The notes: generated by a model from the sequence alone, not told the origin. DNA of 64,000 nucleotides from an uncultured Bacteroidia bacterium (GCA_902783365.1 CACZQL010000019.1:1261-65260); one strand, 5' to 3'; counted from the first letter of the stretch, positions 1 through 64,000 are shown. Translations and numbers: made by a program.

Positions 1-1
1 C

Positions 2-1120
2 TCCCTCCTCAAGGTGATGCTCACCAACAGCTGCATGTACGACTGCGCCTACTGCGTCAACCGCCGCTCCAACGACATCCCAAGGGCAACCCTCTCCGTC
101 ACCGAACTGGTGGACATCACTATGGAGTTCTACCGCCGCAACTACATCGAAGGCCTCTTCCTCTCAAGCGGCGTGGTGCGTAACCCCGACTACACCATGG
201 AACGCCTCGTGGCCATCGTCCGGGAGCTCCGCACCCGCCAACGCTTCAACGGCTACATCCATCTGAAAAGCATCCCCGGCGCCTCCCCCGAACTGCTCGC
301 CGAGGCAGGACGCTACGCCGACCGAATGAGCGTCAACATCGAAATCCCCAAAGAGGAGTCGCTGAAACTGCTTGCCCCCGAGAAAGACCACCAAAGCGTG
401 TTCCAACCGATGAAACGCATCCAACAGGGAGTGATAGAGAATAGGGAAGACCGCCGCCACCTCCGCCACGCGCCACGTTTTGTGCCTGCGGGACAATCCA
501 CCCAGATGATCGTGGGAGCGACCAAGGAAACGGACCGCGACATCCTCACCATGTCGTCGATGCTCTACGCCCAGCCCACCATGCGACGGGTGTATTATTC
601 GGGCTACATCAGCGTGAACACCTACGACCCGCGCCTGCCGGTGCTCAAACAGCCGCCCCTGGTGCGCGAGAACCGCCTCTACCAGGCCGACTGGCTGCTG
701 CGTTTCTATCATTTCAAGGTGGAGGAGATCGTGGACGACCAGACACCCGACCTCGACCTGGAGATCGACCCGAAGCTGGCTTGGGCGTTGCGCCACCCCG
801 AGGTCTTTCCCGTGGATGTGAACAAGGCAGACTACGAGATGCTGCTGCGGGTGCCGGGCCTCGGCGTGAAGTCGGCGACGCTCATCGTGAACGCGCGCCG
901 TTACGGAAACCTCTCGTCGTTCGACCTGAAGAAGATGGGCGTGGTGATGAAAAAAGCCAAGTATTTCATCACCTGCCACGAACTCGCCTCGCCGCTTCCT
1001 GGGGCCATGCCCGGCATCAACGAGTTGCGGCCTGAGCGTCTGCGCGCCCTGCTGGTCTCTCCCCAGGAACGCAAGATGGCCGAGAAGGAACAACAACTTT
1101 CCATAGACTTCGGCGTATGA
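2..1120 (+). CDS. Radical SAM protein, putative DNA modification/repair family (N-terminus lies upstream of the window)
   Basis: The frame is open from base 2 (SLLKVMLTNSCMYDCAYCVNR...). It has a CxxxCxxC radical-SAM cluster motif and a C-terminal HhH-like LLRVPGLGVKSA. Its stop overlaps the next start (ATGA at 1117-1120). The family call (TIGR03916-like) is from memory and was not searched. Confidence 0.8.
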   Translation, partial: SLLKVMLTNSCMYDCAYCVNRRSNDIPRATLSVTELVDITMEFYRRNYIEGLFLSSGVVRNPDYTMERLVAIVRELRTRQRFNGYIHLKSIPGASPELLAEAGRYADRMSVNIEIPKEESLKLLAPEKDHQSVFQPMKRIQQGVIENREDRRHLRHAPRFVPAGQSTQMIVGATKETDRDILTMSSMLYAQPTMRRVYYSGYISVNTYDPRLPVLKQPPLVRENRLYQADWLLRFYHFKVEEIVDDQTPDLDLEIDPKLAWALRHPEVFPVDVNKADYEMLLRVPGLGVKSATLIVNARRYGNLSSFDLKKMGVVMKKAKYFITCHELASPLPGAMPGINELRPERLRALLVSPQERKMAEKEQQLSIDFGV

Positions 1121-1899
1121 CGTTTTACACTTTCGACGGGACTTTGGACGGCCTGTTGACGGCTGTTTTCGACGCCTTCGAGCGGCATGAGGCGCCCGAG
1201 AAGCTTCTGGCCGCGGGCGATATGCTGCCTCTGTTCTGCGAACAGGTCCACGAGGTGGTTACCGACGAGGCCAAGGCCAAACGGGTATGGGCGGGACTGG
1301 AGAAAAGGCTGTCGCGGGAGGCCTTGCGGATGATCTCGGTGAGCTGGCTCTCGGAGCTGCCGGAGCTGGCCAACCCCTTGTTCGGCTATGTGTGCAAGAC
1401 CTTCCGTCAACCTGCTGGGGTGAGCATCGAGCGTAACTTTGCCGACCCCGACGTGCTGGCCGTGACCAACATCGCCCGGAAGGTGCTGCACGAGCAGCTG
1501 CGCATGAAGCAGTTCATCCGCTTCCAGAAAGCCAATGACGGCACCTACCTCGCAGTCGTGGCCCCCGACCACAATGTGGTGCCGCTTGTCATCACGCATT
1601 TCGCTGACCGTTTCAACGACCAGCCTTGGCTCATCTACGACGCCAAGCGGCATTATGGCTATTATCACGAGGGTGGGGGAGCCCCCGTCAGGGTCACTTT
1701 CGAGGACGAGTCCGCCGTGCCTTTCAACCTCGCCGACGGCAAGCTCAGCGACGAGGCGCTGAGCGCTGACGACCATCTCATGCAGGAGCTGTGGCGCACC
1801 TACTTCAAGGCCATCTGCATCCGTGAGCGCATGAATCCCCGCAAACAACTCAAGGACATGCCCCGGAGGTACTGGAAGTTCATGACCGAGAAGCAATGA
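1117..1899 (+). CDS. DUF4130/TIGR03915-type probable DNA metabolism protein (usual partner of the radical SAM gene)
   Basis: 260-aa ORF translationally coupled to the radical SAM gene. The pairing and size match the conserved two-gene cassette as I remember it. I recognised no catalytic motif. Confidence 0.65.
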   Translation: MTFYTFDGTLDGLLTAVFDAFERHEAPEKLLAAGDMLPLFCEQVHEVVTDEAKAKRVWAGLEKRLSREALRMISVSWLSELPELANPLFGYVCKTFRQPAGVSIERNFADPDVLAVTNIARKVLHEQLRMKQFIRFQKANDGTYLAVVAPDHNVVPLVITHFADRFNDQPWLIYDAKRHYGYYHEGGGAPVRVTFEDESAVPFNLADGKLSDEALSADDHLMQELWRTYFKAICIRERMNPRKQLKDMPRRYWKFMTEKQ

Positions 1900-1938
1900 A
1901 TATCTAGATTTATACAAGTCAGATTCCCCTAAAATTCA

Positions 1939-1946
1939 TACCTTTG
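1939..1946 (+). promoter_or_regulatory. Bacteroidota -7 promoter box TACCTTTG (TAnnTTTG)
   Basis: Exact TAnnTTTG match 16 nt upstream of the ATG at 1962. It lies inside the TTG-extended ORF, which argues for the ATG start. Confidence 0.5.
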
Positions 1947-1961
1947 CCAAAAATTTCCGTT

Positions 1962-2735
1962 ATGAATCCCTTCAACGTTACCATCCTGGGTTGCGGCAGT
2001 GCCTTGCCCACCGAAAGGCATTATTGCTCCTCGCAAGTTGTCAACCACCACGGGAACCTCTTCATGGTCGATTGCGGCGAGGGCGCGCACTACCAGTTCC
2101 AACGCAACCACCTTCATGAGTCGAAACTCAACCATATCTTTATCAGTCATCTTCATGCAGACCATTGTCTGGGCCTGACGGGTGTCCTTGTCGCCTACGC
2201 CCTCAAACGGCGCACCGCCGACCTTCATGTGTATGCCCCCGCTGAGTTCGAGGGAATGCTCTACCGTCAGTTCGAGTTCTATGCCTCCAACGCCACCTAC
2301 CGGCTGGTGTTCCATCCCATCGAAGGCTCACAAACGACCACCCTCTATGAGGATGGTCATCTTTCCGTGCAGGCGTTTCCCCTGGAACATAAGGTGCCTT
2401 GCTACGGTTTCCTCTTCCAGGCGGATGGCCATGGCTACGCCTATTGCTCCGACACCAAGCGCATCGCCCCGCCCACCGAGGCGCTCTATGGGGTGGACCT
2501 GCTCTATCATGAGGCTACCTACGCCGACTCGGAAGCGAATCTTGCCGCAACCATGTACCATGCCACGGCGCGTCATGCGGCGCAATTCGCCCGCGAGATT
2601 CAAGCCAAAAAACTGATTATCGGTCATCCTTCCTCCCGCTACAGGGATGAGTCCATTTTGTTGAAAGAGGCTCATGAGGTGTTCCCTAACACGATTTTAG
2701 CCGAGGAAAACCTGTGTGTTGCAGTTGGCGGTTAG
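1962..2735 (+). CDS. rnz: MBL-fold metallo-hydrolase, RNase Z-like (short form, 257 aa)
   Basis: N-terminal ILGCGSALPT, FMVDCGEGA and the HxHxDH motif ISHLHADHCLGL resemble Bacteroidales RNase Z. I chose the ATG at 1962 over the TTG at 1944. The last codons and the stop lie inside a CAGTTGG heptamer array. Confidence 0.7.
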   Translation: MNPFNVTILGCGSALPTERHYCSSQVVNHHGNLFMVDCGEGAHYQFQRNHLHESKLNHIFISHLHADHCLGLTGVLVAYALKRRTADLHVYAPAEFEGMLYRQFEFYASNATYRLVFHPIEGSQTTTLYEDGHLSVQAFPLEHKVPCYGFLFQADGHGYAYCSDTKRIAPPTEALYGVDLLYHEATYADSEANLAATMYHATARHAAQFAREIQAKKLIIGHPSSRYRDESILLKEAHEVFPNTILAEENLCVAVGG

Positions 2736-2827
2736 CAGTTGGCAGTTAGCAGTTGTTCAGTTGTTCAGTTGGCAGTTGTTCAGTTGGCAGTTGGCAGTTG
2801 GGAGTTAGCAGTTGGCGGTTGGCAGTT
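2722..2827 (+). repeat. Tandem array of about 15 units of CAGTTGG/CAGTTAG/CGGTTAG (7-8 nt)
   Basis: Read directly from the sequence. The array starts inside the rnz coding sequence and supplies its stop codon (TAG at 2733-2735). Confidence 0.95.
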
Positions 2828-2838
2828 CTTAAGGGGCG

Positions 2839-2932
2839 CCCCGATAGGGCGCGGCGCGGGATGAACGTCTCTCATGACTATGTGGAGTGCCGGAGGCACG
2901 ACATCCTCGTAGCCCCGCACGTCAGTGTGGGG
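2839..2932 (+). repeat. Copy 1 of an intergenic element of about 95 nt (CCCGATAGGGCG ... CATGACTATGTGGAGTGCCGGAGGCACGACATCCTCGTAGCCCCGCACGTCAGTGTGGGG)
   Basis: The 60-nt core at 2873-2932 matches 4955-5014 at 58 of 60 positions by my alignment. It is preceded by the palindrome GGGGCGCCCC (2833-2842). Confidence 0.9.
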
Positions 2933-3020
2933 TTGGGTCGTGTTGGGTCGTGTCATGTTGTGTTGGGTCGTGTCGTGTTGTGTTGGGTCGTGTTGGGTCG
3001 TGTTGGGTCGTGTTGGGTCG
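2931..3020 (+). repeat. Decamer tandem array (TGTTGGGTCG x7 plus two variant units)
   Basis: Nine consecutive 10-nt units in exact 10-nt register, read directly from the sequence. Confidence 0.95.
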
Positions 3021-3023
3021 TGG

Positions 3024-3056
3024 CAGTTGGCAGTTAGCGGTTGGCCGTTGGCGGTT
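3024..3056 (+). repeat. Second short heptamer array (CAGTTGG CAGTTAG CGGTTGG CCGTTGG CGGTT)
   Basis: Read directly. It is followed by TTCTCAAGGGGCGCCCCGATAGGGG, the same junction that follows the array at 2722-2827. Confidence 0.9.
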
Positions 3057-3093
3057 CTCAAGGGGCGCCCCGATAGGGGCAACGAGCCAATAG

Positions 3094-3112
3094 CCCAGGG
3101 CAACGCCCTGGG
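3094..3112. other. GC-rich REP-like hairpin CCCAGGGC-aac-GCCCTGGG
   Basis: Perfect 8-bp inverted repeat with a 3-nt loop. A second small hairpin, GCCCT-gca-AGGGC, lies about 35 nt downstream. Confidence 0.6.
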
Positions 3113-3220
3113 TTCCAGAAGGATGTTGGGGGAAACGCCCTGCAAGGGCAAAAGCCTTATTCTCCACTAGCGAAACTTGAATAAATTTCACTGGACCAAG
3201 CGCCATTGAATTTTCTTTTG

Positions 3221-3228
3221 TATATTTG
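3221..3228 (+). promoter_or_regulatory. Bacteroidota -7 promoter box TATATTTG
   Basis: TAnnTTTG match 22 nt upstream of the ATG at 3250. Confidence 0.5.
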
Positions 3229-3249
3229 CACCATTAAAATGCCATTGTC

Positions 3250-4839
3250 ATGCAAACAAGAAAATACCCCATCGGCATCCAGACCTTTGAGAGAATAAGG
3301 AAAGAAAAATACCTTTATATTGACAAAACGGACTTGGTTTGGAAGTTGACCAAGGAAAGCCCGTATGTTTTTCTCAGCCGTCCGCGCCGGTTCGGAAAAA
3401 GCCTTCTTTCCACCACCTTGGATTCCTATTTCCAAGGTCGCAAAGAGCTATTTGAGGGATTGAAAATCATGGAATTGGAGAAGGAATGGGAAGATTATCC
3501 TGTCATCCATTTGGATTTGAGCGACGCAAAAAACCAACAGTCAGCCGAAGAACTGCGGCAAGCGCTTTTGCTCCTGCTGAAGCCCCTTGCGGCAAAATTC
3601 GGACGCGATGAAGACGAGAAGCTGCCAGGAGCATTGTTGAAAGGCCTCATCCGACGCGCCTACGAGATGACGGGCAAACAAGTGGCCATCGTTATCGACG
3701 AGTACGACGCTCCTCTTTTGGACGTGCTTCACGACGTGCGGCTGAAGGAATTCCGTGTCGTGATGCAGGAGTTCTACCAGCCACTGAAAGCCAGCGAGGC
3801 GATGGTCAAGTTCTGCTTCATCACGGGCATCACCAAGTTCAGCCAGCTGAGCATCTTTTCGACCATCAACAACCTGATGAACGTCTCGATGGACCCGCGT
3901 TATGCGGCTATCTGCGGCATCACCGAGGAGGAACTCACGAAGGACATGGCCCCTGACATCGCCCTGTTGGCGGAGGCCTACGAATGCACGTCCGAAGAGA
4001 TGCACGCCAAACTGAAACAACAGTATGATGGCTATCGGTTTTCAAAGCAGTCCCCCGACATCTACAATCCGTTCAGCCTGCTGAAATGCTTCAAGCATCA
4101 AGATGTTGCCAACTATTGGTTCGAGAGCGGGACACCGACGTTCCTCATCCGTCAGATGCAGCATTTCAGAACGGATATCATGGCAATGGAACGCATCGAG
4201 GCTTCGGCCTCCTCTTTCGACCGCCCCACCGAGGCTATGGAAAACGCCCTGCCATTGCTTTACCAGAGTGGGTACATCACTATTAAGGAATATGACCGCG
4301 AAACCGAATCTTACATTTTGTCAATTCCCAACAAGGAAGTACGGGTTGGACTGATCGATGGCTTGATTCCCGCTTATACCGGCTTGGGCGGCAGTTTGGT
4401 CAGGGATGGCTTTGCCTTGAAGTTTTACCGCGCTCTAAGGAAGGAGGATATGGAGACTGCGTTGAACGAGCTGAAGGCATTCTTGGCGGGGGTTCCCTAC
4501 GTGGAGGGTTTCAAAAAGAAGCTGGAGGACGCCTCCTTCTCGGAAGGCTTCTATGAATACACCTTCTGGTTGATATTCAACATGCTGAACGTGTATGCAC
4601 AGACGCAGGTGAAGTGCCATGGAGGCCGCATCGACTTCGTGGTTCAGATGCCCGAAACGACCTACGTGTTCGAGCTGAAGGTGAACGGCACGGCCCAGGA
4701 GGCCATGGACCAAATCAACAGCAAAGGCTACGCGTTGCCTTACCAGACCGAGGGTCGCAAGGTCGTCAAGGTCGGCGTCCAGTTCGACCGCGACACGATG
4801 ACCGTCGGGGAATACCTGTGCGTTGCAGTTGGCAGTTGA
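3250..4839 (+). CDS. AAA-ATPase-like protein with a C-terminal PD-(D/E)XK nuclease-type domain (multi-copy Bacteroidales family)
   Basis: The N-terminus YPIGIQTFERIRKEKYLYIDKT...FLSRPRRFGKSL is the signature of the 'predicted AAA-ATPase' family as I remember it. The C-terminal GRIDFVVQ...YVFELK is PD-(D/E)XK-like. The last six codons lie in a heptamer array. Confidence 0.8.
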   Translation: MQTRKYPIGIQTFERIRKEKYLYIDKTDLVWKLTKESPYVFLSRPRRFGKSLLSTTLDSYFQGRKELFEGLKIMELEKEWEDYPVIHLDLSDAKNQQSAEELRQALLLLLKPLAAKFGRDEDEKLPGALLKGLIRRAYEMTGKQVAIVIDEYDAPLLDVLHDVRLKEFRVVMQEFYQPLKASEAMVKFCFITGITKFSQLSIFSTINNLMNVSMDPRYAAICGITEEELTKDMAPDIALLAEAYECTSEEMHAKLKQQYDGYRFSKQSPDIYNPFSLLKCFKHQDVANYWFESGTPTFLIRQMQHFRTDIMAMERIEASASSFDRPTEAMENALPLLYQSGYITIKEYDRETESYILSIPNKEVRVGLIDGLIPAYTGLGGSLVRDGFALKFYRALRKEDMETALNELKAFLAGVPYVEGFKKKLEDASFSEGFYEYTFWLIFNMLNVYAQTQVKCHGGRIDFVVQMPETTYVFELKVNGTAQEAMDQINSKGYALPYQTEGRKVVKVGVQFDRDTMTVGEYLCVAVGS

Positions 4840-4907
4840 TCAGTTGATCAGTTAATCAGTTAATCAGTTAATCAGTTGGCAGTTAACAGTTGGCAGTTAA
4901 CAGTTAG
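4826..4907 (+). repeat. Tandem array of CAGTTGG / CAGTTGAT / CAGTTAAT / CAGTTAA units (11 units)
   Basis: Read directly. It overlaps the last codons and the stop (TGA at 4837-4839) of the AAA-ATPase gene. Confidence 0.95.
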
Positions 4908-4921
4908 CACTCCCACACAAG

Positions 4922-5014
4922 CCCGATAGGGCGTAGTATGGGGTGAACCCATCCCATGACTATATGGAGTGCCGAAGGCACGACATCCTCGTAGCCCCGC
5001 ACGTCAGTGTGGGG
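4922..5014 (+). repeat. Copy 2 of the intergenic element of about 95 nt
   Basis: CCCGATAGGGCG, then GGGGTGAAC, then the 60-nt core at 4955-5014 (58/60 identical to 2873-2932). Confidence 0.9.
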
Positions 5015-5020
5015 GGGGGC

Positions 5021-5041
5021 GCAAAAAACGCCACGATGGCG
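5021..5041 (-). terminator. Weak hairpin plus T-run (minus strand: CGCCA-tcg-TGGCG TTTTTT). A second copy of the hairpin lies at 5084-5096.
   Basis: 5-bp stem with a 3-nt loop, followed by six T on the minus strand. It lies downstream of the S8 gene stop. The stem is short, so confidence is low. Confidence 0.3.
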
Positions 5042-5108
5042 CAAAAACGCCACGTTGACCAAACGTCACGTTAACGTATTAATCGCCACGATGGCGTATG
5101 TGGGGTTA

Positions 5109-7691
5109 TTAGTGAGAGATTTTGGTAGTGAAGCTGCCGCTCTCCGAAACGATGTTGAGGAGATACATCCCTGAGGGGAGGGCCTCCAAAGGCAATACCG
5201 TTACGGAGGTGGTGACTTCGGTGTCATAGACCACCTGGCCCAAGAGGTTAGTCAAGGTCACACGCCGGAGACCGTCGCACTCCACCGTGACCTGGCTCAT
5301 GGCGGGATTGGGATACACCTTCACCTCGGCATCCGTTGCCTCTGACAGGGCCATGTAATCCTTGTCCAGACACTCCGACCAGGCAATGTGGGCACCGCCA
5401 TCGGCACTCACACCGTATTTGTATTGGCCGATGGGCAAGGCCTCCCAGCCGAGATCGACGTAGGTGGTCTCGGTGACGTCCGATGCCACCAGCACCAGGT
5501 TGGAACCGTCGCAGTCGGCGCGATAGAGGTTGTAGGGATTGCCCACCGTGATGTCGTCAATGTAGAAGGCGTTCTCATACTCACCCTCGGCGAGCTGGTT
5601 GGCGTATTTCCATTCAAGGATGTGATTGCCGGCACTTAACGGGAAAGAGTAACGGGTCCAAGGAACGAGATCCTTGATGGTCTCACCCATCTGGATGTTG
5701 TCGATGAAGAAGCCGCCGCCGTTCAAGGGGAAGCAGCTGATCTTGGCGTAATAGCTGACCATGCAGGTGGCGGCCACGTTCACGGCCAGCGAGATCTTGC
5801 TTGTGGTGAACATCCCGGTGTTGGTCGATTTGGCGCAATACGTGCCGTTGTGGGGCTCTGAGGTGCTGATGACCCAGGGATAGGTCTGGTCGATCAGCCA
5901 CATGTTTTGGTAGAAGTCGCCCGACTCGAAGCCGTCGGCCAGTCCGGCGGGCATGTTCCACGACAGGACGACACGGGCGTTGTTGATGACCTGAGTCTCC
6001 ACCACCACAGGCTTCTCCACCGTCACGTAGTTGGAGGGGAGGGAAGTGAGGCCGTTGTCGAGGGTGGCGGTGACGTAATAGGTGTAGCTGCCGCCGTAGT
6101 TGAGATGGTCGTAATAGCTGGTCTCGGTGAGGTTGTTGGCGATGCGGATGTCGTCGCGATAGACCTGATAGCTGACGCCTTCGGGGGCGGCTTCCCAGTG
6201 CAGGGCCACCTCATAGACGTCGTAGCTGGCGGTGAGTTGGGTGGGGCCGTGGTGGAACAGGGCGTCCATGGCAGCCAAGGCGTCGATGCGTCCGGTGCCC
6301 ACACGGTTGTTCTTCGAGCTGTTGCCGATCTTGACGGCGGTCAGCTCCACGATGGAGTCCAGCTGGGCGGGTGTCAGGCTGGGGTCGGCTTCAAGAAGCA
6401 GGGCCATGACGCCGGCGGCGCAGGGGGTGGCCATCGAGGTGCCGTCGTATTCGATGTAGCCGTTGTTGGTGGCGTAGTTGAGCGAGGTGATGTTGGAGCC
6501 GGGGGCCGACACGTCGGGGCGGATCAGTCCGGGCTGGGTGGCGTCGCCGTTCTCGTAGGGATAGTCGTTGTAGTCGCCGATATAGTCGCCGTAGGCCCAG
6601 GTCACGGGACCCACGGAGGAGAAGTCGGAATGCTCGTCGTTGCGGTCGGTGGCGCCGATGCTGATGACGGCGGAGAGACCTCCGGTGATGAGACGGCGCT
6701 GGTCGGGATGGAGCCAGGGCGGAGGGCAGTTGCCGGGAGCCCCGATATTGAAGGGGATGGGCTGGGCGTATTGGGTCTGGCCTTCGTTGCTGGCGGCCAC
6801 CGCGGCGGCCACGCCGGCGTCGAGGCAGGTGACGAACACGTCGCGGTAGATGGCGTAGCCTCCGATGCCGGCAATGCTGAGCGACATGCTGAGGAGGTCG
6901 GCGCCGTGCTCCAAGGCGAACTCGATGCCCGTGATGGCGTCGGTGTCGGAACCCTCTCCGGCATCGTTGATGACCTTGATGGCCATGACTTTGGCTCCGG
7001 GGGCGATGCCCGTCACCGTGCCGGCAGCGCCTTGTCCGGCCAGGATGCCGGCGGTATGGGTGCCGTGACCATGGTCGTCCATGGGGTCATTGTCGTTGTT
7101 CACAATGTCGATGCCATGATGTGGGAACTCGGAACCTCCGTCCCACATGCTGTTGGCGATGTCGATATGGTTGTAGTTGACACCGGAGTCGATATGGCCG
7201 ACCACGATGCCGTCGCCGGTATAGCCGTTGCCGTTGTAGCTCCACACCTCGGGGGCGTGTACCTGGGGCACTTGCCAGGCCATGTCCTTGGCGGTGGTGG
7301 GACGGGGTTTCTCGTTGGCGGGGGCCATGCACTTCTTCGCGTCGGGCATCACGGCAGCCACGTCCTTCCGGGCCTGGAGCATGGCGATGGCCTCAGCACT
7401 GGCGTCGCAACTGAAACCGTTGAAACTCCAGAAAGTCCTTATCGACTCCACGTCGAGACCGTCGAGGGATTGCAGCACAGCCTGCTGCGAGGCTTGGCAG
7501 AAGGCTTTCCGCTCGTCGATGACAAACTGTCGTCGTTGTGACTTATTCATAAACATTGTTTTTGAAGCAATATTTGTGTTGTCATATTGCTGGCTCATCA
7601 CTACGATAACGGGGGAGAGCGCTTTTTCTTGGCTGAAGGCCGTGCCGAGGCAGAGGCTCATCAGCAGGGTAAGGAGGGTATATCTTCTCAT
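5109..7691 (-). CDS. S8 family serine peptidase (subtilase) with I9-like propeptide, jelly-roll accessory domain and T9SS C-terminal sorting domain
   Basis: Signal peptide MRRYTLLTLLMSLCLGTAFSQ. Catalytic motifs GHIDSGV (Asp), HGTHTAG (His) and GTSMATP (Ser). The C-terminus KVYPNPA...GMYLLNIVSESG...KISH is a typical T9SS CTD (about 5112-5325). Confidence 0.9.
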   Translation of the reverse strand: MRRYTLLTLLMSLCLGTAFSQEKALSPVIVVMSQQYDNTNIASKTMFMNKSQRRQFVIDERKAFCQASQQAVLQSLDGLDVESIRTFWSFNGFSCDASAEAIAMLQARKDVAAVMPDAKKCMAPANEKPRPTTAKDMAWQVPQVHAPEVWSYNGNGYTGDGIVVGHIDSGVNYNHIDIANSMWDGGSEFPHHGIDIVNNDNDPMDDHGHGTHTAGILAGQGAAGTVTGIAPGAKVMAIKVINDAGEGSDTDAITGIEFALEHGADLLSMSLSIAGIGGYAIYRDVFVTCLDAGVAAAVAASNEGQTQYAQPIPFNIGAPGNCPPPWLHPDQRRLITGGLSAVISIGATDRNDEHSDFSSVGPVTWAYGDYIGDYNDYPYENGDATQPGLIRPDVSAPGSNITSLNYATNNGYIEYDGTSMATPCAAGVMALLLEADPSLTPAQLDSIVELTAVKIGNSSKNNRVGTGRIDALAAMDALFHHGPTQLTASYDVYEVALHWEAAPEGVSYQVYRDDIRIANNLTETSYYDHLNYGGSYTYYVTATLDNGLTSLPSNYVTVEKPVVVETQVINNARVVLSWNMPAGLADGFESGDFYQNMWLIDQTYPWVISTSEPHNGTYCAKSTNTGMFTTSKISLAVNVAATCMVSYYAKISCFPLNGGGFFIDNIQMGETIKDLVPWTRYSFPLSAGNHILEWKYANQLAEGEYENAFYIDDITVGNPYNLYRADCDGSNLVLVASDVTETTYVDLGWEALPIGQYKYGVSADGGAHIAWSECLDKDYMALSEATDAEVKVYPNPAMSQVTVECDGLRRVTLTNLLGQVVYDTEVTTSVTVLPLEALPSGMYLLNIVSESGSFTTKISH

Positions 7692-7711
7692 TTCAATAGG
7701 GTTTGGAGCTG

Positions 7712-7719
7712 CAAAGTTA
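7712..7719 (-). promoter_or_regulatory. Bacteroidota -7 promoter box TAACTTTG (minus strand)
   Basis: The reverse complement of CAAAGTTA, 21 nt upstream of the S8 ATG at 7691. Confidence 0.5.
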
Positions 7720-7799
7720 AGAATTATTGGATTTCAATCCATACTATAAAACACCAATTTTTCCTTATATTTCGGATTATATGGAGTGATTACTATCAT

Positions 7800-8945
7800 T
7801 TATATTGACAATGATAGTTGTCCCAATTGAGATTCTGTTTGAATATAATACAGATTGGTTCCTCCCTTTTTCTCAGTTTTGATACCATTTATTTTTTTTA
7901 GCATTGCAGTTAGTTTTTGACTGCTGATATTTGAAAGATGTAATAATTCTAAGATTTCTTTTGAGGTATATTTCCCTTTGCTTAACAGATTTCTAATCTT
8001 GTCCTCTACAGTTTCATAGGGTTTGGGATTTTCTGCTACTATAGGACATGGTTCTTCAACTATTTCATATTTGATGATGTCATGAATTGGTTGGCCTTCC
8101 ATGTCAACAGGAAGTGCCCCCATGTTAATTAGTGTTAAGTTGGCGCATTTTTCTCCATTCGATGGTTTTCTAACGAATATTTTTCTTTCTTTTTTCAATC
8201 CATCACAGACACCACTCCATGTTCCCCCTTTGTCATCGGATTGTGCTACAAATATTTCAGAAGCGAGCCCATAGATGATAGGATTTCTAGCCATAGCTAA
8301 TTCAACGCTCCAAGGTGATTTAGGATGGAATGTGCTTAAAACCAGCACATCGCCATCTATGATTTGTTTGTAGTACTTTTTCATTCCGCTTGCAAAAGTG
8401 GTAATGCCTTGAGGTAATACAATGATGCTTTGTCCATGGTATTTCAGAGCTGAATCAAGGGCTTGTTTATCGACGCCTTTGGCGAAGCCACTGACAACGA
8501 TTTTTTTTTCGGATGATGCTTTTTTTGCCACATTATCCGTAAATACTAATGATGTTTCGTTTGCATTGCGTGAACCAACAATGGCGATGGCTTCTTCATG
8601 AAGGATTTGCTTGTTGCCTTTCGTGTAAAGTATCAACGGCGAGTTGTATTTTAGATTGGTTTTTAAGGTCGAAGAATATACTTCAGATGTTATCGGAACA
8701 ATGTCGTAACCTTGATTCAATAGCCCTTCAACCATAAACGCATAATTGGCCAGTTCCAACTTTGTTTTTTTCAGCAATTCGAGCTCTTGAGATTTTAAAT
8801 CCAAGTCCAGAAAGTTTTCCGACTCAAAGAAATCAGCGACAGTTTTTCCTTGATTGAAACATTGGACAACAATATCATTTTTTCTTGATGTCCAAATACT
8901 AGGTGTATGTGCTAGTGCGGCCCAATAGGTTAATTCTTGATTCAT
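7800..8945 (-). CDS. DprA/Smf-like (SLOG Rossmann) protein with C-terminal winged-helix
   Basis: IAIVGSRNANETSLVFTDNVAKK...IVVSGFAKGVDKQALDSAL...IIVLPQGI matches the DprA Rossmann core. The start overlaps the upstream stop (ATGA at 8942-8945). The gene is low in GC. Confidence 0.8.
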   Translation of the reverse strand: MNQELTYWAALAHTPSIWTSRKNDIVVQCFNQGKTVADFFESENFLDLDLKSQELELLKKTKLELANYAFMVEGLLNQGYDIVPITSEVYSSTLKTNLKYNSPLILYTKGNKQILHEEAIAIVGSRNANETSLVFTDNVAKKASSEKKIVVSGFAKGVDKQALDSALKYHGQSIIVLPQGITTFASGMKKYYKQIIDGDVLVLSTFHPKSPWSVELAMARNPIIYGLASEIFVAQSDDKGGTWSGVCDGLKKERKIFVRKPSNGEKCANLTLINMGALPVDMEGQPIHDIIKYEIVEEPCPIVAENPKPYETVEDKIRNLLSKGKYTSKEILELLHLSNISSQKLTAMLKKINGIKTEKKGGTNLYYIQTESQLGQLSLSI

Positions 8946-11164
8946 AATTGATCTCCTCCAACGGTTTTGGCAATGGCGATCGGAACTATAATGTCGGCTC
9001 CCATTGATGTTAATAATTTCCCTATTTCTTTCATTGTTGCACCACTATCAAAGATATCGTCAATCAAAATAATTCTTTTTCCTTCGATTTCTAAAGGGTT
9101 GGAATAAGAAAAAGCATCTTTTATATTATCTACCTTCAAAAGGCGGTTTTGAAATACTTTTTGTTCTTTTGTTTGACGAACTTTGATGAGCTTGTGAGAA
9201 ATTGGTGTTTTTAATACGGATGAAAACTTGATGGCGAAATTTTTGACTAAATCCCCTGAATGTGTTGGCGGAACATAGAGAACTAGATCGAATTTGGTGT
9301 TTCCAAAAGTCTTGCAGAAAGCTTTTAAAGTAAGCCTGAGTAAAAAATCGGGGAAATCACCTCCGTTTTCATATTTGGATCGATGCAAAGCATTCCCGAC
9401 ATTGGAAACACCGTAATACGAAGCAGCGACACCATTGATAATATGCGATTTTTTTTCAAGGTGTCTTTTTAATAATGCTTCAAGAAATATCTTTTCATCT
9501 GCAGAAAAGCATTCCCAATTCACTGAGTGATTGAATGATCTGAATAATTGATCGTTTTTGATAATATCAATTCTATTGATAACAGGGACACTCACCGCCC
9601 ATTTAATTCCACTTGATTTTTGGGTGCTTGATGTAGTTTCCGATACATCTAGAACAGGGAAATAAGCTTCTCTAAATTCTGACAATTTGCTACACCAAAA
9701 CTCGTTTGTCTCAATGGTTAGTTTAGACAAATTTGTGTTGTCGCAGTTAGAATAGGTTGTTTTGCTGTCGTCATCCAAAAACTCACATAAGTATTGCATT
9801 CTTGGTTTTGTCGTATTGACATAGCCAATCATGGAATCCAAGTCTTTCAATTTGATCATCCTTAATTCTTCAAATACACTGGTATCTAACGCTTTTGCCC
9901 CGAATTGGTATTCCAATAGTTTTCTTTTTCCATCTTCAACTTCTCTCACAATACCTTGGTCAATTAAATCGGCTTTGATTATACGAATCTGATTCTCTTT
10001 GAGATTGGTGGCTTTAGTCAGTCCTGCCATGGTGAGTGGCTCGTTTTTTAAGGCATTAATGGCTTTGTCATAATTAGCTATTGATGGTCTTGCGCCATCA
10101 ATAAAAGCCTTTGGTAGTTTATAATCGGTCTCGATCCCATTTTCATCTTTGGATTCGTTATAAAACAGTATGATGTTGGTAGGTTTTCCATCTCTGCCGG
10201 CACGGCCGATTTCTTGAAAGTAATGAATTGGAGAGGCAGGGATTTGAGTGTGTATAATAAAACGAATATCAGGTTTGTCAATGCCCATTCCCAAAGCATT
10301 TGTGGAAACAACGCATTTATATTTGTTTTGCATCAAGCCGATTTCAATTTCTTTTCTTGTTTCGGCATCATGTCCAGCGTGATAGTTTACGGCGTTAACG
10401 TTGTTTTGTACTAGCCATGTCGCATAAATCTCAGTGTCCACACGGGTACCTGTGTAAATAAGACCAGTCCCGTCAAGTTTCTTTATGTTTTGGGCAAGCC
10501 AAATCAGTTTTGCATCGTCGGATTTCACTTTTAAGACATACAATCGGAAGTTGTCGCGTTTCAGATTACCTCTAATAGTGGTTAGTTTTCCACCGATTTG
10601 TTGTTCTACATCTGATTGAACTCTTTTTGTGGCAGTAGCTGTTGTCGCCAAAATTGGTAAACTTTGAGGCAATAGTTTTACCAAATTGATAATTCGTCTG
10701 AATGCAGGTCGGAAATCGTGTCCCCAGACAGAAATGGTATGGGCTTCATCAATGACAACCATCGAAAGGTTCATTATTTGAGTTGCTTCAATCCATTCTT
10801 GATTTTCTTGTCGTTCGGGAGCAATATATAGGATTTTTATTTTCCCTTGTAATGCTTCCTGAATGGTGTCTGTGTTTTCTTCGGGCGACTGTTCGGAATT
10901 AATATATCTAGCTGGTATTCCTTTGTTGTTTAATGCTCTCACTTGATCACGCATCAAGGCGATTAAAGGGGAAAAAATAACCGTAATGCCCTGAAACAAT
11001 GTCGCTGGATATTGGTAACATAATGACTTTCCAAATCCAGTTCTTTGAATCATTAAAATGCGTTCACCATTGAGAATGCGGCTAATTGCTTCCCATTGTT
11101 CGTCGTAGAAATGATCTATTCCGAATATCTGTTTTAATCTGATTTCGTGTTCTTGTCGATTCAT
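8942..11164 (-). CDS. RecQ-family SF2 helicase fused to a C-terminal ComF/GntX-type phosphoribosyltransferase domain
   Basis: Helicase motifs: QRTGFGKSLCYQ (motif I), VVIDEAHTISVWGHDFRP (DEAH) and FQEIGRAGRDG (motif VI). The last roughly 130 aa (about 8945-9365), LVLYVPPTHSG...GKRIILIDDIFDSGATMKEIG, form a ComF-type PRPP-binding loop. The gene is low in GC. Confidence 0.8.
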   Translation of the reverse strand: MNRQEHEIRLKQIFGIDHFYDEQWEAISRILNGERILMIQRTGFGKSLCYQYPATLFQGITVIFSPLIALMRDQVRALNNKGIPARYINSEQSPEENTDTIQEALQGKIKILYIAPERQENQEWIEATQIMNLSMVVIDEAHTISVWGHDFRPAFRRIINLVKLLPQSLPILATTATATKRVQSDVEQQIGGKLTTIRGNLKRDNFRLYVLKVKSDDAKLIWLAQNIKKLDGTGLIYTGTRVDTEIYATWLVQNNVNAVNYHAGHDAETRKEIEIGLMQNKYKCVVSTNALGMGIDKPDIRFIIHTQIPASPIHYFQEIGRAGRDGKPTNIILFYNESKDENGIETDYKLPKAFIDGARPSIANYDKAINALKNEPLTMAGLTKATNLKENQIRIIKADLIDQGIVREVEDGKRKLLEYQFGAKALDTSVFEELRMIKLKDLDSMIGYVNTTKPRMQYLCEFLDDDSKTTYSNCDNTNLSKLTIETNEFWCSKLSEFREAYFPVLDVSETTSSTQKSSGIKWAVSVPVINRIDIIKNDQLFRSFNHSVNWECFSADEKIFLEALLKRHLEKKSHIINGVAASYYGVSNVGNALHRSKYENGGDFPDFLLRLTLKAFCKTFGNTKFDLVLYVPPTHSGDLVKNFAIKFSSVLKTPISHKLIKVRQTKEQKVFQNRLLKVDNIKDAFSYSNPLEIEGKRIILIDDIFDSGATMKEIGKLLTSMGADIIVPIAIAKTVGGDQL

Positions 11165-11190
11165 ATCATTGGTTTAAAGTTGGTGCTAGT

Positions 11191-12906
11191 TTACCGTTCC
11201 CTGCGCTCGATGACCTCCTTCAGGCGGTAGCGGTCGCCGGTGGCGGGACCGATGGCGTCGATGAACTGCTGGTCGTAACCGGGGGTGTCGTGACCCCAGC
11301 GGAGGAATCGACCATCCTCGCCCACACGGCGCACAATCTGGTCGTTGTACCTGACGATGAGGCGCTTGGCCAGCTGGTCCCAACGGGTCATCATGCGGTT
11401 GGCGTAGTCGATGCTCTTGCGGTTCAGGAAGCTCTGGCGCTCGGCGGGCATCAGGTCCTTGATGGCCGCAAGCACGGTGTCCTGGTCGGCAAAGTAATAG
11501 TCCTCCAACTCGTTCTGGGCCTTGCGGAGGTCGCCAATCATCATGGAGTAGCGGGGATATACCATGTTGGCCACCCAGTTGTTCATCCAGAAGGCGGACT
11601 GCTCGCTGAACTCGGTGCGGGGGTTGTTTTCCGGACGGAAGGGGTCGGGCACCTGGGTGATGCAGCAGTAGAGCGGCACGTAGGCCACCATGTTGGCGTC
11701 GTCGCAGTTGAACCAGGTGACGCCGCCCACGTCGTCGGGCAGCCAGGAACGCATCTGGCAGGTCATGGTGAAGCCCGACTGCTGGCAGGCGATGGGACGC
11801 TCGCGGAAGTAGTCGAGGCTGTCGCTGTCCTTGAAATGCATGGGCAGCGGGCGGATGGGCATGCCCCAGGGGCCTGCGGTCATGTCGGAGGTCATGTCCA
11901 AGGCGGTGCCTTCGAAATGGTCGCGCATGTCGCGTTGCAAGTCGCGCAAAGAGAGGGGCTTGTCGGGCTTGATCCACAAAGGCAGATGGTCGTACTCGCT
12001 GAAGTCGCCGTTGAGGTAGGGGAGGTATTTGTCCATCTCCTCGGGGTCGGTGTGGTGGCGGAAGAAGCTCCACACGCGGGCGTCGGCATAGCGCACGTTC
12101 TCGAAGTCGATGGGGCAGTAGGCGTCGCGGAACGAGAAGTCCTCGTCCTTCCCGCTGAAGAACCCCTTCTCACGCGCCAACGAAATCACATCCCAAGCAT
12201 AGACGCATTCCACCTGTGGCTGGTGTAACTTCTTGAAATTCTTGCTGCTGATGCTCTTTCCACTTTCCGCTTTCCGTTTTCCACTTTCCAAGGGGAACTG
12301 TCGGATGCGGCTCAGGTTGGCGTGGGCGCAGATGCAGTCGTCGGGGACGCGCAAGGCCACCCACACGGCGCCTTTCCGGCCAGGACCCTTGCCGATGATC
12401 TCCATGATCCAAGCCTCGTTGGGGTCGCACACGGTGAGGGTCTCGCCACTGCTGTTGTAACCATATTCCTCCACCAACTCGGCCATGCATTGGATGGCAT
12501 CGCGGGCATTGGCGCATCGTTGCAGGGCCAGGCGCATCAGCGAGAAATAGTCGAGCAACCCCTCGTTGTTCACCAGCTCCAAACGTCCGTCGAAGGTGGT
12601 CTCCACAATGGTCACCTGTTTCTCGTTCATCAGGCCCACTACATTATAGGTGTAAGGCACTTGTTTTACATACTGTCCTTCGTGCGAAGGACCCCAGCCG
12701 TGGATGGCGATAAGCTCGCCGTCGGCATGGCGGCCCGAAGGACTGTAAGAGAGGGAGCCGCTGAATCCAAAACCGTCACAATTGTAGGTACACATCACAC
12801 TGCCGTCGGTCGAAGCCTTTTTGCCGACAATGAGGTTGGTGCAGGCCATGGCGGTTTGGAGGCCAATGAGCATGAATGCGAAAGAAAGGAATACAGTTTT
12901 TTTCAT
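11191..12906 (-). CDS. C69 family dipeptidase (secreted)
   Basis: The signal peptide MKKTVFLSFAFMLIGLQTAMA is followed by the nucleophile Cys in CTNLIVGKKASTDGS, typical of C69. I set the start at the ATG at 12906. The longer ORF reaching 13158 would overlap the Nudix gene and encodes an Arg/Pro-rich extension. Confidence 0.85.
   Translation of the reverse strand: MKKTVFLSFAFMLIGLQTAMACTNLIVGKKASTDGSVMCTYNCDGFGFSGSLSYSPSGRHADGELIAIHGWGPSHEGQYVKQVPYTYNVVGLMNEKQVTIVETTFDGRLELVNNEGLLDYFSLMRLALQRCANARDAIQCMAELVEEYGYNSSGETLTVCDPNEAWIMEIIGKGPGRKGAVWVALRVPDDCICAHANLSRIRQFPLESGKRKAESGKSISSKNFKKLHQPQVECVYAWDVISLAREKGFFSGKDEDFSFRDAYCPIDFENVRYADARVWSFFRHHTDPEEMDKYLPYLNGDFSEYDHLPLWIKPDKPLSLRDLQRDMRDHFEGTALDMTSDMTAGPWGMPIRPLPMHFKDSDSLDYFRERPIACQQSGFTMTCQMRSWLPDDVGGVTWFNCDDANMVAYVPLYCCITQVPDPFRPENNPRTEFSEQSAFWMNNWVANMVYPRYSMMIGDLRKAQNELEDYYFADQDTVLAAIKDLMPAERQSFLNRKSIDYANRMMTRWDQLAKRLIVRYNDQIVRRVGEDGRFLRWGHDTPGYDQQFIDAIGPATGDRYRLKEVIERRER
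12256..12290 (+). repeat. Five-unit heptamer array CTTTCCA/CTTTCCG/TTTTCCA inside the C69 coding sequence
   Basis: Read directly. On the coding (minus) strand it encodes ...LESGKRKAESGKS.... Confidence 0.9.
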
Positions 12907-12977
12907 CGTTTCAAAAGTTCTTGTTTGCTGCAATGTTAGTGGTTGTCTCGCTAAGGTGTGCCCGATGCGATGAGGTG

Positions 12978-13511
12978 TCAGACGAGGTCGGTGAGGCGCA
13001 GGCTGAGGTTGAGCCGTTCCTCCGTGGTAAGGTCGTCGAAGAACCTCTCGGGCAGCATGACGGTACGTCCGTCTTCCATGATGCGTTTGAAAGCCTTGGC
13101 GAGGATGTCGTCGTGGTCGAAGGCGAGTTTCTCGGGGAGGGCTTTCACAGGGAACCATTGGGCCTTGGCGGCGTCGTCAAGGCCCTTCACGTTGGCGATG
13201 CGGGTGAAGGCGTAGTAGCCGATGGAGATGACCCAACCCCGGGGATCGCGGTGGGGTTTTGTGAAGGCTCCGAACTGGATGGCGTGGGGCAGACGGAGGC
13301 CGGTTTCTTCCTCCAGCTCGCGCAGCGCGCCTGTCTCGCCTTCCTCGTCAGGCTCCAAAAAGCCACCGGGGATGGCCCAGTAACCATGGTAGGTGTCGCC
13401 GCCCCGCTCGATGAGCAGGACATACAATTCGCTCCCGTCAAACCCCAGCACCACACAGTCGGCAGTGACCGACGGGCGCGGGTATTTGTAGGAGTAGCGT
13501 TGCTCTTCCAT
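12978..13511 (-). CDS. NUDIX hydrolase
   Basis: Nudix box GGFLEPDEEGETGALRELEEETGL (GX5EX7REUXEEXGU). 177 aa. The start lies 3 nt after the upstream stop. Confidence 0.85.
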   Translation of the reverse strand: MEEQRYSYKYPRPSVTADCVVLGFDGSELYVLLIERGGDTYHGYWAIPGGFLEPDEEGETGALRELEEETGLRLPHAIQFGAFTKPHRDPRGWVISIGYYAFTRIANVKGLDDAAKAQWFPVKALPEKLAFDHDDILAKAFKRIMEDGRTVMLPERFFDDLTTEERLNLSLRLTDLV

Positions 13512-13514
13512 GCC

Positions 13515-13895
13515 TTATCCTTCGATTTGGTCGTAAAACTCTTTTCTGGCGCCAACCATGATGTTCAGCAGTCGGGGGATGAAGTCCTCCAACACGGGGG
13601 TCGTGTCCATCAGCATCTCGGTAGCGATCCAAACGCTGTCGCGGACCACCATCACCTTCGCCACCTTATATACTTTGTTCACTTCGTTGACGGCCTCCAA
13701 CACGGCAATGCGGTTGTCCTCGGTCACGTCGTAGATGTTGGGCAGACCCATGCGGAAATAACGCTCGTCGTCGTCATTGTTGAAGAAGTAGAAGGTCAGC
13801 ATGTTGAACTTGAATTTCACGTCATTGTCCTCGTCGAAGGCGGGCATTAATCCCTGCTCTTTGAGGTAATTCATTACCATTTCTGTAGTTTTCAT
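13515..13895 (-). CDS. YbjN-like (T3SS-chaperone-fold) small protein
   Basis: 126 aa and acidic. The pattern of alternating hydrophobic strands (FKFNMLTFYFFNNDDDERYFRMGL) resembles the YbjN family. The assignment is from memory only. Confidence 0.5.
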   Translation of the reverse strand: MKTTEMVMNYLKEQGLMPAFDEDNDVKFKFNMLTFYFFNNDDDERYFRMGLPNIYDVTEDNRIAVLEAVNEVNKVYKVAKVMVVRDSVWIATEMLMDTTPVLEDFIPRLLNIMVGARKEFYDQIEG

Positions 13896-13898
13896 GTC

Positions 13899-13926
13899 AA
13901 TTTAGAATTTAGAATTTATAATTTAT
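13899..13926 (+). repeat. Heptamer array AATTTAG AATTTAG AATTTAT AATTTAT
   Basis: Read directly. It fills the 27-nt gap between the kinase-AAA and YbjN-like genes and covers the kinase-AAA stop codon (13923-13925). Confidence 0.9.
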
Positions 13927-15734
13927 AGTTCTTTTTTAAAGCCGATTCGGGGCAGGAGGTTCGCTCTGCTGATGCCTTCCATTTTCTGCTGAAGGTCGTC
14001 GTACATCTGGAGGGACTCTTTGCTGACGGAGGGCCGGGTTTGGCTGATGGACTTCTCGAGGAGTTCCTGGGTGATTTCGGCGCGGGTGAAGGCGGCGGTC
14101 ATGGCGGCGTCGTTCACGATGAAAGCGATGTCGGAGGCGATGTAGCCGTCGGTGAGGTCGGAGAGGCGGTCGAAGTCGATGCTGTCCTCCTGGTAGGGAC
14201 GTCCTTTGATGTGGATCTTGAACATCTCGCGTCGGGCGTCATGGTCGGGGAGGGGGACGTAGATGATTTTGTCGAGACGGCCTGTCCTCAACACGGCGGG
14301 GTCGATCATGTCGGGACGGTTGGTGGTGCCCACGACGAAGATGCCTCGCTTGGAGCAGTTGTTCAGCTGAGTGAGGAACTCGTTGACCTCGCCGGAGACG
14401 TGGGAGGTGCCGGGCAGCGAGCGGTTGGGCACGAAGGCGTCGAACTCGTCGAAGCAGAGCACGGTGGGGGCGTCCCTTTCGGCTTGCTTGAACAGCTCAC
14501 CGATCTTCTCCTGCGACCCGTGGACATAGATGCTGGCCAGGTCGGAGGCTTTCACGAGGATGAAGTTGAACCCGGTTTGCTCGGCGAACTTCTCGGCAAA
14601 GAACGACTTGCCGCAGCCGGGAGGCCCATAGAGGAGCATCCCGTTAGGTGGCACCAGCCGGTATTGTTCCGAGAGTTCCTTGTTTTGAATCACGAAGATG
14701 ACTTTCTGTTGCAGCAGGTCTTTCAGTTCCTGCATGCCCGCGATGTCGTCGAACCCATGTCCGTTGCCTCTGCGTGAGGTGACTTTCAGCTCGTTTTCGC
14801 TGGAGGTCTGCTGGCTTTGGCTTCCCCGGGCTTCGTCGGCGTCTTTTTGGGCCCGCTCGCTTCGCTCGCCGGGCCGGTTCGCACCACTGTTGTCGCCCAG
14901 GTCGCCCAACACCTGGCTCACGTTCTGGTATTGGTCGCCACGGCTGTTGAGCAAGCCCCGCTCAAGCACGTATTTCACCTTGTCGGAGACGGGCAGCGAC
15001 AGCACGTCAACCGGGTGCTCCTTGCGGTAGCGTTTCATCTTGACCATCTTGGAGCCGAAGTTCTCGCCGGAGGAGAAGTCGATGTTCCAGGGGGATTTGC
15101 CGGTAATCAGGGTGTATAGCACCGCGATGGCCGAAAACACGTCGCAACGCTCGTCAAAGACTCCGGCGGCAGTGGCATTGGCGCAGTATCTCGGGTCGAG
15201 GTCCATGGTGTCGAAAGGCACCTTGCCGGAACAGGACTCGGAGGAATGCCCCATGTCGATGATCTCGGGCGTGCCTTCGGTGCTCTCGCTGAGCATGATG
15301 TTGCTCGGCGTGATGTCGTTGTGGCAGATGCCCATGCCGTGAAGGTATTGAAGCCCTTCGAGGATGCCCTTGAACACCTTGAGGGCTTCCTCCTCCATGA
15401 AGGAAGCGCGCTGGATCTTGTCGGCCAGCACCTCGCCGGTGAAGTAGTTGGTCACCACATACTGGCACTCGCCCATGGGCAGGTCGATGGTGCCATGCCC
15501 GATGTAAGACACCACGTTGGGGTGCTGCATCCGGCGCAACAGCTTGATTTCCATCACCTCATGCAGGTTCTGGTCGATGATCTTGGCAGGGGTCTTCTTC
15601 AAGATGTACAACTTCAGGAAATAGGGGTTGTCGTTCTCGTTGACCACCTTGTAGGTCTCGGTGTATTCGTTCTCCTTGATGAGACGCTGTATCCGATAGT
15701 TTCCAATGACGAATCCTTCTTGTAATGTGCTCAT
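13923..15734 (-). CDS. Ser/Thr protein kinase domain fused to a classical-clade AAA+ ATPase domain
   Basis: The N-terminal roughly 280 aa have the catalytic loop ICHNDITPSNIML (HxDxxxxN), IIDMGHS (a DFG-like DMG) and a degenerate Gly loop. A low-complexity linker follows. The C-terminal domain has Walker A LLYGPPGCGKSF, Walker B VLCFDEFDAF and VVGTTNRPDMIDPAVLRTGRLD, the CDC48/FtsH-type second region of homology. Confidence 0.8.
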   Translation of the reverse strand: MSTLQEGFVIGNYRIQRLIKENEYTETYKVVNENDNPYFLKLYILKKTPAKIIDQNLHEVMEIKLLRRMQHPNVVSYIGHGTIDLPMGECQYVVTNYFTGEVLADKIQRASFMEEEALKVFKGILEGLQYLHGMGICHNDITPSNIMLSESTEGTPEIIDMGHSSESCSGKVPFDTMDLDPRYCANATAAGVFDERCDVFSAIAVLYTLITGKSPWNIDFSSGENFGSKMVKMKRYRKEHPVDVLSLPVSDKVKYVLERGLLNSRGDQYQNVSQVLGDLGDNSGANRPGERSERAQKDADEARGSQSQQTSSENELKVTSRRGNGHGFDDIAGMQELKDLLQQKVIFVIQNKELSEQYRLVPPNGMLLYGPPGCGKSFFAEKFAEQTGFNFILVKASDLASIYVHGSQEKIGELFKQAERDAPTVLCFDEFDAFVPNRSLPGTSHVSGEVNEFLTQLNNCSKRGIFVVGTTNRPDMIDPAVLRTGRLDKIIYVPLPDHDARREMFKIHIKGRPYQEDSIDFDRLSDLTDGYIASDIAFIVNDAAMTAAFTRAEITQELLEKSISQTRPSVSKESLQMYDDLQQKMEGISRANLLPRIGFKKEL

Positions 15735-15743
15735 ATTGTTTTT

Positions 15744-16187
15744 TTATATTAATTCCACAATTTTTTCCAGTCCGGCCTGGTCCACCTCGTCGAAGGTGCC
15801 AAGCTCACGGCTGTCGATGTCGAGCTCGGCCCACACCTCTCCGTTTCTGAAGATCGGGACCACGATCTCGCTCCGCGACTCGCTGCTGCAAGCGATGTGT
15901 CCGGGGAACTGCTCCACATCGGGCACGATGAGGGTCTTTTTCTGGGCCCAGGCACTGCCGCAGACGCCTTTCCCGTAAGGGATGCGGGTGCAGGCCAAAG
16001 GTCCTTGGAAGGGTCCTAACACCAAACGCTCCCCGTCCACGAAGTAAAAACCCGTCCACCAAAACCCGAAAGCGAAGTGGAGGAGCGAGGAGAGGTTGGC
16101 CAGGTTGGCGATGAGGTTGTCCTCGTCGGCCAGCAATGCCTTGGCTTGCTTGTAGAGCAACTCGTATTGTTGTTTCTTTTCTTCCAT
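15744..16187 (-). CDS. msrC: GAF-domain free methionine-(R)-sulfoxide reductase
   Basis: 147 aa. WTGFYFV...LVLGPFQGPLACTRIPYGKGVCGSAW...VPDVEQFPGHIACSSESRSEIVVPI matches the YebR/fRMsr family. Confidence 0.8.
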   Translation of the reverse strand: MEEKKQQYELLYKQAKALLADEDNLIANLANLSSLLHFAFGFWWTGFYFVDGERLVLGPFQGPLACTRIPYGKGVCGSAWAQKKTLIVPDVEQFPGHIACSSESRSEIVVPIFRNGEVWAELDIDSRELGTFDEVDQAGLEKIVELI

Positions 16188-16197
16188 AGTTATATTG

Positions 16198-17685
16198 TTA
16201 ATCTGCTACATCCATATTGCTTGACTCGTCCTTGGTGTTCAACGCCCCAGGATTGTCTTGCTCCTTTAAAATGTCGGCAATCACCTCGGGGTAGAACATC
16301 TCATCGACAATCTCCCGGGTCTTGGAGTTTTTCTTCCACCGTTCTCTCCGCTCATGCTTGCTTTTCTCCACGGCGTCTTTCACCTTTTGGTGGAAACGCA
16401 GGGTGTTGCTGTAGAACTTGTACAGGCCTTTCTCCCTGCCAATCAAGGGGATGAGCACCGAGTTGATGACGATGCTGAAGAGAATCACGGAGAACACGAC
16501 GTTGCGGATGAAGATGCCGGTCTCGAAGTCGGGGATGTAAGCCACGGCCTGGGTGGCCAACACCGCCGCGGTGAGTCCCTTGGGGTCGATGGCCGACATG
16601 TACATCATCTCCTTGTCGGGGATGCCGTGCTTCGGGGAGATGGCGAACCGTACCACGGGGATGCGCAGGATGTACAGCATGAAGGTGAGTCCCAGCCCGA
16701 CGACGATGGGTTGCCAGGCGTAAAGGTGGATCGACATGCCCACATAGATGAAGAAGAAGGTCTTGAGCAGCAGCACCAACTCGCTGAACAGGGCCCGTTC
16801 CGTGTCGTTGAGGTTGGCGGGCCGTTTTTTCACGGCTTTGCTGAGGAGGCTGTCGTAGATGCTGTCGATGTTGGCCATGCCGATGCCGAAGGCGAGGGCG
16901 GCGATGGCCCCACTGTAACCCATCCACTCGTTGACACCGTAGATGATGAACACGAAAGCGGGGGTGGTCAACACCGAGTACTTGATGTTACGTACCTTGT
17001 CGAGTATCAAGGCCCAGAAGATGGCGCCCATCATCCCAATCACGGTGGCGATGATGAACGAGGCGAAGATGGTGCCGAAAATCATGCCGAACTCCAGCTG
17101 GTGCGACTTGATGGCCTCCAGCAGGGCGAGGGCCAGCACGATGCTGAACACATTGCCGATGGCGGCCTCCAGGATGAGGATGGTGGCGCTTTTCTGCGAC
17201 ATCCGCAGCTGCCGCACCGTGGGAATCACCACCGCCGAGGCGGTGCCGCCCAGCACGCATCCCAACATGAGACTCACCACCGGGTCGATCTTCAACACCT
17301 GCCAGGCCACCAGCCATACCGCGATGGCGGAGAAGATGAAGTTATAGGCGGTCAACTTCAGGGAGGGCTTGAAGGAGTCCCTCAAGTTGTTGAATCCCAT
17401 CTGGATGCCGCTCTCGAAAAGAATCAGCACCAAGGTGACGGCGGAGAGGATGCTGCCCAGCAGGGTGAGCCTGTCGGAGTCCACCCAGTGGGTGAGAGGC
17501 CCCAGCACCAACCCGATAATGATCAGGAACAGCACGTCGGGAATCCTCCGCTTGCTGAAGATGGCACTGAAGAGGTGTGCCGCGAAAATCAAAAGGCCAA
17601 TGATGGCAATAATCAAGCCTATCTTGCTCGATGTCAAACCGATAGGGGTCTGGTTGAGGGAGTCGATGGGGCTTGTTCCGTTCAT
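16198..17685 (-). CDS. Cation:proton antiporter (CPA1, Na+/H+ exchanger family), paralogue 2
   Basis: Polytopic membrane protein, clearly paralogous to the upstream gene (shared GLLIFAAHLF...RIPDVL..., AFGIGMANIDS, LLKTFFFIY). It has a hydrophilic C-terminal tail. Confidence 0.8.
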   Translation of the reverse strand: MNGTSPIDSLNQTPIGLTSSKIGLIIAIIGLLIFAAHLFSAIFSKRRIPDVLFLIIIGLVLGPLTHWVDSDRLTLLGSILSAVTLVLILFESGIQMGFNNLRDSFKPSLKLTAYNFIFSAIAVWLVAWQVLKIDPVVSLMLGCVLGGTASAVVIPTVRQLRMSQKSATILILEAAIGNVFSIVLALALLEAIKSHQLEFGMIFGTIFASFIIATVIGMMGAIFWALILDKVRNIKYSVLTTPAFVFIIYGVNEWMGYSGAIAALAFGIGMANIDSIYDSLLSKAVKKRPANLNDTERALFSELVLLLKTFFFIYVGMSIHLYAWQPIVVGLGLTFMLYILRIPVVRFAISPKHGIPDKEMMYMSAIDPKGLTAAVLATQAVAYIPDFETGIFIRNVVFSVILFSIVINSVLIPLIGREKGLYKFYSNTLRFHQKVKDAVEKSKHERRERWKKNSKTREIVDEMFYPEVIADILKEQDNPGALNTKDESSNMDVAD

Positions 17686-17694
17686 GGCGATACC

Positions 17695-19068
17695 TTATTC
17701 GTCAAGCATCTCGGAGATGCTCTTTTCGGTTTTGGGTGAGAAACATTTCTTGTACAGCCTGCTGAAGGCGTTGTTTTTCTCCAACACCGGCACGAGGATG
17801 GAGGTGAAGATGATGCTGAAGAGGATGACGGCGAACACGATGTTCTGGATCATCTCGCCGCCGGCGATGCCCCGTTGCAAGGGAATGGTGGCCAACACTG
17901 CCGCCGCCAGTCCCTTGGGCACGATGCCCGACATGAACATCTTGTCCTCGACGGGAAGCTCGTCCTTGCTCTGATGGACGGAAAGCCTGACGATGGGAAT
18001 GCGCAGCAGGAACAGCACGACCGTAAGAATGAACCCCATCAGGATGGGCGTGAAATGCTCCAGGCGGATGGAGATGCCGATGTAGATGAAGAAGAAGGTC
18101 TTGAGCAGGAACACCACCTCGCTGAAAAGCTGCTTCTCGGTGTCGTTGAGCTTGGCGGGCTCGGTCTTGAACAGCTTCTTCAAGAGGGTCCCGGTGTTGT
18201 ACATCGAGTCGATGTTGGCCATGCCGATGCCAAAGGCGAGGGCGGCGATGGCGCCGCTGAAGCCCAGCCACTCGTTGATGCCATACACGATGAACACGAA
18301 GGCGGGGGTGGTGAGGATGGAGTTCTTGACGTGACGCACCCTGTTGAGCACATACGACCACAGGATGGCCGCGATCAAGCCGATAATGCTGGCGAGGATG
18401 AACGATGAGATGATGCTGCCCAGCACTTGGCCCACGTTGAGCGAACCCGACTGGATGGCCTGCATGAACGCCCATGCGAAGACGATGCATAGCACATCGC
18501 TGAAGGCCGACTCAAGGATGAGGATGGTGCCTCCTTTCTGGCTGATTTTCAGCTGTGCGACCATCGGGATGACCACCGCCGAGGAGGTACCGCCCAAGAT
18601 GGCGCCCAACATCAGGCTGGTCAGGACATCGAGTTCCTTCACAAAGAACCCCAAGGCGGCCACAATGGCCATCGTGACAAAGAAATTGATGGTGGTCAGC
18701 TTCATGGTGCCTCCGATGGAGTTGAGCAACGTGTTGAAATTCAGTTCTGTACCACTTTCAAAAAGGATGATGACCAGGGTGATGGTGGTGAACACGCTGG
18801 CGACCGGCCCCAGGTCTTCGGGTGTGATCCAGCCAAAGAGGGGACCGATGACCAGGCCGATGACCATCAGCAGGAGCACATCGGGGATGCGCTTCCTGCT
18901 GAAAATCTCGGTGAACAAATGGGCCGCGAAGATGAGCAGACCGATGATGGCGATGACCAAACCGGTGTTGCTGGCGCCTCCGGAGTTGGACGTCTGCTGG
19001 ACAGCATCCTGCACGGCAGGGGTGCCGGCCAAGGTGTCGATGACTCGGGTGAGGGTGTCAGGGCTCAT
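17695..19068 (-). CDS. Cation:proton antiporter (CPA1, Na+/H+ exchanger family), paralogue 1
   Basis: Same family as 16198-17685. Its ATG overlaps the stop of the upstream C25 peptidase gene (ATGA at 19065-19068). Confidence 0.8.
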   Translation of the reverse strand: MSPDTLTRVIDTLAGTPAVQDAVQQTSNSGGASNTGLVIAIIGLLIFAAHLFTEIFSRKRIPDVLLLMVIGLVIGPLFGWITPEDLGPVASVFTTITLVIILFESGTELNFNTLLNSIGGTMKLTTINFFVTMAIVAALGFFVKELDVLTSLMLGAILGGTSSAVVIPMVAQLKISQKGGTILILESAFSDVLCIVFAWAFMQAIQSGSLNVGQVLGSIISSFILASIIGLIAAILWSYVLNRVRHVKNSILTTPAFVFIVYGINEWLGFSGAIAALAFGIGMANIDSMYNTGTLLKKLFKTEPAKLNDTEKQLFSEVVFLLKTFFFIYIGISIRLEHFTPILMGFILTVVLFLLRIPIVRLSVHQSKDELPVEDKMFMSGIVPKGLAAAVLATIPLQRGIAGGEMIQNIVFAVILFSIIFTSILVPVLEKNNAFSRLYKKCFSPKTEKSISEMLDE

Positions 19069-22000
19069 TCTACGACGACTTTTTGAGTGTTATTGATGTT
19101 GTTGGACTTGACGTTGACAAAATAGACCCCCTGGCTGAGGGAGAGGTTCAGAGTGTTATTGCCCCGGAGGCCCTCCTGACGATAAACTGTCTGGCCAAGG
19201 CTGTTGAGCACGGTCACGGTGCAGGTCTCTTCGCCCAGGTCGAGGCTGAAGCTGCCGTGGCTGGGGTTGGGGTAGAGGCTGAAGCTCGGCACCACCTCGG
19301 TCTTGACTTCGGTGATGACATGGGCGGCGGGGAACTGCACGTTGTCGATCCAGGCGCAGTCGCTGCCACTTTCCCACAAGATATCCTTGCTGTAGGCCCA
19401 TCTCAAAGCGTGGGTGCCAGGGGTAAGGGCATAGCTCACACGGCCCCACGGCACCTCACCCGACCATTCGTTCTGCTCCACGTTGTCGATGCTGAAGCGA
19501 AGCTTGTCGTAGGAGGCTTCGGAGGAGACTTTTCTGTAGAAGCTGATCTCGCTGTGTTGGAATACCTCGAGGGTGATGTAAAGCACGGAGGTCTCATTGT
19601 CGCCAATGGCGGATGACTTGGCGCAATAGTTGCCTTCGTAGGGGTCGTAGTTCACCACTTCCCAAGCGGTCACAATGCTGCCATGCTGCCAGTTGAACGC
19701 GCTGAAGTCGCCCGTTTCGAAACCTTCTATCGACTGTCCCACGGCGATGTAGTAGGAGTCAGTGAGCTGGTAGTTGCCATGATAGACGGCGTAGGGGAGT
19801 TCATACAAGGCTCCGATCTCGATGTTTTGGCTGACCGAGAAGTCCATGTCGGCGGTGAACACCTCACCGGCAGCGATGGTTCCGAAGTACCATTCGCTGG
19901 TGGCAATCTGAATCTCGGGATGGGAGTTATAGACTTGGAACACGGCGGCGGGCACGGAGGCGCTGCCGTTGTTTTTCAGGGTGAAGTGGATGGTGCCGCT
20001 GCAGCCGGGGGTTATGTTGCCGCCGGCAGTCTCGATGGTGATGTTGGACATCACGAACATGGGGGCATGGAGTTTCATGTTGAACTTGCTGGTCCAGGTG
20101 TCGGTGCCGTCGGTGCAGGTGAGGAAGAACAGGGCGTCGGTCATGTCGGGCACGTCGTCGCTGATGGTCATGCCGAACACATGGCTGAGGCTTGTGGTCT
20201 GTCCACCGGCCAGTCCTTCGAGGGTGGTGGAGGTGCTGGTGATGGTGACGTATTCCGACTCGGTGCTGAGGGTGGCGGTGAGGGCGCCGGAGGCCACGCT
20301 GCCGACGTTTCTGAGACTCATGTTGAGGTTGAGGCTCTCGCCGTAGTCGGCCTGACCGTTGTCGTCGGCAACTTCGTAGCTGTCGTAGATGACGTAGGCG
20401 CAGTTGCCGGGCATGGTCAACACTTCCAGGGTCTGGGGCCAGGCGTCGCAGCCGGTGACGATGAGGCTGACCTCGTCCACGAAGTCGATGACGGGGTCAA
20501 ACTCAACCTCGGCCACACCGTTGGCGTCGGTCATGCCGAGGCCGATGAGTTCGCCGTTGTGGAAGAAACCGCAGCGGAAGTTGCGCAGGCCGTTGCCATT
20601 GGCGTCGGTGACGGTGACTATGGTGTTTGCGGTGCCTACGAGCATCTGGGTTTGGTAGTCCACATTAGGCGTGAAAGGCTCGTCGTGCCAGGGGCTGACG
20701 GCCACGTCGCCCATGATGTTGAGGTCGTAGAAGTTCCAGCGCAAGGCGCCTTCCTCCCATTGGCCGGGGGCGGTGACCCAAGGCGCGGTTTGGCACTTGG
20801 CTTCGGCGAGGGCCAAGCCGGTGTAGGGGATGCGCTCGTGGTAATAGGCGTCCTCGGTCTCACGGGCCAGGTGGATGGCGGGACCCTCGGTCTGGCCTTC
20901 GTTGAACCAGCCGTAACGCGAGTTGCCTAAGGTGGCCACGGCGAAGTTGCTGATCTTGGTCATCAACTCAAGGATGCAGGTCTCGGTGAAGTCGCCGCAG
21001 ATGCAGCCCGAGGTGTGCATGAAGGTGTAGTTGTGATCGACACCGTTGACGGCGCTGAAGTTGGCGTCGGTGATGTCGCTGTTGTACCAGCCGGCCACGT
21101 ATGTGGTGTTGGCATGGCCGTCGTGGTGGACGTACTGGGTGCCCTGGTTGATGGCGTTGCGCAGCAGGCTGCCGCTCCAGTTGCCCTCCTCCTCGTAGAG
21201 GCGGGTGAAGTCGTAGTCCTCAGGGATGCCGATGGTGGAGTAACCGTTGTCGTCGCGCTCGCCGATGAGCAACTCCAAGTACTGGCTGCCGTTGCTCTCA
21301 GGGTTGTCGTAGAGGTGCTCGCCCGCCAAGATGACCTTGCGGAACTCGCCCAACACGGGGTCGCTCTGGTAGGTCATGCTCTTGTGCAACATGTTGTCTA
21401 ACTCGGATTGGTTGCTGAAGCACATACGTCCGATGCCAAGCTCGGGCAGGAGGTCGTCCTCGCCGATCTCGCCCCAGACGTTGTTGTTATTGTCGTCCCA
21501 GGTACCGTCCAAAGCGGCATAGTAGAGGTCGGCGGGCAGGTTGTTGTCCTCCTGGTTGCCGCCACCGCTGGTGACATAGCAGTAGAAGCCGCGGTAGGGG
21601 ACGTCGGGCACGTCACCGCCCAGGTTGACCATCAGGATGCCGTTGTCCTCGTATTCCCGGATGATGTAGTTGCGGATTTTCTCTTGGTTGTCGCGGCCAT
21701 CCATGCTGGCATAGATGGTGTTGATGGAAACGACGCGGGTGCGGAGTCCGCGGGCCTCGTAGAAGGCCACATACTCGTCGAATCGCGACTCGTAGGTGTC
21801 GGTGGTGATGACGAGCAACTCGTAGCCACCCACCTCACGGCCACGGCTTTGGTAGCTTTGCAGCATCCCGGGGTTCTGGGCGAGACGCTCGGCACGGTTG
21901 CGGTGCATGGGGGTGAGCCAGAGCTGACGGCTGTGGTCGGCCCTCGAGGCCTTGGTCTTCACCACGACGGTTGCGCTTTGGGCGTACCTCACGTGGCCGG

Positions 22001-22463
22001 TGGCAGGCTCATACTGCACGGGGGTGAAGGCGGAGAAGGCAAAGCCCACACCGTTCATATATTGTGTGGTCAACCGTCCCTTCACGTCGGCGGGATAGGT
22101 GGACTTGGAGGCATACAGGGCCTCGTCTTTCACAAACTCGTGACGCTCAGGGTCGGAATACCGGCGCGATGGCTGATAAGGGAAGAGCTGATGACTCCCC
22201 TCCAAATCCTTGAAGTCGGAGAGATACACCTCGATGGATTCGGCTTCCTGGCCTTCAGGAAGCATCAAACTGACACTTTGCCAAGGCAAGGAAGGCTGCC
22301 CGGCGAGGGCTGACTGCATGCAGCCGGAGAATTGAAGCTGCTCGTAACCTTGTAGCTCGCTGAAGGTAGGAGCGTTGAAACGATAAGTCATCTCGACCGT
22401 CTGCGCGGTGGCGAAAACACCCGCGAAGAGCATGGCGATGAATGTAAGCGTTAACTTTTTCAT
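19065..22463 (-). CDS. Peptidase C25 (gingipain family) with jelly-roll accessory domain and T9SS CTD, copy 2
   Basis: Signal peptide MKKLTLTFIAMLFAGVFATAQ (ATG at 22463 chosen). His/Cys dyad context HHDGHANT ... HTSGCICGDF, as in gingipains. CTD SLYPNPSHGS...GVYFVNVKS...VVVE (about 19068-19283). Confidence 0.85.
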   Translation of the reverse strand: MKKLTLTFIAMLFAGVFATAQTVEMTYRFNAPTFSELQGYEQLQFSGCMQSALAGQPSLPWQSVSLMLPEGQEAESIEVYLSDFKDLEGSHQLFPYQPSRRYSDPERHEFVKDEALYASKSTYPADVKGRLTTQYMNGVGFAFSAFTPVQYEPATGHVRYAQSATVVVKTKASRADHSRQLWLTPMHRNRAERLAQNPGMLQSYQSRGREVGGYELLVITTDTYESRFDEYVAFYEARGLRTRVVSINTIYASMDGRDNQEKIRNYIIREYEDNGILMVNLGGDVPDVPYRGFYCYVTSGGGNQEDNNLPADLYYAALDGTWDDNNNNVWGEIGEDDLLPELGIGRMCFSNQSELDNMLHKSMTYQSDPVLGEFRKVILAGEHLYDNPESNGSQYLELLIGERDDNGYSTIGIPEDYDFTRLYEEEGNWSGSLLRNAINQGTQYVHHDGHANTTYVAGWYNSDITDANFSAVNGVDHNYTFMHTSGCICGDFTETCILELMTKISNFAVATLGNSRYGWFNEGQTEGPAIHLARETEDAYYHERIPYTGLALAEAKCQTAPWVTAPGQWEEGALRWNFYDLNIMGDVAVSPWHDEPFTPNVDYQTQMLVGTANTIVTVTDANGNGLRNFRCGFFHNGELIGLGMTDANGVAEVEFDPVIDFVDEVSLIVTGCDAWPQTLEVLTMPGNCAYVIYDSYEVADDNGQADYGESLNLNMSLRNVGSVASGALTATLSTESEYVTITSTSTTLEGLAGGQTTSLSHVFGMTISDDVPDMTDALFFLTCTDGTDTWTSKFNMKLHAPMFVMSNITIETAGGNITPGCSGTIHFTLKNNGSASVPAAVFQVYNSHPEIQIATSEWYFGTIAAGEVFTADMDFSVSQNIEIGALYELPYAVYHGNYQLTDSYYIAVGQSIEGFETGDFSAFNWQHGSIVTAWEVVNYDPYEGNYCAKSSAIGDNETSVLYITLEVFQHSEISFYRKVSSEASYDKLRFSIDNVEQNEWSGEVPWGRVSYALTPGTHALRWAYSKDILWESGSDCAWIDNVQFPAAHVITEVKTEVVPSFSLYPNPSHGSFSLDLGEETCTVTVLNSLGQTVYRQEGLRGNNTLNLSLSQGVYFVNVKSNNINNTQKVVVE

Positions 22464-22493
22464 GTATTTGAAATTGATTTGAATTGAAGCTCG

Positions 22494-22501
22494 CAAAGAT
22501 A
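22494..22501 (-). promoter_or_regulatory. Bacteroidota -7 promoter box TATCTTTG (minus strand)
   Basis: The reverse complement of CAAAGATA, 31 nt upstream of the ATG at 22463 and just downstream of the stop of C25 copy 1. Confidence 0.5.
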
Positions 22502-22508
22502 ATAAAAA

Positions 22509-25500
22509 TTATTGTTGGATGAGGATTTTTTTCGTGGTCACCCCCGAGTTGTTTTCAATGCGGATGAAATACAGGCCACTGTGTTCTAGATGGATACTGA
22601 TAACACCTTGTGCGTCAGTGATTTCCATGCAATTTTGACCCAAAGCGTTATAGACGCTCACACTGGATTCAACGGGCAGCTGCACAAAGCAGTCACCTTG
22701 TGAAGGATTTGGATATATAAGTATGGTATTGTCTTTTGTTTCTTCCGCATCGAGGACAATGGTTTGGGGCGGCAGGGCGATGTAATCGACCCAAACACGG
22801 TCCTGGCCTCCGACAGCTCCGCCGTCTTTTTCGTAACTCCATGAGAGTGTGTGGGTTCCTTGGGGAATGATAAAGCTGACGCGGGTCCAGGGGGTCTCGC
22901 CGGCCCAACGGGCGGTGCGCACGCCATCGACATAGAAGGTGAGGAAGTCGAAGCCGGCTTCGGTGGAGGTCTTGAGGTAGAAACTGACCTCGTTGTCGGC
23001 GACGAAGTCGTAGTCGATGCTCATCATGGCCGTCTTGCCATGACCCATGGAACGGGTACGGGCGCAGTAGCGGCCTTCAAAGGCTCCGTTGTTGACGATG
23101 TCCCAGCCACCTTCGCCCTCGAAGGTCCAGTCGAGTTTGCTGAAGTCGCCGGTCTCGAAGTCCTCCACCAAGGAGGCCACGTTGAGCAGATAGGCGTCCC
23201 ATGCGAGATATTGGCCGGAGCGGGTGTTCAAGAGGAACTCGAAGGAGGTGGTCTCCTGAAGCGCCTCGTCGATGTGCAAGGTGTAGTCGGCTTGGAACTC
23301 ACTGTCGGCTTGGATATCGCCGATGGGGAAGATGTTTTGGCCGAACTGGATCTCGGGCGCGGAGCAATATACGCTGAACACGGTGCCGGGGGCCGCGCTG
23401 TGGCCGGTGTTCCTGACGGTGAAGTGCAGGGTGAGGGTCTCGTCGGGGTCGGCCAGTTGGTTGCCGTTGCCCTCCACTTCTTCCAAGGTGATTCCGGTGA
23501 TGGTGAAGCTGGGGGCGTTGAGGGTCAGCTCGAACTGGCTCTCCCAGGTCTCGGAGCCGTCGGTGCAGCTCAGCGTGAAGGTGACCATGGTTTGGTCGGG
23601 CACACTGTCGCTCACGAGAAAGGCAAAGGCGTCGTCAAGGCTGATGGTGCTGTAGGCAGGCACGTTGTCGAGCTGGGCCTGGCTCTGGGTGAGGGTGATG
23701 TATTCAGGCTGCTGGCAAGTCAGGGTGGCGGTGAGGTTGCTGGCGGGCAGGTTGCCCACGTTGCGGAAGCCTACGTTGAGGTGCTGTTGCTCGCCGTAAT
23801 CGACTTGGCCGTCGGGGTCGTTGAGGGTGTAGGTGTCGAAGAGCACATGGGCGCAGTTGTTGTTGTCGAAATGGAGGGTTTGGCGTTGTGGCCATCCGTT
23901 CATGCCAGTGACGAAGAGCTCCAGTTGCTGGTTGTTGTTGGCGGGTTTAAACCGTATCTCGGCCACACCTTCCTCATTGGTGGTGGCGATGCCAGCCAGG
24001 TTGCCGTCGCGGAACAGACGGCACTCGTAGTTGTAAACGCCACGGCCCTGTTCGTCGGTCACGGTGACGGGGAGGCGGTCGGTGCCCACAGGCAGGATGG
24101 TGTCGCAGGTGACGGTGGGGGTGAAAGGCTCGTCGAACCAGGCGCTCAAACCGACGTCGCCGAAGGCGTTCAAGGCGTAGAGGACCCAGCGAAGCACTCC
24201 GTTTTCTCCGTCCATGATGATGAAAGGCGCGGATTGGGTCTTGCTCTCTTTCAGGGCCTCGCCCAGCCCGGCGAGGCGCTCGTGGCAGTAGGCGTCGATG
24301 AGCTCGCGGTGGAAGTGGGAGGAGGGACCGTCGCCCGACTGGCTGTACCAGCCGTAGCGAGAGTTGCCGATGCAGGCCACGGCACCGGTGCTGTTGGTCA
24401 TGAGACGCTCGAGGATGCAGTCGTCGGAGAAGTCACCACAGATGCAACCCTGGCTCTTGAAGATGAAGTAGTTGTGGTCAACGCCATTGACGCCCGAGAA
24501 GAAACTCGGGTTGATGTCCCAATTGTACCATCCGGCCACGGTGGAGGTGTTGGCGTGGCCGAAGTGGTTGACGAACTGGGTGCCGGCGCGGATGGCGTCG
24601 CGCAGCTCTTCGGGGTCCCACCAATGGGTCCCGCTCTCATACACCCGGACGAAGTCGTAGTCCTCAGGGTAGCCATGGGTGGTGTAGCCGTTGAAGGTGA
24701 CGGTGCCGATGAGGCGCTCCAGGTCGTTGCTGGCATACACGCCGTCGCCGAGATGCTCGCCGGCGAGGATGGGCTTGCGGAACTCACCCAGCACAGGAGC
24801 GGTGAGGTAACTCAAGGTCTTGTTGAGCAGGGTTTGCAGCTGTTGACTGTCGTTGAAGGGCAGACGGGCCACGGCCAGCTCGGGGAGCAGGTCGTCTTCG
24901 CCGATCTCGCCCCATCGGTTGTCGTTGTCGTCGTTCATGGTACCGTCGAGGGCGGCATAATAGTAGTCGGAGGGGATATGGTCCTCATAGTCTTCCTGGG
25001 CGTAGCACCAGAGGTAACGGAAAGGCACAAGGCCAACATCGCCGCCAAGCAAGACCATCGAGAGGCCGTTTTGCGTGTAATGGTCGATGATGCAGTTGCG
25101 GATCTTCTCAGGGTTGTCGGTGCCTTCGTAAAGGTTGTAAATCTCCGAAGTCGAGATGGCTTGGACGCGGATGCCCCTTCCTGTATAGAGGGCGATATAG
25201 TCGCTGAACTGGTCGAGATATTGCTCCGGGGTGATGAGGAGCATGTCCACGGTGGGCAACGTCTCGTCGCGACGTTCGTAATGCTGGAGCATCTCGGGGT
25301 TTTGCGCCAGGCGGTTCAGACTGCGTTCGGTCTGAGGCCGGAGCCAGCGGGGGTCGTTGTGGCTGGCGCGCGCGGGCTGTGTCTCCACCGTGACGGTCAC
25401 CGTCTGGGCATAGCACAGCTTGCCGGTGGCGGGGACGTAGCGCACAGGGGTGAATCCGCCGAAGGCGAAAGCGACGCCGTGCAGCCATTGGGTGTCGAGG

Positions 25501-25895
25501 GTGTTGAATGCGCCGGGGGGATAGGACTCCGTGGAACGGTAGCATTCCTCGTCCTTCACAAAGGTGACCGGTCCCTCGTAAGAAATGGGCCGCGCGGGCT
25601 GGGCGGGATAAAGCTGATAGCTTCCTTCGATTTCAGCGAAGTCGCTCAGCTTCACCTGGATGCCGACGGCCTCCTGCCCGGGAGGGAGCATCAAACGCAC
25701 ACTCTGCCATGGCAGCGTCGGCTTTCCGGGCTGACCATAGAGTTCGCAGCCTTGGAAACCCATCAGTTGATAACTGTTTTGTTCGGTGAAAACAGGTTGG
25801 TTGAAATGATAGACATGGCTCACGTGATCCGCAAGCGCTGTCATGCTGGCTATATGCAGCAAGCAAAGCGTAAAGAGTGTTTTGAGTGTTTTCAT
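22509..25895 (-). CDS. Peptidase C25 (gingipain family) with jelly-roll accessory domain and T9SS CTD, copy 1
   Basis: Signal peptide MKTLKTLFTLCLLHIASMTALA. NHFGHANT ... KSQGCICGDF dyad context. Collinear with copy 2 throughout. CTD LIYPNPSQGD...GLYFIRIENNSG...ILIQQ (about 22512-22724). Confidence 0.85.
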   Translation of the reverse strand: MKTLKTLFTLCLLHIASMTALADHVSHVYHFNQPVFTEQNSYQLMGFQGCELYGQPGKPTLPWQSVRLMLPPGQEAVGIQVKLSDFAEIEGSYQLYPAQPARPISYEGPVTFVKDEECYRSTESYPPGAFNTLDTQWLHGVAFAFGGFTPVRYVPATGKLCYAQTVTVTVETQPARASHNDPRWLRPQTERSLNRLAQNPEMLQHYERRDETLPTVDMLLITPEQYLDQFSDYIALYTGRGIRVQAISTSEIYNLYEGTDNPEKIRNCIIDHYTQNGLSMVLLGGDVGLVPFRYLWCYAQEDYEDHIPSDYYYAALDGTMNDDNDNRWGEIGEDDLLPELAVARLPFNDSQQLQTLLNKTLSYLTAPVLGEFRKPILAGEHLGDGVYASNDLERLIGTVTFNGYTTHGYPEDYDFVRVYESGTHWWDPEELRDAIRAGTQFVNHFGHANTSTVAGWYNWDINPSFFSGVNGVDHNYFIFKSQGCICGDFSDDCILERLMTNSTGAVACIGNSRYGWYSQSGDGPSSHFHRELIDAYCHERLAGLGEALKESKTQSAPFIIMDGENGVLRWVLYALNAFGDVGLSAWFDEPFTPTVTCDTILPVGTDRLPVTVTDEQGRGVYNYECRLFRDGNLAGIATTNEEGVAEIRFKPANNNQQLELFVTGMNGWPQRQTLHFDNNNCAHVLFDTYTLNDPDGQVDYGEQQHLNVGFRNVGNLPASNLTATLTCQQPEYITLTQSQAQLDNVPAYSTISLDDAFAFLVSDSVPDQTMVTFTLSCTDGSETWESQFELTLNAPSFTITGITLEEVEGNGNQLADPDETLTLHFTVRNTGHSAAPGTVFSVYCSAPEIQFGQNIFPIGDIQADSEFQADYTLHIDEALQETTSFEFLLNTRSGQYLAWDAYLLNVASLVEDFETGDFSKLDWTFEGEGGWDIVNNGAFEGRYCARTRSMGHGKTAMMSIDYDFVADNEVSFYLKTSTEAGFDFLTFYVDGVRTARWAGETPWTRVSFIIPQGTHTLSWSYEKDGGAVGGQDRVWVDYIALPPQTIVLDAEETKDNTILIYPNPSQGDCFVQLPVESSVSVYNALGQNCMEITDAQGVISIHLEHSGLYFIRIENNSGVTTKKILIQQ

Positions 25896-25914
25896 AAAAA
25901 ATGAAATTAATGCG

Positions 25915-25922
25915 CAAAAATA
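25915..25922 (-). promoter_or_regulatory. Bacteroidota -7 promoter box TATTTTTG (minus strand)
   Basis: The reverse complement of CAAAAATA, 20 nt upstream of the ATG at 25895. It is divergent from the ddh promoter. Confidence 0.5.
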
Positions 25923-25934
25923 CGAATTATTCCT

Positions 25935-25942
25935 TATTTTTG
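25935..25942 (+). promoter_or_regulatory. Bacteroidota -7 promoter box TATTTTTG
   Basis: TAnnTTTG match 19 nt upstream of the ATG at 25961. Confidence 0.5.
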
Positions 25943-25960
25943 CCTTTTAATTTCTGAATT

Positions 25961-26860
25961 ATGAAGCACATAAGAGCAGCCGTGGTAGGTTACGGCAACG
26001 TGGGGCGTTTCGCCTTGGAAGCCTTGGAGGCGGCCCCCGACTTTGAAGTGGCGGGCATCGTGCGCCGCATGGGCGCGGAAAACAAGCCGCTTGAACTTAC
26101 GGAATATGCGGTGGTGAAGGATATCAGGGAACTGAAGGACGTGGACGTGGCCATCCTGGCCTGTCCCACCCGTCTTTGCCCCGACTACGCCAAGACCATC
26201 CTTCCACTGGGCATCAACACGGTGGATTCGTTCGACATCCACACCTCCATCGTGGAGTACCGGCGGGAGCTGACACCTATTAATAAAAGCACAAACACCG
26301 TCAGCGTGATTGCGGCGGGCTGGGACCCGGGTTCCGACTCCATCGTGCGCACGCTGATGCAAAGCCTGGCCCCAAAAGGCTTGTCATACACCAACTTCGG
26401 TCCTGGCATGTCGATGGGCCACAGCGTCTGCGTCCGCTCCAAGCAAGGGGTGCGCAACGCCCTCTCGGTGACCATCCCGCTCGGCGAAGGCATTCACCGC
26501 CGCATGGTCTATGTGGAGCTGGAAGATGGCGCCACCCTCGAACAGGTGACGAAGGACATCAAGGCGGACCCCTATTTCGCCCACGACGAGACCCACGTGT
26601 TCCAAGTGGAGTGCGTGGACACCCTGCGCGACATGGGACACGGGGTGAACTTGGTGCGCAAAGGCGTTTCGGGAAAGACCCAAAACCAACGCATGGAGTT
26701 CAACATGTCCATCAACAACCCGGCCCTCACCGGCCAGGTGCTGGTCAACGTGGCCCGCGCCTCTATGCGCCTGCAACCGGGCTGCTACGCCATGGTGGAG
26801 ATCCCTGTGATCGATATGCTCCCGGGCGATAGGGAATCCCTAATCGGACAATTGGTATGA
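25961..26860 (+). CDS. ddh: meso-Diaminopimelate D-dehydrogenase
   Basis: 299 aa. The N-terminal Rossmann motif IRAAVVGYGNVGR and the overall length and sequence resemble Bacteroidales Ddh. The stop overlaps the next start (ATGA at 26857-26860). Confidence 0.8.
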   Translation: MKHIRAAVVGYGNVGRFALEALEAAPDFEVAGIVRRMGAENKPLELTEYAVVKDIRELKDVDVAILACPTRLCPDYAKTILPLGINTVDSFDIHTSIVEYRRELTPINKSTNTVSVIAAGWDPGSDSIVRTLMQSLAPKGLSYTNFGPGMSMGHSVCVRSKQGVRNALSVTIPLGEGIHRRMVYVELEDGATLEQVTKDIKADPYFAHDETHVFQVECVDTLRDMGHGVNLVRKGVSGKTQNQRMEFNMSINNPALTGQVLVNVARASMRLQPGCYAMVEIPVIDMLPGDRESLIGQLV

Positions 26861-29049
26861 GAAACACCCTGTCGCTCATCGTTCTGCTAAGCTTGCTTTT
26901 GGGGTCGTGCGCCAAAAACGACCCAGTGGAGTCGTTGTTGGCGAAAATGACCCTGGAGGAAAAATGCGGGCAGCTCACCTGTCCCATCGGGTTTAACTTC
27001 TATGGCAAGGAGGGCGACTCCCTATGGCTCTCCGACGACTTCCTTGGCATGATGGACACTATGCCGCTCGGCTCGTGCTGGGCGGTGCTGCGAGCCGACC
27101 CCTGGTCGCGCAAGACCGTGGAGACGGGCCTGCATCCCCGCGAGTCGGCACGCCTGCTCAATAGGATGCAGCGTCACGCCATCGAACACACCCGGCTCGG
27201 CATCCCCCTGCTGTTCTGCGAGGAGACTCCCCATGGTCACATGGCCGTGGGCACCACCGTGTTTCCCACCGGATTGGGCCAGGCTTCCACCTGGGACCCG
27301 GAACTGCTCGAGAGGATGGGGGAGGTGATGGGACGTGAGGTGCGCCTGCAAGGGGCACAGGTGGGCTACGGCCCCGTGCTCGACATCGCCCGCGACCCGC
27401 GTTGGTCGAGGGTGGAGGAGACCCTCGGCGAGGACCCCTGCCTCAGCGGGACCCTCGGCACTGCCATCGTGAAAGGCATGCAACGCCATGTGGCCGCCAC
27501 CCTGAAACACCTCGCCGCCTATGGCATCCCCCAAGGGGGACACAACGCCGCCACCGCCGACGTCGGGCCGAACCGACTGATGAACGACTACCTGCCTTCT
27601 TTTGAAAGACCCATCCGGGAGGGAGCCCTGTCGGTGATGACCTCCTACAACAGCATCGACGGCGTGCCATGCACCTCCAACCACTGGCTGCTGCAAGAGG
27701 TGCTGCGCGACGCCTGGGAGTTCAAAGGCGTGGTGTTCTCCGACCTCAACGCCGTGAACGCGCTCTACGCCACCCACCATGTGGCCGCCGACCCCGCAGA
27801 AGCCGCCGCCCTCGCCCTGAAAGCCGGCGTGGATATCGACCTGGGCGGCTACAACTACGGTGGCTTCCTCAAAGAAGCCCTGCGCCGTGGTCTGGTTTCA
27901 GAAACCGACATCGACCGCGCGGTACGCCATGTGCTGCAACTGAAATACGACCTTGGACTGTTCGACCATCCCTACGTGGACGAGGCCCTGGCGGAAAAGG
28001 AAGTCGGCTCCGAAGAACATCGCCAATTAGCGAAACAAGTGGCCTTGGAATCAACTGTTTTATTGAAAAACAATGGAATACTACCTTTCGGTGAATCGGT
28101 GCGGAAGATAGCGGTCATCGGTCCCAACGCCGATGCGATGTACAACCAGTTGGGTGACTATACAGCGCCCCAAGACCCTGAACGGGTGGTCACTCCCTTG
28201 GAGGGCCTGTGCGCGAAGGGTAGGGCAGAGGTGGTCTATGCCAAAGGCTGTGCCGTGCGCGACACCCTCGATGCCGACCTTGACGAGGCGGTACGCGTCG
28301 CCCGCACCGCCGATGCGGTAGTGGTGGTGGTGGGCGGCTCTTCAGCACGCGACTTCAAGACGAGTTACGAGGAGACGGGCGCGGCCATCGTCGATACCCA
28401 TGTCTCCGACATGGACTGTGGCGAAGGCTACGATCGCTCCACCTTGCGGCTCCTGGGCTTGCAGGAGACCCTCCTGAAACGCCTCTATGACCTGGGCAAG
28501 CCGGTGGTGACGGTCTATATCCAAGGCCGTCCCTTGGACATGAACCTGGCAGCGGAGCGTTCCGACGCCTTGCTCACGATGTGGTACCCCGGCATGGAAG
28601 GCGGATCGGCGCTGGCCGACATCCTTTGGGGCGACTACAATCCTTCGGGCAAACTGCCCGTCTCCATTCCCCGCTCGGTGGGACAACTGCCGGTGTATTA
28701 CTCCCAACCCCTCACCGGCGATTATCTGGAGGAAACCTCAAAGCCTCTGTATTCCTTTGGCTACGGACTGAGTTACAGCCATTTTGAATATGGTGAATGG
28801 AAGGTGGACACGCTTGACCGTAACGACACGCTTTATCGTGTGTCGGTGGAAGTGTACAATTATGGACCCTACGATGGAGAAGAAGTGGTTCAATTTTACC
28901 TCAATCAAGGTACTTCAAAGTTAGCGTTATCATCGAAATTACTGAAATGTTTTCGTAGGGTTTTTATAAAAAAATCAGAGTCGGTCGAAGTGGAGCTTTT
29001 CCTTACCGCTAGCGACTTTCCGTCGAATTCCTTGATAATTGTAAAATAA
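26857..29049 (+). CDS. Glycoside hydrolase family 3 (beta-glucosidase/beta-hexosaminidase type) lipoprotein
   Basis: Lipoprotein signal LLLGSCAK. GH3 motifs KCGQL, GPVLDIARDPRWSRVEETLGEDP and VMTSYNSIDGVPCTSNHWLL...GVVFSDLNAV. Confidence 0.85.
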   Translation: MRNTLSLIVLLSLLLGSCAKNDPVESLLAKMTLEEKCGQLTCPIGFNFYGKEGDSLWLSDDFLGMMDTMPLGSCWAVLRADPWSRKTVETGLHPRESARLLNRMQRHAIEHTRLGIPLLFCEETPHGHMAVGTTVFPTGLGQASTWDPELLERMGEVMGREVRLQGAQVGYGPVLDIARDPRWSRVEETLGEDPCLSGTLGTAIVKGMQRHVAATLKHLAAYGIPQGGHNAATADVGPNRLMNDYLPSFERPIREGALSVMTSYNSIDGVPCTSNHWLLQEVLRDAWEFKGVVFSDLNAVNALYATHHVAADPAEAAALALKAGVDIDLGGYNYGGFLKEALRRGLVSETDIDRAVRHVLQLKYDLGLFDHPYVDEALAEKEVGSEEHRQLAKQVALESTVLLKNNGILPFGESVRKIAVIGPNADAMYNQLGDYTAPQDPERVVTPLEGLCAKGRAEVVYAKGCAVRDTLDADLDEAVRVARTADAVVVVVGGSSARDFKTSYEETGAAIVDTHVSDMDCGEGYDRSTLRLLGLQETLLKRLYDLGKPVVTVYIQGRPLDMNLAAERSDALLTMWYPGMEGGSALADILWGDYNPSGKLPVSIPRSVGQLPVYYSQPLTGDYLEETSKPLYSFGYGLSYSHFEYGEWKVDTLDRNDTLYRVSVEVYNYGPYDGEEVVQFYLNQGTSKLALSSKLLKCFRRVFIKKSESVEVELFLTASDFPSNSLIIVK

Positions 29050-29119
29050 AAATACGGTTTTTTAATATTTTTTAATGAAAAACACGCACAAAAATGGGTG
29101 TTTTTTGTTGAATTATGTA

Positions 29120-29127
29120 TATTTTTG
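29120..29127 (+). promoter_or_regulatory. Bacteroidota -7 promoter box TATTTTTG
   Basis: TAnnTTTG match 52 nt upstream of the ATG at 29179 of the giant gene. Confidence 0.45.
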
Positions 29128-29178
29128 CGCCCGCAAAAAAAGTGCCTATAGTATAGATTTTTTTTAAACTATTTGTAT

Positions 29179-32100
29179 ATGAAACTGTTTAATAGATGTT
29201 TAGCTATTGTAATGGGTTCATGTTTCCTCTTCGGCCAGCTTGGTATGGCCGTTGCCCAAACCACCGATTATTCAGGAATTTGGTACGTGGCTAGCCACAA
29301 TAGCTACAATGTGGATCAACCAGTGAACAACCATTACATGGTTCCGGCGCAGCTTCCCGATTGGGCGCAACCGGGCAATCCCGATCCAAGAACCGTTTAT
29401 TTCGATGCGGACATGGGGTATCCCGAACCTTTCCATTGCCCTTACATCACTACTTTCAAGACAAACAAGGATAACAATTCCCGATGGGACTTCATTGCCA
29501 CGAATGATGGTTATTATTACATCAGGCATCATGATACCCAGAAGTATATGGTTTACCAGCAGGTCTCGGAGTCCAATGTTGGAGACAACAGATATGGTAA
29601 GGTGGTGCATTTGGAAACGCTTCAAGAGCTTGGCGACAATGCCAAGTTCGCCATCGGCACCACGACGGGTTTTGGTGGCTCCATCACCATCATTCCCAAA
29701 AGCATAGAGAACGAGAACTATCGTTATTTGAACGTTCACGGAGGCCCCTCGAACCTCTATTATGGTTCTGACGCATACAACAATTATCGAATGGGTTTGC
29801 TTGGCGTTTACGCGGTGGACCAGAACTCATGCTGGCATTTGGAGTTGGCCTCGTTGCCTATGCCCACCATTTCCTATTCCTGGGAATCTGGGCAGGTCAG
29901 CATCACTACCGACGTCACCGACGCTTTTATTTATTACACCCTTGATGGCACTGATCCGACCACGAGTTCAACACCTTACAATGCCCTGATGCCTTTCACG
30001 CTTACCGAGGCGGCCACGGTGAAAGCTATTGTGGCGAAGTCGGGAGTGGTGTCGGACGTGGCGGTCAGGACTTTTGAAAAGGTGGAGTCGCCGGTCATCG
30101 TCGAGAACGGCAGCAACGCCATTGCCATCACCAGCGCCACACCAGGAGTCGCCATATTTTACACGACCAATGGCAATCCCCCCGGCAATCCGGAGACCAC
30201 CTATCGTTACATGGAGCCTTTGACGATTCATGACTATCCGGAGCTTACTGCGCTGGGGACACAGGTGATGGCCATCGCGGTGAAGGAGGACAACACGATG
30301 ATCGGGTCACCCATTGTCATTAAAACCCCACCGGCGGGCGAATCGCTCCTTTATACCTTGGTGCCCGAGATCGTGCATGAGTCGAGCGCTGTAGGGCCTG
30401 TGTTCACGTTGAGCATCCCCGTTCTTCCTGCAGATGGGAATTACGAATACTCGATACACTACACCTTGAACGGCAGCACTCCCACAGCCTCTTCAACGCT
30501 CTACACAGGTCCTTTTGTGGTGCCTGAGGCGGCCTACGTGCAAGTGGTCGGCGTGAGGGGCACTTTCGTTTCGTCGGTCGTGGGTGAGAACGTCCCCCAG
30601 GTGGCGAAGCCTTTCATCATGGACAACGGCCTCAACCAGATCTCCATCACCTGCGTCACTTCAGGTGCCACCATCCTTTACACCACCGACGGCTCCATGC
30701 CCGATCCCGACCATGTCGGCGGCGACAATCCCACCCAGGAGTACACCGCTCCTTTGGATTATACCTACTCGGGAAAGACCATCACGGCCATAGCGGTCAA
30801 GGAGGGCTTGATCAACTCTTTGCCTTACAGCGCCACCATCATCCTCAAAGCGCCGGCCCCCACTTACAGTATCGACCACACCAACGGTTACGTCACCATT
30901 TCGAGCGTCCTGCCCCCGACGGCGTGCTATTATACCATCGATGGCAGCACTCCCACCCCTTCTTCCACGTTGTACGAAGGTCCGTTCCAGTTGACGGAGT
31001 CTGCCACCGTGAAGGCCGTCGTCGCCATTGAGGGCTATAACCTTTCCGACGTTTCATCCCAACTGTTCACGCAGGTGTCGCAACCTGAGGTGACCGGCAA
31101 TGGCGCTTTCCAAATCGTCATCACCACCCACACACAGGAGGCTTTCATTTACTACACCTATACCACCGACGGTACCGAACCGGAGGATCCTACCGTGAGC
31201 GGGGGAGGGCACTATTATTTCAGTCCGCTCGACGCTTCCTTCTCGGGTTATCCTATCAAGGCTTTTGCGGTGAAAGAAGGCATGGTTCCATCGCCCATCG
31301 CCTATTCCATTCCGCCCCATCTTACTTGTAGCATGCCCATCATCACACGTACCTCGGAAAACACGTTCTCCATCTTCAAGGGCCAATATCCAGTTGCTGG
31401 CACCTCAGGACTGAAGATCGTCTATACCACCGACGGGAGCGCCCCGACTACCTCCTCGACGGCCATCACCGTGGAGGCTGAGGAAGTCAACAATGTGACC
31501 TTCAGCGAAGGAACAGTGGTGAAGGCTTACGTCATGGCCAGTGGTTACCACCCCTCCACGGTCGCCACCAGGAGTATGGCCAACGCCCTTATCTGTAACA
31601 ACGACATCTATGAAATCAACAACGACGCTGAGTTTGACTTATTTGTGGTGAAGGTCAACGCCAACTCCAGCGACGATGCCAACGCCTCGTCGCACTATGT
31701 CATCAAAGCTGATATCAACGCCATGGGAAGCTATGTCATCACGACCCCCTTCTCCGGCGAGCTGGAGGCTGACATCGACCCCAATACCCAGATGCCCTAC
31801 CGGATCAAGAACCTCAGGAACCCTCTCTTTGCCACGCTCCAAAGTGCCAAGGTGCACGACTTGGTGCTGGAAGAGGTCAACATCAGCGCTACCGAACATG
31901 TGGGTGCCATCGCTTGTGTGGCCAAAAGTGCCACCCGCATTTATAACTGCGGCATCCTCTCGGGTTGCATCGAAGGCACCTCCGACAACAGTTGTGTGGG
32001 CAGTATCGTGGGAAGGTTCGGAGAGCGGGATGAGCCCTCCACGGCTCGCGTTGTCAATTGTTATAGCTTTGCGGATGTGAAATCAACCATGGGTACCTCC

Positions 32101-35100
32101 GCCTACGCCGGCGGTATCGTGGGATACAACGATGTGGCCACTACCGCCACCAATCTCAAAAGCATGGTGTTCGGGTGCATGTTCTATGGCGATATCCTTC
32201 AAGGAACCAAGATCGCCCCCGTTTATGGCGGTGAGATCATCTCCAACAATTCCAGCGTGAATGGCGTGAGCAACTACAATTATTTCCGTGCGGAAGCCGA
32301 CTATGTGCAAAACCAGCGCATCAACCAGCATAACTGCGCTTTGCTGGCCGAGACAAGGTATCTTCAGCGTTTTGAATTTTTCAGGCACCTCCTCAACGGC
32401 CATCGTGAGCTGGCCGCCTGGTGGGTCACGGGCGATGCGGGCGACAAAGACAAGATGCTCAAATGGGTGATGATTCCCGACAGCATCGGTTCCGCCCACC
32501 CTTATCCTGTGCTCAAGACCCCGGGTGTCTATCCCTCGGTGGTGAACCCCGACTTTGAACATGCCCAGGAAGGAATGCCCCGTAATCAAGGCGGCAAGTT
32601 GAGTACCCTGAAGGTGAACATCCAGATGGGCGACGGTGCGGTGTATGAGCGTCCCGAAGGCGCTGAAATCACTACCAGCGAACTCATCCTCAACATCACC
32701 GACAAGGATACCACCCACTTCAATTACAATTATTATAAAGTGCAACTGCCTTACTATAACGATGTGGGTACCAAGAACTATAACAAAAACCGCGTGGTGA
32801 CCGGCTGGAAAATCGTCAGCATCAAAGGGGGAGAAGTAGGCAATTACTGCACCGGCGATGAGGTTACCTATAACGCTTCGGGCGAGGTTACCGCCACCCC
32901 TTATAACTTTGCCGACCGCCATTGCACCGGCAAGGATCTCTACGAGACCTCCAAGCGGGTGTTCAACCAAGGCGCCTATTGGGATGTGCCCGAGGGAGTG
33001 ACAGAGATCACCATCGAGCCCTACTGGGCCAAGGCCGCTTATTGTGCTGACCAGTATCGCGACATCGTGTATAACACGGGCATGACCACCGCCGATCCTG
33101 TGGAAGAAGTGGGAGGAGAACCTTTGTATAGCACCAATAACACATATATACTCATCAACGGGGATTCCCAAAAGGTCTATTCTTCGGTTCAAAATGCCCG
33201 TAACGCACTCACTCCCGGTAATAATACCATTTGGGGAACGCATTCTGTTTACGACTATGCGGTGGTGCTGGTTGGGAACAGTCATCTCTATAACAAACAA
33301 AACAGCGGCCTAATATCAGGCACCATAGAGCAGGCGCATACCATCATGTCCGTTGATTTGGATCATGACCATGAGCCGGACTATTCTTATATTTTGCGTT
33401 TTGATGCCCGTACGCCATGTCACTCTGTGCGTATCGATTTCCTGAATCTTTGCGGTTTGGGTATGGCACAGAAGTCAACAGAAGGTACCGGAACCTATAA
33501 TTTGGGCATTTTGCAACCCAAGGGTTGGTTTGAGGTTACCAATACAGGCCTTTTCCGCGTCACCCAGTTTGAATTCGACAAAAGTGATAGAGGTGTGTTT
33601 CCCATCATTGTCCAAGGAGGTGTCATCGAACAATGGGTGAGTGGACAAAACAATGGGGTTTCTAACAAAACCACTTATTTCCATCTCGGAGGCAATGTCT
33701 GGTTCAGGGAGTTCCACCGGGGAACCCACCAAGACAAGGATCATACGTCGAAACATCCTCCGGTCTCTGTCACGGGTGGAGAATATGCTGTGTTTTATCT
33801 GACTGGGCTTTACAAAGGTGATGTTGCTAATTACGACGACAATGCCGAGTGCTACATCAATGGCGGACGTTTTGGCGAGATTGCCGGTGCGGCCCAGGAA
33901 GGCATCGGCAATGCTGAAGACCATACCAATGGCAATATCTTCTGGCAAATCGATCATGCGGATATCGATGAGTTCTATGGAGGAGGCCTGAATGCCTCGC
34001 ATCCGGTGGAAGGCAATATCACCACCCATATCAGTAACAGTAATGTCAAACTGTTTTGTGGCGGCCCGAAATTCGGCGACATGAACAGCGACAAGGAGGT
34101 CAGGACCATTGCCACGGACTGTGAGTTCGGCGAGTTTTATGGTGGCGGTTTTGGCGGCAACTCATACAGCCGCCGCGCTCCCAAAAACAAGGAAGGAGTG
34201 CTGAACACAGCCTGGAATACTTGGGTCAATTCAGAGTATAAACAGGATTATAACGGCACTTTTAAAGGAATCTCCACCCAATTCGACTATCAGTTCTTAC
34301 CGATGTCGAACAATTATAACAATGTGGCGCGCTTGTTTGTGGACTATGTCCGTTTCTCGCTGGCTACCACGTACTCTGTGAATTCCTCGTTGACGGGTTG
34401 TGTGATTCACAACGATTATTACGGTGGTGGCCGGTTGGGCAAGGTGAGTGGCGACGTCGTTTCCACCTTGACGGACTGCACCGTTTACGGGAATGTGTTT
34501 GGCGGAGGCTATACTGGCGCGTTGCCTCCTGTGGAGGTGATGAACAAGGGCGGTTTCATCAAGGAACCGTTTTATGATGAGGCGCTGGGTGCTTACCTGT
34601 CAGGGTCTTTCCCGGAAACGGTTACCTATACCTGGGAGCACAGCGATACGCCTGTAACCAACACCAATACGGGTATTAACACAAGCCGTCATGTCCTTTA
34701 TACCAACGAGGACCTCACCACCCTGGGCCTTGTCACTGGAAACACGACCGTCATTGTGAAGGGCGACACTTATGTGGAAGGGCTCATCAACGGAGAACCT
34801 GGTGGCGGCATCTTCGGCGGTGGCAACGAGGCCCGTGTGGGCGGCAACGCCATCGTGGAAGTGGAAACCACGCCGGATGAAGCTTTTGCCATCAACAACG
34901 TGTTCGGCGGCGGCAACCGCTCCATCACGGGTACTTTCGACATCGACCCTGCCACCAACGACACCCTCGGCGTCGTTGCCAATACTGGTAACACGACGGT
35001 TACCTTCAAGAACGGTTTGGTGAGTGGCAATGTGTATGGCGGCGGCAAAGGTGCCTACGACCCCACGATGAATGACAAAGGCAAGAGCCTCGGCATGGTG

Positions 35101-38100
35101 TTGGGCGACGCCAGGCTTACCATGATGGACGGTTATGTCCAGGGCAATGTGTTTGGCGGCAGTGAGCTGGCCAACGTCCTTGGTGACGCATACGTCACCA
35201 TCAAAGACGGCGTGGTCGGTACCGAACGGAGCGTCGAGGGAATCCTCGCGGTTCCGGAAATGAGTTGTGTGTATGGCGGCGGCAGAGGTGACCGTAACGC
35301 CTTGTTCAATACTTGGACCAATGTGAACAAGAGTGTGGTGAATCTGGAGGGCGGCACCGTCTATGGTTCCGTGTATGGCGGCGGCCAGGAAGGACACGTG
35401 CTGTACGACACCGATGTGACCATCGGCACCAACGCCTCAGGCCCCGTCATCGGCACCTATGGCACCACCGGCTACGACGGCAATGTGTTCGGCTCGGGCC
35501 GTGGTTACAACCCTGAAGTCTCCACCGCCGGCAGCATCGGCGGCAATGCCACCGTCAACATCAAGAATGGCGAGGTGCTGGGCTCTGTGTTCGGCGGAGG
35601 CCGTATGGGTTCGGTAGGCCTCAACCTTGTGGATATCGACCATGACCATTATGGGGTCATGCAGGATGGGGAAGACCATGGCTATGCGACAGTCAGCATC
35701 AGCGGTGGTGTCATCGGCATCGACGAAAACCATGAACATGCCGGCCATGTGTTCGGCGGCTCCATCGGTAAGGTGGGCCGTCTTGACATCGGACGGGTGA
35801 AACACGCCACGGTGGACGTTAGTGGCGGTGTCGTGAAAGGCGTGGTCCATGGCGGTGCCGACTACGGCATCGTGATGACCGATGCGGTGGTCTCCATCAG
35901 CGGTGGTACCGTTGGCGTTGTCCAAGAAACGGTGTCGCCCCTCACTGGTAACGACACCATCGTCCATGTCAGCGGTGGCAGTGTCTTTGGCGGAGGCCGC
36001 GGACACTCGTCGTTCCGTGACGCCGGCCTCGTGTTCGGCAATACCGACGTGACGGTCACCGGCGGTGTCATCCTCAACAACGTCTATGGTGGTGGCGAAG
36101 TCTCCTCCGTGGGCGGTGCCGGCGACCTTGCCACGGGCAAGACCACCGTCACGGTCAGAGGCGGCGAGATAGGTCCCGCCCCCCACGGCAACATCACTGT
36201 AGGCATCAACGGCCTCGACGGCTCGGTGTTCGGCGGTGGCCAAGGTCTCGTCGATGCCTCCGACACCACCCTGTACCGCGACTTCGCCGATGTGAACCGC
36301 ACCCTGGTCGTCATCGAGAACGGCAACGTATGGGGGAGTGTGTTTGGCGGCGGCGAGGACGGCCACGTGAGAGCCGAAACCGAGATCCGCATCACTGGCG
36401 GCACCATCGGCACGCTGGGTACCACCGGCTACGACGGCAACGTGTTCGCCGGCGGGCGCGGCTTCTCCGGTATCAACGTCACCGCAGGCCGTGTGGGCGG
36501 TAACACCCTCACCACCATCAGCGGCGGCCTCATGAAAGGCTCCGTGTATGGCGGAGGCCGCCTTGGATCCGTCGGCATTGGTGAACATGGGGGCATGCTC
36601 CCCGGCGAAGACCACGGCGTGGCTCGCATCAACATCTCCGGCGGCACTATCGGGCATCTGGGGGAGGCCAACAGCATCAATGGAGGCGACGTCTATGGCG
36701 GCTCCAAAGGCCTCGCCGGCAGCCTCGAAAGCCTCAACTCAAAACTGGGTATCTCAAAACAAGCCTATATCACGATTTCGAGAAACGCCTTCATCATGGG
36801 GTCCGTATTCGGCTCCGGTGAGGACGGACAGCTGCAGCGTGACGCTCACGTGAACATCCAAGGTGGCCAAATCGGCGGCGAGTCGTTCAATCCCTCGAAT
36901 CCCACGCTGGGCAACAACAAATTCCATGGCAATGTGTTCGGCGGCGGTCGAGGCCTCGGCCAGTATCGGGACGAACACGGTGAAGGACAATACAGCCTCA
37001 TCGCAGGAAGGACCCAAGGAAACACCTATATTAATATTACCGGCGGTCGCATCTGCCGCAACGTGTATGGTGGCGGCGACATGGCCTCGGTAGGCGACCC
37101 CGACGAGACCATGGACCTGTTTGACCCCGAGACCAACGTTCCCCTGACCGGTTGGGCCCATATCCACATCAGCGGTGGCACCATCGGCGTGGACCCCGAC
37201 CTCGAACTTGAGGACGGCACCCGCAACGACAACGGCCATGTGTATGGCTCCTGCCGCGGTTTGGCCGGCTATCCCGACTTCGCCTTCGTCAAGAACTCCG
37301 ACATCAACATCAGCGGCAACAGCCTCGTGCTAGGCTCGGTGTTCGGCTCCGGCGAGGACGGCCACTTGCGCCACCGTACCCATGTGAACGTCATCGGCGG
37401 CACCATCGGCAAACGCGGCACCTCCGGCTTCGACGGTAACATCTATGGCGCTGGCCGTGGCTACGATATCGACCCCAACACCAACCAATATACCCTCACG
37501 GCAGGCATGGCCGGTGTCTCCACCACCGTCGATGTGAGCGGCGGTCTCGTCAAAGGCTCCATCTATGGCGGCGGACGTATCGCGTCGGTGGGCTGCCGCG
37601 CCTATCTCGATTCCGACCGGATGCCTGACGATTATGGCAAAGCCACCATCCTCATCCATGGCAACGCCGTGGTGGGCACCGGCGCTGACGGCGCCACAGG
37701 AGGCAACGTCTATGGCGGCAGCAAAGGCCTTACCATCACCGACGAGTCCAACGTCTATTTCGCCGACCTGGCCATCGTGAAACGTACCGAAGTCTCCATC
37801 AACGACCAAGCCCACATCAAAGGCTCCGTCTTTGGTGGCGGCGAGGACGGCCACGTTTACAAACTCACCGACGAGGAGGAAGGCTTGCTCCCCGAAGAAG
37901 GCCTTACCGCCGACGATTTCGGCAATACCTTAATTAATATCGACGGGGACTGCCAAATCGGCGTCTCCGAAACCCATGAGGACATCTACAAGGGCAGTGT
38001 GTATGGCGGCGGTCGCGGCTTGCAAGCCCTCAGCTTGACCGCCGGCATCGTGGAAGGCAACACCCGCGTCAACATCAGCGGTGGCAAAGTGTATCAAAAC

Positions 38101-41100
38101 GTGTTCGGCGGCGGCAACCACAGCCTCGTGTCGGGTACCAAGGTGGTCAACATGATCGACGGTCGCGTCTATAAGGATGTCTATGGCGGCTCCAATGTCA
38201 TCCCCGACGATGCCGACTGGCTGGTGCATAACTCCGGAAGAAAGACGGTGAACCTCTATGGCGGACAAGTCAACAACGTGTATGGTTGCAGTCGTAACTC
38301 CATCGACGGCCAGGAACACCAGCCCAAGGTGGTTACCTCCTTCGTCAACGTCAGCGGCGGTTACGTGCATGGCAGCATCCACGGCGCCGGCCACGCCGGA
38401 CTCGTGAAAGGCTCCGTGGTGGTCAACATCGGCGCCAACGCCATCTACAACAGCCCCTTCGCCGAGGCCAACCTCGACAAGGACGACATCCGCACCGAAG
38501 GCGATGAACCTACCCACGTGCCCGCCAAACTCATCATCACCGGCTCGGTGTATGGCGGCTCCGACTACGTCAACGCCACCAACAACGCGGCTGACTGGCA
38601 AGACTTCGACGTGGAAGGCTACAGCAACGTGTATATCGATGGTACCGGATATGACTCCAAGACCATGGACGAAAACGTTGAGAACTACATCAACATCTCC
38701 GGCATGATCTTCGGCAGCGGTAACCACTGCGAGTCGGGCCAGCTGGGCCGTAACGTGTTCATCCGCAACTATGGCGCCCGTAGCCCCGAAGGAAACACCC
38801 AACTCACTACCGCCACCCGCAACCTGACGACCATCCAGCGTTGCGACAACCTGGTGATTGACAATGCCAACTTCCTCCTCACCGGTGCCAAACCCATCGA
38901 TGAGAGCTCGGTGGACTACTACTCCGTGTATAAAATTGACTCCTGCCTCTATGTGGCCAACTCCAGCGCGCTCGGCCTGGGCCTTCAATTCGGCACCGGC
39001 GGCAACATGATTCCCGCCCACTTCGCCAATATGGACTCCATCCGCGAGATGCGCAGCACCTATCTCATCGGTCAAAGCAAAGACTATAACCTGTATTCCG
39101 AACAGTTCCCCAAGAAACTCAACTGGGGCTGGATCGGACTGAAAGACTCCGGCAATGATAACGCCAACGAATTGCTCTACATGGACGGCAACACCCCAGG
39201 CAGTACCCTGACCATGGATCAGGAAAACGTGCTCCTCTTCAATGGCGAGACCAAACTCTTTGTGCGCTATCAAGAGAAGGGTAAACAGCAATATGGTGAA
39301 CTGAAAGGCTTCTTCCGGATGCTCAGCCCTTACAAACCCAAGGGCCTGGAGAGCTTCGCCTACGCCCGTACCAAGGTCATGGACAACACCACGTTGACCA
39401 GCCACGACCACTATAATATGTCCGACGGTGGCTTCCTGAGCTATAACGTCGCCTATAACGACTTCCTGGCTGAGGGCTATGAAAGCTACCCTAACTACAC
39501 CAACACCCGTCAGTATCCCTACACCAACGTCATCTCCATCCTTTCGAAAGCCAACCATCCCGACCTCGATGTGGAAGACTACCGCATCTGGGTGCAGGCC
39601 GCTGAGTTTGAAGGCCAGTGCTGGTATGTCGATGGCCGAAGCGCTGCCGAAGGCGGCTGGGGCAAAGCCCTCTCCAACGACGGTTGGGGCATCTATCCCG
39701 ACAAACCCAAGCTGAGCATCAGTGGCGCCAACGGCGTTTACAGCGGCACCTATCCTTTGGGGAACCAAGGACCACAGATTGTGTTCGACTACGATGGCAC
39801 CCAGGTTCCGGGACATACCGAAAGCGACGTCATCTTCCTGGTGGGTCCCGTCAAGGATGTCAACGAAATCGCCAGCGGTCTGGTGAACCAACACACCGAC
39901 CATCAGCTGAAACTCTACCGTTATCCCGGCGGCCATCTGATGAGCAACCACCATAAAGACCTGGGTGGCGCGACCTCCGTGCCGACGAATGGCGTGACAG
40001 GAAGCAGCACCGCGGGGCCGGGCGCCAACTATGGGGCACTGCTGGAGGTGAACCAAGACAAGGCCATCACCTTGGACAACGTGCTTATGGATGGTCTCTA
40101 CGGATACAACGTCATCGATCAAGAATACCTGATGTTTGAGGAGACTGATTTCCAACAGGAGCATGTTGAAAAGCCTTTGGTGGTGACCGGTGCCGGGGCC
40201 AGACTGACCTTGACCGGCAGCGTAGGGGAGGACATGAAGACCAGCGGCACCATCCTGACCCGCGGTTACAACAACACTGACGCCAGCGCGGAGGGCAACT
40301 ATTACGTCAGCTCCGCCTCCAACACTTACCTCAACGGCGGCGGCCTCTATGTGCATGAGAACGTCAACGCGGTGAATGTGTCGGGCATGGTGAGAATTCT
40401 TGAGAACCGCCAGAAAAACGGTAGCGGCACCCTCCTCAGCAATGTGTATCTGCCGGCCTTCAAGACTTATCTCAACATCGCCGGCGACTTGGCCGAGAAT
40501 GCCCGTGTGGGTGTGACCAACCCGGTGTGGAACACTGAGCGTCATTACACCTACAACACCTTCTCGCCGGTGGCGGTGGCCAACAGCGCCACGGTTGCCC
40601 AAACCGTATGGACCAACGAGAACTTCCGCGACGACGTGGGCCACTTCTTCAAGAACGAAGGCAAGTCCATGTATTACGCTTCGGAAATCAAACATCACCC
40701 CGGTTATCTCGACGAGGCCCATACGATGACGATTGATCCGGCCAAGACCCTCTTCCTCGGTTGGACCTGGGCCAACGTGCAACGTTCCGAACCCGAAGGC
40801 TTCTTCAGCAATGGCGACATCGTCATCGACTCGGACGCCGACCTGGCCTGGCTCATCAGCAAGGTGAACGGCCTGAACGGCCAGCCCAACGACGACCTCC
40901 AAGCCTATTACGGCAGCCACCGTGTGATTCAAACCGCGGATGTCGATCTCTTGAAATATGTGTGGGTGCCCATTGGCTCGGAGAGCGGCGCAGCCTTCTC
41001 CGGGGAATACGACGGACAGGGACATCTCATCAAAAACCTGAGCATCGACTACATCGGCGTGGGCGACGGCATCTATGCCCCGATGAACAAGTTCGGCTTG

Positions 41101-43761
41101 TTCGGTGTGTTGCGCGGTGCCAAGATCGACCGCACCTTCGTGGTGGGCGGCCACATCGAGCCTGTGGGTCAAGCCAGCATCGGAGGTTTGGCCGCCTGGG
41201 TGGAAAAACGCGAGACCGACGGCGACCCCGTGATCCCCGTGATTTCCAACAGTGAGGCTGCCCTCGACATCATCTGCCCCTCGGCCAGCTCCGAAGTTTC
41301 TTCAGGCGGTCTGGTGGGCTTCCTCCTCGACGGACAAGTGGCGTCGTGCATGGCCATGCCCACGGTTTATGCCTCCCAGGGTTATCCTAACATCGGCGGC
41401 CTCATCGGACGTACCGGCGACCCTAACGGATTGGCACATACCAGTGACATCACCGTGAAAAACAGCTTCACCAACGCGAAGTTCCTGTTGCCCGACAATC
41501 CTACAGGCATCCTCGTCGGCGGCCTGGTGGGCTATAACTACGGTTCGGCTAAGGTCGAGAACAGCTATGTGCAACTCCAGGAGGGCAGCGAAAATCTCAA
41601 TGACGAGAACTTCGGCACGATGACCCACTGGAATCCCCAGGAGGGCGTGTTCGACCAATGCTATGACTTCGATACGGAACACGCGTTCCATAACGTGGTG
41701 ACCAACGAAGGCACCGTCACCACAGGCTGTGGCCAATACTCACCTGTGATCGGTGCCGACTATTACGGCTACCTCTACATGGATAACACGGTGACCCTCG
41801 GCGAGGAGACAAAGCCTCTGTTTGAGAGACTGAACGAATGGGTGGATGCCCAGGAAGGCAGTTACGCCCGCTGGATCCGTCCCACCTTGCCGAACCTCAA
41901 CAACGACCTCCCGGTGCTGCTGATGGGTGAAAGCATCGACCATCTGGGCGAATTCCGCAGCGTGGCCACCTACGAGGGCGGCCCTGCCTTGCAGTATGGC
42001 GGTCCCTTGCGCGACGGCGATGAACTGAACAGCGCCATAGGACGACTGACCAACCAAGACGAACTCTTTGTCTTTGAGGATGTGGAAGAGGACATCACCA
42101 CGGTACCGGCGACGAATTCGAAGATCGCCCTCCACGAGGACGCCTCCATCCTGTCGCCCGGCACCCTGGGCTCCTTCGGCAACAACTATGTCGGTATCAC
42201 TTTCGACAACTCTTCGCGCCAGGCCCTCGACTACCAAGGCAATGTGCTGGGCCGCGACTGGCATTTCCTTTCATCGCCGCTCCAAAACGCGCCTTTGGGT
42301 ATCGACTACGAGGGTGAGAACACCCCCGAGGGTCCCTGGTATTTCTCCTGGCCGGGCGGAGACGTGGGGAATGATGAACTCACTGCCGCAGGACAGTTCT
42401 ACGGTTTTGAAGGTGATGGCTATTTCCCCAACAACACCCCTGATTTCTATGTCAAGCCCGAAGGACAACAATACACCTATCCCTTCGACTATTACTGCTG
42501 GTATGAGCCTGATTGGCAATGGATCAACTTCAAGCGCAACGGCCCGAGCCACTATCATCAGGACCTGAATCCTTCGGTGACGGAGCCTTCGGAGGCCAAC
42601 CTCTGGGGTCACGACCACATTGATTACCAAGCCACGACCACGGCTGCTGCGAATGTCAACGAGGCCAGTCTGGTGCCGGGCAAGGGCTACATCATGGCCA
42701 TCGAGGATGACACCTATTTGCAGTCGCACGGCATGTTGAACGCCTCGAATGTGACCTATACCGTGACTGCCCGGGCCAAGGACAACGGTGAGGCTTGCAA
42801 AGGTCATAATTTGGTAGGTAATCCTTTCCATACTTATATGGATATGGAAACCTTCTTTGCCGACAATGGCATCAGTGGCTATTACGTCTATGACGCGGAT
42901 GCTTCGGCGGGAAGCTCCACCTATCTGCAATATCCTCAGTCGGGATCCAAGGGCGGCGCCTACGCTTCACGTTATCTGCATCCCCACCAGGGATTCTTCA
43001 TCGTGACGGAGGCTGACAAGGACCTTGTGTTCCATGCGGGTCAGGGTTTGATGCGTTCGAGCAAGGGCGTGGATGGCACGACTTTCCGAGGCTCTTGGAA
43101 CAACAATGAGGATCAGAACGCCTATCCTTTGGTGAACCTGTTCGCCGAGGACAAAGAGGGCAGGGCTGAGGTGCTGGTTGTCGAGTTCGACCGTCCCGAA
43201 AATGGCGGCGGCTTGAAGGCGAGGGGCTTGCGTTCGGGCAAACACCTGCTTTACGCGCATTGGAACGATGAGGACTATGGCGCTTTCTTCGCCAAGAGAG
43301 GCACCGAGAGAGTGGCGGTGCGGTTCAAGACCTTCGACGAAAAGGAGGTTTACACCTTGCGTTGGAACATTCAAAACGGTGCTTTCCGCAGCATGTACCT
43401 GATTGACAACATCACGGGCGTGGAGTACGACATGCTGGCCAACGACCAATATGTCTTTGAGGGTAAGAATACGGATTATGTGTCGCGATTCTACATCACC
43501 TTCACTTTGGATGAAGACCCCGAGGAACCCGAGGATCCTGAGGAACCTTCCGTTTCGCCGTTTGCCTTCTTCGATGGCAACCAGTGGGTGGTCAATGGTG
43601 GGGGACACCTCCAGTTGGTCGATATGCTGGGTCGTGTGTTGCACAGCGAGTTGCTTCCTGGCGACCAGAACCGCGTGAGTCTGCATTACGCCAGCGGCGT
43701 GTATCTGCTCCGTCTGGTCAACGGCAATGCCGTGAAAACGCAGAAGATCGTGATCCACTGA
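29179..43761 (+). CDS. Giant (about 4,860 aa) secreted surface protein: signal peptide, Ig-like repeats, GLUG-like regions, Gly-rich beta-helix-type repeats and T9SS CTD
   Basis: One uninterrupted 14.6-kb ORF. I preferred the ATG at 29179 (MKLFNRCLAIVMGSCFLFGQLGMAVAQ, a signal peptide) over the TTG at 29173. See the sub-features. A strong terminator follows the gene. Confidence 0.9.
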   Translation: MKLFNRCLAIVMGSCFLFGQLGMAVAQTTDYSGIWYVASHNSYNVDQPVNNHYMVPAQLPDWAQPGNPDPRTVYFDADMGYPEPFHCPYITTFKTNKDNNSRWDFIATNDGYYYIRHHDTQKYMVYQQVSESNVGDNRYGKVVHLETLQELGDNAKFAIGTTTGFGGSITIIPKSIENENYRYLNVHGGPSNLYYGSDAYNNYRMGLLGVYAVDQNSCWHLELASLPMPTISYSWESGQVSITTDVTDAFIYYTLDGTDPTTSSTPYNALMPFTLTEAATVKAIVAKSGVVSDVAVRTFEKVESPVIVENGSNAIAITSATPGVAIFYTTNGNPPGNPETTYRYMEPLTIHDYPELTALGTQVMAIAVKEDNTMIGSPIVIKTPPAGESLLYTLVPEIVHESSAVGPVFTLSIPVLPADGNYEYSIHYTLNGSTPTASSTLYTGPFVVPEAAYVQVVGVRGTFVSSVVGENVPQVAKPFIMDNGLNQISITCVTSGATILYTTDGSMPDPDHVGGDNPTQEYTAPLDYTYSGKTITAIAVKEGLINSLPYSATIILKAPAPTYSIDHTNGYVTISSVLPPTACYYTIDGSTPTPSSTLYEGPFQLTESATVKAVVAIEGYNLSDVSSQLFTQVSQPEVTGNGAFQIVITTHTQEAFIYYTYTTDGTEPEDPTVSGGGHYYFSPLDASFSGYPIKAFAVKEGMVPSPIAYSIPPHLTCSMPIITRTSENTFSIFKGQYPVAGTSGLKIVYTTDGSAPTTSSTAITVEAEEVNNVTFSEGTVVKAYVMASGYHPSTVATRSMANALICNNDIYEINNDAEFDLFVVKVNANSSDDANASSHYVIKADINAMGSYVITTPFSGELEADIDPNTQMPYRIKNLRNPLFATLQSAKVHDLVLEEVNISATEHVGAIACVAKSATRIYNCGILSGCIEGTSDNSCVGSIVGRFGERDEPSTARVVNCYSFADVKSTMGTSAYAGGIVGYNDVATTATNLKSMVFGCMFYGDILQGTKIAPVYGGEIISNNSSVNGVSNYNYFRAEADYVQNQRINQHNCALLAETRYLQRFEFFRHLLNGHRELAAWWVTGDAGDKDKMLKWVMIPDSIGSAHPYPVLKTPGVYPSVVNPDFEHAQEGMPRNQGGKLSTLKVNIQMGDGAVYERPEGAEITTSELILNITDKDTTHFNYNYYKVQLPYYNDVGTKNYNKNRVVTGWKIVSIKGGEVGNYCTGDEVTYNASGEVTATPYNFADRHCTGKDLYETSKRVFNQGAYWDVPEGVTEITIEPYWAKAAYCADQYRDIVYNTGMTTADPVEEVGGEPLYSTNNTYILINGDSQKVYSSVQNARNALTPGNNTIWGTHSVYDYAVVLVGNSHLYNKQNSGLISGTIEQAHTIMSVDLDHDHEPDYSYILRFDARTPCHSVRIDFLNLCGLGMAQKSTEGTGTYNLGILQPKGWFEVTNTGLFRVTQFEFDKSDRGVFPIIVQGGVIEQWVSGQNNGVSNKTTYFHLGGNVWFREFHRGTHQDKDHTSKHPPVSVTGGEYAVFYLTGLYKGDVANYDDNAECYINGGRFGEIAGAAQEGIGNAEDHTNGNIFWQIDHADIDEFYGGGLNASHPVEGNITTHISNSNVKLFCGGPKFGDMNSDKEVRTIATDCEFGEFYGGGFGGNSYSRRAPKNKEGVLNTAWNTWVNSEYKQDYNGTFKGISTQFDYQFLPMSNNYNNVARLFVDYVRFSLATTYSVNSSLTGCVIHNDYYGGGRLGKVSGDVVSTLTDCTVYGNVFGGGYTGALPPVEVMNKGGFIKEPFYDEALGAYLSGSFPETVTYTWEHSDTPVTNTNTGINTSRHVLYTNEDLTTLGLVTGNTTVIVKGDTYVEGLINGEPGGGIFGGGNEARVGGNAIVEVETTPDEAFAINNVFGGGNRSITGTFDIDPATNDTLGVVANTGNTTVTFKNGLVSGNVYGGGKGAYDPTMNDKGKSLGMVLGDARLTMMDGYVQGNVFGGSELANVLGDAYVTIKDGVVGTERSVEGILAVPEMSCVYGGGRGDRNALFNTWTNVNKSVVNLEGGTVYGSVYGGGQEGHVLYDTDVTIGTNASGPVIGTYGTTGYDGNVFGSGRGYNPEVSTAGSIGGNATVNIKNGEVLGSVFGGGRMGSVGLNLVDIDHDHYGVMQDGEDHGYATVSISGGVIGIDENHEHAGHVFGGSIGKVGRLDIGRVKHATVDVSGGVVKGVVHGGADYGIVMTDAVVSISGGTVGVVQETVSPLTGNDTIVHVSGGSVFGGGRGHSSFRDAGLVFGNTDVTVTGGVILNNVYGGGEVSSVGGAGDLATGKTTVTVRGGEIGPAPHGNITVGINGLDGSVFGGGQGLVDASDTTLYRDFADVNRTLVVIENGNVWGSVFGGGEDGHVRAETEIRITGGTIGTLGTTGYDGNVFAGGRGFSGINVTAGRVGGNTLTTISGGLMKGSVYGGGRLGSVGIGEHGGMLPGEDHGVARINISGGTIGHLGEANSINGGDVYGGSKGLAGSLESLNSKLGISKQAYITISRNAFIMGSVFGSGEDGQLQRDAHVNIQGGQIGGESFNPSNPTLGNNKFHGNVFGGGRGLGQYRDEHGEGQYSLIAGRTQGNTYINITGGRICRNVYGGGDMASVGDPDETMDLFDPETNVPLTGWAHIHISGGTIGVDPDLELEDGTRNDNGHVYGSCRGLAGYPDFAFVKNSDINISGNSLVLGSVFGSGEDGHLRHRTHVNVIGGTIGKRGTSGFDGNIYGAGRGYDIDPNTNQYTLTAGMAGVSTTVDVSGGLVKGSIYGGGRIASVGCRAYLDSDRMPDDYGKATILIHGNAVVGTGADGATGGNVYGGSKGLTITDESNVYFADLAIVKRTEVSINDQAHIKGSVFGGGEDGHVYKLTDEEEGLLPEEGLTADDFGNTLINIDGDCQIGVSETHEDIYKGSVYGGGRGLQALSLTAGIVEGNTRVNISGGKVYQNVFGGGNHSLVSGTKVVNMIDGRVYKDVYGGSNVIPDDADWLVHNSGRKTVNLYGGQVNNVYGCSRNSIDGQEHQPKVVTSFVNVSGGYVHGSIHGAGHAGLVKGSVVVNIGANAIYNSPFAEANLDKDDIRTEGDEPTHVPAKLIITGSVYGGSDYVNATNNAADWQDFDVEGYSNVYIDGTGYDSKTMDENVENYINISGMIFGSGNHCESGQLGRNVFIRNYGARSPEGNTQLTTATRNLTTIQRCDNLVIDNANFLLTGAKPIDESSVDYYSVYKIDSCLYVANSSALGLGLQFGTGGNMIPAHFANMDSIREMRSTYLIGQSKDYNLYSEQFPKKLNWGWIGLKDSGNDNANELLYMDGNTPGSTLTMDQENVLLFNGETKLFVRYQEKGKQQYGELKGFFRMLSPYKPKGLESFAYARTKVMDNTTLTSHDHYNMSDGGFLSYNVAYNDFLAEGYESYPNYTNTRQYPYTNVISILSKANHPDLDVEDYRIWVQAAEFEGQCWYVDGRSAAEGGWGKALSNDGWGIYPDKPKLSISGANGVYSGTYPLGNQGPQIVFDYDGTQVPGHTESDVIFLVGPVKDVNEIASGLVNQHTDHQLKLYRYPGGHLMSNHHKDLGGATSVPTNGVTGSSTAGPGANYGALLEVNQDKAITLDNVLMDGLYGYNVIDQEYLMFEETDFQQEHVEKPLVVTGAGARLTLTGSVGEDMKTSGTILTRGYNNTDASAEGNYYVSSASNTYLNGGGLYVHENVNAVNVSGMVRILENRQKNGSGTLLSNVYLPAFKTYLNIAGDLAENARVGVTNPVWNTERHYTYNTFSPVAVANSATVAQTVWTNENFRDDVGHFFKNEGKSMYYASEIKHHPGYLDEAHTMTIDPAKTLFLGWTWANVQRSEPEGFFSNGDIVIDSDADLAWLISKVNGLNGQPNDDLQAYYGSHRVIQTADVDLLKYVWVPIGSESGAAFSGEYDGQGHLIKNLSIDYIGVGDGIYAPMNKFGLFGVLRGAKIDRTFVVGGHIEPVGQASIGGLAAWVEKRETDGDPVIPVISNSEAALDIICPSASSEVSSGGLVGFLLDGQVASCMAMPTVYASQGYPNIGGLIGRTGDPNGLAHTSDITVKNSFTNAKFLLPDNPTGILVGGLVGYNYGSAKVENSYVQLQEGSENLNDENFGTMTHWNPQEGVFDQCYDFDTEHAFHNVVTNEGTVTTGCGQYSPVIGADYYGYLYMDNTVTLGEETKPLFERLNEWVDAQEGSYARWIRPTLPNLNNDLPVLLMGESIDHLGEFRSVATYEGGPALQYGGPLRDGDELNSAIGRLTNQDELFVFEDVEEDITTVPATNSKIALHEDASILSPGTLGSFGNNYVGITFDNSSRQALDYQGNVLGRDWHFLSSPLQNAPLGIDYEGENTPEGPWYFSWPGGDVGNDELTAAGQFYGFEGDGYFPNNTPDFYVKPEGQQYTYPFDYYCWYEPDWQWINFKRNGPSHYHQDLNPSVTEPSEANLWGHDHIDYQATTTAAANVNEASLVPGKGYIMAIEDDTYLQSHGMLNASNVTYTVTARAKDNGEACKGHNLVGNPFHTYMDMETFFADNGISGYYVYDADASAGSSTYLQYPQSGSKGGAYASRYLHPHQGFFIVTEADKDLVFHAGQGLMRSSKGVDGTTFRGSWNNNEDQNAYPLVNLFAEDKEGRAEVLVVEFDRPENGGGLKARGLRSGKHLLYAHWNDEDYGAFFAKRGTERVAVRFKTFDEKEVYTLRWNIQNGAFRSMYLIDNITGVEYDMLANDQYVFEGKNTDYVSRFYITFTLDEDPEEPEDPEEPSVSPFAFFDGNQWVVNGGGHLQLVDMLGRVLHSELLPGDQNRVSLHYASGVYLLRLVNGNAVKTQKIVIH
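29863..31575 (+). other. About eight Ig-like repeats of the 'chitobiase/hexosaminidase C-terminal (Fn3-associated)' type within the giant protein
   Basis: A recurring signature, for example AFIYYTLDGTDPTTSSTPY, VAIFYTTNGNPP, SIHYTLNGSTPTASSTLY, ATILYTTDGSMPD, ACYYTIDGSTPTPSSTLY and KIVYTTDGSAPTTSS, each followed by ...VKA[IV].... Confidence 0.65.
31891..32196 (+). other. GLUG-like region 1 of the giant protein
   Basis: HVGAIACVA, CVGSIVGRF and AGGIVGYNDV, spaced about 30 aa apart and alternating with N-C-Y/G turns, as in GLUG motifs. Confidence 0.5.
33960..38750 (+). other. Gly-rich beta-helix-type repeat region of the giant protein (about 1,600 aa)
   Basis: Dozens of N[VI][FY]GGG / GS[VI][FY]GG[GS] turns about every 20-30 aa (EFYGGGLNAS ... 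NVFGGGNHS ... MIFGSGNH). Confidence 0.6.
40995..41578 (+). other. GLUG-like region 2 of the giant protein
   Basis: FSGEYDGQGHLIKNL, GLFGVLRGA, IGGLAAWVE, SGGLVGFLLDG, IGGLIGRTG and VGGLVGYNYGS. Confidence 0.55.
43552..43758 (+). other. T9SS C-terminal sorting domain of the giant protein
   Basis: LQLVDMLGRVLHSELL...GVYLLRLVNGNAVKTQKIVIH at the extreme C-terminus has the same pattern as the CTDs of the peptidases in this window. Confidence 0.75.
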
Positions 43762-43777
43762 CCGTGGATGCGGGCAT

Positions 43778-43813
43778 AAAAAAACCGGCGTCGTTTGCGG
43801 CGCCGGTTTTTTT
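43778..43813. terminator. Bidirectional intrinsic terminator (A7-CCGGCGTCG-tttg-CGGCGCCGG-T7)
   Basis: GC-rich 9-bp stem (one G-T pair) at 43785-43806, flanked by an A-run and a T-run. It lies between the convergent giant gene (stop at 43761) and the acyltransferase gene (stop at 43812). Confidence 0.85.
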
Positions 43814-44363
43814 ACAGATTGAATAATTCGGGAAACTTCCCTTTGACTCCCCGGTAATAGTCCCAGATCTCGGCGAGGTCTTTCTCGTAATCACCGGTGG
43901 GGTAGAAGACGCGCTCAATACCGCAATACTTCTTTTGGTAGTCGATGAAACCGAGGATGATGGGCACTTTGGCGCCTTCGGCGATGACGTAAAACCCTTT
44001 TTTCCATCGGTTCACTTTCTTTCGGGTGCCTTCGGGGCAGATGATGAGGTGGGTGTTCTTGTTTTGGCTGAACATTTCCACCATCTGTTCCACGAGGTGG
44101 TTCTGGTGTCCGCGGTTGACGGGGATGCCGCCCATTTTTTTGAGGATCCAGCCCAGCACGGGTTTGAAGAACTCCTTTTTGATCATCACCTTGAAGGGGA
44201 TGTCGTAGTACCAATAGAAGGCCACGCCGACGAAGAAGTCCTCGATGGCGGTATGGGGGGCGACGATGCAGACGGCGTTGCCCAAATCCTTAGGGGCTTC
44301 GTTGACGGTTTTCCAACCGCCAAGCTTCAGCCCAAGTTTTGCGATGGAGTGCTTGAGAGACAT
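43812..44363 (-). CDS. Lysophospholipid (1-acyl-sn-glycerol-3-phosphate) acyltransferase family protein
   Basis: 183 aa. HX4D acyltransferase motif in VAPHTAIEDFF, and the downstream EGTRK motif (ICPEGTRKK). Confidence 0.75.
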   Translation of the reverse strand: MSLKHSIAKLGLKLGGWKTVNEAPKDLGNAVCIVAPHTAIEDFFVGVAFYWYYDIPFKVMIKKEFFKPVLGWILKKMGGIPVNRGHQNHLVEQMVEMFSQNKNTHLIICPEGTRKKVNRWKKGFYVIAEGAKVPIILGFIDYQKKYCGIERVFYPTGDYEKDLAEIWDYYRGVKGKFPELFNL

Positions 44364-44376
44364 AACTTTATTTAAT

Positions 44377-44404
44377 GCGGAATTCGGAATGCGGAATGCG
44401 GAAT
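44377..44404 (+). repeat. Heptamer array GCGGAAT TCGGAAT GCGGAAT GCGGAAT (left arm of an inverted pair)
   Basis: Read directly. It ends 3 nt before the stop of the four-helix-bundle gene. It is the reverse complement of 44827-44854 with 2 mismatches in 28 nt. Confidence 0.95.
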
Positions 44405-44406
44405 AA

Positions 44407-44763
44407 TTAGTTGGTTTGCTGTTTCTTTGTGATGGATACTAAGATGCGGATCAGCTCGTTACAATGGACGTTTAGTTTATTAAACAAATCATCAGGAAGA
44501 TACGCTGTGGCGTGGAGGATGTCCAACCAATAGTTCGTTTCGCTTGCTTCTTTTAATGCGATATTCATTTTTGCAAAGAAATCTGGTTTTGTTTGTCCTC
44601 TAACTGCTTCAGCTATATTAGCTCCGATACTTGTTCCACACCTTAACAGCTGTTTTGACATCACAAATTCATGTTTTTTTTCTGTTATCCACTTGTAAGT
44701 CAATACTGTCTTTATTGCGAAATCTCTACTCTTAGTTTTGATTATATTATCATCATTTTTCAT
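44407..44763 (-). CDS. Four-helix-bundle protein (23S rRNA intervening-sequence protein / Avd-like family)
   Basis: 118 aa. RCGTSIGANIAEA...FFAKMNIALKEASETNYWLDIL is the family signature as I remember it. GC is visibly lower than in the neighbours. Confidence 0.8.
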   Translation of the reverse strand: MKNDDNIIKTKSRDFAIKTVLTYKWITEKKHEFVMSKQLLRCGTSIGANIAEAVRGQTKPDFFAKMNIALKEASETNYWLDILHATAYLPDDLFNKLNVHCNELIRILVSITKKQQTN

Positions 44764-44826
44764 TTTGTGTTTGTTTGGTTTGGTTTAGTTTATTTTATTT
44801 TATTTTAGTTCTTATCAAAACTCTTT

Positions 44827-44854
44827 ATTCCGCATTCCGAATTCCGAATTCCGA
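44827..44854 (+). repeat. Heptamer array ATTCCGC ATTCCGA ATTCCGA ATTCCGA (right arm of the inverted pair)
   Basis: Read directly. It abuts the pepO stop codon (44856-44858). Confidence 0.95.
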
Positions 44855-44855
44855 A

Positions 44856-46919
44856 TTACCAGATGGCCGCTCTTTCTTCGGGAGCGATGTACATGGTGTT
44901 TTCAGGGGTGACTTCGAAGGCTTCGTAGAAGTGGGGCATGGAGCCGAGGGTGCGGTTCACGCGGGCTTCCGCCGGGGAGTGGACATCCTCTTTGATGCGG
45001 CGTTCGAGGGCCTTGTCGCGGATGTTGTTGCGCCAGATGGTGCCGTAGCTGATGAAGAAGCGTTGGGCGGGGGTGAAGCCGTCGATGGATTGGTTGGCTT
45101 TGGCTTCATCGGTCATCTGGTAGGCATCCCAAGCAATGTTGAGGCCGCCCAGGTCGGCGATGTTCTCGCCAAGGGTGAGTTGGCCGTTGATGTGGTTTCC
45201 GCGGAGCTCGTACTCGTCGAAGAGCTTGACCAGCTGCTGGGTGCGGGCGGCGAACTTGGTGGCGTCCTCTTCGGTCCACCAGTTGTTGAGGTTGCCGTGC
45301 TCGTCGTACTTGCAGCCTTGGTCGTCGAAGCCGTGGGTCATCTCATGGCCGATGACGACGCCGATGCCGCCGTAGTTGACCGCGTCGTCGGCGTTCTGGT
45401 TGAAGAACGGGGGTTGCAGGATGCCGGCGGGGAACACGATCTCGTTCATGTCGGGGCTGTAGTAGGCGTTGACGGTCTGCGGGGTCATGAACCATTCCTC
45501 TTTGTCAACGGGCTTGCCGATCTTGCCCATGTCGATGGCGTGCTCGAAGCGGATGGCGTTATGGACGTTCTGGAAGTAGGACTCGGGAGTGACCTCATAT
45601 TTGCTGTAGTCTTTCCATTTGTTGGGGTAGCCCACCTTCACGTTGATGCAGCTGAGTTTGTGGAGGGCTTTGGCCTTGGTTTCATCGCTCATCCAGTCGA
45701 GGACCTTGATGCGTTCGCCGAGGGCGACGCGGAGGTTGCCGATGAGGGCTTCCATGCGGGCCTTGGCCTCGGCGGGGAAGTGCTTCTCGACGTAGAGCTG
45801 TCCGATGGCTTCGCCGAGGCAACCGTCGGTGGCGTTGAGCACACGGCGCCAGCGGGGCTGCTGCACCTCTTGGCCGTAGAGGTAGTTGCTGTAGAAGTTG
45901 AAGTCCTCGGCAACGAGGTCATCGCTCAGCATGGAGGCACTGCCGGTGAGGACCTTCCACTTCAGGTAGTCCTTGAGTGTGTTGAGGTCGGTAGTGCGGA
46001 GGATGCCGTTCAAGGCGGCGATGTAGTCGGGCATTCCCACGTTGAGGCTGTCGAAAGCGGGGGCGCCGATGGTCTTGAAATAGGTATCCCATTGGAAGAG
46101 CGGGGTAGAGGCCTGGAGCTGTTTCATCGACCGTTTGTTATAGGTGCGGTCGGGGTCGCGGCGTTCCACGCGGCTGAGGGAGTTCTTGGCGAGTTGGGTC
46201 TCGAAGGCCAGGATGCTGTTGGCCTTGGCGGAGGCGTCTTTCTCGTTGACGCCGACGAGTTGGAACATCTTATAGACATGCTCCACATACTTCTCGCGCA
46301 TCTCTTTGGAGTTCTCGTCGAGGTAGTCGTCACGGTCGGGGAGGCTGAGGCCGCCTTGGAAGACGTGCATGATGACTTGTTCGGCGTTCTTGGGGTCGGT
46401 GCTGCCGCCGGCGTTGAAGAAGCCTCCGAAGCCGTCGGCATGGAGCTTGCCCACCAGTTCGGCGAGTTGCGCCTTGTCGTTCAGCTGGTCGATCATCTCA
46501 AAATAGGGGAGGAGCTCGGTGTAGCCGCGCTGGTTGATGGCCACGGTGTCCATGCCCGCGTTGTAGAAGTCGCGGATCTTTTGGGCCACGGAGCCTTGGA
46601 CGGCGTTTTCATCCTTGGAGACCTCGTCGATGATGGCCTGGATGAGTTGCTCATTGTGTTGGTCAATCTCGGTGAAGGCACCGTATGAGGTGTACTCCTC
46701 AGGGATGGGGTTGTTTTTCAGCCAGTTGTTGTTGGCATAGCGGAAGAAGTCCTCGGCAGGGTTGATGCCAAGGTCCATGTTGCTCTTGTCGATGGCGGGC
46801 ACCACTTCCGTGCCGGCCACAACATTGGTGTCATTGGTAGTTGTTTTCTCATTTGATGACGTACATCCGGTCATCACGGTTCCTGCTACAATCATAGCAA
46901 TAAAAACTTTGTTTCTCAT
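44856..46919 (-). CDS. pepO: M13 family zinc metallopeptidase (PepO / endothelin-converting-enzyme-like) lipoprotein
   Basis: Lipoprotein signal AGTVMTGCTSS. Zinc motif VIGHEMTHGFD. NAYY and GENIADLGG motifs. 687 aa. Confidence 0.9.
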   Translation of the reverse strand: MRNKVFIAMIVAGTVMTGCTSSNEKTTTNDTNVVAGTEVVPAIDKSNMDLGINPAEDFFRYANNNWLKNNPIPEEYTSYGAFTEIDQHNEQLIQAIIDEVSKDENAVQGSVAQKIRDFYNAGMDTVAINQRGYTELLPYFEMIDQLNDKAQLAELVGKLHADGFGGFFNAGGSTDPKNAEQVIMHVFQGGLSLPDRDDYLDENSKEMREKYVEHVYKMFQLVGVNEKDASAKANSILAFETQLAKNSLSRVERRDPDRTYNKRSMKQLQASTPLFQWDTYFKTIGAPAFDSLNVGMPDYIAALNGILRTTDLNTLKDYLKWKVLTGSASMLSDDLVAEDFNFYSNYLYGQEVQQPRWRRVLNATDGCLGEAIGQLYVEKHFPAEAKARMEALIGNLRVALGERIKVLDWMSDETKAKALHKLSCINVKVGYPNKWKDYSKYEVTPESYFQNVHNAIRFEHAIDMGKIGKPVDKEEWFMTPQTVNAYYSPDMNEIVFPAGILQPPFFNQNADDAVNYGGIGVVIGHEMTHGFDDQGCKYDEHGNLNNWWTEEDATKFAARTQQLVKLFDEYELRGNHINGQLTLGENIADLGGLNIAWDAYQMTDEAKANQSIDGFTPAQRFFISYGTIWRNNIRDKALERRIKEDVHSPAEARVNRTLGSMPHFYEAFEVTPENTMYIAPEERAAIW

Positions 46920-46956
46920 AATTATAAATAATGTGAATATCGTTTTCCATTCTTAG

Positions 46957-46983
46957 TTCTCCACTTTCCACTCTCCACTCTCA
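46957..46983 (+). repeat. Heptamer array TTCTCCA CTTTCCA CTCTCCA CTCTCA
   Basis: Read directly. It is the same unit family as the array inside the C69 gene, and it overlaps the dnaX stop codon (46981-46983). Confidence 0.85.
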
Positions 46984-48789
46984 AAGGTCTCCCTCCAACC
47001 TGAGTTCCATCTGTAGCTTGCGAAGCTCTGGGTGGGCTTGGACCATTTTCTCGAATTTCTCCTTGTCGGTATAGGCCTCTATCTCAGCGGGTTTGTCCAT
47101 CACTTCCGGTTCCAACTTGTAGAGGTTGTTGTGGAGGGTGTTTTTGAGATGGCTTCGGAGGGCGGTCATGCCCTCGGTGTCGTTTTGGAATAGAAGGTTA
47201 TCGACATGGAAGTGGATCACGAAACCGTCGCGAAGCTCGGGCTTGTATTTGCCGAGGCCCGCGGCGAAGTTGGGGGAAATCTTTTTGTATTTGTTGACGA
47301 ACTCGTTCCAGGAGTTCACCAATTGTTCTTGGGTAAAGGGAGTGTCCCAAGTGGGCTCGGGCTCTTCCTCCTTTTTGGCGGCCTGTTCCATGCTTCCCAT
47401 AATCGACAGCGTGGAGGTGGTGCCTCGTGGCCTGCGAATCTGAGGTGTAGGAGCGGCAGGCTGCTGGGGCGTTTGGACGCTGGGTTGCTGGGGCGTTGGA
47501 TTACTGGGTTGCGGCGTAGCATTGCTGGGTTGCTGCGGCGTGGGGGTGACAGGGCGGGACGGCACCGAGTTGCTCGTTGGCTGCGTCACAGGGCTAGTGG
47601 GTGGCTGTGGCGTGGGGGTGCTGGGCCGTTGGGCGATGGTCTCTCTGACTGGGACTGAATCCTGGGTGGGCGGATTACCTCCGCCCGTTGAAGGGTTTGG
47701 CGAAAACGCGCACATCTTCATCAAACTCAGCTCCAAATGAAGCCGTTTGTTCCCGCTGTTGCGGTAATCCAAATCACATTGGTTGTTGATATCCAACGCT
47801 TTCACCAAAAATGGCAACGGGAAACGCTGCGCCTGGTCGATATACCGCTGCCGCAACTCGTTGCTCACCTCCAATAACTCCGTCGTCGCCGGGTCTTTGC
47901 TCACCAACAGGCTTCGCAAATGGTTGCCCATGCCCGCAATGAAATGCTGTGGCTCAAAGCCTTTGCTGATGATCTCGTTGAGAATCAGGAGGATATCGGT
48001 GGTGTTTCCTTGCAACACATCATCGGCAATTCTGAAATAATAGTCATAATCAAGCACGTTGAGGTTCTCGATGACCGACTTGTAGGTGATCTCTTTGCCC
48101 GAGAAACTCACCATCTGGTCGAAAATCGACAGGGCGTCACGCAGGGCACCGTCGGCTTTTTGCGCGATGATGTTCAGGGCCTGAGGCTCCGCGTGGATGC
48201 CCTCCATCTCCGCCACATGCGCCAGATGCCGCTCGATGTCCTCGATGGTAATCCTCTTGAAATCAAAGATTTGGCATCTTGAGAGGATGGTGGGGATGAT
48301 CTTGTGCTTCTCGGTGGTGGCAAGAATGAACTTGGCATACGCCGGCGGCTCCTCCAAGGTCTTGAGGAAGGCGTTGAAAGCCGCCGCGCTGAGCATGTGG
48401 ACCTCATCGATGATATACACCTTGTATTGCCCGATCTGTGGGGGAATACGCACCTGCTCCACAAGGCTCCGGATGTCCTCCACGGAGTTGTTGGAGGCGG
48501 CGTCCAGCTCGTAGATGTTGAACGAGGCGTTGTTGTTGAAGGCACGGCATGACTCGCATTCGTTGCAGGCTTCCATGCTTTCGGTGGGGTGGAGGCAGTT
48601 GATGGTCTTGGCCATGATGCGGGCGCAGGTGGTCTTGCCGACCCCTCGGGGACCGCAAAACAGGAAGGCCTGGGCCAAGGTGTTGTTCTTGATGGCGTTC
48701 TTCAGCGTCGTCGTAATCGACTGCTGACCCACCACCGTGTCGAAGGTCGATGGCCTGTATTTTCGTGCGGATACAATGAAATTGTCCAT
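46981..48789 (-). CDS. dnaX: DNA polymerase III subunit gamma/tau
   Basis: ARKYRPSTFDTVVGQ, GPRGVGKTTCARI (Walker A), YIIDEVHML and a Pro/Gln-rich linker. 602 aa. Confidence 0.9.
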   Translation of the reverse strand: MDNFIVSARKYRPSTFDTVVGQQSITTTLKNAIKNNTLAQAFLFCGPRGVGKTTCARIMAKTINCLHPTESMEACNECESCRAFNNNASFNIYELDAASNNSVEDIRSLVEQVRIPPQIGQYKVYIIDEVHMLSAAAFNAFLKTLEEPPAYAKFILATTEKHKIIPTILSRCQIFDFKRITIEDIERHLAHVAEMEGIHAEPQALNIIAQKADGALRDALSIFDQMVSFSGKEITYKSVIENLNVLDYDYYFRIADDVLQGNTTDILLILNEIISKGFEPQHFIAGMGNHLRSLLVSKDPATTELLEVSNELRQRYIDQAQRFPLPFLVKALDINNQCDLDYRNSGNKRLHLELSLMKMCAFSPNPSTGGGNPPTQDSVPVRETIAQRPSTPTPQPPTSPVTQPTSNSVPSRPVTPTPQQPSNATPQPSNPTPQQPSVQTPQQPAAPTPQIRRPRGTTSTLSIMGSMEQAAKKEEEPEPTWDTPFTQEQLVNSWNEFVNKYKKISPNFAAGLGKYKPELRDGFVIHFHVDNLLFQNDTEGMTALRSHLKNTLHNNLYKLEPEVMDKPAEIEAYTDKEKFEKMVQAHPELRKLQMELRLEGDL

Positions 48790-48815
48790 GGGCTGTCAAT
48801 GCTTGAAAGAAACTA

Positions 48816-48823
48816 CAAAGATA
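48816..48823 (-). promoter_or_regulatory. Bacteroidota -7 promoter box TATCTTTG (minus strand)
   Basis: The reverse complement of CAAAGATA, 27 nt upstream of the dnaX ATG at 48789. Confidence 0.5.
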
Positions 48824-48865
48824 TACTTTTTTTTGGCATCCTTGTGTTTGTCCGTTTTTTTTCTG

Positions 48866-48873
48866 TAAGTTTG
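48866..48873 (+). promoter_or_regulatory. Bacteroidota -7 promoter box TAAGTTTG
   Basis: TAnnTTTG match 19 nt upstream of the ATG at 48892. Confidence 0.5.
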
Positions 48874-48891
48874 CTCCAAATTAATTAAGGT

Positions 48892-50187
48892 ATGCTGATT
48901 CTCGTCCCCAAGATTACCAACCGGCTCCATTATGCTTTCGACTTTGTTTTCAAAGTGATGCTTCACACGGATTTTGAGCTGACCACGGACTCGAATTCTT
49001 TCCGTGACCGCGAAGGTCCCAAGATGAGTTATGGCAACGACCCTCTGTGGGACGAGCCTTTCCAAAAGTCTGTTCCGCTGCTTTTTGAGCACGACCTCTA
49101 TGAACAACGGCTGAATCCCATTGATTTTCTGGATGTTAAAGGTTTCTTCCCGGTGTATCACCAGCGTACCCTGATGCCTTTCGACGTCTTTGCCGCCGTC
49201 TTCTACTTCCTGACCCGCTACGAGGAATACCTTCCCCAGGTGAGGGACCAGTACGGGAGGTTCAAACCTGACTCGTCCGCCTTGTTCCAACAAGGGGTGT
49301 TGGCCAAACCCGTTATCGATATTTGGGTGCTGGAGTTTGGACAACGGATTGGCATTCAGGTGGATGCAAAGAAAAGGAAGTATGTGTTCCAACCTACCTA
49401 CGATGTGGATGCCGCCTGGTCCTACCTCCATAAAGGCTTCTTCCGTACCCTCGGAGCTTTCTCGAGGGACCTCCTCGCCGGGGATTGGAACGAGATCCAA
49501 CATCGGCACCGGGTGCTGATGAAAAAGGAACCGGATCCGTTCGACAGCTTCGATTTCCAGTTCCAACTGCAAGAGGAGTTCCATCTGAAACCCATCTATT
49601 TCATCCATTGCGGCGACTACGACACCAACGACAAAAGCATCTCCATCCGCAAGGACGACTTCCGAGCCCTCATCAAGCACATCGGCGACTATGCCGATGT
49701 GGGCATCCACCCTTCGTTTTCCTCCTATCTCGATGCCGAGCGCCTGCAAATGGAGGTGGAACGCCTCGCTGGGGTGCTGAACCGCGAAGTCACCAAAAGC
49801 CGACAACACTTCCTGCGCATGACCCTGCCCCGTACCTACCAGCGGCTGGTGGAACTCGACATCACCGACGACTATACCATGGGCTACGCCTCCCAAGTGG
49901 GATTCCGCGCCGGCACCGCCACCCCGTTCCGTTTCTTTGACCTGGAAAACGACATGGCGACCTCTCTTTGGGTGCATCCTTTCGCAGTAATGGATGGCAC
50001 TTTAAGAGATTACTTAAATCTAAATTTAACTGATTCTTACAATACGATATCTAAAGTAGTAGATGAGGTAAGGAAAGTGCAAGGCACCTTCATCTATCTC
50101 ACCCACAACGAGACTCTCGGAGGACAAAAACGTTGGGTGGGCTGGCCGGAGATGTATCGGAAAATGCTGGAGAATTTCCGCTCATAA
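48892..50187 (+). CDS. Conserved hypothetical protein, possibly a polysaccharide-deacetylase-like fold
   Basis: 431-aa ORF with coding-like composition and its own promoter box. The N-terminal ITNRLHYAFDFVF and the later HPSFSSY...SRQHFLRM...GFRAGTATPF resemble a Bacteroidota family often annotated as polysaccharide deacetylase. This is from memory only. Confidence 0.45.
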   Translation: MLILVPKITNRLHYAFDFVFKVMLHTDFELTTDSNSFRDREGPKMSYGNDPLWDEPFQKSVPLLFEHDLYEQRLNPIDFLDVKGFFPVYHQRTLMPFDVFAAVFYFLTRYEEYLPQVRDQYGRFKPDSSALFQQGVLAKPVIDIWVLEFGQRIGIQVDAKKRKYVFQPTYDVDAAWSYLHKGFFRTLGAFSRDLLAGDWNEIQHRHRVLMKKEPDPFDSFDFQFQLQEEFHLKPIYFIHCGDYDTNDKSISIRKDDFRALIKHIGDYADVGIHPSFSSYLDAERLQMEVERLAGVLNREVTKSRQHFLRMTLPRTYQRLVELDITDDYTMGYASQVGFRAGTATPFRFFDLENDMATSLWVHPFAVMDGTLRDYLNLNLTDSYNTISKVVDEVRKVQGTFIYLTHNETLGGQKRWVGWPEMYRKMLENFRS

Positions 50188-50199
50188 AGGAACGATGCG

Positions 50200-51105
50200 A
50201 TGATTGAGTATTTGCGACACGGACAAATCGAAACGGCGCTTTGGGACGATTGCGTTGCCCATGCGTCGAACAGCCTTGTGTATGCCCACTCCTGGTATCT
50301 TGACGTGGTTCATGAGGGGTGGGAAGCCCTTGTGGAACGCTCCGACGGCGGCTACCGGTCGGTCATGCCCCTGACCTGCCGACGGAAATACGGCATCCCT
50401 TACCTGTTTCAACCTTTCTTCGCCCAACAGCTGGGCGTGTTCTCACGGGAAGCCTTGACCGAAAAAAAAGTAGGGGAGTACCTGGACGCGATTCCCCAAA
50501 AGTTCCTGAAGGTGGAGCTTCGTCTCAATGAGGGGAATCCAATCCCAACTACCCTCCATGGGGTGAAATATCACCGCAACTGCCTCCTTGATTTGCAACA
50601 TTCATACGATTTGTTATCTTCTAATTATCATGAAAATACAAAGCGTAATCTAAAGAAATCATTGAAGTATGGTTTAAGCTTGGTAAAGGAGGCTCCCGTC
50701 AGGAAGGTGATTGATTTGTTCAGAAACGACCGCGGAAGGTTGGTGAAGCATTGGGGAGACCAGGAATATGCCCGTTTGGAACGCCTCATCCTTGCTGCAA
50801 CCAATTTACAAAATACTTTAGTTTATGGTGTTCAAAATACTGATAATAATGATATTATATGCGGTGCGATATTTCTGAAATACCATGACAGGCTCACGTT
50901 TCTCTTTTCGGGCAACAGTGAGGCGGGGAAGTCTTGCCAGGCCATGACGTTTCTCCTTGACCAGGTGATTCGTGAGTTTGCCGGCAGGATGGGGGTGTTG
51001 GACTTTGAGGGTTCTGACGATGACAACCTCGCCCGCTTTTACCTGGGTTTCGGGTCCATCGAAAAAAAATACCCTTCTTACACCAAAAATTTCTTCAAAT
51101 TCTGA
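50200..51105 (+). CDS. GNAT/FemAB-like acetyltransferase-fold protein (hypothetical)
   Basis: 301-aa ORF 12 nt after the previous gene. The sequence resembles the Bacteroidota 'GNAT family N-acetyltransferase' (BioF2-like) family. This is a weak motif-level call. Confidence 0.4.
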   Translation: MIEYLRHGQIETALWDDCVAHASNSLVYAHSWYLDVVHEGWEALVERSDGGYRSVMPLTCRRKYGIPYLFQPFFAQQLGVFSREALTEKKVGEYLDAIPQKFLKVELRLNEGNPIPTTLHGVKYHRNCLLDLQHSYDLLSSNYHENTKRNLKKSLKYGLSLVKEAPVRKVIDLFRNDRGRLVKHWGDQEYARLERLILAATNLQNTLVYGVQNTDNNDIICGAIFLKYHDRLTFLFSGNSEAGKSCQAMTFLLDQVIREFAGRMGVLDFEGSDDDNLARFYLGFGSIEKKYPSYTKNFFKF

Positions 51106-51125
51106 GTTCATAAGCCTAAATTGCA

Positions 51126-51133
51126 TATCTTTG
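51126..51133 (+). promoter_or_regulatory. Bacteroidota -7 promoter box TATCTTTG
   Basis: TAnnTTTG match 22 nt upstream of the ATG at 51155. Confidence 0.5.
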
Positions 51134-51154
51134 CCTCACAACAAATCTGGAGTC

Positions 51155-51817
51155 ATGATTGAAATTCACAACCTTGAGCTGCACGACAGCTTGTTCAACC
51201 ACATTCTTGGTGAGATCCGCGACGCTGAGATTCAGTTAGATAGAATGCGTTTCCGTCGGAATCTCGAACGTATTGGCGAGATTATGGCCTACGAAATCAG
51301 CAAAACCATGGAGTATGAGGCGAGGGAAGTGGTCACGCCTTTGGGCGTCAAAGAGGTGCGGATGCTGAAAGAGCAACCGGTGTTGGCCACCATTCTTCGC
51401 GCTGGTTTGCCTTTCCACAATGGCATGCTGAACATGTTTGACCAGGCCGACAACGCTTTCATCGCCGCCTATCGCAAATATGACAAGGACGATGACTCTG
51501 AGATCCGGGTGGAGTATTTCTCCTCGCCCGACCTGACCGAGAGGGTGTTGATACTCTGTGACCCGCTGCTGGCCACGGGTGAGTCGCTGGTGAAGACCCT
51601 TCACAGGTTGTTGGGCGACGACCAGGAACCCAAGCAGATCCACATCGCCGTGGCGGTGGCTTCGTCCGACGGCTTGGAGCATCTGCAACGCCAGCTCTCG
51701 CTGATGCCAGTGACGATTTGGGTCGGCTCCATCGACGACGAACTCACGGCTCGCGCTTACGTGGTGCCGGGGCTGGGCGACGCCGGCGACCTGGCTTTTG
51801 GGGAGAAACATAGCTGA
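51155..51817 (+). CDS. upp: Uracil phosphoribosyltransferase
   Basis: 220 aa. ILRAGLPF, the PRPP loop VLILCDPLLATGESL and the C-terminal YVVPGLGDAGDLAFGEK are classic UPRTase motifs. The ATG at 51155 sits within the longer ORF that starts at 50972. Confidence 0.9.
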   Translation: MIEIHNLELHDSLFNHILGEIRDAEIQLDRMRFRRNLERIGEIMAYEISKTMEYEAREVVTPLGVKEVRMLKEQPVLATILRAGLPFHNGMLNMFDQADNAFIAAYRKYDKDDDSEIRVEYFSSPDLTERVLILCDPLLATGESLVKTLHRLLGDDQEPKQIHIAVAVASSDGLEHLQRQLSLMPVTIWVGSIDDELTARAYVVPGLGDAGDLAFGEKHS

Positions 51818-51834
51818 AATAAAAATACAAACCG

Positions 51835-53169
51835 ATGAGTAGAGACGGCTTTGGATCCAAATTGGGGATCATTGCCGCCGCCGCAGGGTCGGCGGTGGGA
51901 TTGGGTAACATCTATCGCTTCCCGTGCGAGCTGGGAAACAACGGAGGAGGCGCCTTCCTCTTGGTTTACCTTCTGATAGTCTTATGCTTAGGCGTCCCCG
52001 TGATGCTGAGTGAGTTCGTCATTGGCCGACGCACCCAGCAGAACCCCATCGGAGCTTTCAAGACCCTGAAACCCAAGTCAGCCTGGCCCTTATTCGGCTA
52101 TCTTGGCGTGGCCTGCGCCTTCATCATCATGGCGTTTTACTCCACGGTGGCCGGCTGGACCCTCGAATACATCGTGAAAGCCGTCGGCAACGAGTTCCAT
52201 GGCAAAGACTTGGAGACCATTGAGAAGGAGTTTGTCGCCTTCCACGACATCGGCTGGAAAAACGTCTTTTGGCAGGCGGTGTTCATTTTCCTGACCGCCT
52301 TCGTCGTGTTCAAGGGTGTCGCGGAGGGCATCGAGAAGTACTCTAAAATCCTGATGCCACTTTTGGTGCTGATTCTCATTGTGTTGGCCATCCGTTCATT
52401 GACCCTTCCCAACGCCATGGAGGGCGTGACTTTTCTCTTCCATCCCGACTTCTCCAAAATCACGGGTTCCGTGCTGATCAGCGCTTTGGGACAGGCCTTC
52501 TTCTCGCTCAGCATGGGTATGGGCGTGCTTATCACCTACGGTTCCTATATAAAAAAGAACGACAACCTCGCCACCACAGCCCTCTCGGTGACCCTCTCCG
52601 ACACGTTGGTCGCCGTGTTGGCAGGCATCGTGATCTTCCCCGCCGCGTTTTCGTTCGGAATTCGTCCAACAGCAGGTATGGGGCTGGTGTTCAATACTTT
52701 GCCAATGATTTTTAACCAGATGACCGGCGGATATGTGTTCTGCATCATCTTCTTCGTGCTGTTGGCGGTGGCCGCCTTGACCTCTACCATCTCCCTGTTG
52801 GAAGTGGTGGTGGCCTATTTGGTGGAGGAGCTACGTATGAGCCGCCGTTGGGCCACTGTGCTGGCGGCGTTGGGTTGCATGGCGGTGGGCGTGTTCGCCT
52901 CCCTGAGCCTCAAGAGCGACTCGGCTTTGCGCATCGCGGGAATGTCGTTCTTCGACAGTCTCGACTTCTTCAGCGCCAAGATCTTGCTGCCCGTCGGGGC
53001 TTTCTTCATCGTTCTCTTCGTGGGCTGGGTGATGGGTAAGAACGCCTTCTTCAAGGAAATCACCAACGAAGGGACCTTGAAGCTCTCCCTCAAAGGAGTG
53101 ATCTTCTTCATTATCAAGTTTGTGGCCCCACTTGCTATCGCCCTTATCTTCATCACGGGATTCCTGTAA
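51835..53169 (+). CDS. Sodium-dependent transporter (neurotransmitter:sodium symporter, SNF family)
   Basis: GSAVGLGNIYRFPCELGNNGGGAFLLVY is the NSS TM1 signature. Polytopic, 444 aa. Confidence 0.85.
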   Translation: MSRDGFGSKLGIIAAAAGSAVGLGNIYRFPCELGNNGGGAFLLVYLLIVLCLGVPVMLSEFVIGRRTQQNPIGAFKTLKPKSAWPLFGYLGVACAFIIMAFYSTVAGWTLEYIVKAVGNEFHGKDLETIEKEFVAFHDIGWKNVFWQAVFIFLTAFVVFKGVAEGIEKYSKILMPLLVLILIVLAIRSLTLPNAMEGVTFLFHPDFSKITGSVLISALGQAFFSLSMGMGVLITYGSYIKKNDNLATTALSVTLSDTLVAVLAGIVIFPAAFSFGIRPTAGMGLVFNTLPMIFNQMTGGYVFCIIFFVLLAVAALTSTISLLEVVVAYLVEELRMSRRWATVLAALGCMAVGVFASLSLKSDSALRIAGMSFFDSLDFFSAKILLPVGAFFIVLFVGWVMGKNAFFKEITNEGTLKLSLKGVIFFIIKFVAPLAIALIFITGFL

Positions 53170-53170
53170 T

Positions 53171-53233
53171 CAGTTGGCAGTTGGCAGTTGGCAGTTAGCA
53201 GTTGGCAGTTGGGAGTTAGCAGTTGGGAGTTAA
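53171..53233 (+). repeat. Nine-unit heptamer array CAGTTGG/CAGTTAG/GAGTTAG/GAGTTAA
   Basis: Read directly. It begins 2 nt after the NSS stop (CCTGTAA) and covers the stop of the convergent ComEA-like gene (53230-53232). Confidence 0.95.
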
Positions 53234-54021
53234 TAGGCGAGATATTGTTCCAGGTAGGGGTTGCAGTCGCCGAGAATGCCTTGAAGTTGACTCCATTGCT
53301 TGATGTGTCCCCTTCGTTCACGGTAGTTGACGATGGCTTTCACTTGCTCGTACTCCAGGTAGGGGTGGCGAAGCAACACCTTGAACTCGTCACTGTTGAC
53401 ATTTAACTTCCTGATTTCGTGATTTTCCAGGAGTATGTAGGGGCGAATGGTCTCGAATCGCGCGGTGTCCATCCCCTTGACCTCAAAGAGCTGTTCCAGC
53501 GCGACAAATCCTCCAAGACGATCCCGGTATCGGTGGATGCGGCTCGACATGGTGCTGCCAATCTGAGGCAATGCCAACAGGGCGGTGGAATCGGCAGTGT
53601 TGAGGTCAAGAGGCTTGATAGGGGAGGCCTTCGCTTTCATCGGGCCTTCCTTTTTGAAACCCTCCTTATTGAGGTCATTCATTTTGGGACGATTCTTTTG
53701 AGAACCATCCTTTTGAACGCCATCCTTTTGAGTGCCGTTCTTGTTGAGGCTGCTTTCGCCTCTCTGTGGCTTCGTGGCGGTGTGGGGTGCTTCCTGTTGA
53801 GCGAGGGGTTCGGACGCTTGTTTCCGTGCCTCTTGCACCGCCAACAGGGAGTCTAAGTTGTGAAACGCCCTACGATCATTTTCTGATAGTTTCATGGCCG
53901 GACGGAAAATGCTGAACGCCAACAAAATGACGATGAGCGACAATAGAACTAGCATCCCGATACTTTCTCCTTTGTTCAAGATAATGAACCTTTTATTGAT
54001 TTTCTTTTTGTATTTTACCAT
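53230..54021 (-). CDS. ComEA-like helix-hairpin-helix DNA-binding membrane protein
   Basis: N-terminal TM helix (MLVLLSLIVILLAF), a Lys-rich linker, then LDLNTADSTALLALPQIGSTMSSRI and a second HhH-like unit. I chose the ATG at 54021 (MVKYKKK). Confidence 0.7.
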   Translation of the reverse strand: MVKYKKKINKRFIILNKGESIGMLVLLSLIVILLAFSIFRPAMKLSENDRRAFHNLDSLLAVQEARKQASEPLAQQEAPHTATKPQRGESSLNKNGTQKDGVQKDGSQKNRPKMNDLNKEGFKKEGPMKAKASPIKPLDLNTADSTALLALPQIGSTMSSRIHRYRDRLGGFVALEQLFEVKGMDTARFETIRPYILLENHEIRKLNVNSDEFKVLLRHPYLEYEQVKAIVNYRERRGHIKQWSQLQGILGDCNPYLEQYLAY

Positions 54022-54043
54022 AAAAAAATATATTTTATACCTG

Positions 54044-54051
54044 CAAAGATA
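54044..54051 (-). promoter_or_regulatory. Bacteroidota -7 promoter box TATCTTTG (minus strand)
   Basis: The reverse complement of CAAAGATA, 23 nt upstream of the ATG at 54021. Confidence 0.5.
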
Positions 54052-54104
54052 GAATAAAAAAATCAACAAACAAACTTTTTTCGGAAAAATCGAAAGAAAA
54101 ATGG

Positions 54105-54112
54105 TAATTTTG
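54105..54112 (+). promoter_or_regulatory. Bacteroidota -7 promoter box TAATTTTG
   Basis: TAnnTTTG match 24 nt upstream of the ATG at 54136. Confidence 0.5.
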
Positions 54113-54135
54113 CGACCCTTAATTCATTGAAGAAG

Positions 54136-55407
54136 ATGAGAAGATTCTTGGTCACGCTATTGTTAGGAAGCCTGCTGTTCCTGTCGTTGCCGATGCGTGC
54201 GGCGTATCTGTTGATTCCGATGGACCAGACCCAGACCAACCATTTGAAGGCTTACGGAGTCGCTTTTTTTGTCCTCCAGAGGGAAGTGGAAATCAGCTGG
54301 TTGCTCAACTACAAAGGGGGGAGCTACCTGATTCCTTATCACGAGATGTTTGAGCGGGAATGCAAGATGCGCAACGTGTCGTATCAGGTTGTTGCCGATG
54401 CCCAGGCCAGTGCCATTTTGGCGCAGATCGCCGACCCAGGGGTCAACATGGACGAGATGAAGCTCCAGAAGGTGCCTCGTGTGGCGGTTTATGCCCCCAA
54501 GAACTCGCTGCCTTGGGACGATGCGGTGACGTTGGTGTTGACCTACGCGGAGATTCCCTACGATGTGGTTTACGACGATGAGGTCTTGCAAGGGCTGCTG
54601 CCTTCTTACGACTGGCTTCACCTGCACCACGAGGACTTCACCGGCCAGTACGGGAAGTTCTGGGCCCGATACCACAACTATCCTTGGTATCAGGAAGATG
54701 TGAGGCTTCAGGAAGCCACTGCCGCCCGTTGGGGCTTCAGCAAGGTGTCGCAGCTGAAACTTGCGGTGGCCAAGAAAATCCGAGAGTTTGTCGCGGGTGG
54801 GGGATACATGTTCGCCATGTGCTCCGCGCCCGACAGCTTCGACATCGCCCTGGCCGCTGAGGGACTCGACATCTGCGACTATATGTTTGATGGCGACCCC
54901 ATCCGGCCCGGCGACCCGCAAAGGCTCAACTATGACAACTGCTTCGCTTTCACCGACTTTACCGTTTCCACCAATCCCCAGGAATATGAAGTCTCCAACA
55001 TCGATGTGCCCAACACCCGCTTGAGGACTGTCAACGAGAGCAACGACTACTTCCTGCTGTTCGACTTCTCTGCCAAGTGGGACCCCGTGCCTACCATGCT
55101 CACCCAATGCCACGAAAGGCTTATCAAAGGTTTCATGGGCCAAACCACCGCCTTCCGCAAGCCCGTGGTGAAACCCAGTGTGGTGGTGCTTGGCGACAAC
55201 GCCGCCTTCGACGAGGACCGCTACATCCATGGCAACTTCGGCAACGGTTTCTGGACCTTCCTCGGCGGCCACGACCCCGAAGACTACCGCCACATCGTAG
55301 GAGACCCGCCGACAGAACTCGACATGTATCCCAATTCACCTGGTTATCGGCTGATTCTTAACAATATACTGTTCCCTGCTGCCAAAAAGAAGGAACAGAA
55401 AACATGA
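54136..55407 (+). CDS. Secreted conserved hypothetical protein (possible GATase1/DJ-1-like fold)
   Basis: Signal peptide MRRFLVTLLLGSLLFLSLPMRAA. GGYMFAMCSAPDSF looks like a nucleophile-elbow Cys. I could make no firm family assignment. I preferred the ATG at 54136 over the TTG at 54127. Confidence 0.5.
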   Translation: MRRFLVTLLLGSLLFLSLPMRAAYLLIPMDQTQTNHLKAYGVAFFVLQREVEISWLLNYKGGSYLIPYHEMFERECKMRNVSYQVVADAQASAILAQIADPGVNMDEMKLQKVPRVAVYAPKNSLPWDDAVTLVLTYAEIPYDVVYDDEVLQGLLPSYDWLHLHHEDFTGQYGKFWARYHNYPWYQEDVRLQEATAARWGFSKVSQLKLAVAKKIREFVAGGGYMFAMCSAPDSFDIALAAEGLDICDYMFDGDPIRPGDPQRLNYDNCFAFTDFTVSTNPQEYEVSNIDVPNTRLRTVNESNDYFLLFDFSAKWDPVPTMLTQCHERLIKGFMGQTTAFRKPVVKPSVVVLGDNAAFDEDRYIHGNFGNGFWTFLGGHDPEDYRHIVGDPPTELDMYPNSPGYRLILNNILFPAAKKKEQKT

Positions 55408-55456
55408 TGTAAGCATTTTTTTACACAAAACTTATCGTAGTTTCTGGAAAAAATCG

Positions 55457-55464
55457 TACTTTTG
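55457..55464 (+). promoter_or_regulatory. Bacteroidota -7 promoter box TACTTTTG
   Basis: TAnnTTTG match 30 nt upstream of the ATG at 55494. It is the only such box before or within the C10 gene array. Confidence 0.5.
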
Positions 55465-55493
55465 TCCTCTTTAATAAATAAATCTTTAAGAGG

Positions 55494-58400
55494 ATGAAAA
55501 AAACGATACTTTTGATGTTGTCCCTGCTGATGGTGGCAGGCGGTTTGTTCTCCTGTCCCGTTGACAGGGAGACCGCCATGCAGCTGGCTGGGAAGTTCGC
55601 CGAGAACAAACTCGGTTTCACCCCCCGCGGCGCCTCAGTGGAGGTGCGTTTCAACCAAGTTTACCGTGCTCCCGAAGGCCTCGTCACCATGTATGTGTTC
55701 GATGTCAACGACGGTTACGTCATCGTCGCCGCCGACGACTGCTCACGTCCCATCCTGGGCTATTCGGAGCAAGGCACTTTCAGTTTGGACCATGCCTCCG
55801 ACGGCCTTCTCTTCATGCTGGAGGAGATTTCCAACGGCATCGCGCAGGCCGTCGAAAACCGCCTGAACGCCACGGCTGACATCCAGAACCAGTGGAGAAA
55901 CCTTGCTGAGACAGGACGGCTTCACGCCTCGCGCAACACGGCGGTGGTGGCGCCCCTCATCCAGCAAAAATGGAATCAGGATGCCCCATACAACCTCCTC
56001 TGTCCCTCAGGATGCCCCACCGGTTGTGTCGCCACAGCCATGGCACAAATCATGAAGTACTGGGAATGGCCCCTGACCGGCACCGGAGAACACAGCTATT
56101 ATTGCGCTGGCTATGGCGTTCAGTCCGCCAACTTCGGAGAAACCACCTACCAATGGGCCAACATGCTCGATGTGTATGGAGGCTTCTCCTCTGAAGAGGA
56201 ACGGATGGCCGTCGCCGTGTTGATGTACCACTGCGGCGTCGCCATGAACATGCAGTACGAACCCTCCGGAAGCGGTGCCTTTTCCGCCGATGTGCCTGAG
56301 GCCATCAGCACTTATTTCTCTTATACTGAACATGCCAAACACATCACCAAGAGCGGCTATAACTTCGACGAGTGGCTTTCCCTGCTTAAAGGCTACCTGA
56401 ACCAAATGATCCCCCTGTATTATTCCGGCCAAAGCTCCTCGGGCGGACACGCCTTCATCTGCGATGGCTACGATGTCGATGACCTCTTCCACTTCAACTG
56501 GGGATGGGGCGGCTCCGACAACGGCTATTTCGTCATCGACGGTCCCGATTTCGACTATACGGGAAGCCAAGCCATCGTGGCGGATTTTGTGCCGGCTCCC
56601 ATCTTCAACAAGATGCCACAACCTTCTGAGAATTTGCAAATTACCATCGATAACGACGTCTCCCGCATCGGACACCTCAGCTGGACCAACCCCTCGGAGA
56701 CGGTGCTGGGCACTCCGTTGGAGACCATCGATAGGCTGGAGGTACGGCGCGAGGGTCAGCTGGTGCAGGTGTTCGAGAATGCCACACCAGGCGCTCCTAT
56801 GACCTACGATGACGAAGCCCCTTATTTCGACCAGTTCACCTATACCATCACAGCAGTGGTTGACGGCCTCCATGGTCGCCCCGCCTACGTGAAAGGCGTG
56901 TTCGGCCCCTATTGCGAATGGACCGTCATCATGACCTCTACCGACTTCCACGGATGGAACGGAGGCGGTATCACCGTGCAGAACGCCGCCGGCTCCTATA
57001 TCGACTTCCTCACCACCACCACCGCCACCGCCTCCATGCAGCGCTTCCCCATGGCACTCGGCAACAACAACCTCTATTGGAAAGCCCCCTCCAGTAACAT
57101 CGCTAGCCTGACCTTCAAGGTGAAAGACGCTGAAAACCATGTGGTATATGAGTATTCAGGCCCATCCTCAGACCTTGAGGAGGGACTCCTCAGGACCCTC
57201 AACAACAGCTGCGGCAACGAAAACGTTTGCGAGGCTCCCTACCAACTGAAAGCCGAGGTCGATCCCGAAAACGACAGCAACGTGATCCTCACCTGGGAAT
57301 CCAACCATGAACCGGAATTCGGCTTCTGCATCTACCGCGACGGCATCCTCGTCAATATGGCCCACACCACCCGCTTCGTGGATGAGAACCTCGACCCGGG
57401 CGGACACAACTATTATATCACCGCCCTCTGCATGGGTGGCGAGACCCTTAGCTCCAACGAATACAGCGTCACCTCCGGCACCGGCTACGAAGCCCCCGCC
57501 AACCTCCGGTACCACTACCTGGCCAACGGAAAAGTCATGCTCCGTTGGGATGCTCCAGACAATGAGCATGTGGATGCCTATATGGTGATGCGCAGAACGC
57601 TTGACACCCCCTTTAAACTGAAACAGATTGTCACCGCCACTTCCTATAGAGACAACACCGTCAAGGACACCGTCGTCTATCAATATGCGGTGAAGGCGAT
57701 CTACGACAATAACCATGTGTATTCGGGTTATGCCAATAGCCTTTTCGACGCCGAGAAGTTCTATGTGCAAATCGATTGGATTGAGACCTCGGGCTCGCTC
57801 TTCGCGGCCTTCAACGAGGACAGCACTGCCGTCGCCATGCGATGGGAGCCAGTCTATCATTCCCAAGAATACCATGTTTACCGCAACGACTCTCTGATGG
57901 CGTCGGTGCCAGTCAGCGACGATTGTGTTTACGCCGACACCCTGATGCCGGAAAGCGGTACTCTTTGTTACCGTGTGATGGCCGTGAAGGAAGGGGAGGA
58001 GACGGATGCCACCAACGAGGTGTGCCTCACACTCCCTGAACCGCCCCTGCCGCCCGAGCCTCCCGTCTTGCCCTGCGACGCTCCCTCCAACCTGAACTTG
58101 CAGTCGCACGCCAATCAGCAGGTGACCATCGCATGGACTGCCCCGGAACGTCCCGTTGACTCCTATACGTTGGTTCGCATCGACAACCTGAGCCAAACGG
58201 AAACGACGGTGGAAAACCTCACCGAGACCTCCTACAGCCTGGAACTGGGCCCTGAATATGACCTTACCTTCCAAGTGAAGGCCGTGTATGAGGAATGTGA
58301 GTCGGAATGGGCCCTGACGGCCGACAGCCTCGACTTCATTAGGGTTCACAACCTCGCCCTCCAGGAAAACCTTTCTGGCGTGCGACTCTATCCCAATCCC

Positions 58401-58586
58401 GCTCACAACACCCTCCATGTCGCCACCGACCTCCCCTGCGAGACGGTCGTCTATGACCTCTTAGGCCAGCAAGTGCTTGTGTCGAAATCCAAAGAGCTGG
58501 AATTCAATAAACTTACGAATGGCGTCTATTTCGTGAAAGTCACCACCGAAAAAGGCACTATGGTCCAGAAAATCATCAAGGAATAA
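55494..58586 (+). CDS. Peptidase C10 (streptopain/interpain family) with propeptide, Fn3-like modules and T9SS CTD, copy 1
   Basis: Propeptide YVFDVNDGYVIVAADDCSRPILGYSEQG. QKWNQDAPYN...GCPTGCVATAMAQIMKYWEWP (catalytic Cys). GGHAFICDGYD...FHFNWGWGG (His). CTD VRLYPNPAHN...GVYFVKVTTEKG (58380-58583). Confidence 0.9.
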   Translation: MKKTILLMLSLLMVAGGLFSCPVDRETAMQLAGKFAENKLGFTPRGASVEVRFNQVYRAPEGLVTMYVFDVNDGYVIVAADDCSRPILGYSEQGTFSLDHASDGLLFMLEEISNGIAQAVENRLNATADIQNQWRNLAETGRLHASRNTAVVAPLIQQKWNQDAPYNLLCPSGCPTGCVATAMAQIMKYWEWPLTGTGEHSYYCAGYGVQSANFGETTYQWANMLDVYGGFSSEEERMAVAVLMYHCGVAMNMQYEPSGSGAFSADVPEAISTYFSYTEHAKHITKSGYNFDEWLSLLKGYLNQMIPLYYSGQSSSGGHAFICDGYDVDDLFHFNWGWGGSDNGYFVIDGPDFDYTGSQAIVADFVPAPIFNKMPQPSENLQITIDNDVSRIGHLSWTNPSETVLGTPLETIDRLEVRREGQLVQVFENATPGAPMTYDDEAPYFDQFTYTITAVVDGLHGRPAYVKGVFGPYCEWTVIMTSTDFHGWNGGGITVQNAAGSYIDFLTTTTATASMQRFPMALGNNNLYWKAPSSNIASLTFKVKDAENHVVYEYSGPSSDLEEGLLRTLNNSCGNENVCEAPYQLKAEVDPENDSNVILTWESNHEPEFGFCIYRDGILVNMAHTTRFVDENLDPGGHNYYITALCMGGETLSSNEYSVTSGTGYEAPANLRYHYLANGKVMLRWDAPDNEHVDAYMVMRRTLDTPFKLKQIVTATSYRDNTVKDTVVYQYAVKAIYDNNHVYSGYANSLFDAEKFYVQIDWIETSGSLFAAFNEDSTAVAMRWEPVYHSQEYHVYRNDSLMASVPVSDDCVYADTLMPESGTLCYRVMAVKEGEETDATNEVCLTLPEPPLPPEPPVLPCDAPSNLNLQSHANQQVTIAWTAPERPVDSYTLVRIDNLSQTETTVENLTETSYSLELGPEYDLTFQVKAVYEECESEWALTADSLDFIRVHNLALQENLSGVRLYPNPAHNTLHVATDLPCETVVYDLLGQQVLVSKSKELEFNKLTNGVYFVKVTTEKGTMVQKIIKE

Positions 58587-58608
58587 CAAATAAATCAATT
58601 AATAATTA

Positions 58609-60894
58609 ATGTCAAAATCAACCATGAAAAAACTGCTATGTACGCTGAGCTTGGCCGCGCTACTCGGTAGCGTCATTGCGTCCCCCGTGGATGTCAACCA
58701 AGCCAAAAACTATGGACTCAAGTATGTCCAGCATACGCTCGGTCATCGGGCTGCCGACCTTGAGTTAGTAACTACCAGGACCAACGGACAAGGGGTTCCC
58801 TGTCTGTATGTCTTCAACTATGACCAAGGCTTTTTGGTGGTCTCTGCCGACGACATCGCGTTGCCGGTACTGGGGTATTCGGAAGAAGGCCAGTTCGACC
58901 CCAACAATGTTCCGGACGGATTGGATTATTATCTTGGATTTCTGGCGAATCAAATCAATTATGGTGTTGAACATGGAATGGCCCAGGAGCCTGAATACGC
59001 CGAGGCTTGGGCCAAGTTCTCGTCGGGCAAGGTCGCCAAGGCCACGAGGGGAGTGGGCCCGCTCATCAACCTGAACTGGAACCAGGACTATCCTTACAAT
59101 TATTACTGCCCCACCCACAATTACGGCCCCGGCGGTCATGTCTATGCGGGTTGCGCCGCCGATGCCATGGCCATGGTGATGAAGTATTGGAACTGGCCTG
59201 ACCACGGAGAAGGCACCTATTCCTATAAACCTGAGGGATTCCCCACTCAGTCCGCCGACTTTGAGAATACCTATTATGAATGGGACAACATGCCTGCCAG
59301 CATTTATTCTGGTTCCCCCATCGCTTATATCCAGGCGATTGCCAGACTGATGTCGCATTGCGGCATCTCCATCGACATGCAATACAACTACAACGGTAGC
59401 GGCGCTTTCTCGGAAGATGTGCCTGACGCCATCGCCAACCATTTCAGATACACCCATGACGCCTACCTTGACTATCGCGACAATTACACCAAGACCCAAT
59501 GGGAGGATCTGCTGATTGCCAGTCTTGATCAGGGTATTCCCATGTATTATGCCGCCACTGACGCCTCTCAAGGCGGCCACGCTTTCGTGTGCGACGGCTA
59601 CAATGACAACCGCTACTTCCGATTCAACTGGGGATGGAGCGGCACGGGCAACAACTTTTTCGCCATCGACGCCCTCAATGCCCCCGGCTATGTCTTCAAC
59701 TATAACAACCGCGCCATCTTCAACTTCGTCCCGAACTACCTCTACGACGCTATGGCCCCGGCCATCGAGGACCTCGTGATGTATTGCGAGAACGCCCATT
59801 CCAAAAACATCACCCTGCTCTGGACCAACCCGACCACCTCGGTGACAGGCCAGCCCTTGGAAAGCATCGAGAGCGTGGTGGTGCTGCGCAACGGCACGGA
59901 AATCTATACCTCCAACAATGTCGTCCCCGGCGAGGAAATGTCCTTCAACGACGAGGTGCCTGAGTACGACTGCTACACCTACACCATCTATTATGTTACC
60001 AACGGCCTCAAAGGACGCTTTGCCAGCTTCCAACATCAGTTTGGCCCCACCTGCTCCTGGAAAGTCATCGGCCAAACCACCAACTTCCAAGGTTGGAACG
60101 GCGGCAAGATCCAGGTGCTGAACTCGTTCAACACGGTGATTGACGAAGTGACCCTCACCTCCTCGACACCGGTAAGTCAGGTGGTTGCCATGCCCCAAGG
60201 CGCTGTCACCTTCCGCTGGGTGGCCCCTCTCAACAATGTCAACAACCTGACCATCACCATCAAGAACTCCAGCAACCAGACGGTTTATACCTACACGGGC
60301 GCTTCCACCGGCTTGAATGGCGTGCTCCATACCGACGACAATGACTGCGACGGCTGCCTGCCTCCAACCAATTTCACGGGTGAATACTCCTACGAAGGCG
60401 GTGTGTTCGGTGCCCTGTTGCGCTGGGAGTATGACACCGACCCCCAGTCGTTCAAGGTGTATCGCAGCGAAGATGGCATCCTCTATGAATGCGTCGCCAC
60501 CGTCGATAAAGCGGAACGCCAGTATCTGGATCCGACGTCCGACCCCGGCTATTATTTCTACAAGGTGACTGCCTACCGTAACTATTGCGAGTCAACGCCC
60601 GCTTGGACCCCCAACGAGGAAACCGACTTCGTTTCGGTGGATGTGACTTCCGTATGTGAGGATGACCAACAAGTGCAAGTCTATCCCAATCCCTCAAATG
60701 AGACCCTCTGTGTCGTGGCGGAAAACCTCCGCGAAGTGACCCTCCTTAACGTGCTGGGCCAGACCGTGCTTCGTGTCAAGTCCGAGTCAAACGCTGCGAA
60801 GGTCAACACTTCTTTGGTGGAATCGGGCATCTATACCGTTCAAGTCGTCACTGCTGACGCCGTGATTTCTAGACAGATTACTATTATTCACTAA
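58609..60894 (+). CDS. Peptidase C10 family with T9SS CTD, copy 2
   Basis: The same motif set (LNWNQDYPYNYYCP...GCAADAMAMVMKYWNWP; GGHAFVCDGYN...FRFNWGWSG). CTD at 60673-60891. An alternative start at 58624 (MKKLL) is possible. It lies 22 nt after copy 1. Confidence 0.9.
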   Translation: MSKSTMKKLLCTLSLAALLGSVIASPVDVNQAKNYGLKYVQHTLGHRAADLELVTTRTNGQGVPCLYVFNYDQGFLVVSADDIALPVLGYSEEGQFDPNNVPDGLDYYLGFLANQINYGVEHGMAQEPEYAEAWAKFSSGKVAKATRGVGPLINLNWNQDYPYNYYCPTHNYGPGGHVYAGCAADAMAMVMKYWNWPDHGEGTYSYKPEGFPTQSADFENTYYEWDNMPASIYSGSPIAYIQAIARLMSHCGISIDMQYNYNGSGAFSEDVPDAIANHFRYTHDAYLDYRDNYTKTQWEDLLIASLDQGIPMYYAATDASQGGHAFVCDGYNDNRYFRFNWGWSGTGNNFFAIDALNAPGYVFNYNNRAIFNFVPNYLYDAMAPAIEDLVMYCENAHSKNITLLWTNPTTSVTGQPLESIESVVVLRNGTEIYTSNNVVPGEEMSFNDEVPEYDCYTYTIYYVTNGLKGRFASFQHQFGPTCSWKVIGQTTNFQGWNGGKIQVLNSFNTVIDEVTLTSSTPVSQVVAMPQGAVTFRWVAPLNNVNNLTITIKNSSNQTVYTYTGASTGLNGVLHTDDNDCDGCLPPTNFTGEYSYEGGVFGALLRWEYDTDPQSFKVYRSEDGILYECVATVDKAERQYLDPTSDPGYYFYKVTAYRNYCESTPAWTPNEETDFVSVDVTSVCEDDQQVQVYPNPSNETLCVVAENLREVTLLNVLGQTVLRVKSESNAAKVNTSLVESGIYTVQVVTADAVISRQITIIH

Positions 60895-60910
60895 AAAATA
60901 CTATAAAAAT

Positions 60911-63463
60911 ATGAAAAAAATATTGATTGTAGCGGCTTTGCTTTTGAGCGGTGTCGCTCTGAATGCCAAGCCAGTAGGACTTGACGAGGCCCGAGGGCTT
61001 AGTGAGCGGTTCGTCCAGTCGAACTTCGCACTGAGTCGTCAAAGTACCTCGCTGGATTTGGTCTATTCCATGCCCGCTTTCTATGTGTTCAACGTGGGAA
61101 GCACGGGATTCGTGATTCTTTCCTCCGACGACAGCTACCGTCCGTTGATTGGTTATTCCGACGAAGGTACCTTTAATCCCGATGACATGGCACCTGCCTT
61201 GCGTGACTATCTGGAAGGCTTGAACGCTTACCGTACCCAGCGTGGCACTTTCACTCCTTCTATGGAGGTTGCCAGGGATTGGGAAATGATGCGTCAGACG
61301 GGTCATCCGGTCTCTCGACACGGAGGGCGTGAGGCGACGTATCTGGTGACGACCAAATGGAACCAGAACTACCCGTACAACTATTACTGCCCTGCCGATG
61401 CCGCAGGCCCCGGAGGTCACGCTTACGCAGGCTGTGTCGCTACCGCCGCCGCCCAGCTCATGAAATACTGGGATCATCCCCTGCAAGGCACGGGCAGTCA
61501 TTCTTATACCCCTGAGGACAACCCGCAATACGGGGTGCAGACGGCCAACTTCGGCGAGACGACATACGATTGGGACAACATGCCCAACTCCATCAGCTCC
61601 TCTTCGCCTATCGAGAAGATCCAAGCGGTTGCTTTGCTTATTTATCATGTGGGTGTTTCCGTTGACATGAACTACAAGCCTTCTGGCAGTGGTGCCGTCA
61701 CCAGCCAACTCTGCAACACCATGCCCGCTTATTTCTTCTACACCAACCAAATGCAGAACCTCCCTCGTGAGAACTATACCCACGAAGCCTATATGCAGTT
61801 GGTCATCGACGCCATCGACATGTCGTGGCCTATGGTGCATCGCGGTGGCGGTCACGCCTACGTGCTTGACGGTTACGACGACTACGACCAGGTGCATTTC
61901 AACTGGGGATGGAGCGGCTCAAGCGACGGTTGGTTCAACATCGATGACCATGGCTATACGGATGGTGAGAGTGTGATTTACAACTATGTGCCTGCTGCGG
62001 TGTACAGCGCCACGCCCAAGGCCCCGACCTCCCTCTCGGTGGTCCCCGCCGACGACAATGCCTTGGCCGCCACGGTGTCATGGGTCAATCCCTCCACCAC
62101 ACTCACCAACCAGCCCTTGTCTGCCATCGACCAAGTGGTGGTGATGCGTAACAATGAGGTGGTTTATACCGAGGACAGTGTGGTCCCCGGTGCCACCATG
62201 TCCATCGTCGATGAGACCGTTCCCTGTTTTGATGTGTTCAAATACACAGTTTACACCGTCATCAATGGCCAACGCGGCAAGTCGGTCGTGGCGGATGGGA
62301 TCAACATCGGCCCCTCTTGCGACTGGAATTTCGTGGTAAGCAGCACCAACTTTCTGGGTTGGCGCGGAGGCTATGTCTCCATCCAGAATGCCGCCGGCCA
62401 TGAGGTTGACCGTGTCACCCTGACATCCTCGGCCCCGGCTTCGGTGTCGGTAAGCGTTCCCTTGGGCGGCATCAAGATGCTCTGGTCGGCCCCGACCATG
62501 GCAGGTTCCTTCACCATGACGCTGAATATCAAGGACTCGGAGAACCAGTCCGTTTATACCTATTCGGGCAGTGGCACTGACCTGGCCGCCGGAGTGCTTT
62601 ATGAAGGCAACAACGGCTGTGGCAACACCCCCGATTGCGGCACGCCCTCGAACCTCACGGCGATCCGGAATCTCGAGGACTTGACCTCCATCCGTCTTAG
62701 CTGGACAGGAGTGGAGAATCCCGGTTATGGCTACATGATCTATCGCGACTCGGTGATGTATCGCCTGGTCAACGACGGCAGCACCGAATTCCTTGATGAG
62801 AATGTGCCTCTCGGCGGACATAGCTATCAGGTGGCGACCCTCTGCGAAGGTGGATGGAACGGCATGTTCTCCAACATGGTTTGCGAATCCTCAGGCCCCT
62901 TTTACGCCCCGAACAATCTCCGCTGCGAGATGACCGCGAATTTCAAGTGCAAGCTGATTTGGGACGCCCCGGAGGTCATGGACGGTGTCTCCGCCTATTT
63001 CATCTACCGCAGGACCGATGATACCGAGTTTAAACGCATCAAGATCCTCAGCGTGTCGCACAACGACTTCACCGACAACACTACCCACGTGGAAGGTGAC
63101 TACTATTATAAAGTGGTGTCGTTCTACAACGACTACGAGTGTACCTCGGCACCGGCAGCCTATATCAATGACCCCCATCAGTATTTCCTGCATTTCTATT
63201 ATTCTCCGACAGCTGCCGACGAGCAACTGGCCGATGGCGTGAAGCTGTATCCCAATCCCACCCGCAATCAACTCGTGGTGGAGGCTCAAGGCATGACCCG
63301 CGTGGAGATTTGCAATGTGTTGGGACAACGCATCATGACATGCGCAATCCCGAACGGTGAGGTGAAAATGACGCTTGACCTGCAAGGGTTCGAAAGCGGC
63401 TTGTACATGGCCAGGATCTTTACGGAGAACGGGGTCATGACGAAACAGTTTGTGAAACAATAA
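60911..63463 (+). CDS. Peptidase C10 family with T9SS CTD, copy 3
   Basis: TKWNQNYPYNYYCP...GCVATAAAQLMKYWDHP. GGHAYVLDGYD...VHFNWGWSG. CTD at 63239-63460. It lies 16 nt after copy 2. Confidence 0.9.
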   Translation: MKKILIVAALLLSGVALNAKPVGLDEARGLSERFVQSNFALSRQSTSLDLVYSMPAFYVFNVGSTGFVILSSDDSYRPLIGYSDEGTFNPDDMAPALRDYLEGLNAYRTQRGTFTPSMEVARDWEMMRQTGHPVSRHGGREATYLVTTKWNQNYPYNYYCPADAAGPGGHAYAGCVATAAAQLMKYWDHPLQGTGSHSYTPEDNPQYGVQTANFGETTYDWDNMPNSISSSSPIEKIQAVALLIYHVGVSVDMNYKPSGSGAVTSQLCNTMPAYFFYTNQMQNLPRENYTHEAYMQLVIDAIDMSWPMVHRGGGHAYVLDGYDDYDQVHFNWGWSGSSDGWFNIDDHGYTDGESVIYNYVPAAVYSATPKAPTSLSVVPADDNALAATVSWVNPSTTLTNQPLSAIDQVVVMRNNEVVYTEDSVVPGATMSIVDETVPCFDVFKYTVYTVINGQRGKSVVADGINIGPSCDWNFVVSSTNFLGWRGGYVSIQNAAGHEVDRVTLTSSAPASVSVSVPLGGIKMLWSAPTMAGSFTMTLNIKDSENQSVYTYSGSGTDLAAGVLYEGNNGCGNTPDCGTPSNLTAIRNLEDLTSIRLSWTGVENPGYGYMIYRDSVMYRLVNDGSTEFLDENVPLGGHSYQVATLCEGGWNGMFSNMVCESSGPFYAPNNLRCEMTANFKCKLIWDAPEVMDGVSAYFIYRRTDDTEFKRIKILSVSHNDFTDNTTHVEGDYYYKVVSFYNDYECTSAPAAYINDPHQYFLHFYYSPTAADEQLADGVKLYPNPTRNQLVVEAQGMTRVEICNVLGQRIMTCAIPNGEVKMTLDLQGFESGLYMARIFTENGVMTKQFVKQ

Positions 63464-63486
63464 TTCAATCATAAAAAATCAAGAGA

Positions 63487-64000
63487 ATGAAAAAGTATTT
63501 GATGACTTTGACGGCCTTGATGCTCGGATTGGGCGTGTTGAATGCCAATCCCGTGAGCGAGTCGAAGGCCAGGATGGTCGGACAACAGTTTGCCCAGACC
63601 AAGTTTGAAACCAGGGGGGCCTTGAGCTTGGCTTACACCGCCTCCACTGAAAAAGGCGACGCCTGTTTCTATGTCTATAACGTAGGCGATGAAGGCTTCG
63701 TTATCGTGTCAGCCGATGACTCGTTCCGCCCTGTCATTGGTTATTCCCAAGAAGGTCGTTTCGATTTGAACAACCCTGGACTTGCCTATTATCTGCGTAC
63801 CGTGCAGGCGGGTCACAGCAAACATCAAGGCGGTCAGGCCGATCCTATGATTGCCGCTGAATGGGAGCGTGTGCTTTCCTGCGGTGAACTGATTTCCCGT
63901 AACGGTGGTCGCGCCTCCTCCTGGCTCGTGGACACCAAATGGGACCAAAACTATCCTTACAACTATTATTGCCCCACTTGGGCTGGCGGCCCTGGCGGAC
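63487..64000 (+). CDS. Peptidase C10 family, copy 4 (3' end beyond the window)
   Basis: Not in the ORF track because no stop is reached. ATG at 63487. MKKYLMTLTALMLGLGVLNA, then FYVYNVGDEGFVIVSADDSFRPVIGYSQEG and TKWDQNYPYNYYCP, collinear with copies 1-3. Confidence 0.8.
   Translation, partial: MKKYLMTLTALMLGLGVLNANPVSESKARMVGQQFAQTKFETRGALSLAYTASTEKGDACFYVYNVGDEGFVIVSADDSFRPVIGYSQEGRFDLNNPGLAYYLRTVQAGHSKHQGGQADPMIAAEWERVLSCGELISRNGGRASSWLVDTKWDQNYPYNYYCPTWAGGPGG

Follow-up and report, generated by a model that had tools for sequence, protein, structure and literature searches.

A predicted PsyrTA (RqlHI) toxin-antitoxin cassette in an AT-rich islet of an uncultured rumen Bacteroidales bacterium

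The closest described relatives of the two genes analysed here are RqlH, in which a RecQ-like helicase is joined to a phosphoribosyltransferase (PRTase), and its DprA-like partner RqlI (Russell & Mulvey 2015, PMC4670107), the helicase having first been characterised, according to the same paper, in M. smegmatis. In E. coli, the PRTase is required for the toxicity of RqlH, and RqlI binds and neutralises RqlH; the RqlH mutants described are K49A, D148A and D663A, and the toxin gene is followed by the antitoxin gene with an overlap (PMC4670107). The pair is also named PsyrT/PsyrA, and under this name it was described as a toxin-antitoxin system (Sberro 2013) and later as an anti-phage system (Millman 2022). 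Anti-phage activity has been validated for PsyrTA/RqlHI, whose psyrA deletion was not transformable (bioRxiv 10.1101/2022.05.11.491447). In one systematic study, no phage protection was detected with a native E. coli PsyrTA, so that the defence is either not universal or phage-dependent.

A related system is ShosTA, the 'DprA + PRTase' system of the P2/P4 hotspots, with structures 8zva, 8zvb and 9vzo. It resembles the present pair in that its toxin is a PRTase and its antitoxin is DprA-like, and differs from it in that ShosT has no helicase domain, whereas the PsyrT protein described below has a RecQ core of 340 residues. In ShosTA, the binding of PRPP is essential and purine metabolism is involved; ShosA binds ssDNA and RecA, and the system is triggered through host shut-off (PMC11961720, PMC12961424). 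The restraint of the toxin also differs: ShosA reportedly neutralises ShosT without direct binding, whereas RqlI binds RqlH.

The window (the whole 64-kb stretch of DNA that was analysed, from an uncultured rumen Bacteroidales bacterium) contains an AT-rich islet at 7692-11190, lying between an S8 peptidase gene and a C69 dipeptidase gene. Its features are as follows.

7692..7799, minus strand: AT-rich spacer of 108 nt from the psyrA stop to the S8 peptidase ATG, holding a -7 box
7800..8945, minus strand: psyrA (rqlI-like) antitoxin gene, 381 aa, DprA-like (PADLOC, Pfam, Foldseek)
7842..8009, minus strand: C-terminal winged-helix-like domain of PsyrA, aa 313-368 (AlphaFold)
8106..8714, minus strand: DprA/SLOG Rossmann domain of PsyrA, aa 78-280
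8942..8945, minus strand: overlap of psyrT stop and psyrA start, ATGA, read directly (translational coupling)
8942..11164, minus strand: psyrT (rqlH-like) toxin gene, 740 aa, RecQ-family SF2 helicase with C-terminal PRTase (PADLOC, Pfam, alignment)
8945..9385, minus strand: toxin domain of PRTase type (ComF/type I PRTase-like), aa ~594-740, containing the PRPP loop LIDDIFDSGAT (D702, D703) (sequence profiles)
9449..9637, minus strand: subclade-specific insert of ~60 aa, aa ~510-572, predicted as four strands and a helix (alignment, AlphaFold)
9638..10150, minus strand: helical region resembling the RecQ C-terminal part, aa 339-509, in which the zinc-binding motif is degenerate and keeps only C460 and C474
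10151..11137, minus strand: RecQ-type helicase core, aa 10-338, with Walker A GFGKS (K46), DEAH (D139-H142) and QEIGRAGRDG (RecQ 1oyw, recQ_fam, alignments)
11165..11190, minus strand: gap of 26 nt from the C69 dipeptidase stop (11191-11193) to the psyrT ATG, with no Bacteroidetes -7 box

The G+C content is 0.370 across the islet (psyrA 0.369, psyrT 0.374) and 0.604 and 0.595 in the S8 peptidase and C69 dipeptidase genes respectively, the shift being abrupt at both islet ends. No 3.4-kb stretch of the window, for which the median is 0.55, is lower in G+C than the islet, and the G+C content at third codon positions (GC3) is 0.33-0.34 in the islet genes against 0.82 in the flanking genes. There are exactly two long open reading frames in the islet, psyrT and psyrA, both on the minus strand, and their 4-nt overlap recurs at the homologous loci L081-L093. 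The first-pass annotation, made from the sequence alone, had described an abrupt AT-rich islet of two genes joined by ATGA. The counts bear this out (37% against 60% G+C), and the windowed GC that it proposed does indicate a foreign composition; its G+C range of 28-35% was somewhat low, since the 60-nt lines lie at 0.27-0.47 with a median of 0.38. All the motifs that it quoted are found in the translations (TGFGKSLCYQ, VVIDEAHTISVWGHDFRP, QEIGRAGRDG, GKRIILIDDIFDSGATMKE, IAIVGSRNA and VVSGFAKGVDKQA). The immediate neighbours of the islet are the peptidase genes, and not a defence island.

The PADLOC PsyrT profile (PDLC03928) matches the 740-aa protein over essentially its whole length (E = 2.8e-252, 837 bits, residues 2-738 on profile positions 2-688 of 689). 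Pfam identifies DEAD (1e-25), Helicase_C (3e-19) and Pribosyltran (1.4e-7), the last at 31.4 bits against a gathering score of 26.3, and NCBIfam recQ_fam (TIGR00614) scores 321 bits against a cut-off of 219.8. E. coli RecQ (1oyw) matches residues 10-337 with E = 1e-65, and neither K46 nor the DEAH motif varies in alignments A2 and A4. The full-length alignment with the helicases of the E. coli RecQ-family/DprA pairs gives 32-33% identity. The positions mutated in RqlH (K49, D148 and D663) are conserved, as K46, D139 and D702/D703, and D702, D703, S707 and T710 of the PRTase are invariant in comparison with the E. coli homologues, the PRPP loop LIDDIFDSGAT aligning to VDDIVDSGWT. Over residues 594-734, comF (1.8e-10) and GntX (7.7e-9) also match, both below cut-off, and in the PDB the PRTase region reaches APRT (0.009) and ShosT (0.02). 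The AlphaFold model of PsyrT is generally poor, with a mean pLDDT of 59 and values below 50 in the PRTase domain; because of this low confidence, the assignment of the PRTase fold is based on the sequence profiles.

The 381-aa protein matches the PADLOC PsyrA profile (E = 3.9e-78, 261 bits, residues 32-367 on profile positions 43-394 of 398), with ShosA as runner-up at 1.2e-32, and Pfam DNA_processg_A at 2.6e-39. Its Rossmann domain is 36% identical to the E. coli partner protein, which has 463 residues. AlphaFold gives an overall pLDDT of 78, and the entire chain aligns with the three-domain DprA 3maj. Foldseek with this model finds DprA 3uqz (E = 5e-15) and ShosA 8zva (2.6e-14), with LOG and MCP proteins ranking behind the DprA and ShosA matches, which agrees with the SLOG relationship of DprA stated in the first-pass annotation. 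The C-terminal domain has the order helix-helix-helix-strand-strand (helices 313-321, 328-334 and 342-351, strands 355-360 and 363-368; pLDDT 82-87), which fits the winged helix proposed earlier, and winged-helix Pfam families give only sub-threshold matches there. The earlier calls of a DprA-like protein and of a RecQ helicase with a C-terminal PRTase are both correct.

On this sequence evidence, the pair is an ordinary member of the PsyrTA/RqlHI toxin-antitoxin and anti-phage family. It shares with that family the two-protein make-up, the domain order, the gene order (helicase-PRTase followed by DprA-like protein, an arrangement that every homologous locus examined also shows) with overlapping stop and start, the Walker A lysine, the DEAH motif and the PRPP-loop aspartate pair, and a mobile, patchy genomic distribution. 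It differs in having only 32-36% identity to the E. coli homologues, in its host, an uncultured rumen Bacteroidales, in the shorter PsyrA (381 residues against 463 in E. coli), and in that, in this Bacteroidales subclade, an insert of ~60 aa separates the RecQ C-terminal region from the PRTase and the zinc-binding motif is degenerate. The fusion of RecQ and PRTase beside a DprA-like protein had been regarded as an undescribed architecture; it is in fact the defining layout of RqlH/RqlI (PMC4670107), and the PADLOC matches to both proteins are full-length. The candidate new defence system is therefore a defence-type module, but not a new one, as PADLOC profiles exist for both proteins.

Several other assignments were considered. 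The DprA plus PRTase system that the first-pass annotation mentioned proves to be ShosTA (Rousset 2022, Millman 2022), and this is a relative because PsyrA also matches the ShosA profile. It is not the same system: the ShosT profile covers only residues 679-735, around the PRPP loop, at 7.8e-6, against 2.8e-252 for PsyrT, and ShosA at 1.2e-32 is far behind PsyrA as the best antitoxin profile. DpdF, canonical RecQ, canonical DprA and ComF were all rejected because none of them reaches its curated cut-off. DpdF belongs to the Dpd 7-deazaguanine DNA-modification system and has the same RecQ-family SF2 core (PADLOC DpdF 2.6e-110, residues 4-387), but its family has no C-terminal PRTase; NF041063 scores 159.7 bits against a cut-off of 550, and the neighbours are peptidase genes, with no other dpd genes nearby. 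Canonical RecQ likewise shares the core and lacks the PRTase. The TIGR01389 match (354 bits against 640) ends at residue 338, RecQ_Zn_bind is below threshold at 17.6-19.4 bits, and no HRDC domain was found by Pfam. Canonical DprA/Smf (TIGR00732, 103 bits against 191) has the same Rossmann/SLOG fold, N-terminal helical domain and C-terminal winged-helix domain as PsyrA, and ComF(C)/GntX has a ComF-like type I PRTase fold (ComF equivalog 41 bits against 234), but here the PRTase is fused to a helicase, and the two genes form a mobile cassette and not a core gene pair.

The genomic context supports horizontal acquisition of the islet and its mobility as a cassette among rumen Bacteroidales. The adjacency of C69 and S8 is kept in only one more distant species (locus L027, on the same contig as L099), and there the islet is missing; the comparison of this junction, proposed in the first-pass annotation, therefore shows a related species with the junction and without the islet. 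The intergenic DNA of L027 is too diverged for the exact insertion boundaries to be mapped. In a search for an empty site in the same species, the exact C69 protein was confined to islet-carrying contigs. The islet sequence is found again on 5-6 independent contigs from rumen metagenomes, and homologues with 77-79% identity from other rumen Bacteroidales are in every case accompanied by the overlapping partner, in varied contexts; among 80 genome loci and 80 metagenome loci, psyrTA was beside C69 or S8 in none. Some close homologues adjoin AbiE (AbiEii) and GmrSD genes. Of the E. coli homologues, one lies within a type I restriction-modification (R-M) operon on a plasmid and one in an ICE beside an ABC-three-component system. 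The foreign composition, the absence from the junction of the related species, and the variable and partly defence-rich contexts together uphold the earlier view of a horizontally acquired defence-type module. A search for signs of an integration mechanism, covering flanking direct or inverted repeats, tRNA genes and Rfam families, gave nothing significant. More than 8000 proteins, which is every candidate scored, match PsyrT at E<=1e-10, and nearly all of the 120 matches listed have the DEAD, Helicase_C and Pribosyltran architecture. A DNA-level search of E. coli genomes gave only a 61-nt match, which led to an annotated RecQ-family and DprA pair.

A scan for the Bacteroidetes -7 box (TAnnTTTG) found none upstream of psyrT, whereas the homologous cassettes L087 and L089 have TATCTTTG ~25 nt before the ATG. 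Given this and the 26-nt gap to the C69 stop, transcription of psyrTA probably reads through from the dipeptidase gene or starts at a non-consensus promoter. A -7 box of Bacteroidetes type, TAACTTTG, is present at 7712-7719 in the spacer downstream of psyrA, and probably serves the S8 gene. A sigma-70 promoter scan, which is uninformative in a Bacteroidetes host, gave 15 sites against 9.9 expected.

This analysis established that the pair belongs to the family, that its catalytic motifs are intact, how the operon is built, that its composition is foreign and that the cassette is mobile; to these a mechanism can be added by analogy with the characterised homologues, from which its steps (restraint by PsyrA, PRTase activity and growth arrest) are drawn. 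We consider it likely that the islet is a horizontally acquired PsyrTA (RqlHI) toxin-antitoxin cassette with an abortive-infection type of defence. PsyrT would be a RecQ-like 3'-5' DNA helicase with the C-terminal PRTase as toxic effector, and PsyrA a DprA-like ssDNA-binding protein, translationally coupled, that keeps it harmless. PsyrA would bind PsyrT and, together with the helicase domain, restrain the PRTase. On loss or titration of PsyrA, PRPP-dependent PRTase activity would disturb nucleotide or DNA metabolism, and the resulting replication stress, filamentation and growth arrest would stop phage propagation. PsyrA might be lost when a phage shuts off host protein synthesis and the antitoxin is unstable, or be titrated by phage ssDNA or recombination intermediates; both triggers are modelled on those shown for the sister system ShosTA.

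It is less probable, and on balance unlikely, that the cassette is a purely selfish addiction module, kept since loss of the antitoxin kills the cell, with no anti-phage benefit to the host. RqlHI is indeed TA-like and its double deletion had no detected fitness benefit (PMC4670107), native E. coli PsyrTA did not protect against the phages tested, and the cassette here sits between two housekeeping-type peptidase genes and not in a defence island; yet homologous PsyrTA was protective against phages in a heterologous test, and the homologues beside AbiEii and GmrSD or within an R-M operon argue for defence. The selfish and defensive roles are not mutually exclusive. Very improbable is an accessory module for DNA uptake, recombination or repair, processing incoming or damaged ssDNA for RecA in place of a toxin-antitoxin role and mirroring ComFA, ComFC and DprA. 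The sub-threshold matches to ComF, GntX and DprA (the last at 1.2e-29), the fold of PsyrA, which by Foldseek is closest to S. pneumoniae DprA, and the binding of RecA and ssDNA by ShosA are in line with it, and a competence parallel and a cooperative function on DNA are discussed and proposed by Russell & Mulvey (PMC4670107). Against this, the dprA, comF and recQ equivalogs are far below their cut-offs, the helicase is of RecQ and not ComFA type, the cassette is foreign in composition, patchy and missing from the syntenic site of a relative, and no transformation role was found for RqlHI (PMC4670107).

That the genes are a decayed or silent remnant in this genome is suggested by the missing -7 box, which related cassettes have, and by the gap of only 26 nt to the upstream gene; we regard it as extremely improbable, since both reading frames are full length against the family profiles with all catalytic motifs intact, the identical sequence is found on 5-6 independent metagenome contigs, and the tight same-strand spacing to C69 permits read-through transcription.

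The result adds a rumen Bacteroidales example to a defence/TA family already recognised by PADLOC and DefenseFinder, and its significance beyond annotation is small. The locus shows cleanly how a two-gene cassette lacking a promoter of its own has been inserted between two host genes. Compact, very AT-rich and equipped with a small additional domain, this Bacteroidales variant could serve as a further specimen for structural or biochemical work.

It is worth adding that the Bacteroidales PsyrT subclade, with its β-rich insert of ~60 aa and the loss of most zinc-binding cysteines, might be a functionally distinct PsyrTA variant, although we think this unlikely. If it were, the insert might act as a different surface for sensing or regulation, directed for instance at a phage protein or at PsyrA, and its trigger or regulation would not be that of the E. 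coli and Bacillus systems. In the alignment, only two cysteines of the zinc motif are conserved in the Bacteroidales clade and none in an E. coli homologue (L095). A Pfam search of the insert (residues ~510-572) gave no match. Two Bacteroidales variants of 678 aa, P0058 and P0116, lack the insert, which within the otherwise poor AlphaFold model of PsyrT is predicted with a pLDDT of 73-89.

The G+C content of the window shows a sharp trough at about 7600-11200, where it falls to 0.33-0.42, against 0.58-0.66 on either side (400-nt windows). The islet itself (7692-11190) has a G+C content of 0.370 (psyrA 0.369, psyrT 0.374), compared with 0.604 and 0.595 for the flanking S8 peptidase and C69 dipeptidase genes, and a GC3 of 0.33-0.34 compared with 0.82 in these flanks. 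It is the lowest 3.4-kb stretch in the 64-kb window, such stretches having a minimum of 0.373 and a median of 0.55. The first-pass annotation described an AT-rich islet with abrupt edges, which is correct, but its range of 28-35% G+C per line is somewhat low: 60-nt lines typically have about 38%, with a range of 27-47%. Two much milder dips are found at ~29001-30000 and ~44001-45000 (0.445-0.449 in 1-kb windows; window mean 0.55). The trough contains two overlapping minus-strand genes, as had been proposed, forming an operon in which the psyrT stop and psyrA start share an ATGA that can be read directly. All of the peptide motifs quoted at first reading are present in the translations.

Features of the psyrTA islet
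8942..11164, minus strand: psyrT ORF, 740 aa
7800..8945, minus strand: psyrA ORF, 381 aa
9449-9637, minus strand: PsyrT insert of ~60 aa (aa ~510-572), from alignment and AlphaFold (pLDDT 73-89)
9725-9799, minus strand: degenerate RecQ zinc-binding tetracysteine of PsyrT (aa ~456-480), from alignment

The two proteins are members of the PsyrTA family. Judged from sequence, the decisive result for the identity of the pair is the PADLOC scan. In it the 740-aa protein scores 837 bits with PsyrT (E 2.8e-252), its residues 2-738 covering positions 2-688 of the 689 in the profile, and the 381-aa protein scores 261 bits with PsyrA (E 3.9e-78), its residues 32-367 covering positions 43-394 of 398; ShosA is a distant second for the latter (1.2e-32). 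Curated profiles of a known defence system therefore span both proteins end to end. The domains assigned earlier, a RecQ-type helicase with a PRTase and a DprA-like partner, agree with Pfam (DEAD 1e-25, Helicase_C 3e-19 and Pribosyltran 1.4e-7, above gathering score, in the 740-aa protein; DNA_processg_A 2.6e-39 in the 381-aa protein) and with NCBIfam, where the helicase scores 321 bits with the subfamily-level model of the RecQ family, whose cut-off is 220. Canonical RecQ, DpdF, ComF and GntX were rejected for the longer protein and canonical DprA for the shorter, all falling under the NCBIfam equivalog cut-offs.

It had been suggested that this architecture was undescribed. In fact, the published work and the PADLOC profiles show that it is what defines an already named family, PsyrTA or RqlHI. 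RqlH is a helicase of RecQ-like type whose C-terminal PRTase domain is described as 'unique among known helicases', and the gene for its DprA-homologous partner RqlI lies immediately downstream, often overlapping; orthologues of the pair occur in 240 genera (Russell & Mulvey, PMC4670107). Without RqlI, RqlH causes SOS induction and filamentation. Mutants show that RqlH is toxic only with its PRTase and an intact PRPP pocket (D663A, DIVD to EVME) and that the helicase modulates this toxicity (K49A, D148A); RqlI both neutralises RqlH and co-precipitates with it (PMC4670107). RqlHI was equated with the PsyrTA of Sberro 2013 by Millman et al. (bioRxiv 10.1101/2022.05.11.491447), who could not transform a psyrA deletion. 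PsyrTA has also been predicted in a Bacteroides strain. The DprA plus PRTase antiphage system mentioned in the first-pass annotation is that of Rousset 2022 (PMC9122126), now called ShosTA, where rqlHI was already cited as a relative. ShosTA has no helicase, whereas PsyrT carries a RecQ-like one. ShosTA cannot be toxic unless PRPP is bound; ShosT disturbs purine metabolism, and ShosA binds ssDNA and RecA. The system is triggered when T7 Gp0.7 shuts down protein synthesis in the host, in combination with the instability of ShosA (PMC11961720, PMC12961424).

Searching plasmids at the protein level and E. coli genomes at the DNA level provided two annotated E. coli pairs for comparison (loci L094 and L095), both labelled 'RecQ family ATP-dependent DNA helicase' and 'DNA-processing protein DprA'. 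PsyrT aligns over its full length with both helicases at 32-33% identity, and the Walker A K46, the DEAH box (139-142) and the PRPP loop are invariant, the loop being L-I-D702-D703-I-F-D-S-G-A-T in PsyrT and V-D-D-I-V-D-S-G-W-T in E. coli. PsyrA is 36% identical to its E. coli counterpart across the Rossmann domain. The motifs are intact, and on this sequence evidence the islet is a typical and apparently intact PsyrTA/RqlHI cassette, which standard defence-annotation tools would find.

We know of no solved structure of any PsyrT. The closest structure to its helicase core is E. coli RecQ 1oyw (1e-65), and the PRTase domain alone gives weak matches (APRT 0.009, ShosT 0.02). The AlphaFold model of PsyrT is poor (pLDDT 59) and was left out of the PRTase assignment. 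The model of PsyrA (pLDDT 78) has an N-terminal helical domain, a Rossmann domain, a disordered linker and a C-terminal unit (aa 313-368) of three helices and two strands. Foldseek ranks S. pneumoniae DprA first (5e-15) and ShosA next (2.6e-14), then the three-domain R. palustris DprA, with LOG, MCP and other SLOG proteins lower down. Model and ranking together support the DprA fold, SLOG kinship and C-terminal winged helix proposed for this protein.

The PsyrT insert is confidently predicted as four strands and a helix, though other parts of the C-terminal half are modelled poorly. It has no Pfam match, and is found in Bacteroidales proteins of 738-743 aa but is absent from 678-aa variants. 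In the zinc region the Bacteroidales clade keeps just two Cys (C460 and C474), the L095 homologue has none, and the plasmid homologue L094 retains a C-x2-C-x2-C cluster. It is rather improbable that the insert and degenerate zinc motif mark this subclade as a functionally distinct PsyrTA variant.

The islet is of foreign origin, and its reading as a horizontally acquired defence-type module is borne out by its GC3, its absence at a related junction, and homologues in varied, partly defence-rich contexts. The flanking genes come from uncultured Bacteroidales of the rumen; for C69 the best matches are 85-86% identical and lie in cattle, yak, sheep and deer MAGs. A psyrT protein of identical sequence is encoded on 5-6 contigs from rumen metagenomes, with visible flanks always C69-psyrT-psyrA-S8. 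Comparison of the S8-C69 junction in relatives had been proposed as a check; of the 80 loci from related genomes, L027 is the only one to retain the order NUDIX-C69-S8, and there the islet is absent, with 105 nt from C69 stop to S8 start. None of 80 metagenomic S8 loci contains psyrTA, and a search for a same-species empty site found none. No integrase, tRNA or flanking repeat marking the insertion was found in the window.

Three homologous proteins (P0006, P0031 and P0054; 77-79% identity) each have an overlapping 384-aa DprA-like partner, and lie in three unrelated contexts, two containing AbiEii and GmrSD genes. In these genomes too the pair is AT-richer than its surroundings (0.36-0.41 vs 0.43-0.55). 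Homology between cassettes is limited to the interval from a few tens of nucleotides ahead of the psyrT start to the psyrA stop codon. In E. coli, the L094 pair (IncF plasmid NZ_OX030731.1, 1694-11773) is nested within a type I R-M operon, in the order hsdM, hsdS, helicase, dprA-like, hsdR with spacings of 4-15 nt, and the L095 pair (chromosome NZ_AP021946.1, 699-8040) is in an apparent ICE with trbL upstream, directly behind an ABC-three-component system and a HigA antitoxin gene. Given these varied Bacteroidales contexts and the R-M and ICE placements, the pair is in effect a small mobile cassette that often ends up among defence genes. Its neighbours in the window are ordinary peptidase genes.

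As we infer the mechanism, PsyrA would restrain PsyrT, in the case of RqlI by direct binding. Once released, the PRTase would damage nucleotide or DNA metabolism in a PRPP-dependent way, and the resulting replication stress and growth arrest would abort infection. That the pair is solely a selfish TA is unlikely; this view is kept because one study found no protection by native E. coli PsyrTA, while Millman et al. (bioRxiv 10.1101/2022.05.11.491447) list PsyrTA among two-gene TA systems involved in phage resistance. A competence or repair module is very unlikely.

psyrT shares its strand with C69 and its ATG is 26 nt past the stop codon of that gene; the Bacteroidetes -7 consensus TAnnTTTG was not found upstream of psyrT (11165-11260, minus strand). 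Transcription of psyrTA is therefore likely to be by read-through from C69 or from a non-consensus promoter. Such a box (7712-7719) does occur upstream of S8, 21 nt from its start. The cassettes at loci L087 and L089 have a -7 box, TATCTTTG, about 25 nt ahead of psyrT (~7975-7990), which suggests that the cassette in the window arrived promoter-less or lost its own promoter.

Elsewhere in the window, a Ser/Thr protein kinase fused to an AAA+ ATPase (603 aa; 13923-15734, minus strand) is followed by a small TY-Chap1-like ORF (13515-13895, minus strand) and a NUDIX hydrolase (12978-13511, minus strand). The fusion has domain-level PADLOC matches to mad6 (3e-31), IetA (2e-29) and PD-T4-6 (6e-29). 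GC3 of all three genes is host-like (0.76-0.83), and together they may form a native module that is defence-like or serves in signalling. Beyond S8, at 14-2735 and 3250-4839 (both plus strand), the annotations of the identical contig L081 give a radical-SAM and DUF4130 gene pair, an MBL-fold protein whose precomputed Pfam matches include Anti-Pycsar_Apyc1, and an AAA-ATPase_like/PDDEXK_9 protein.
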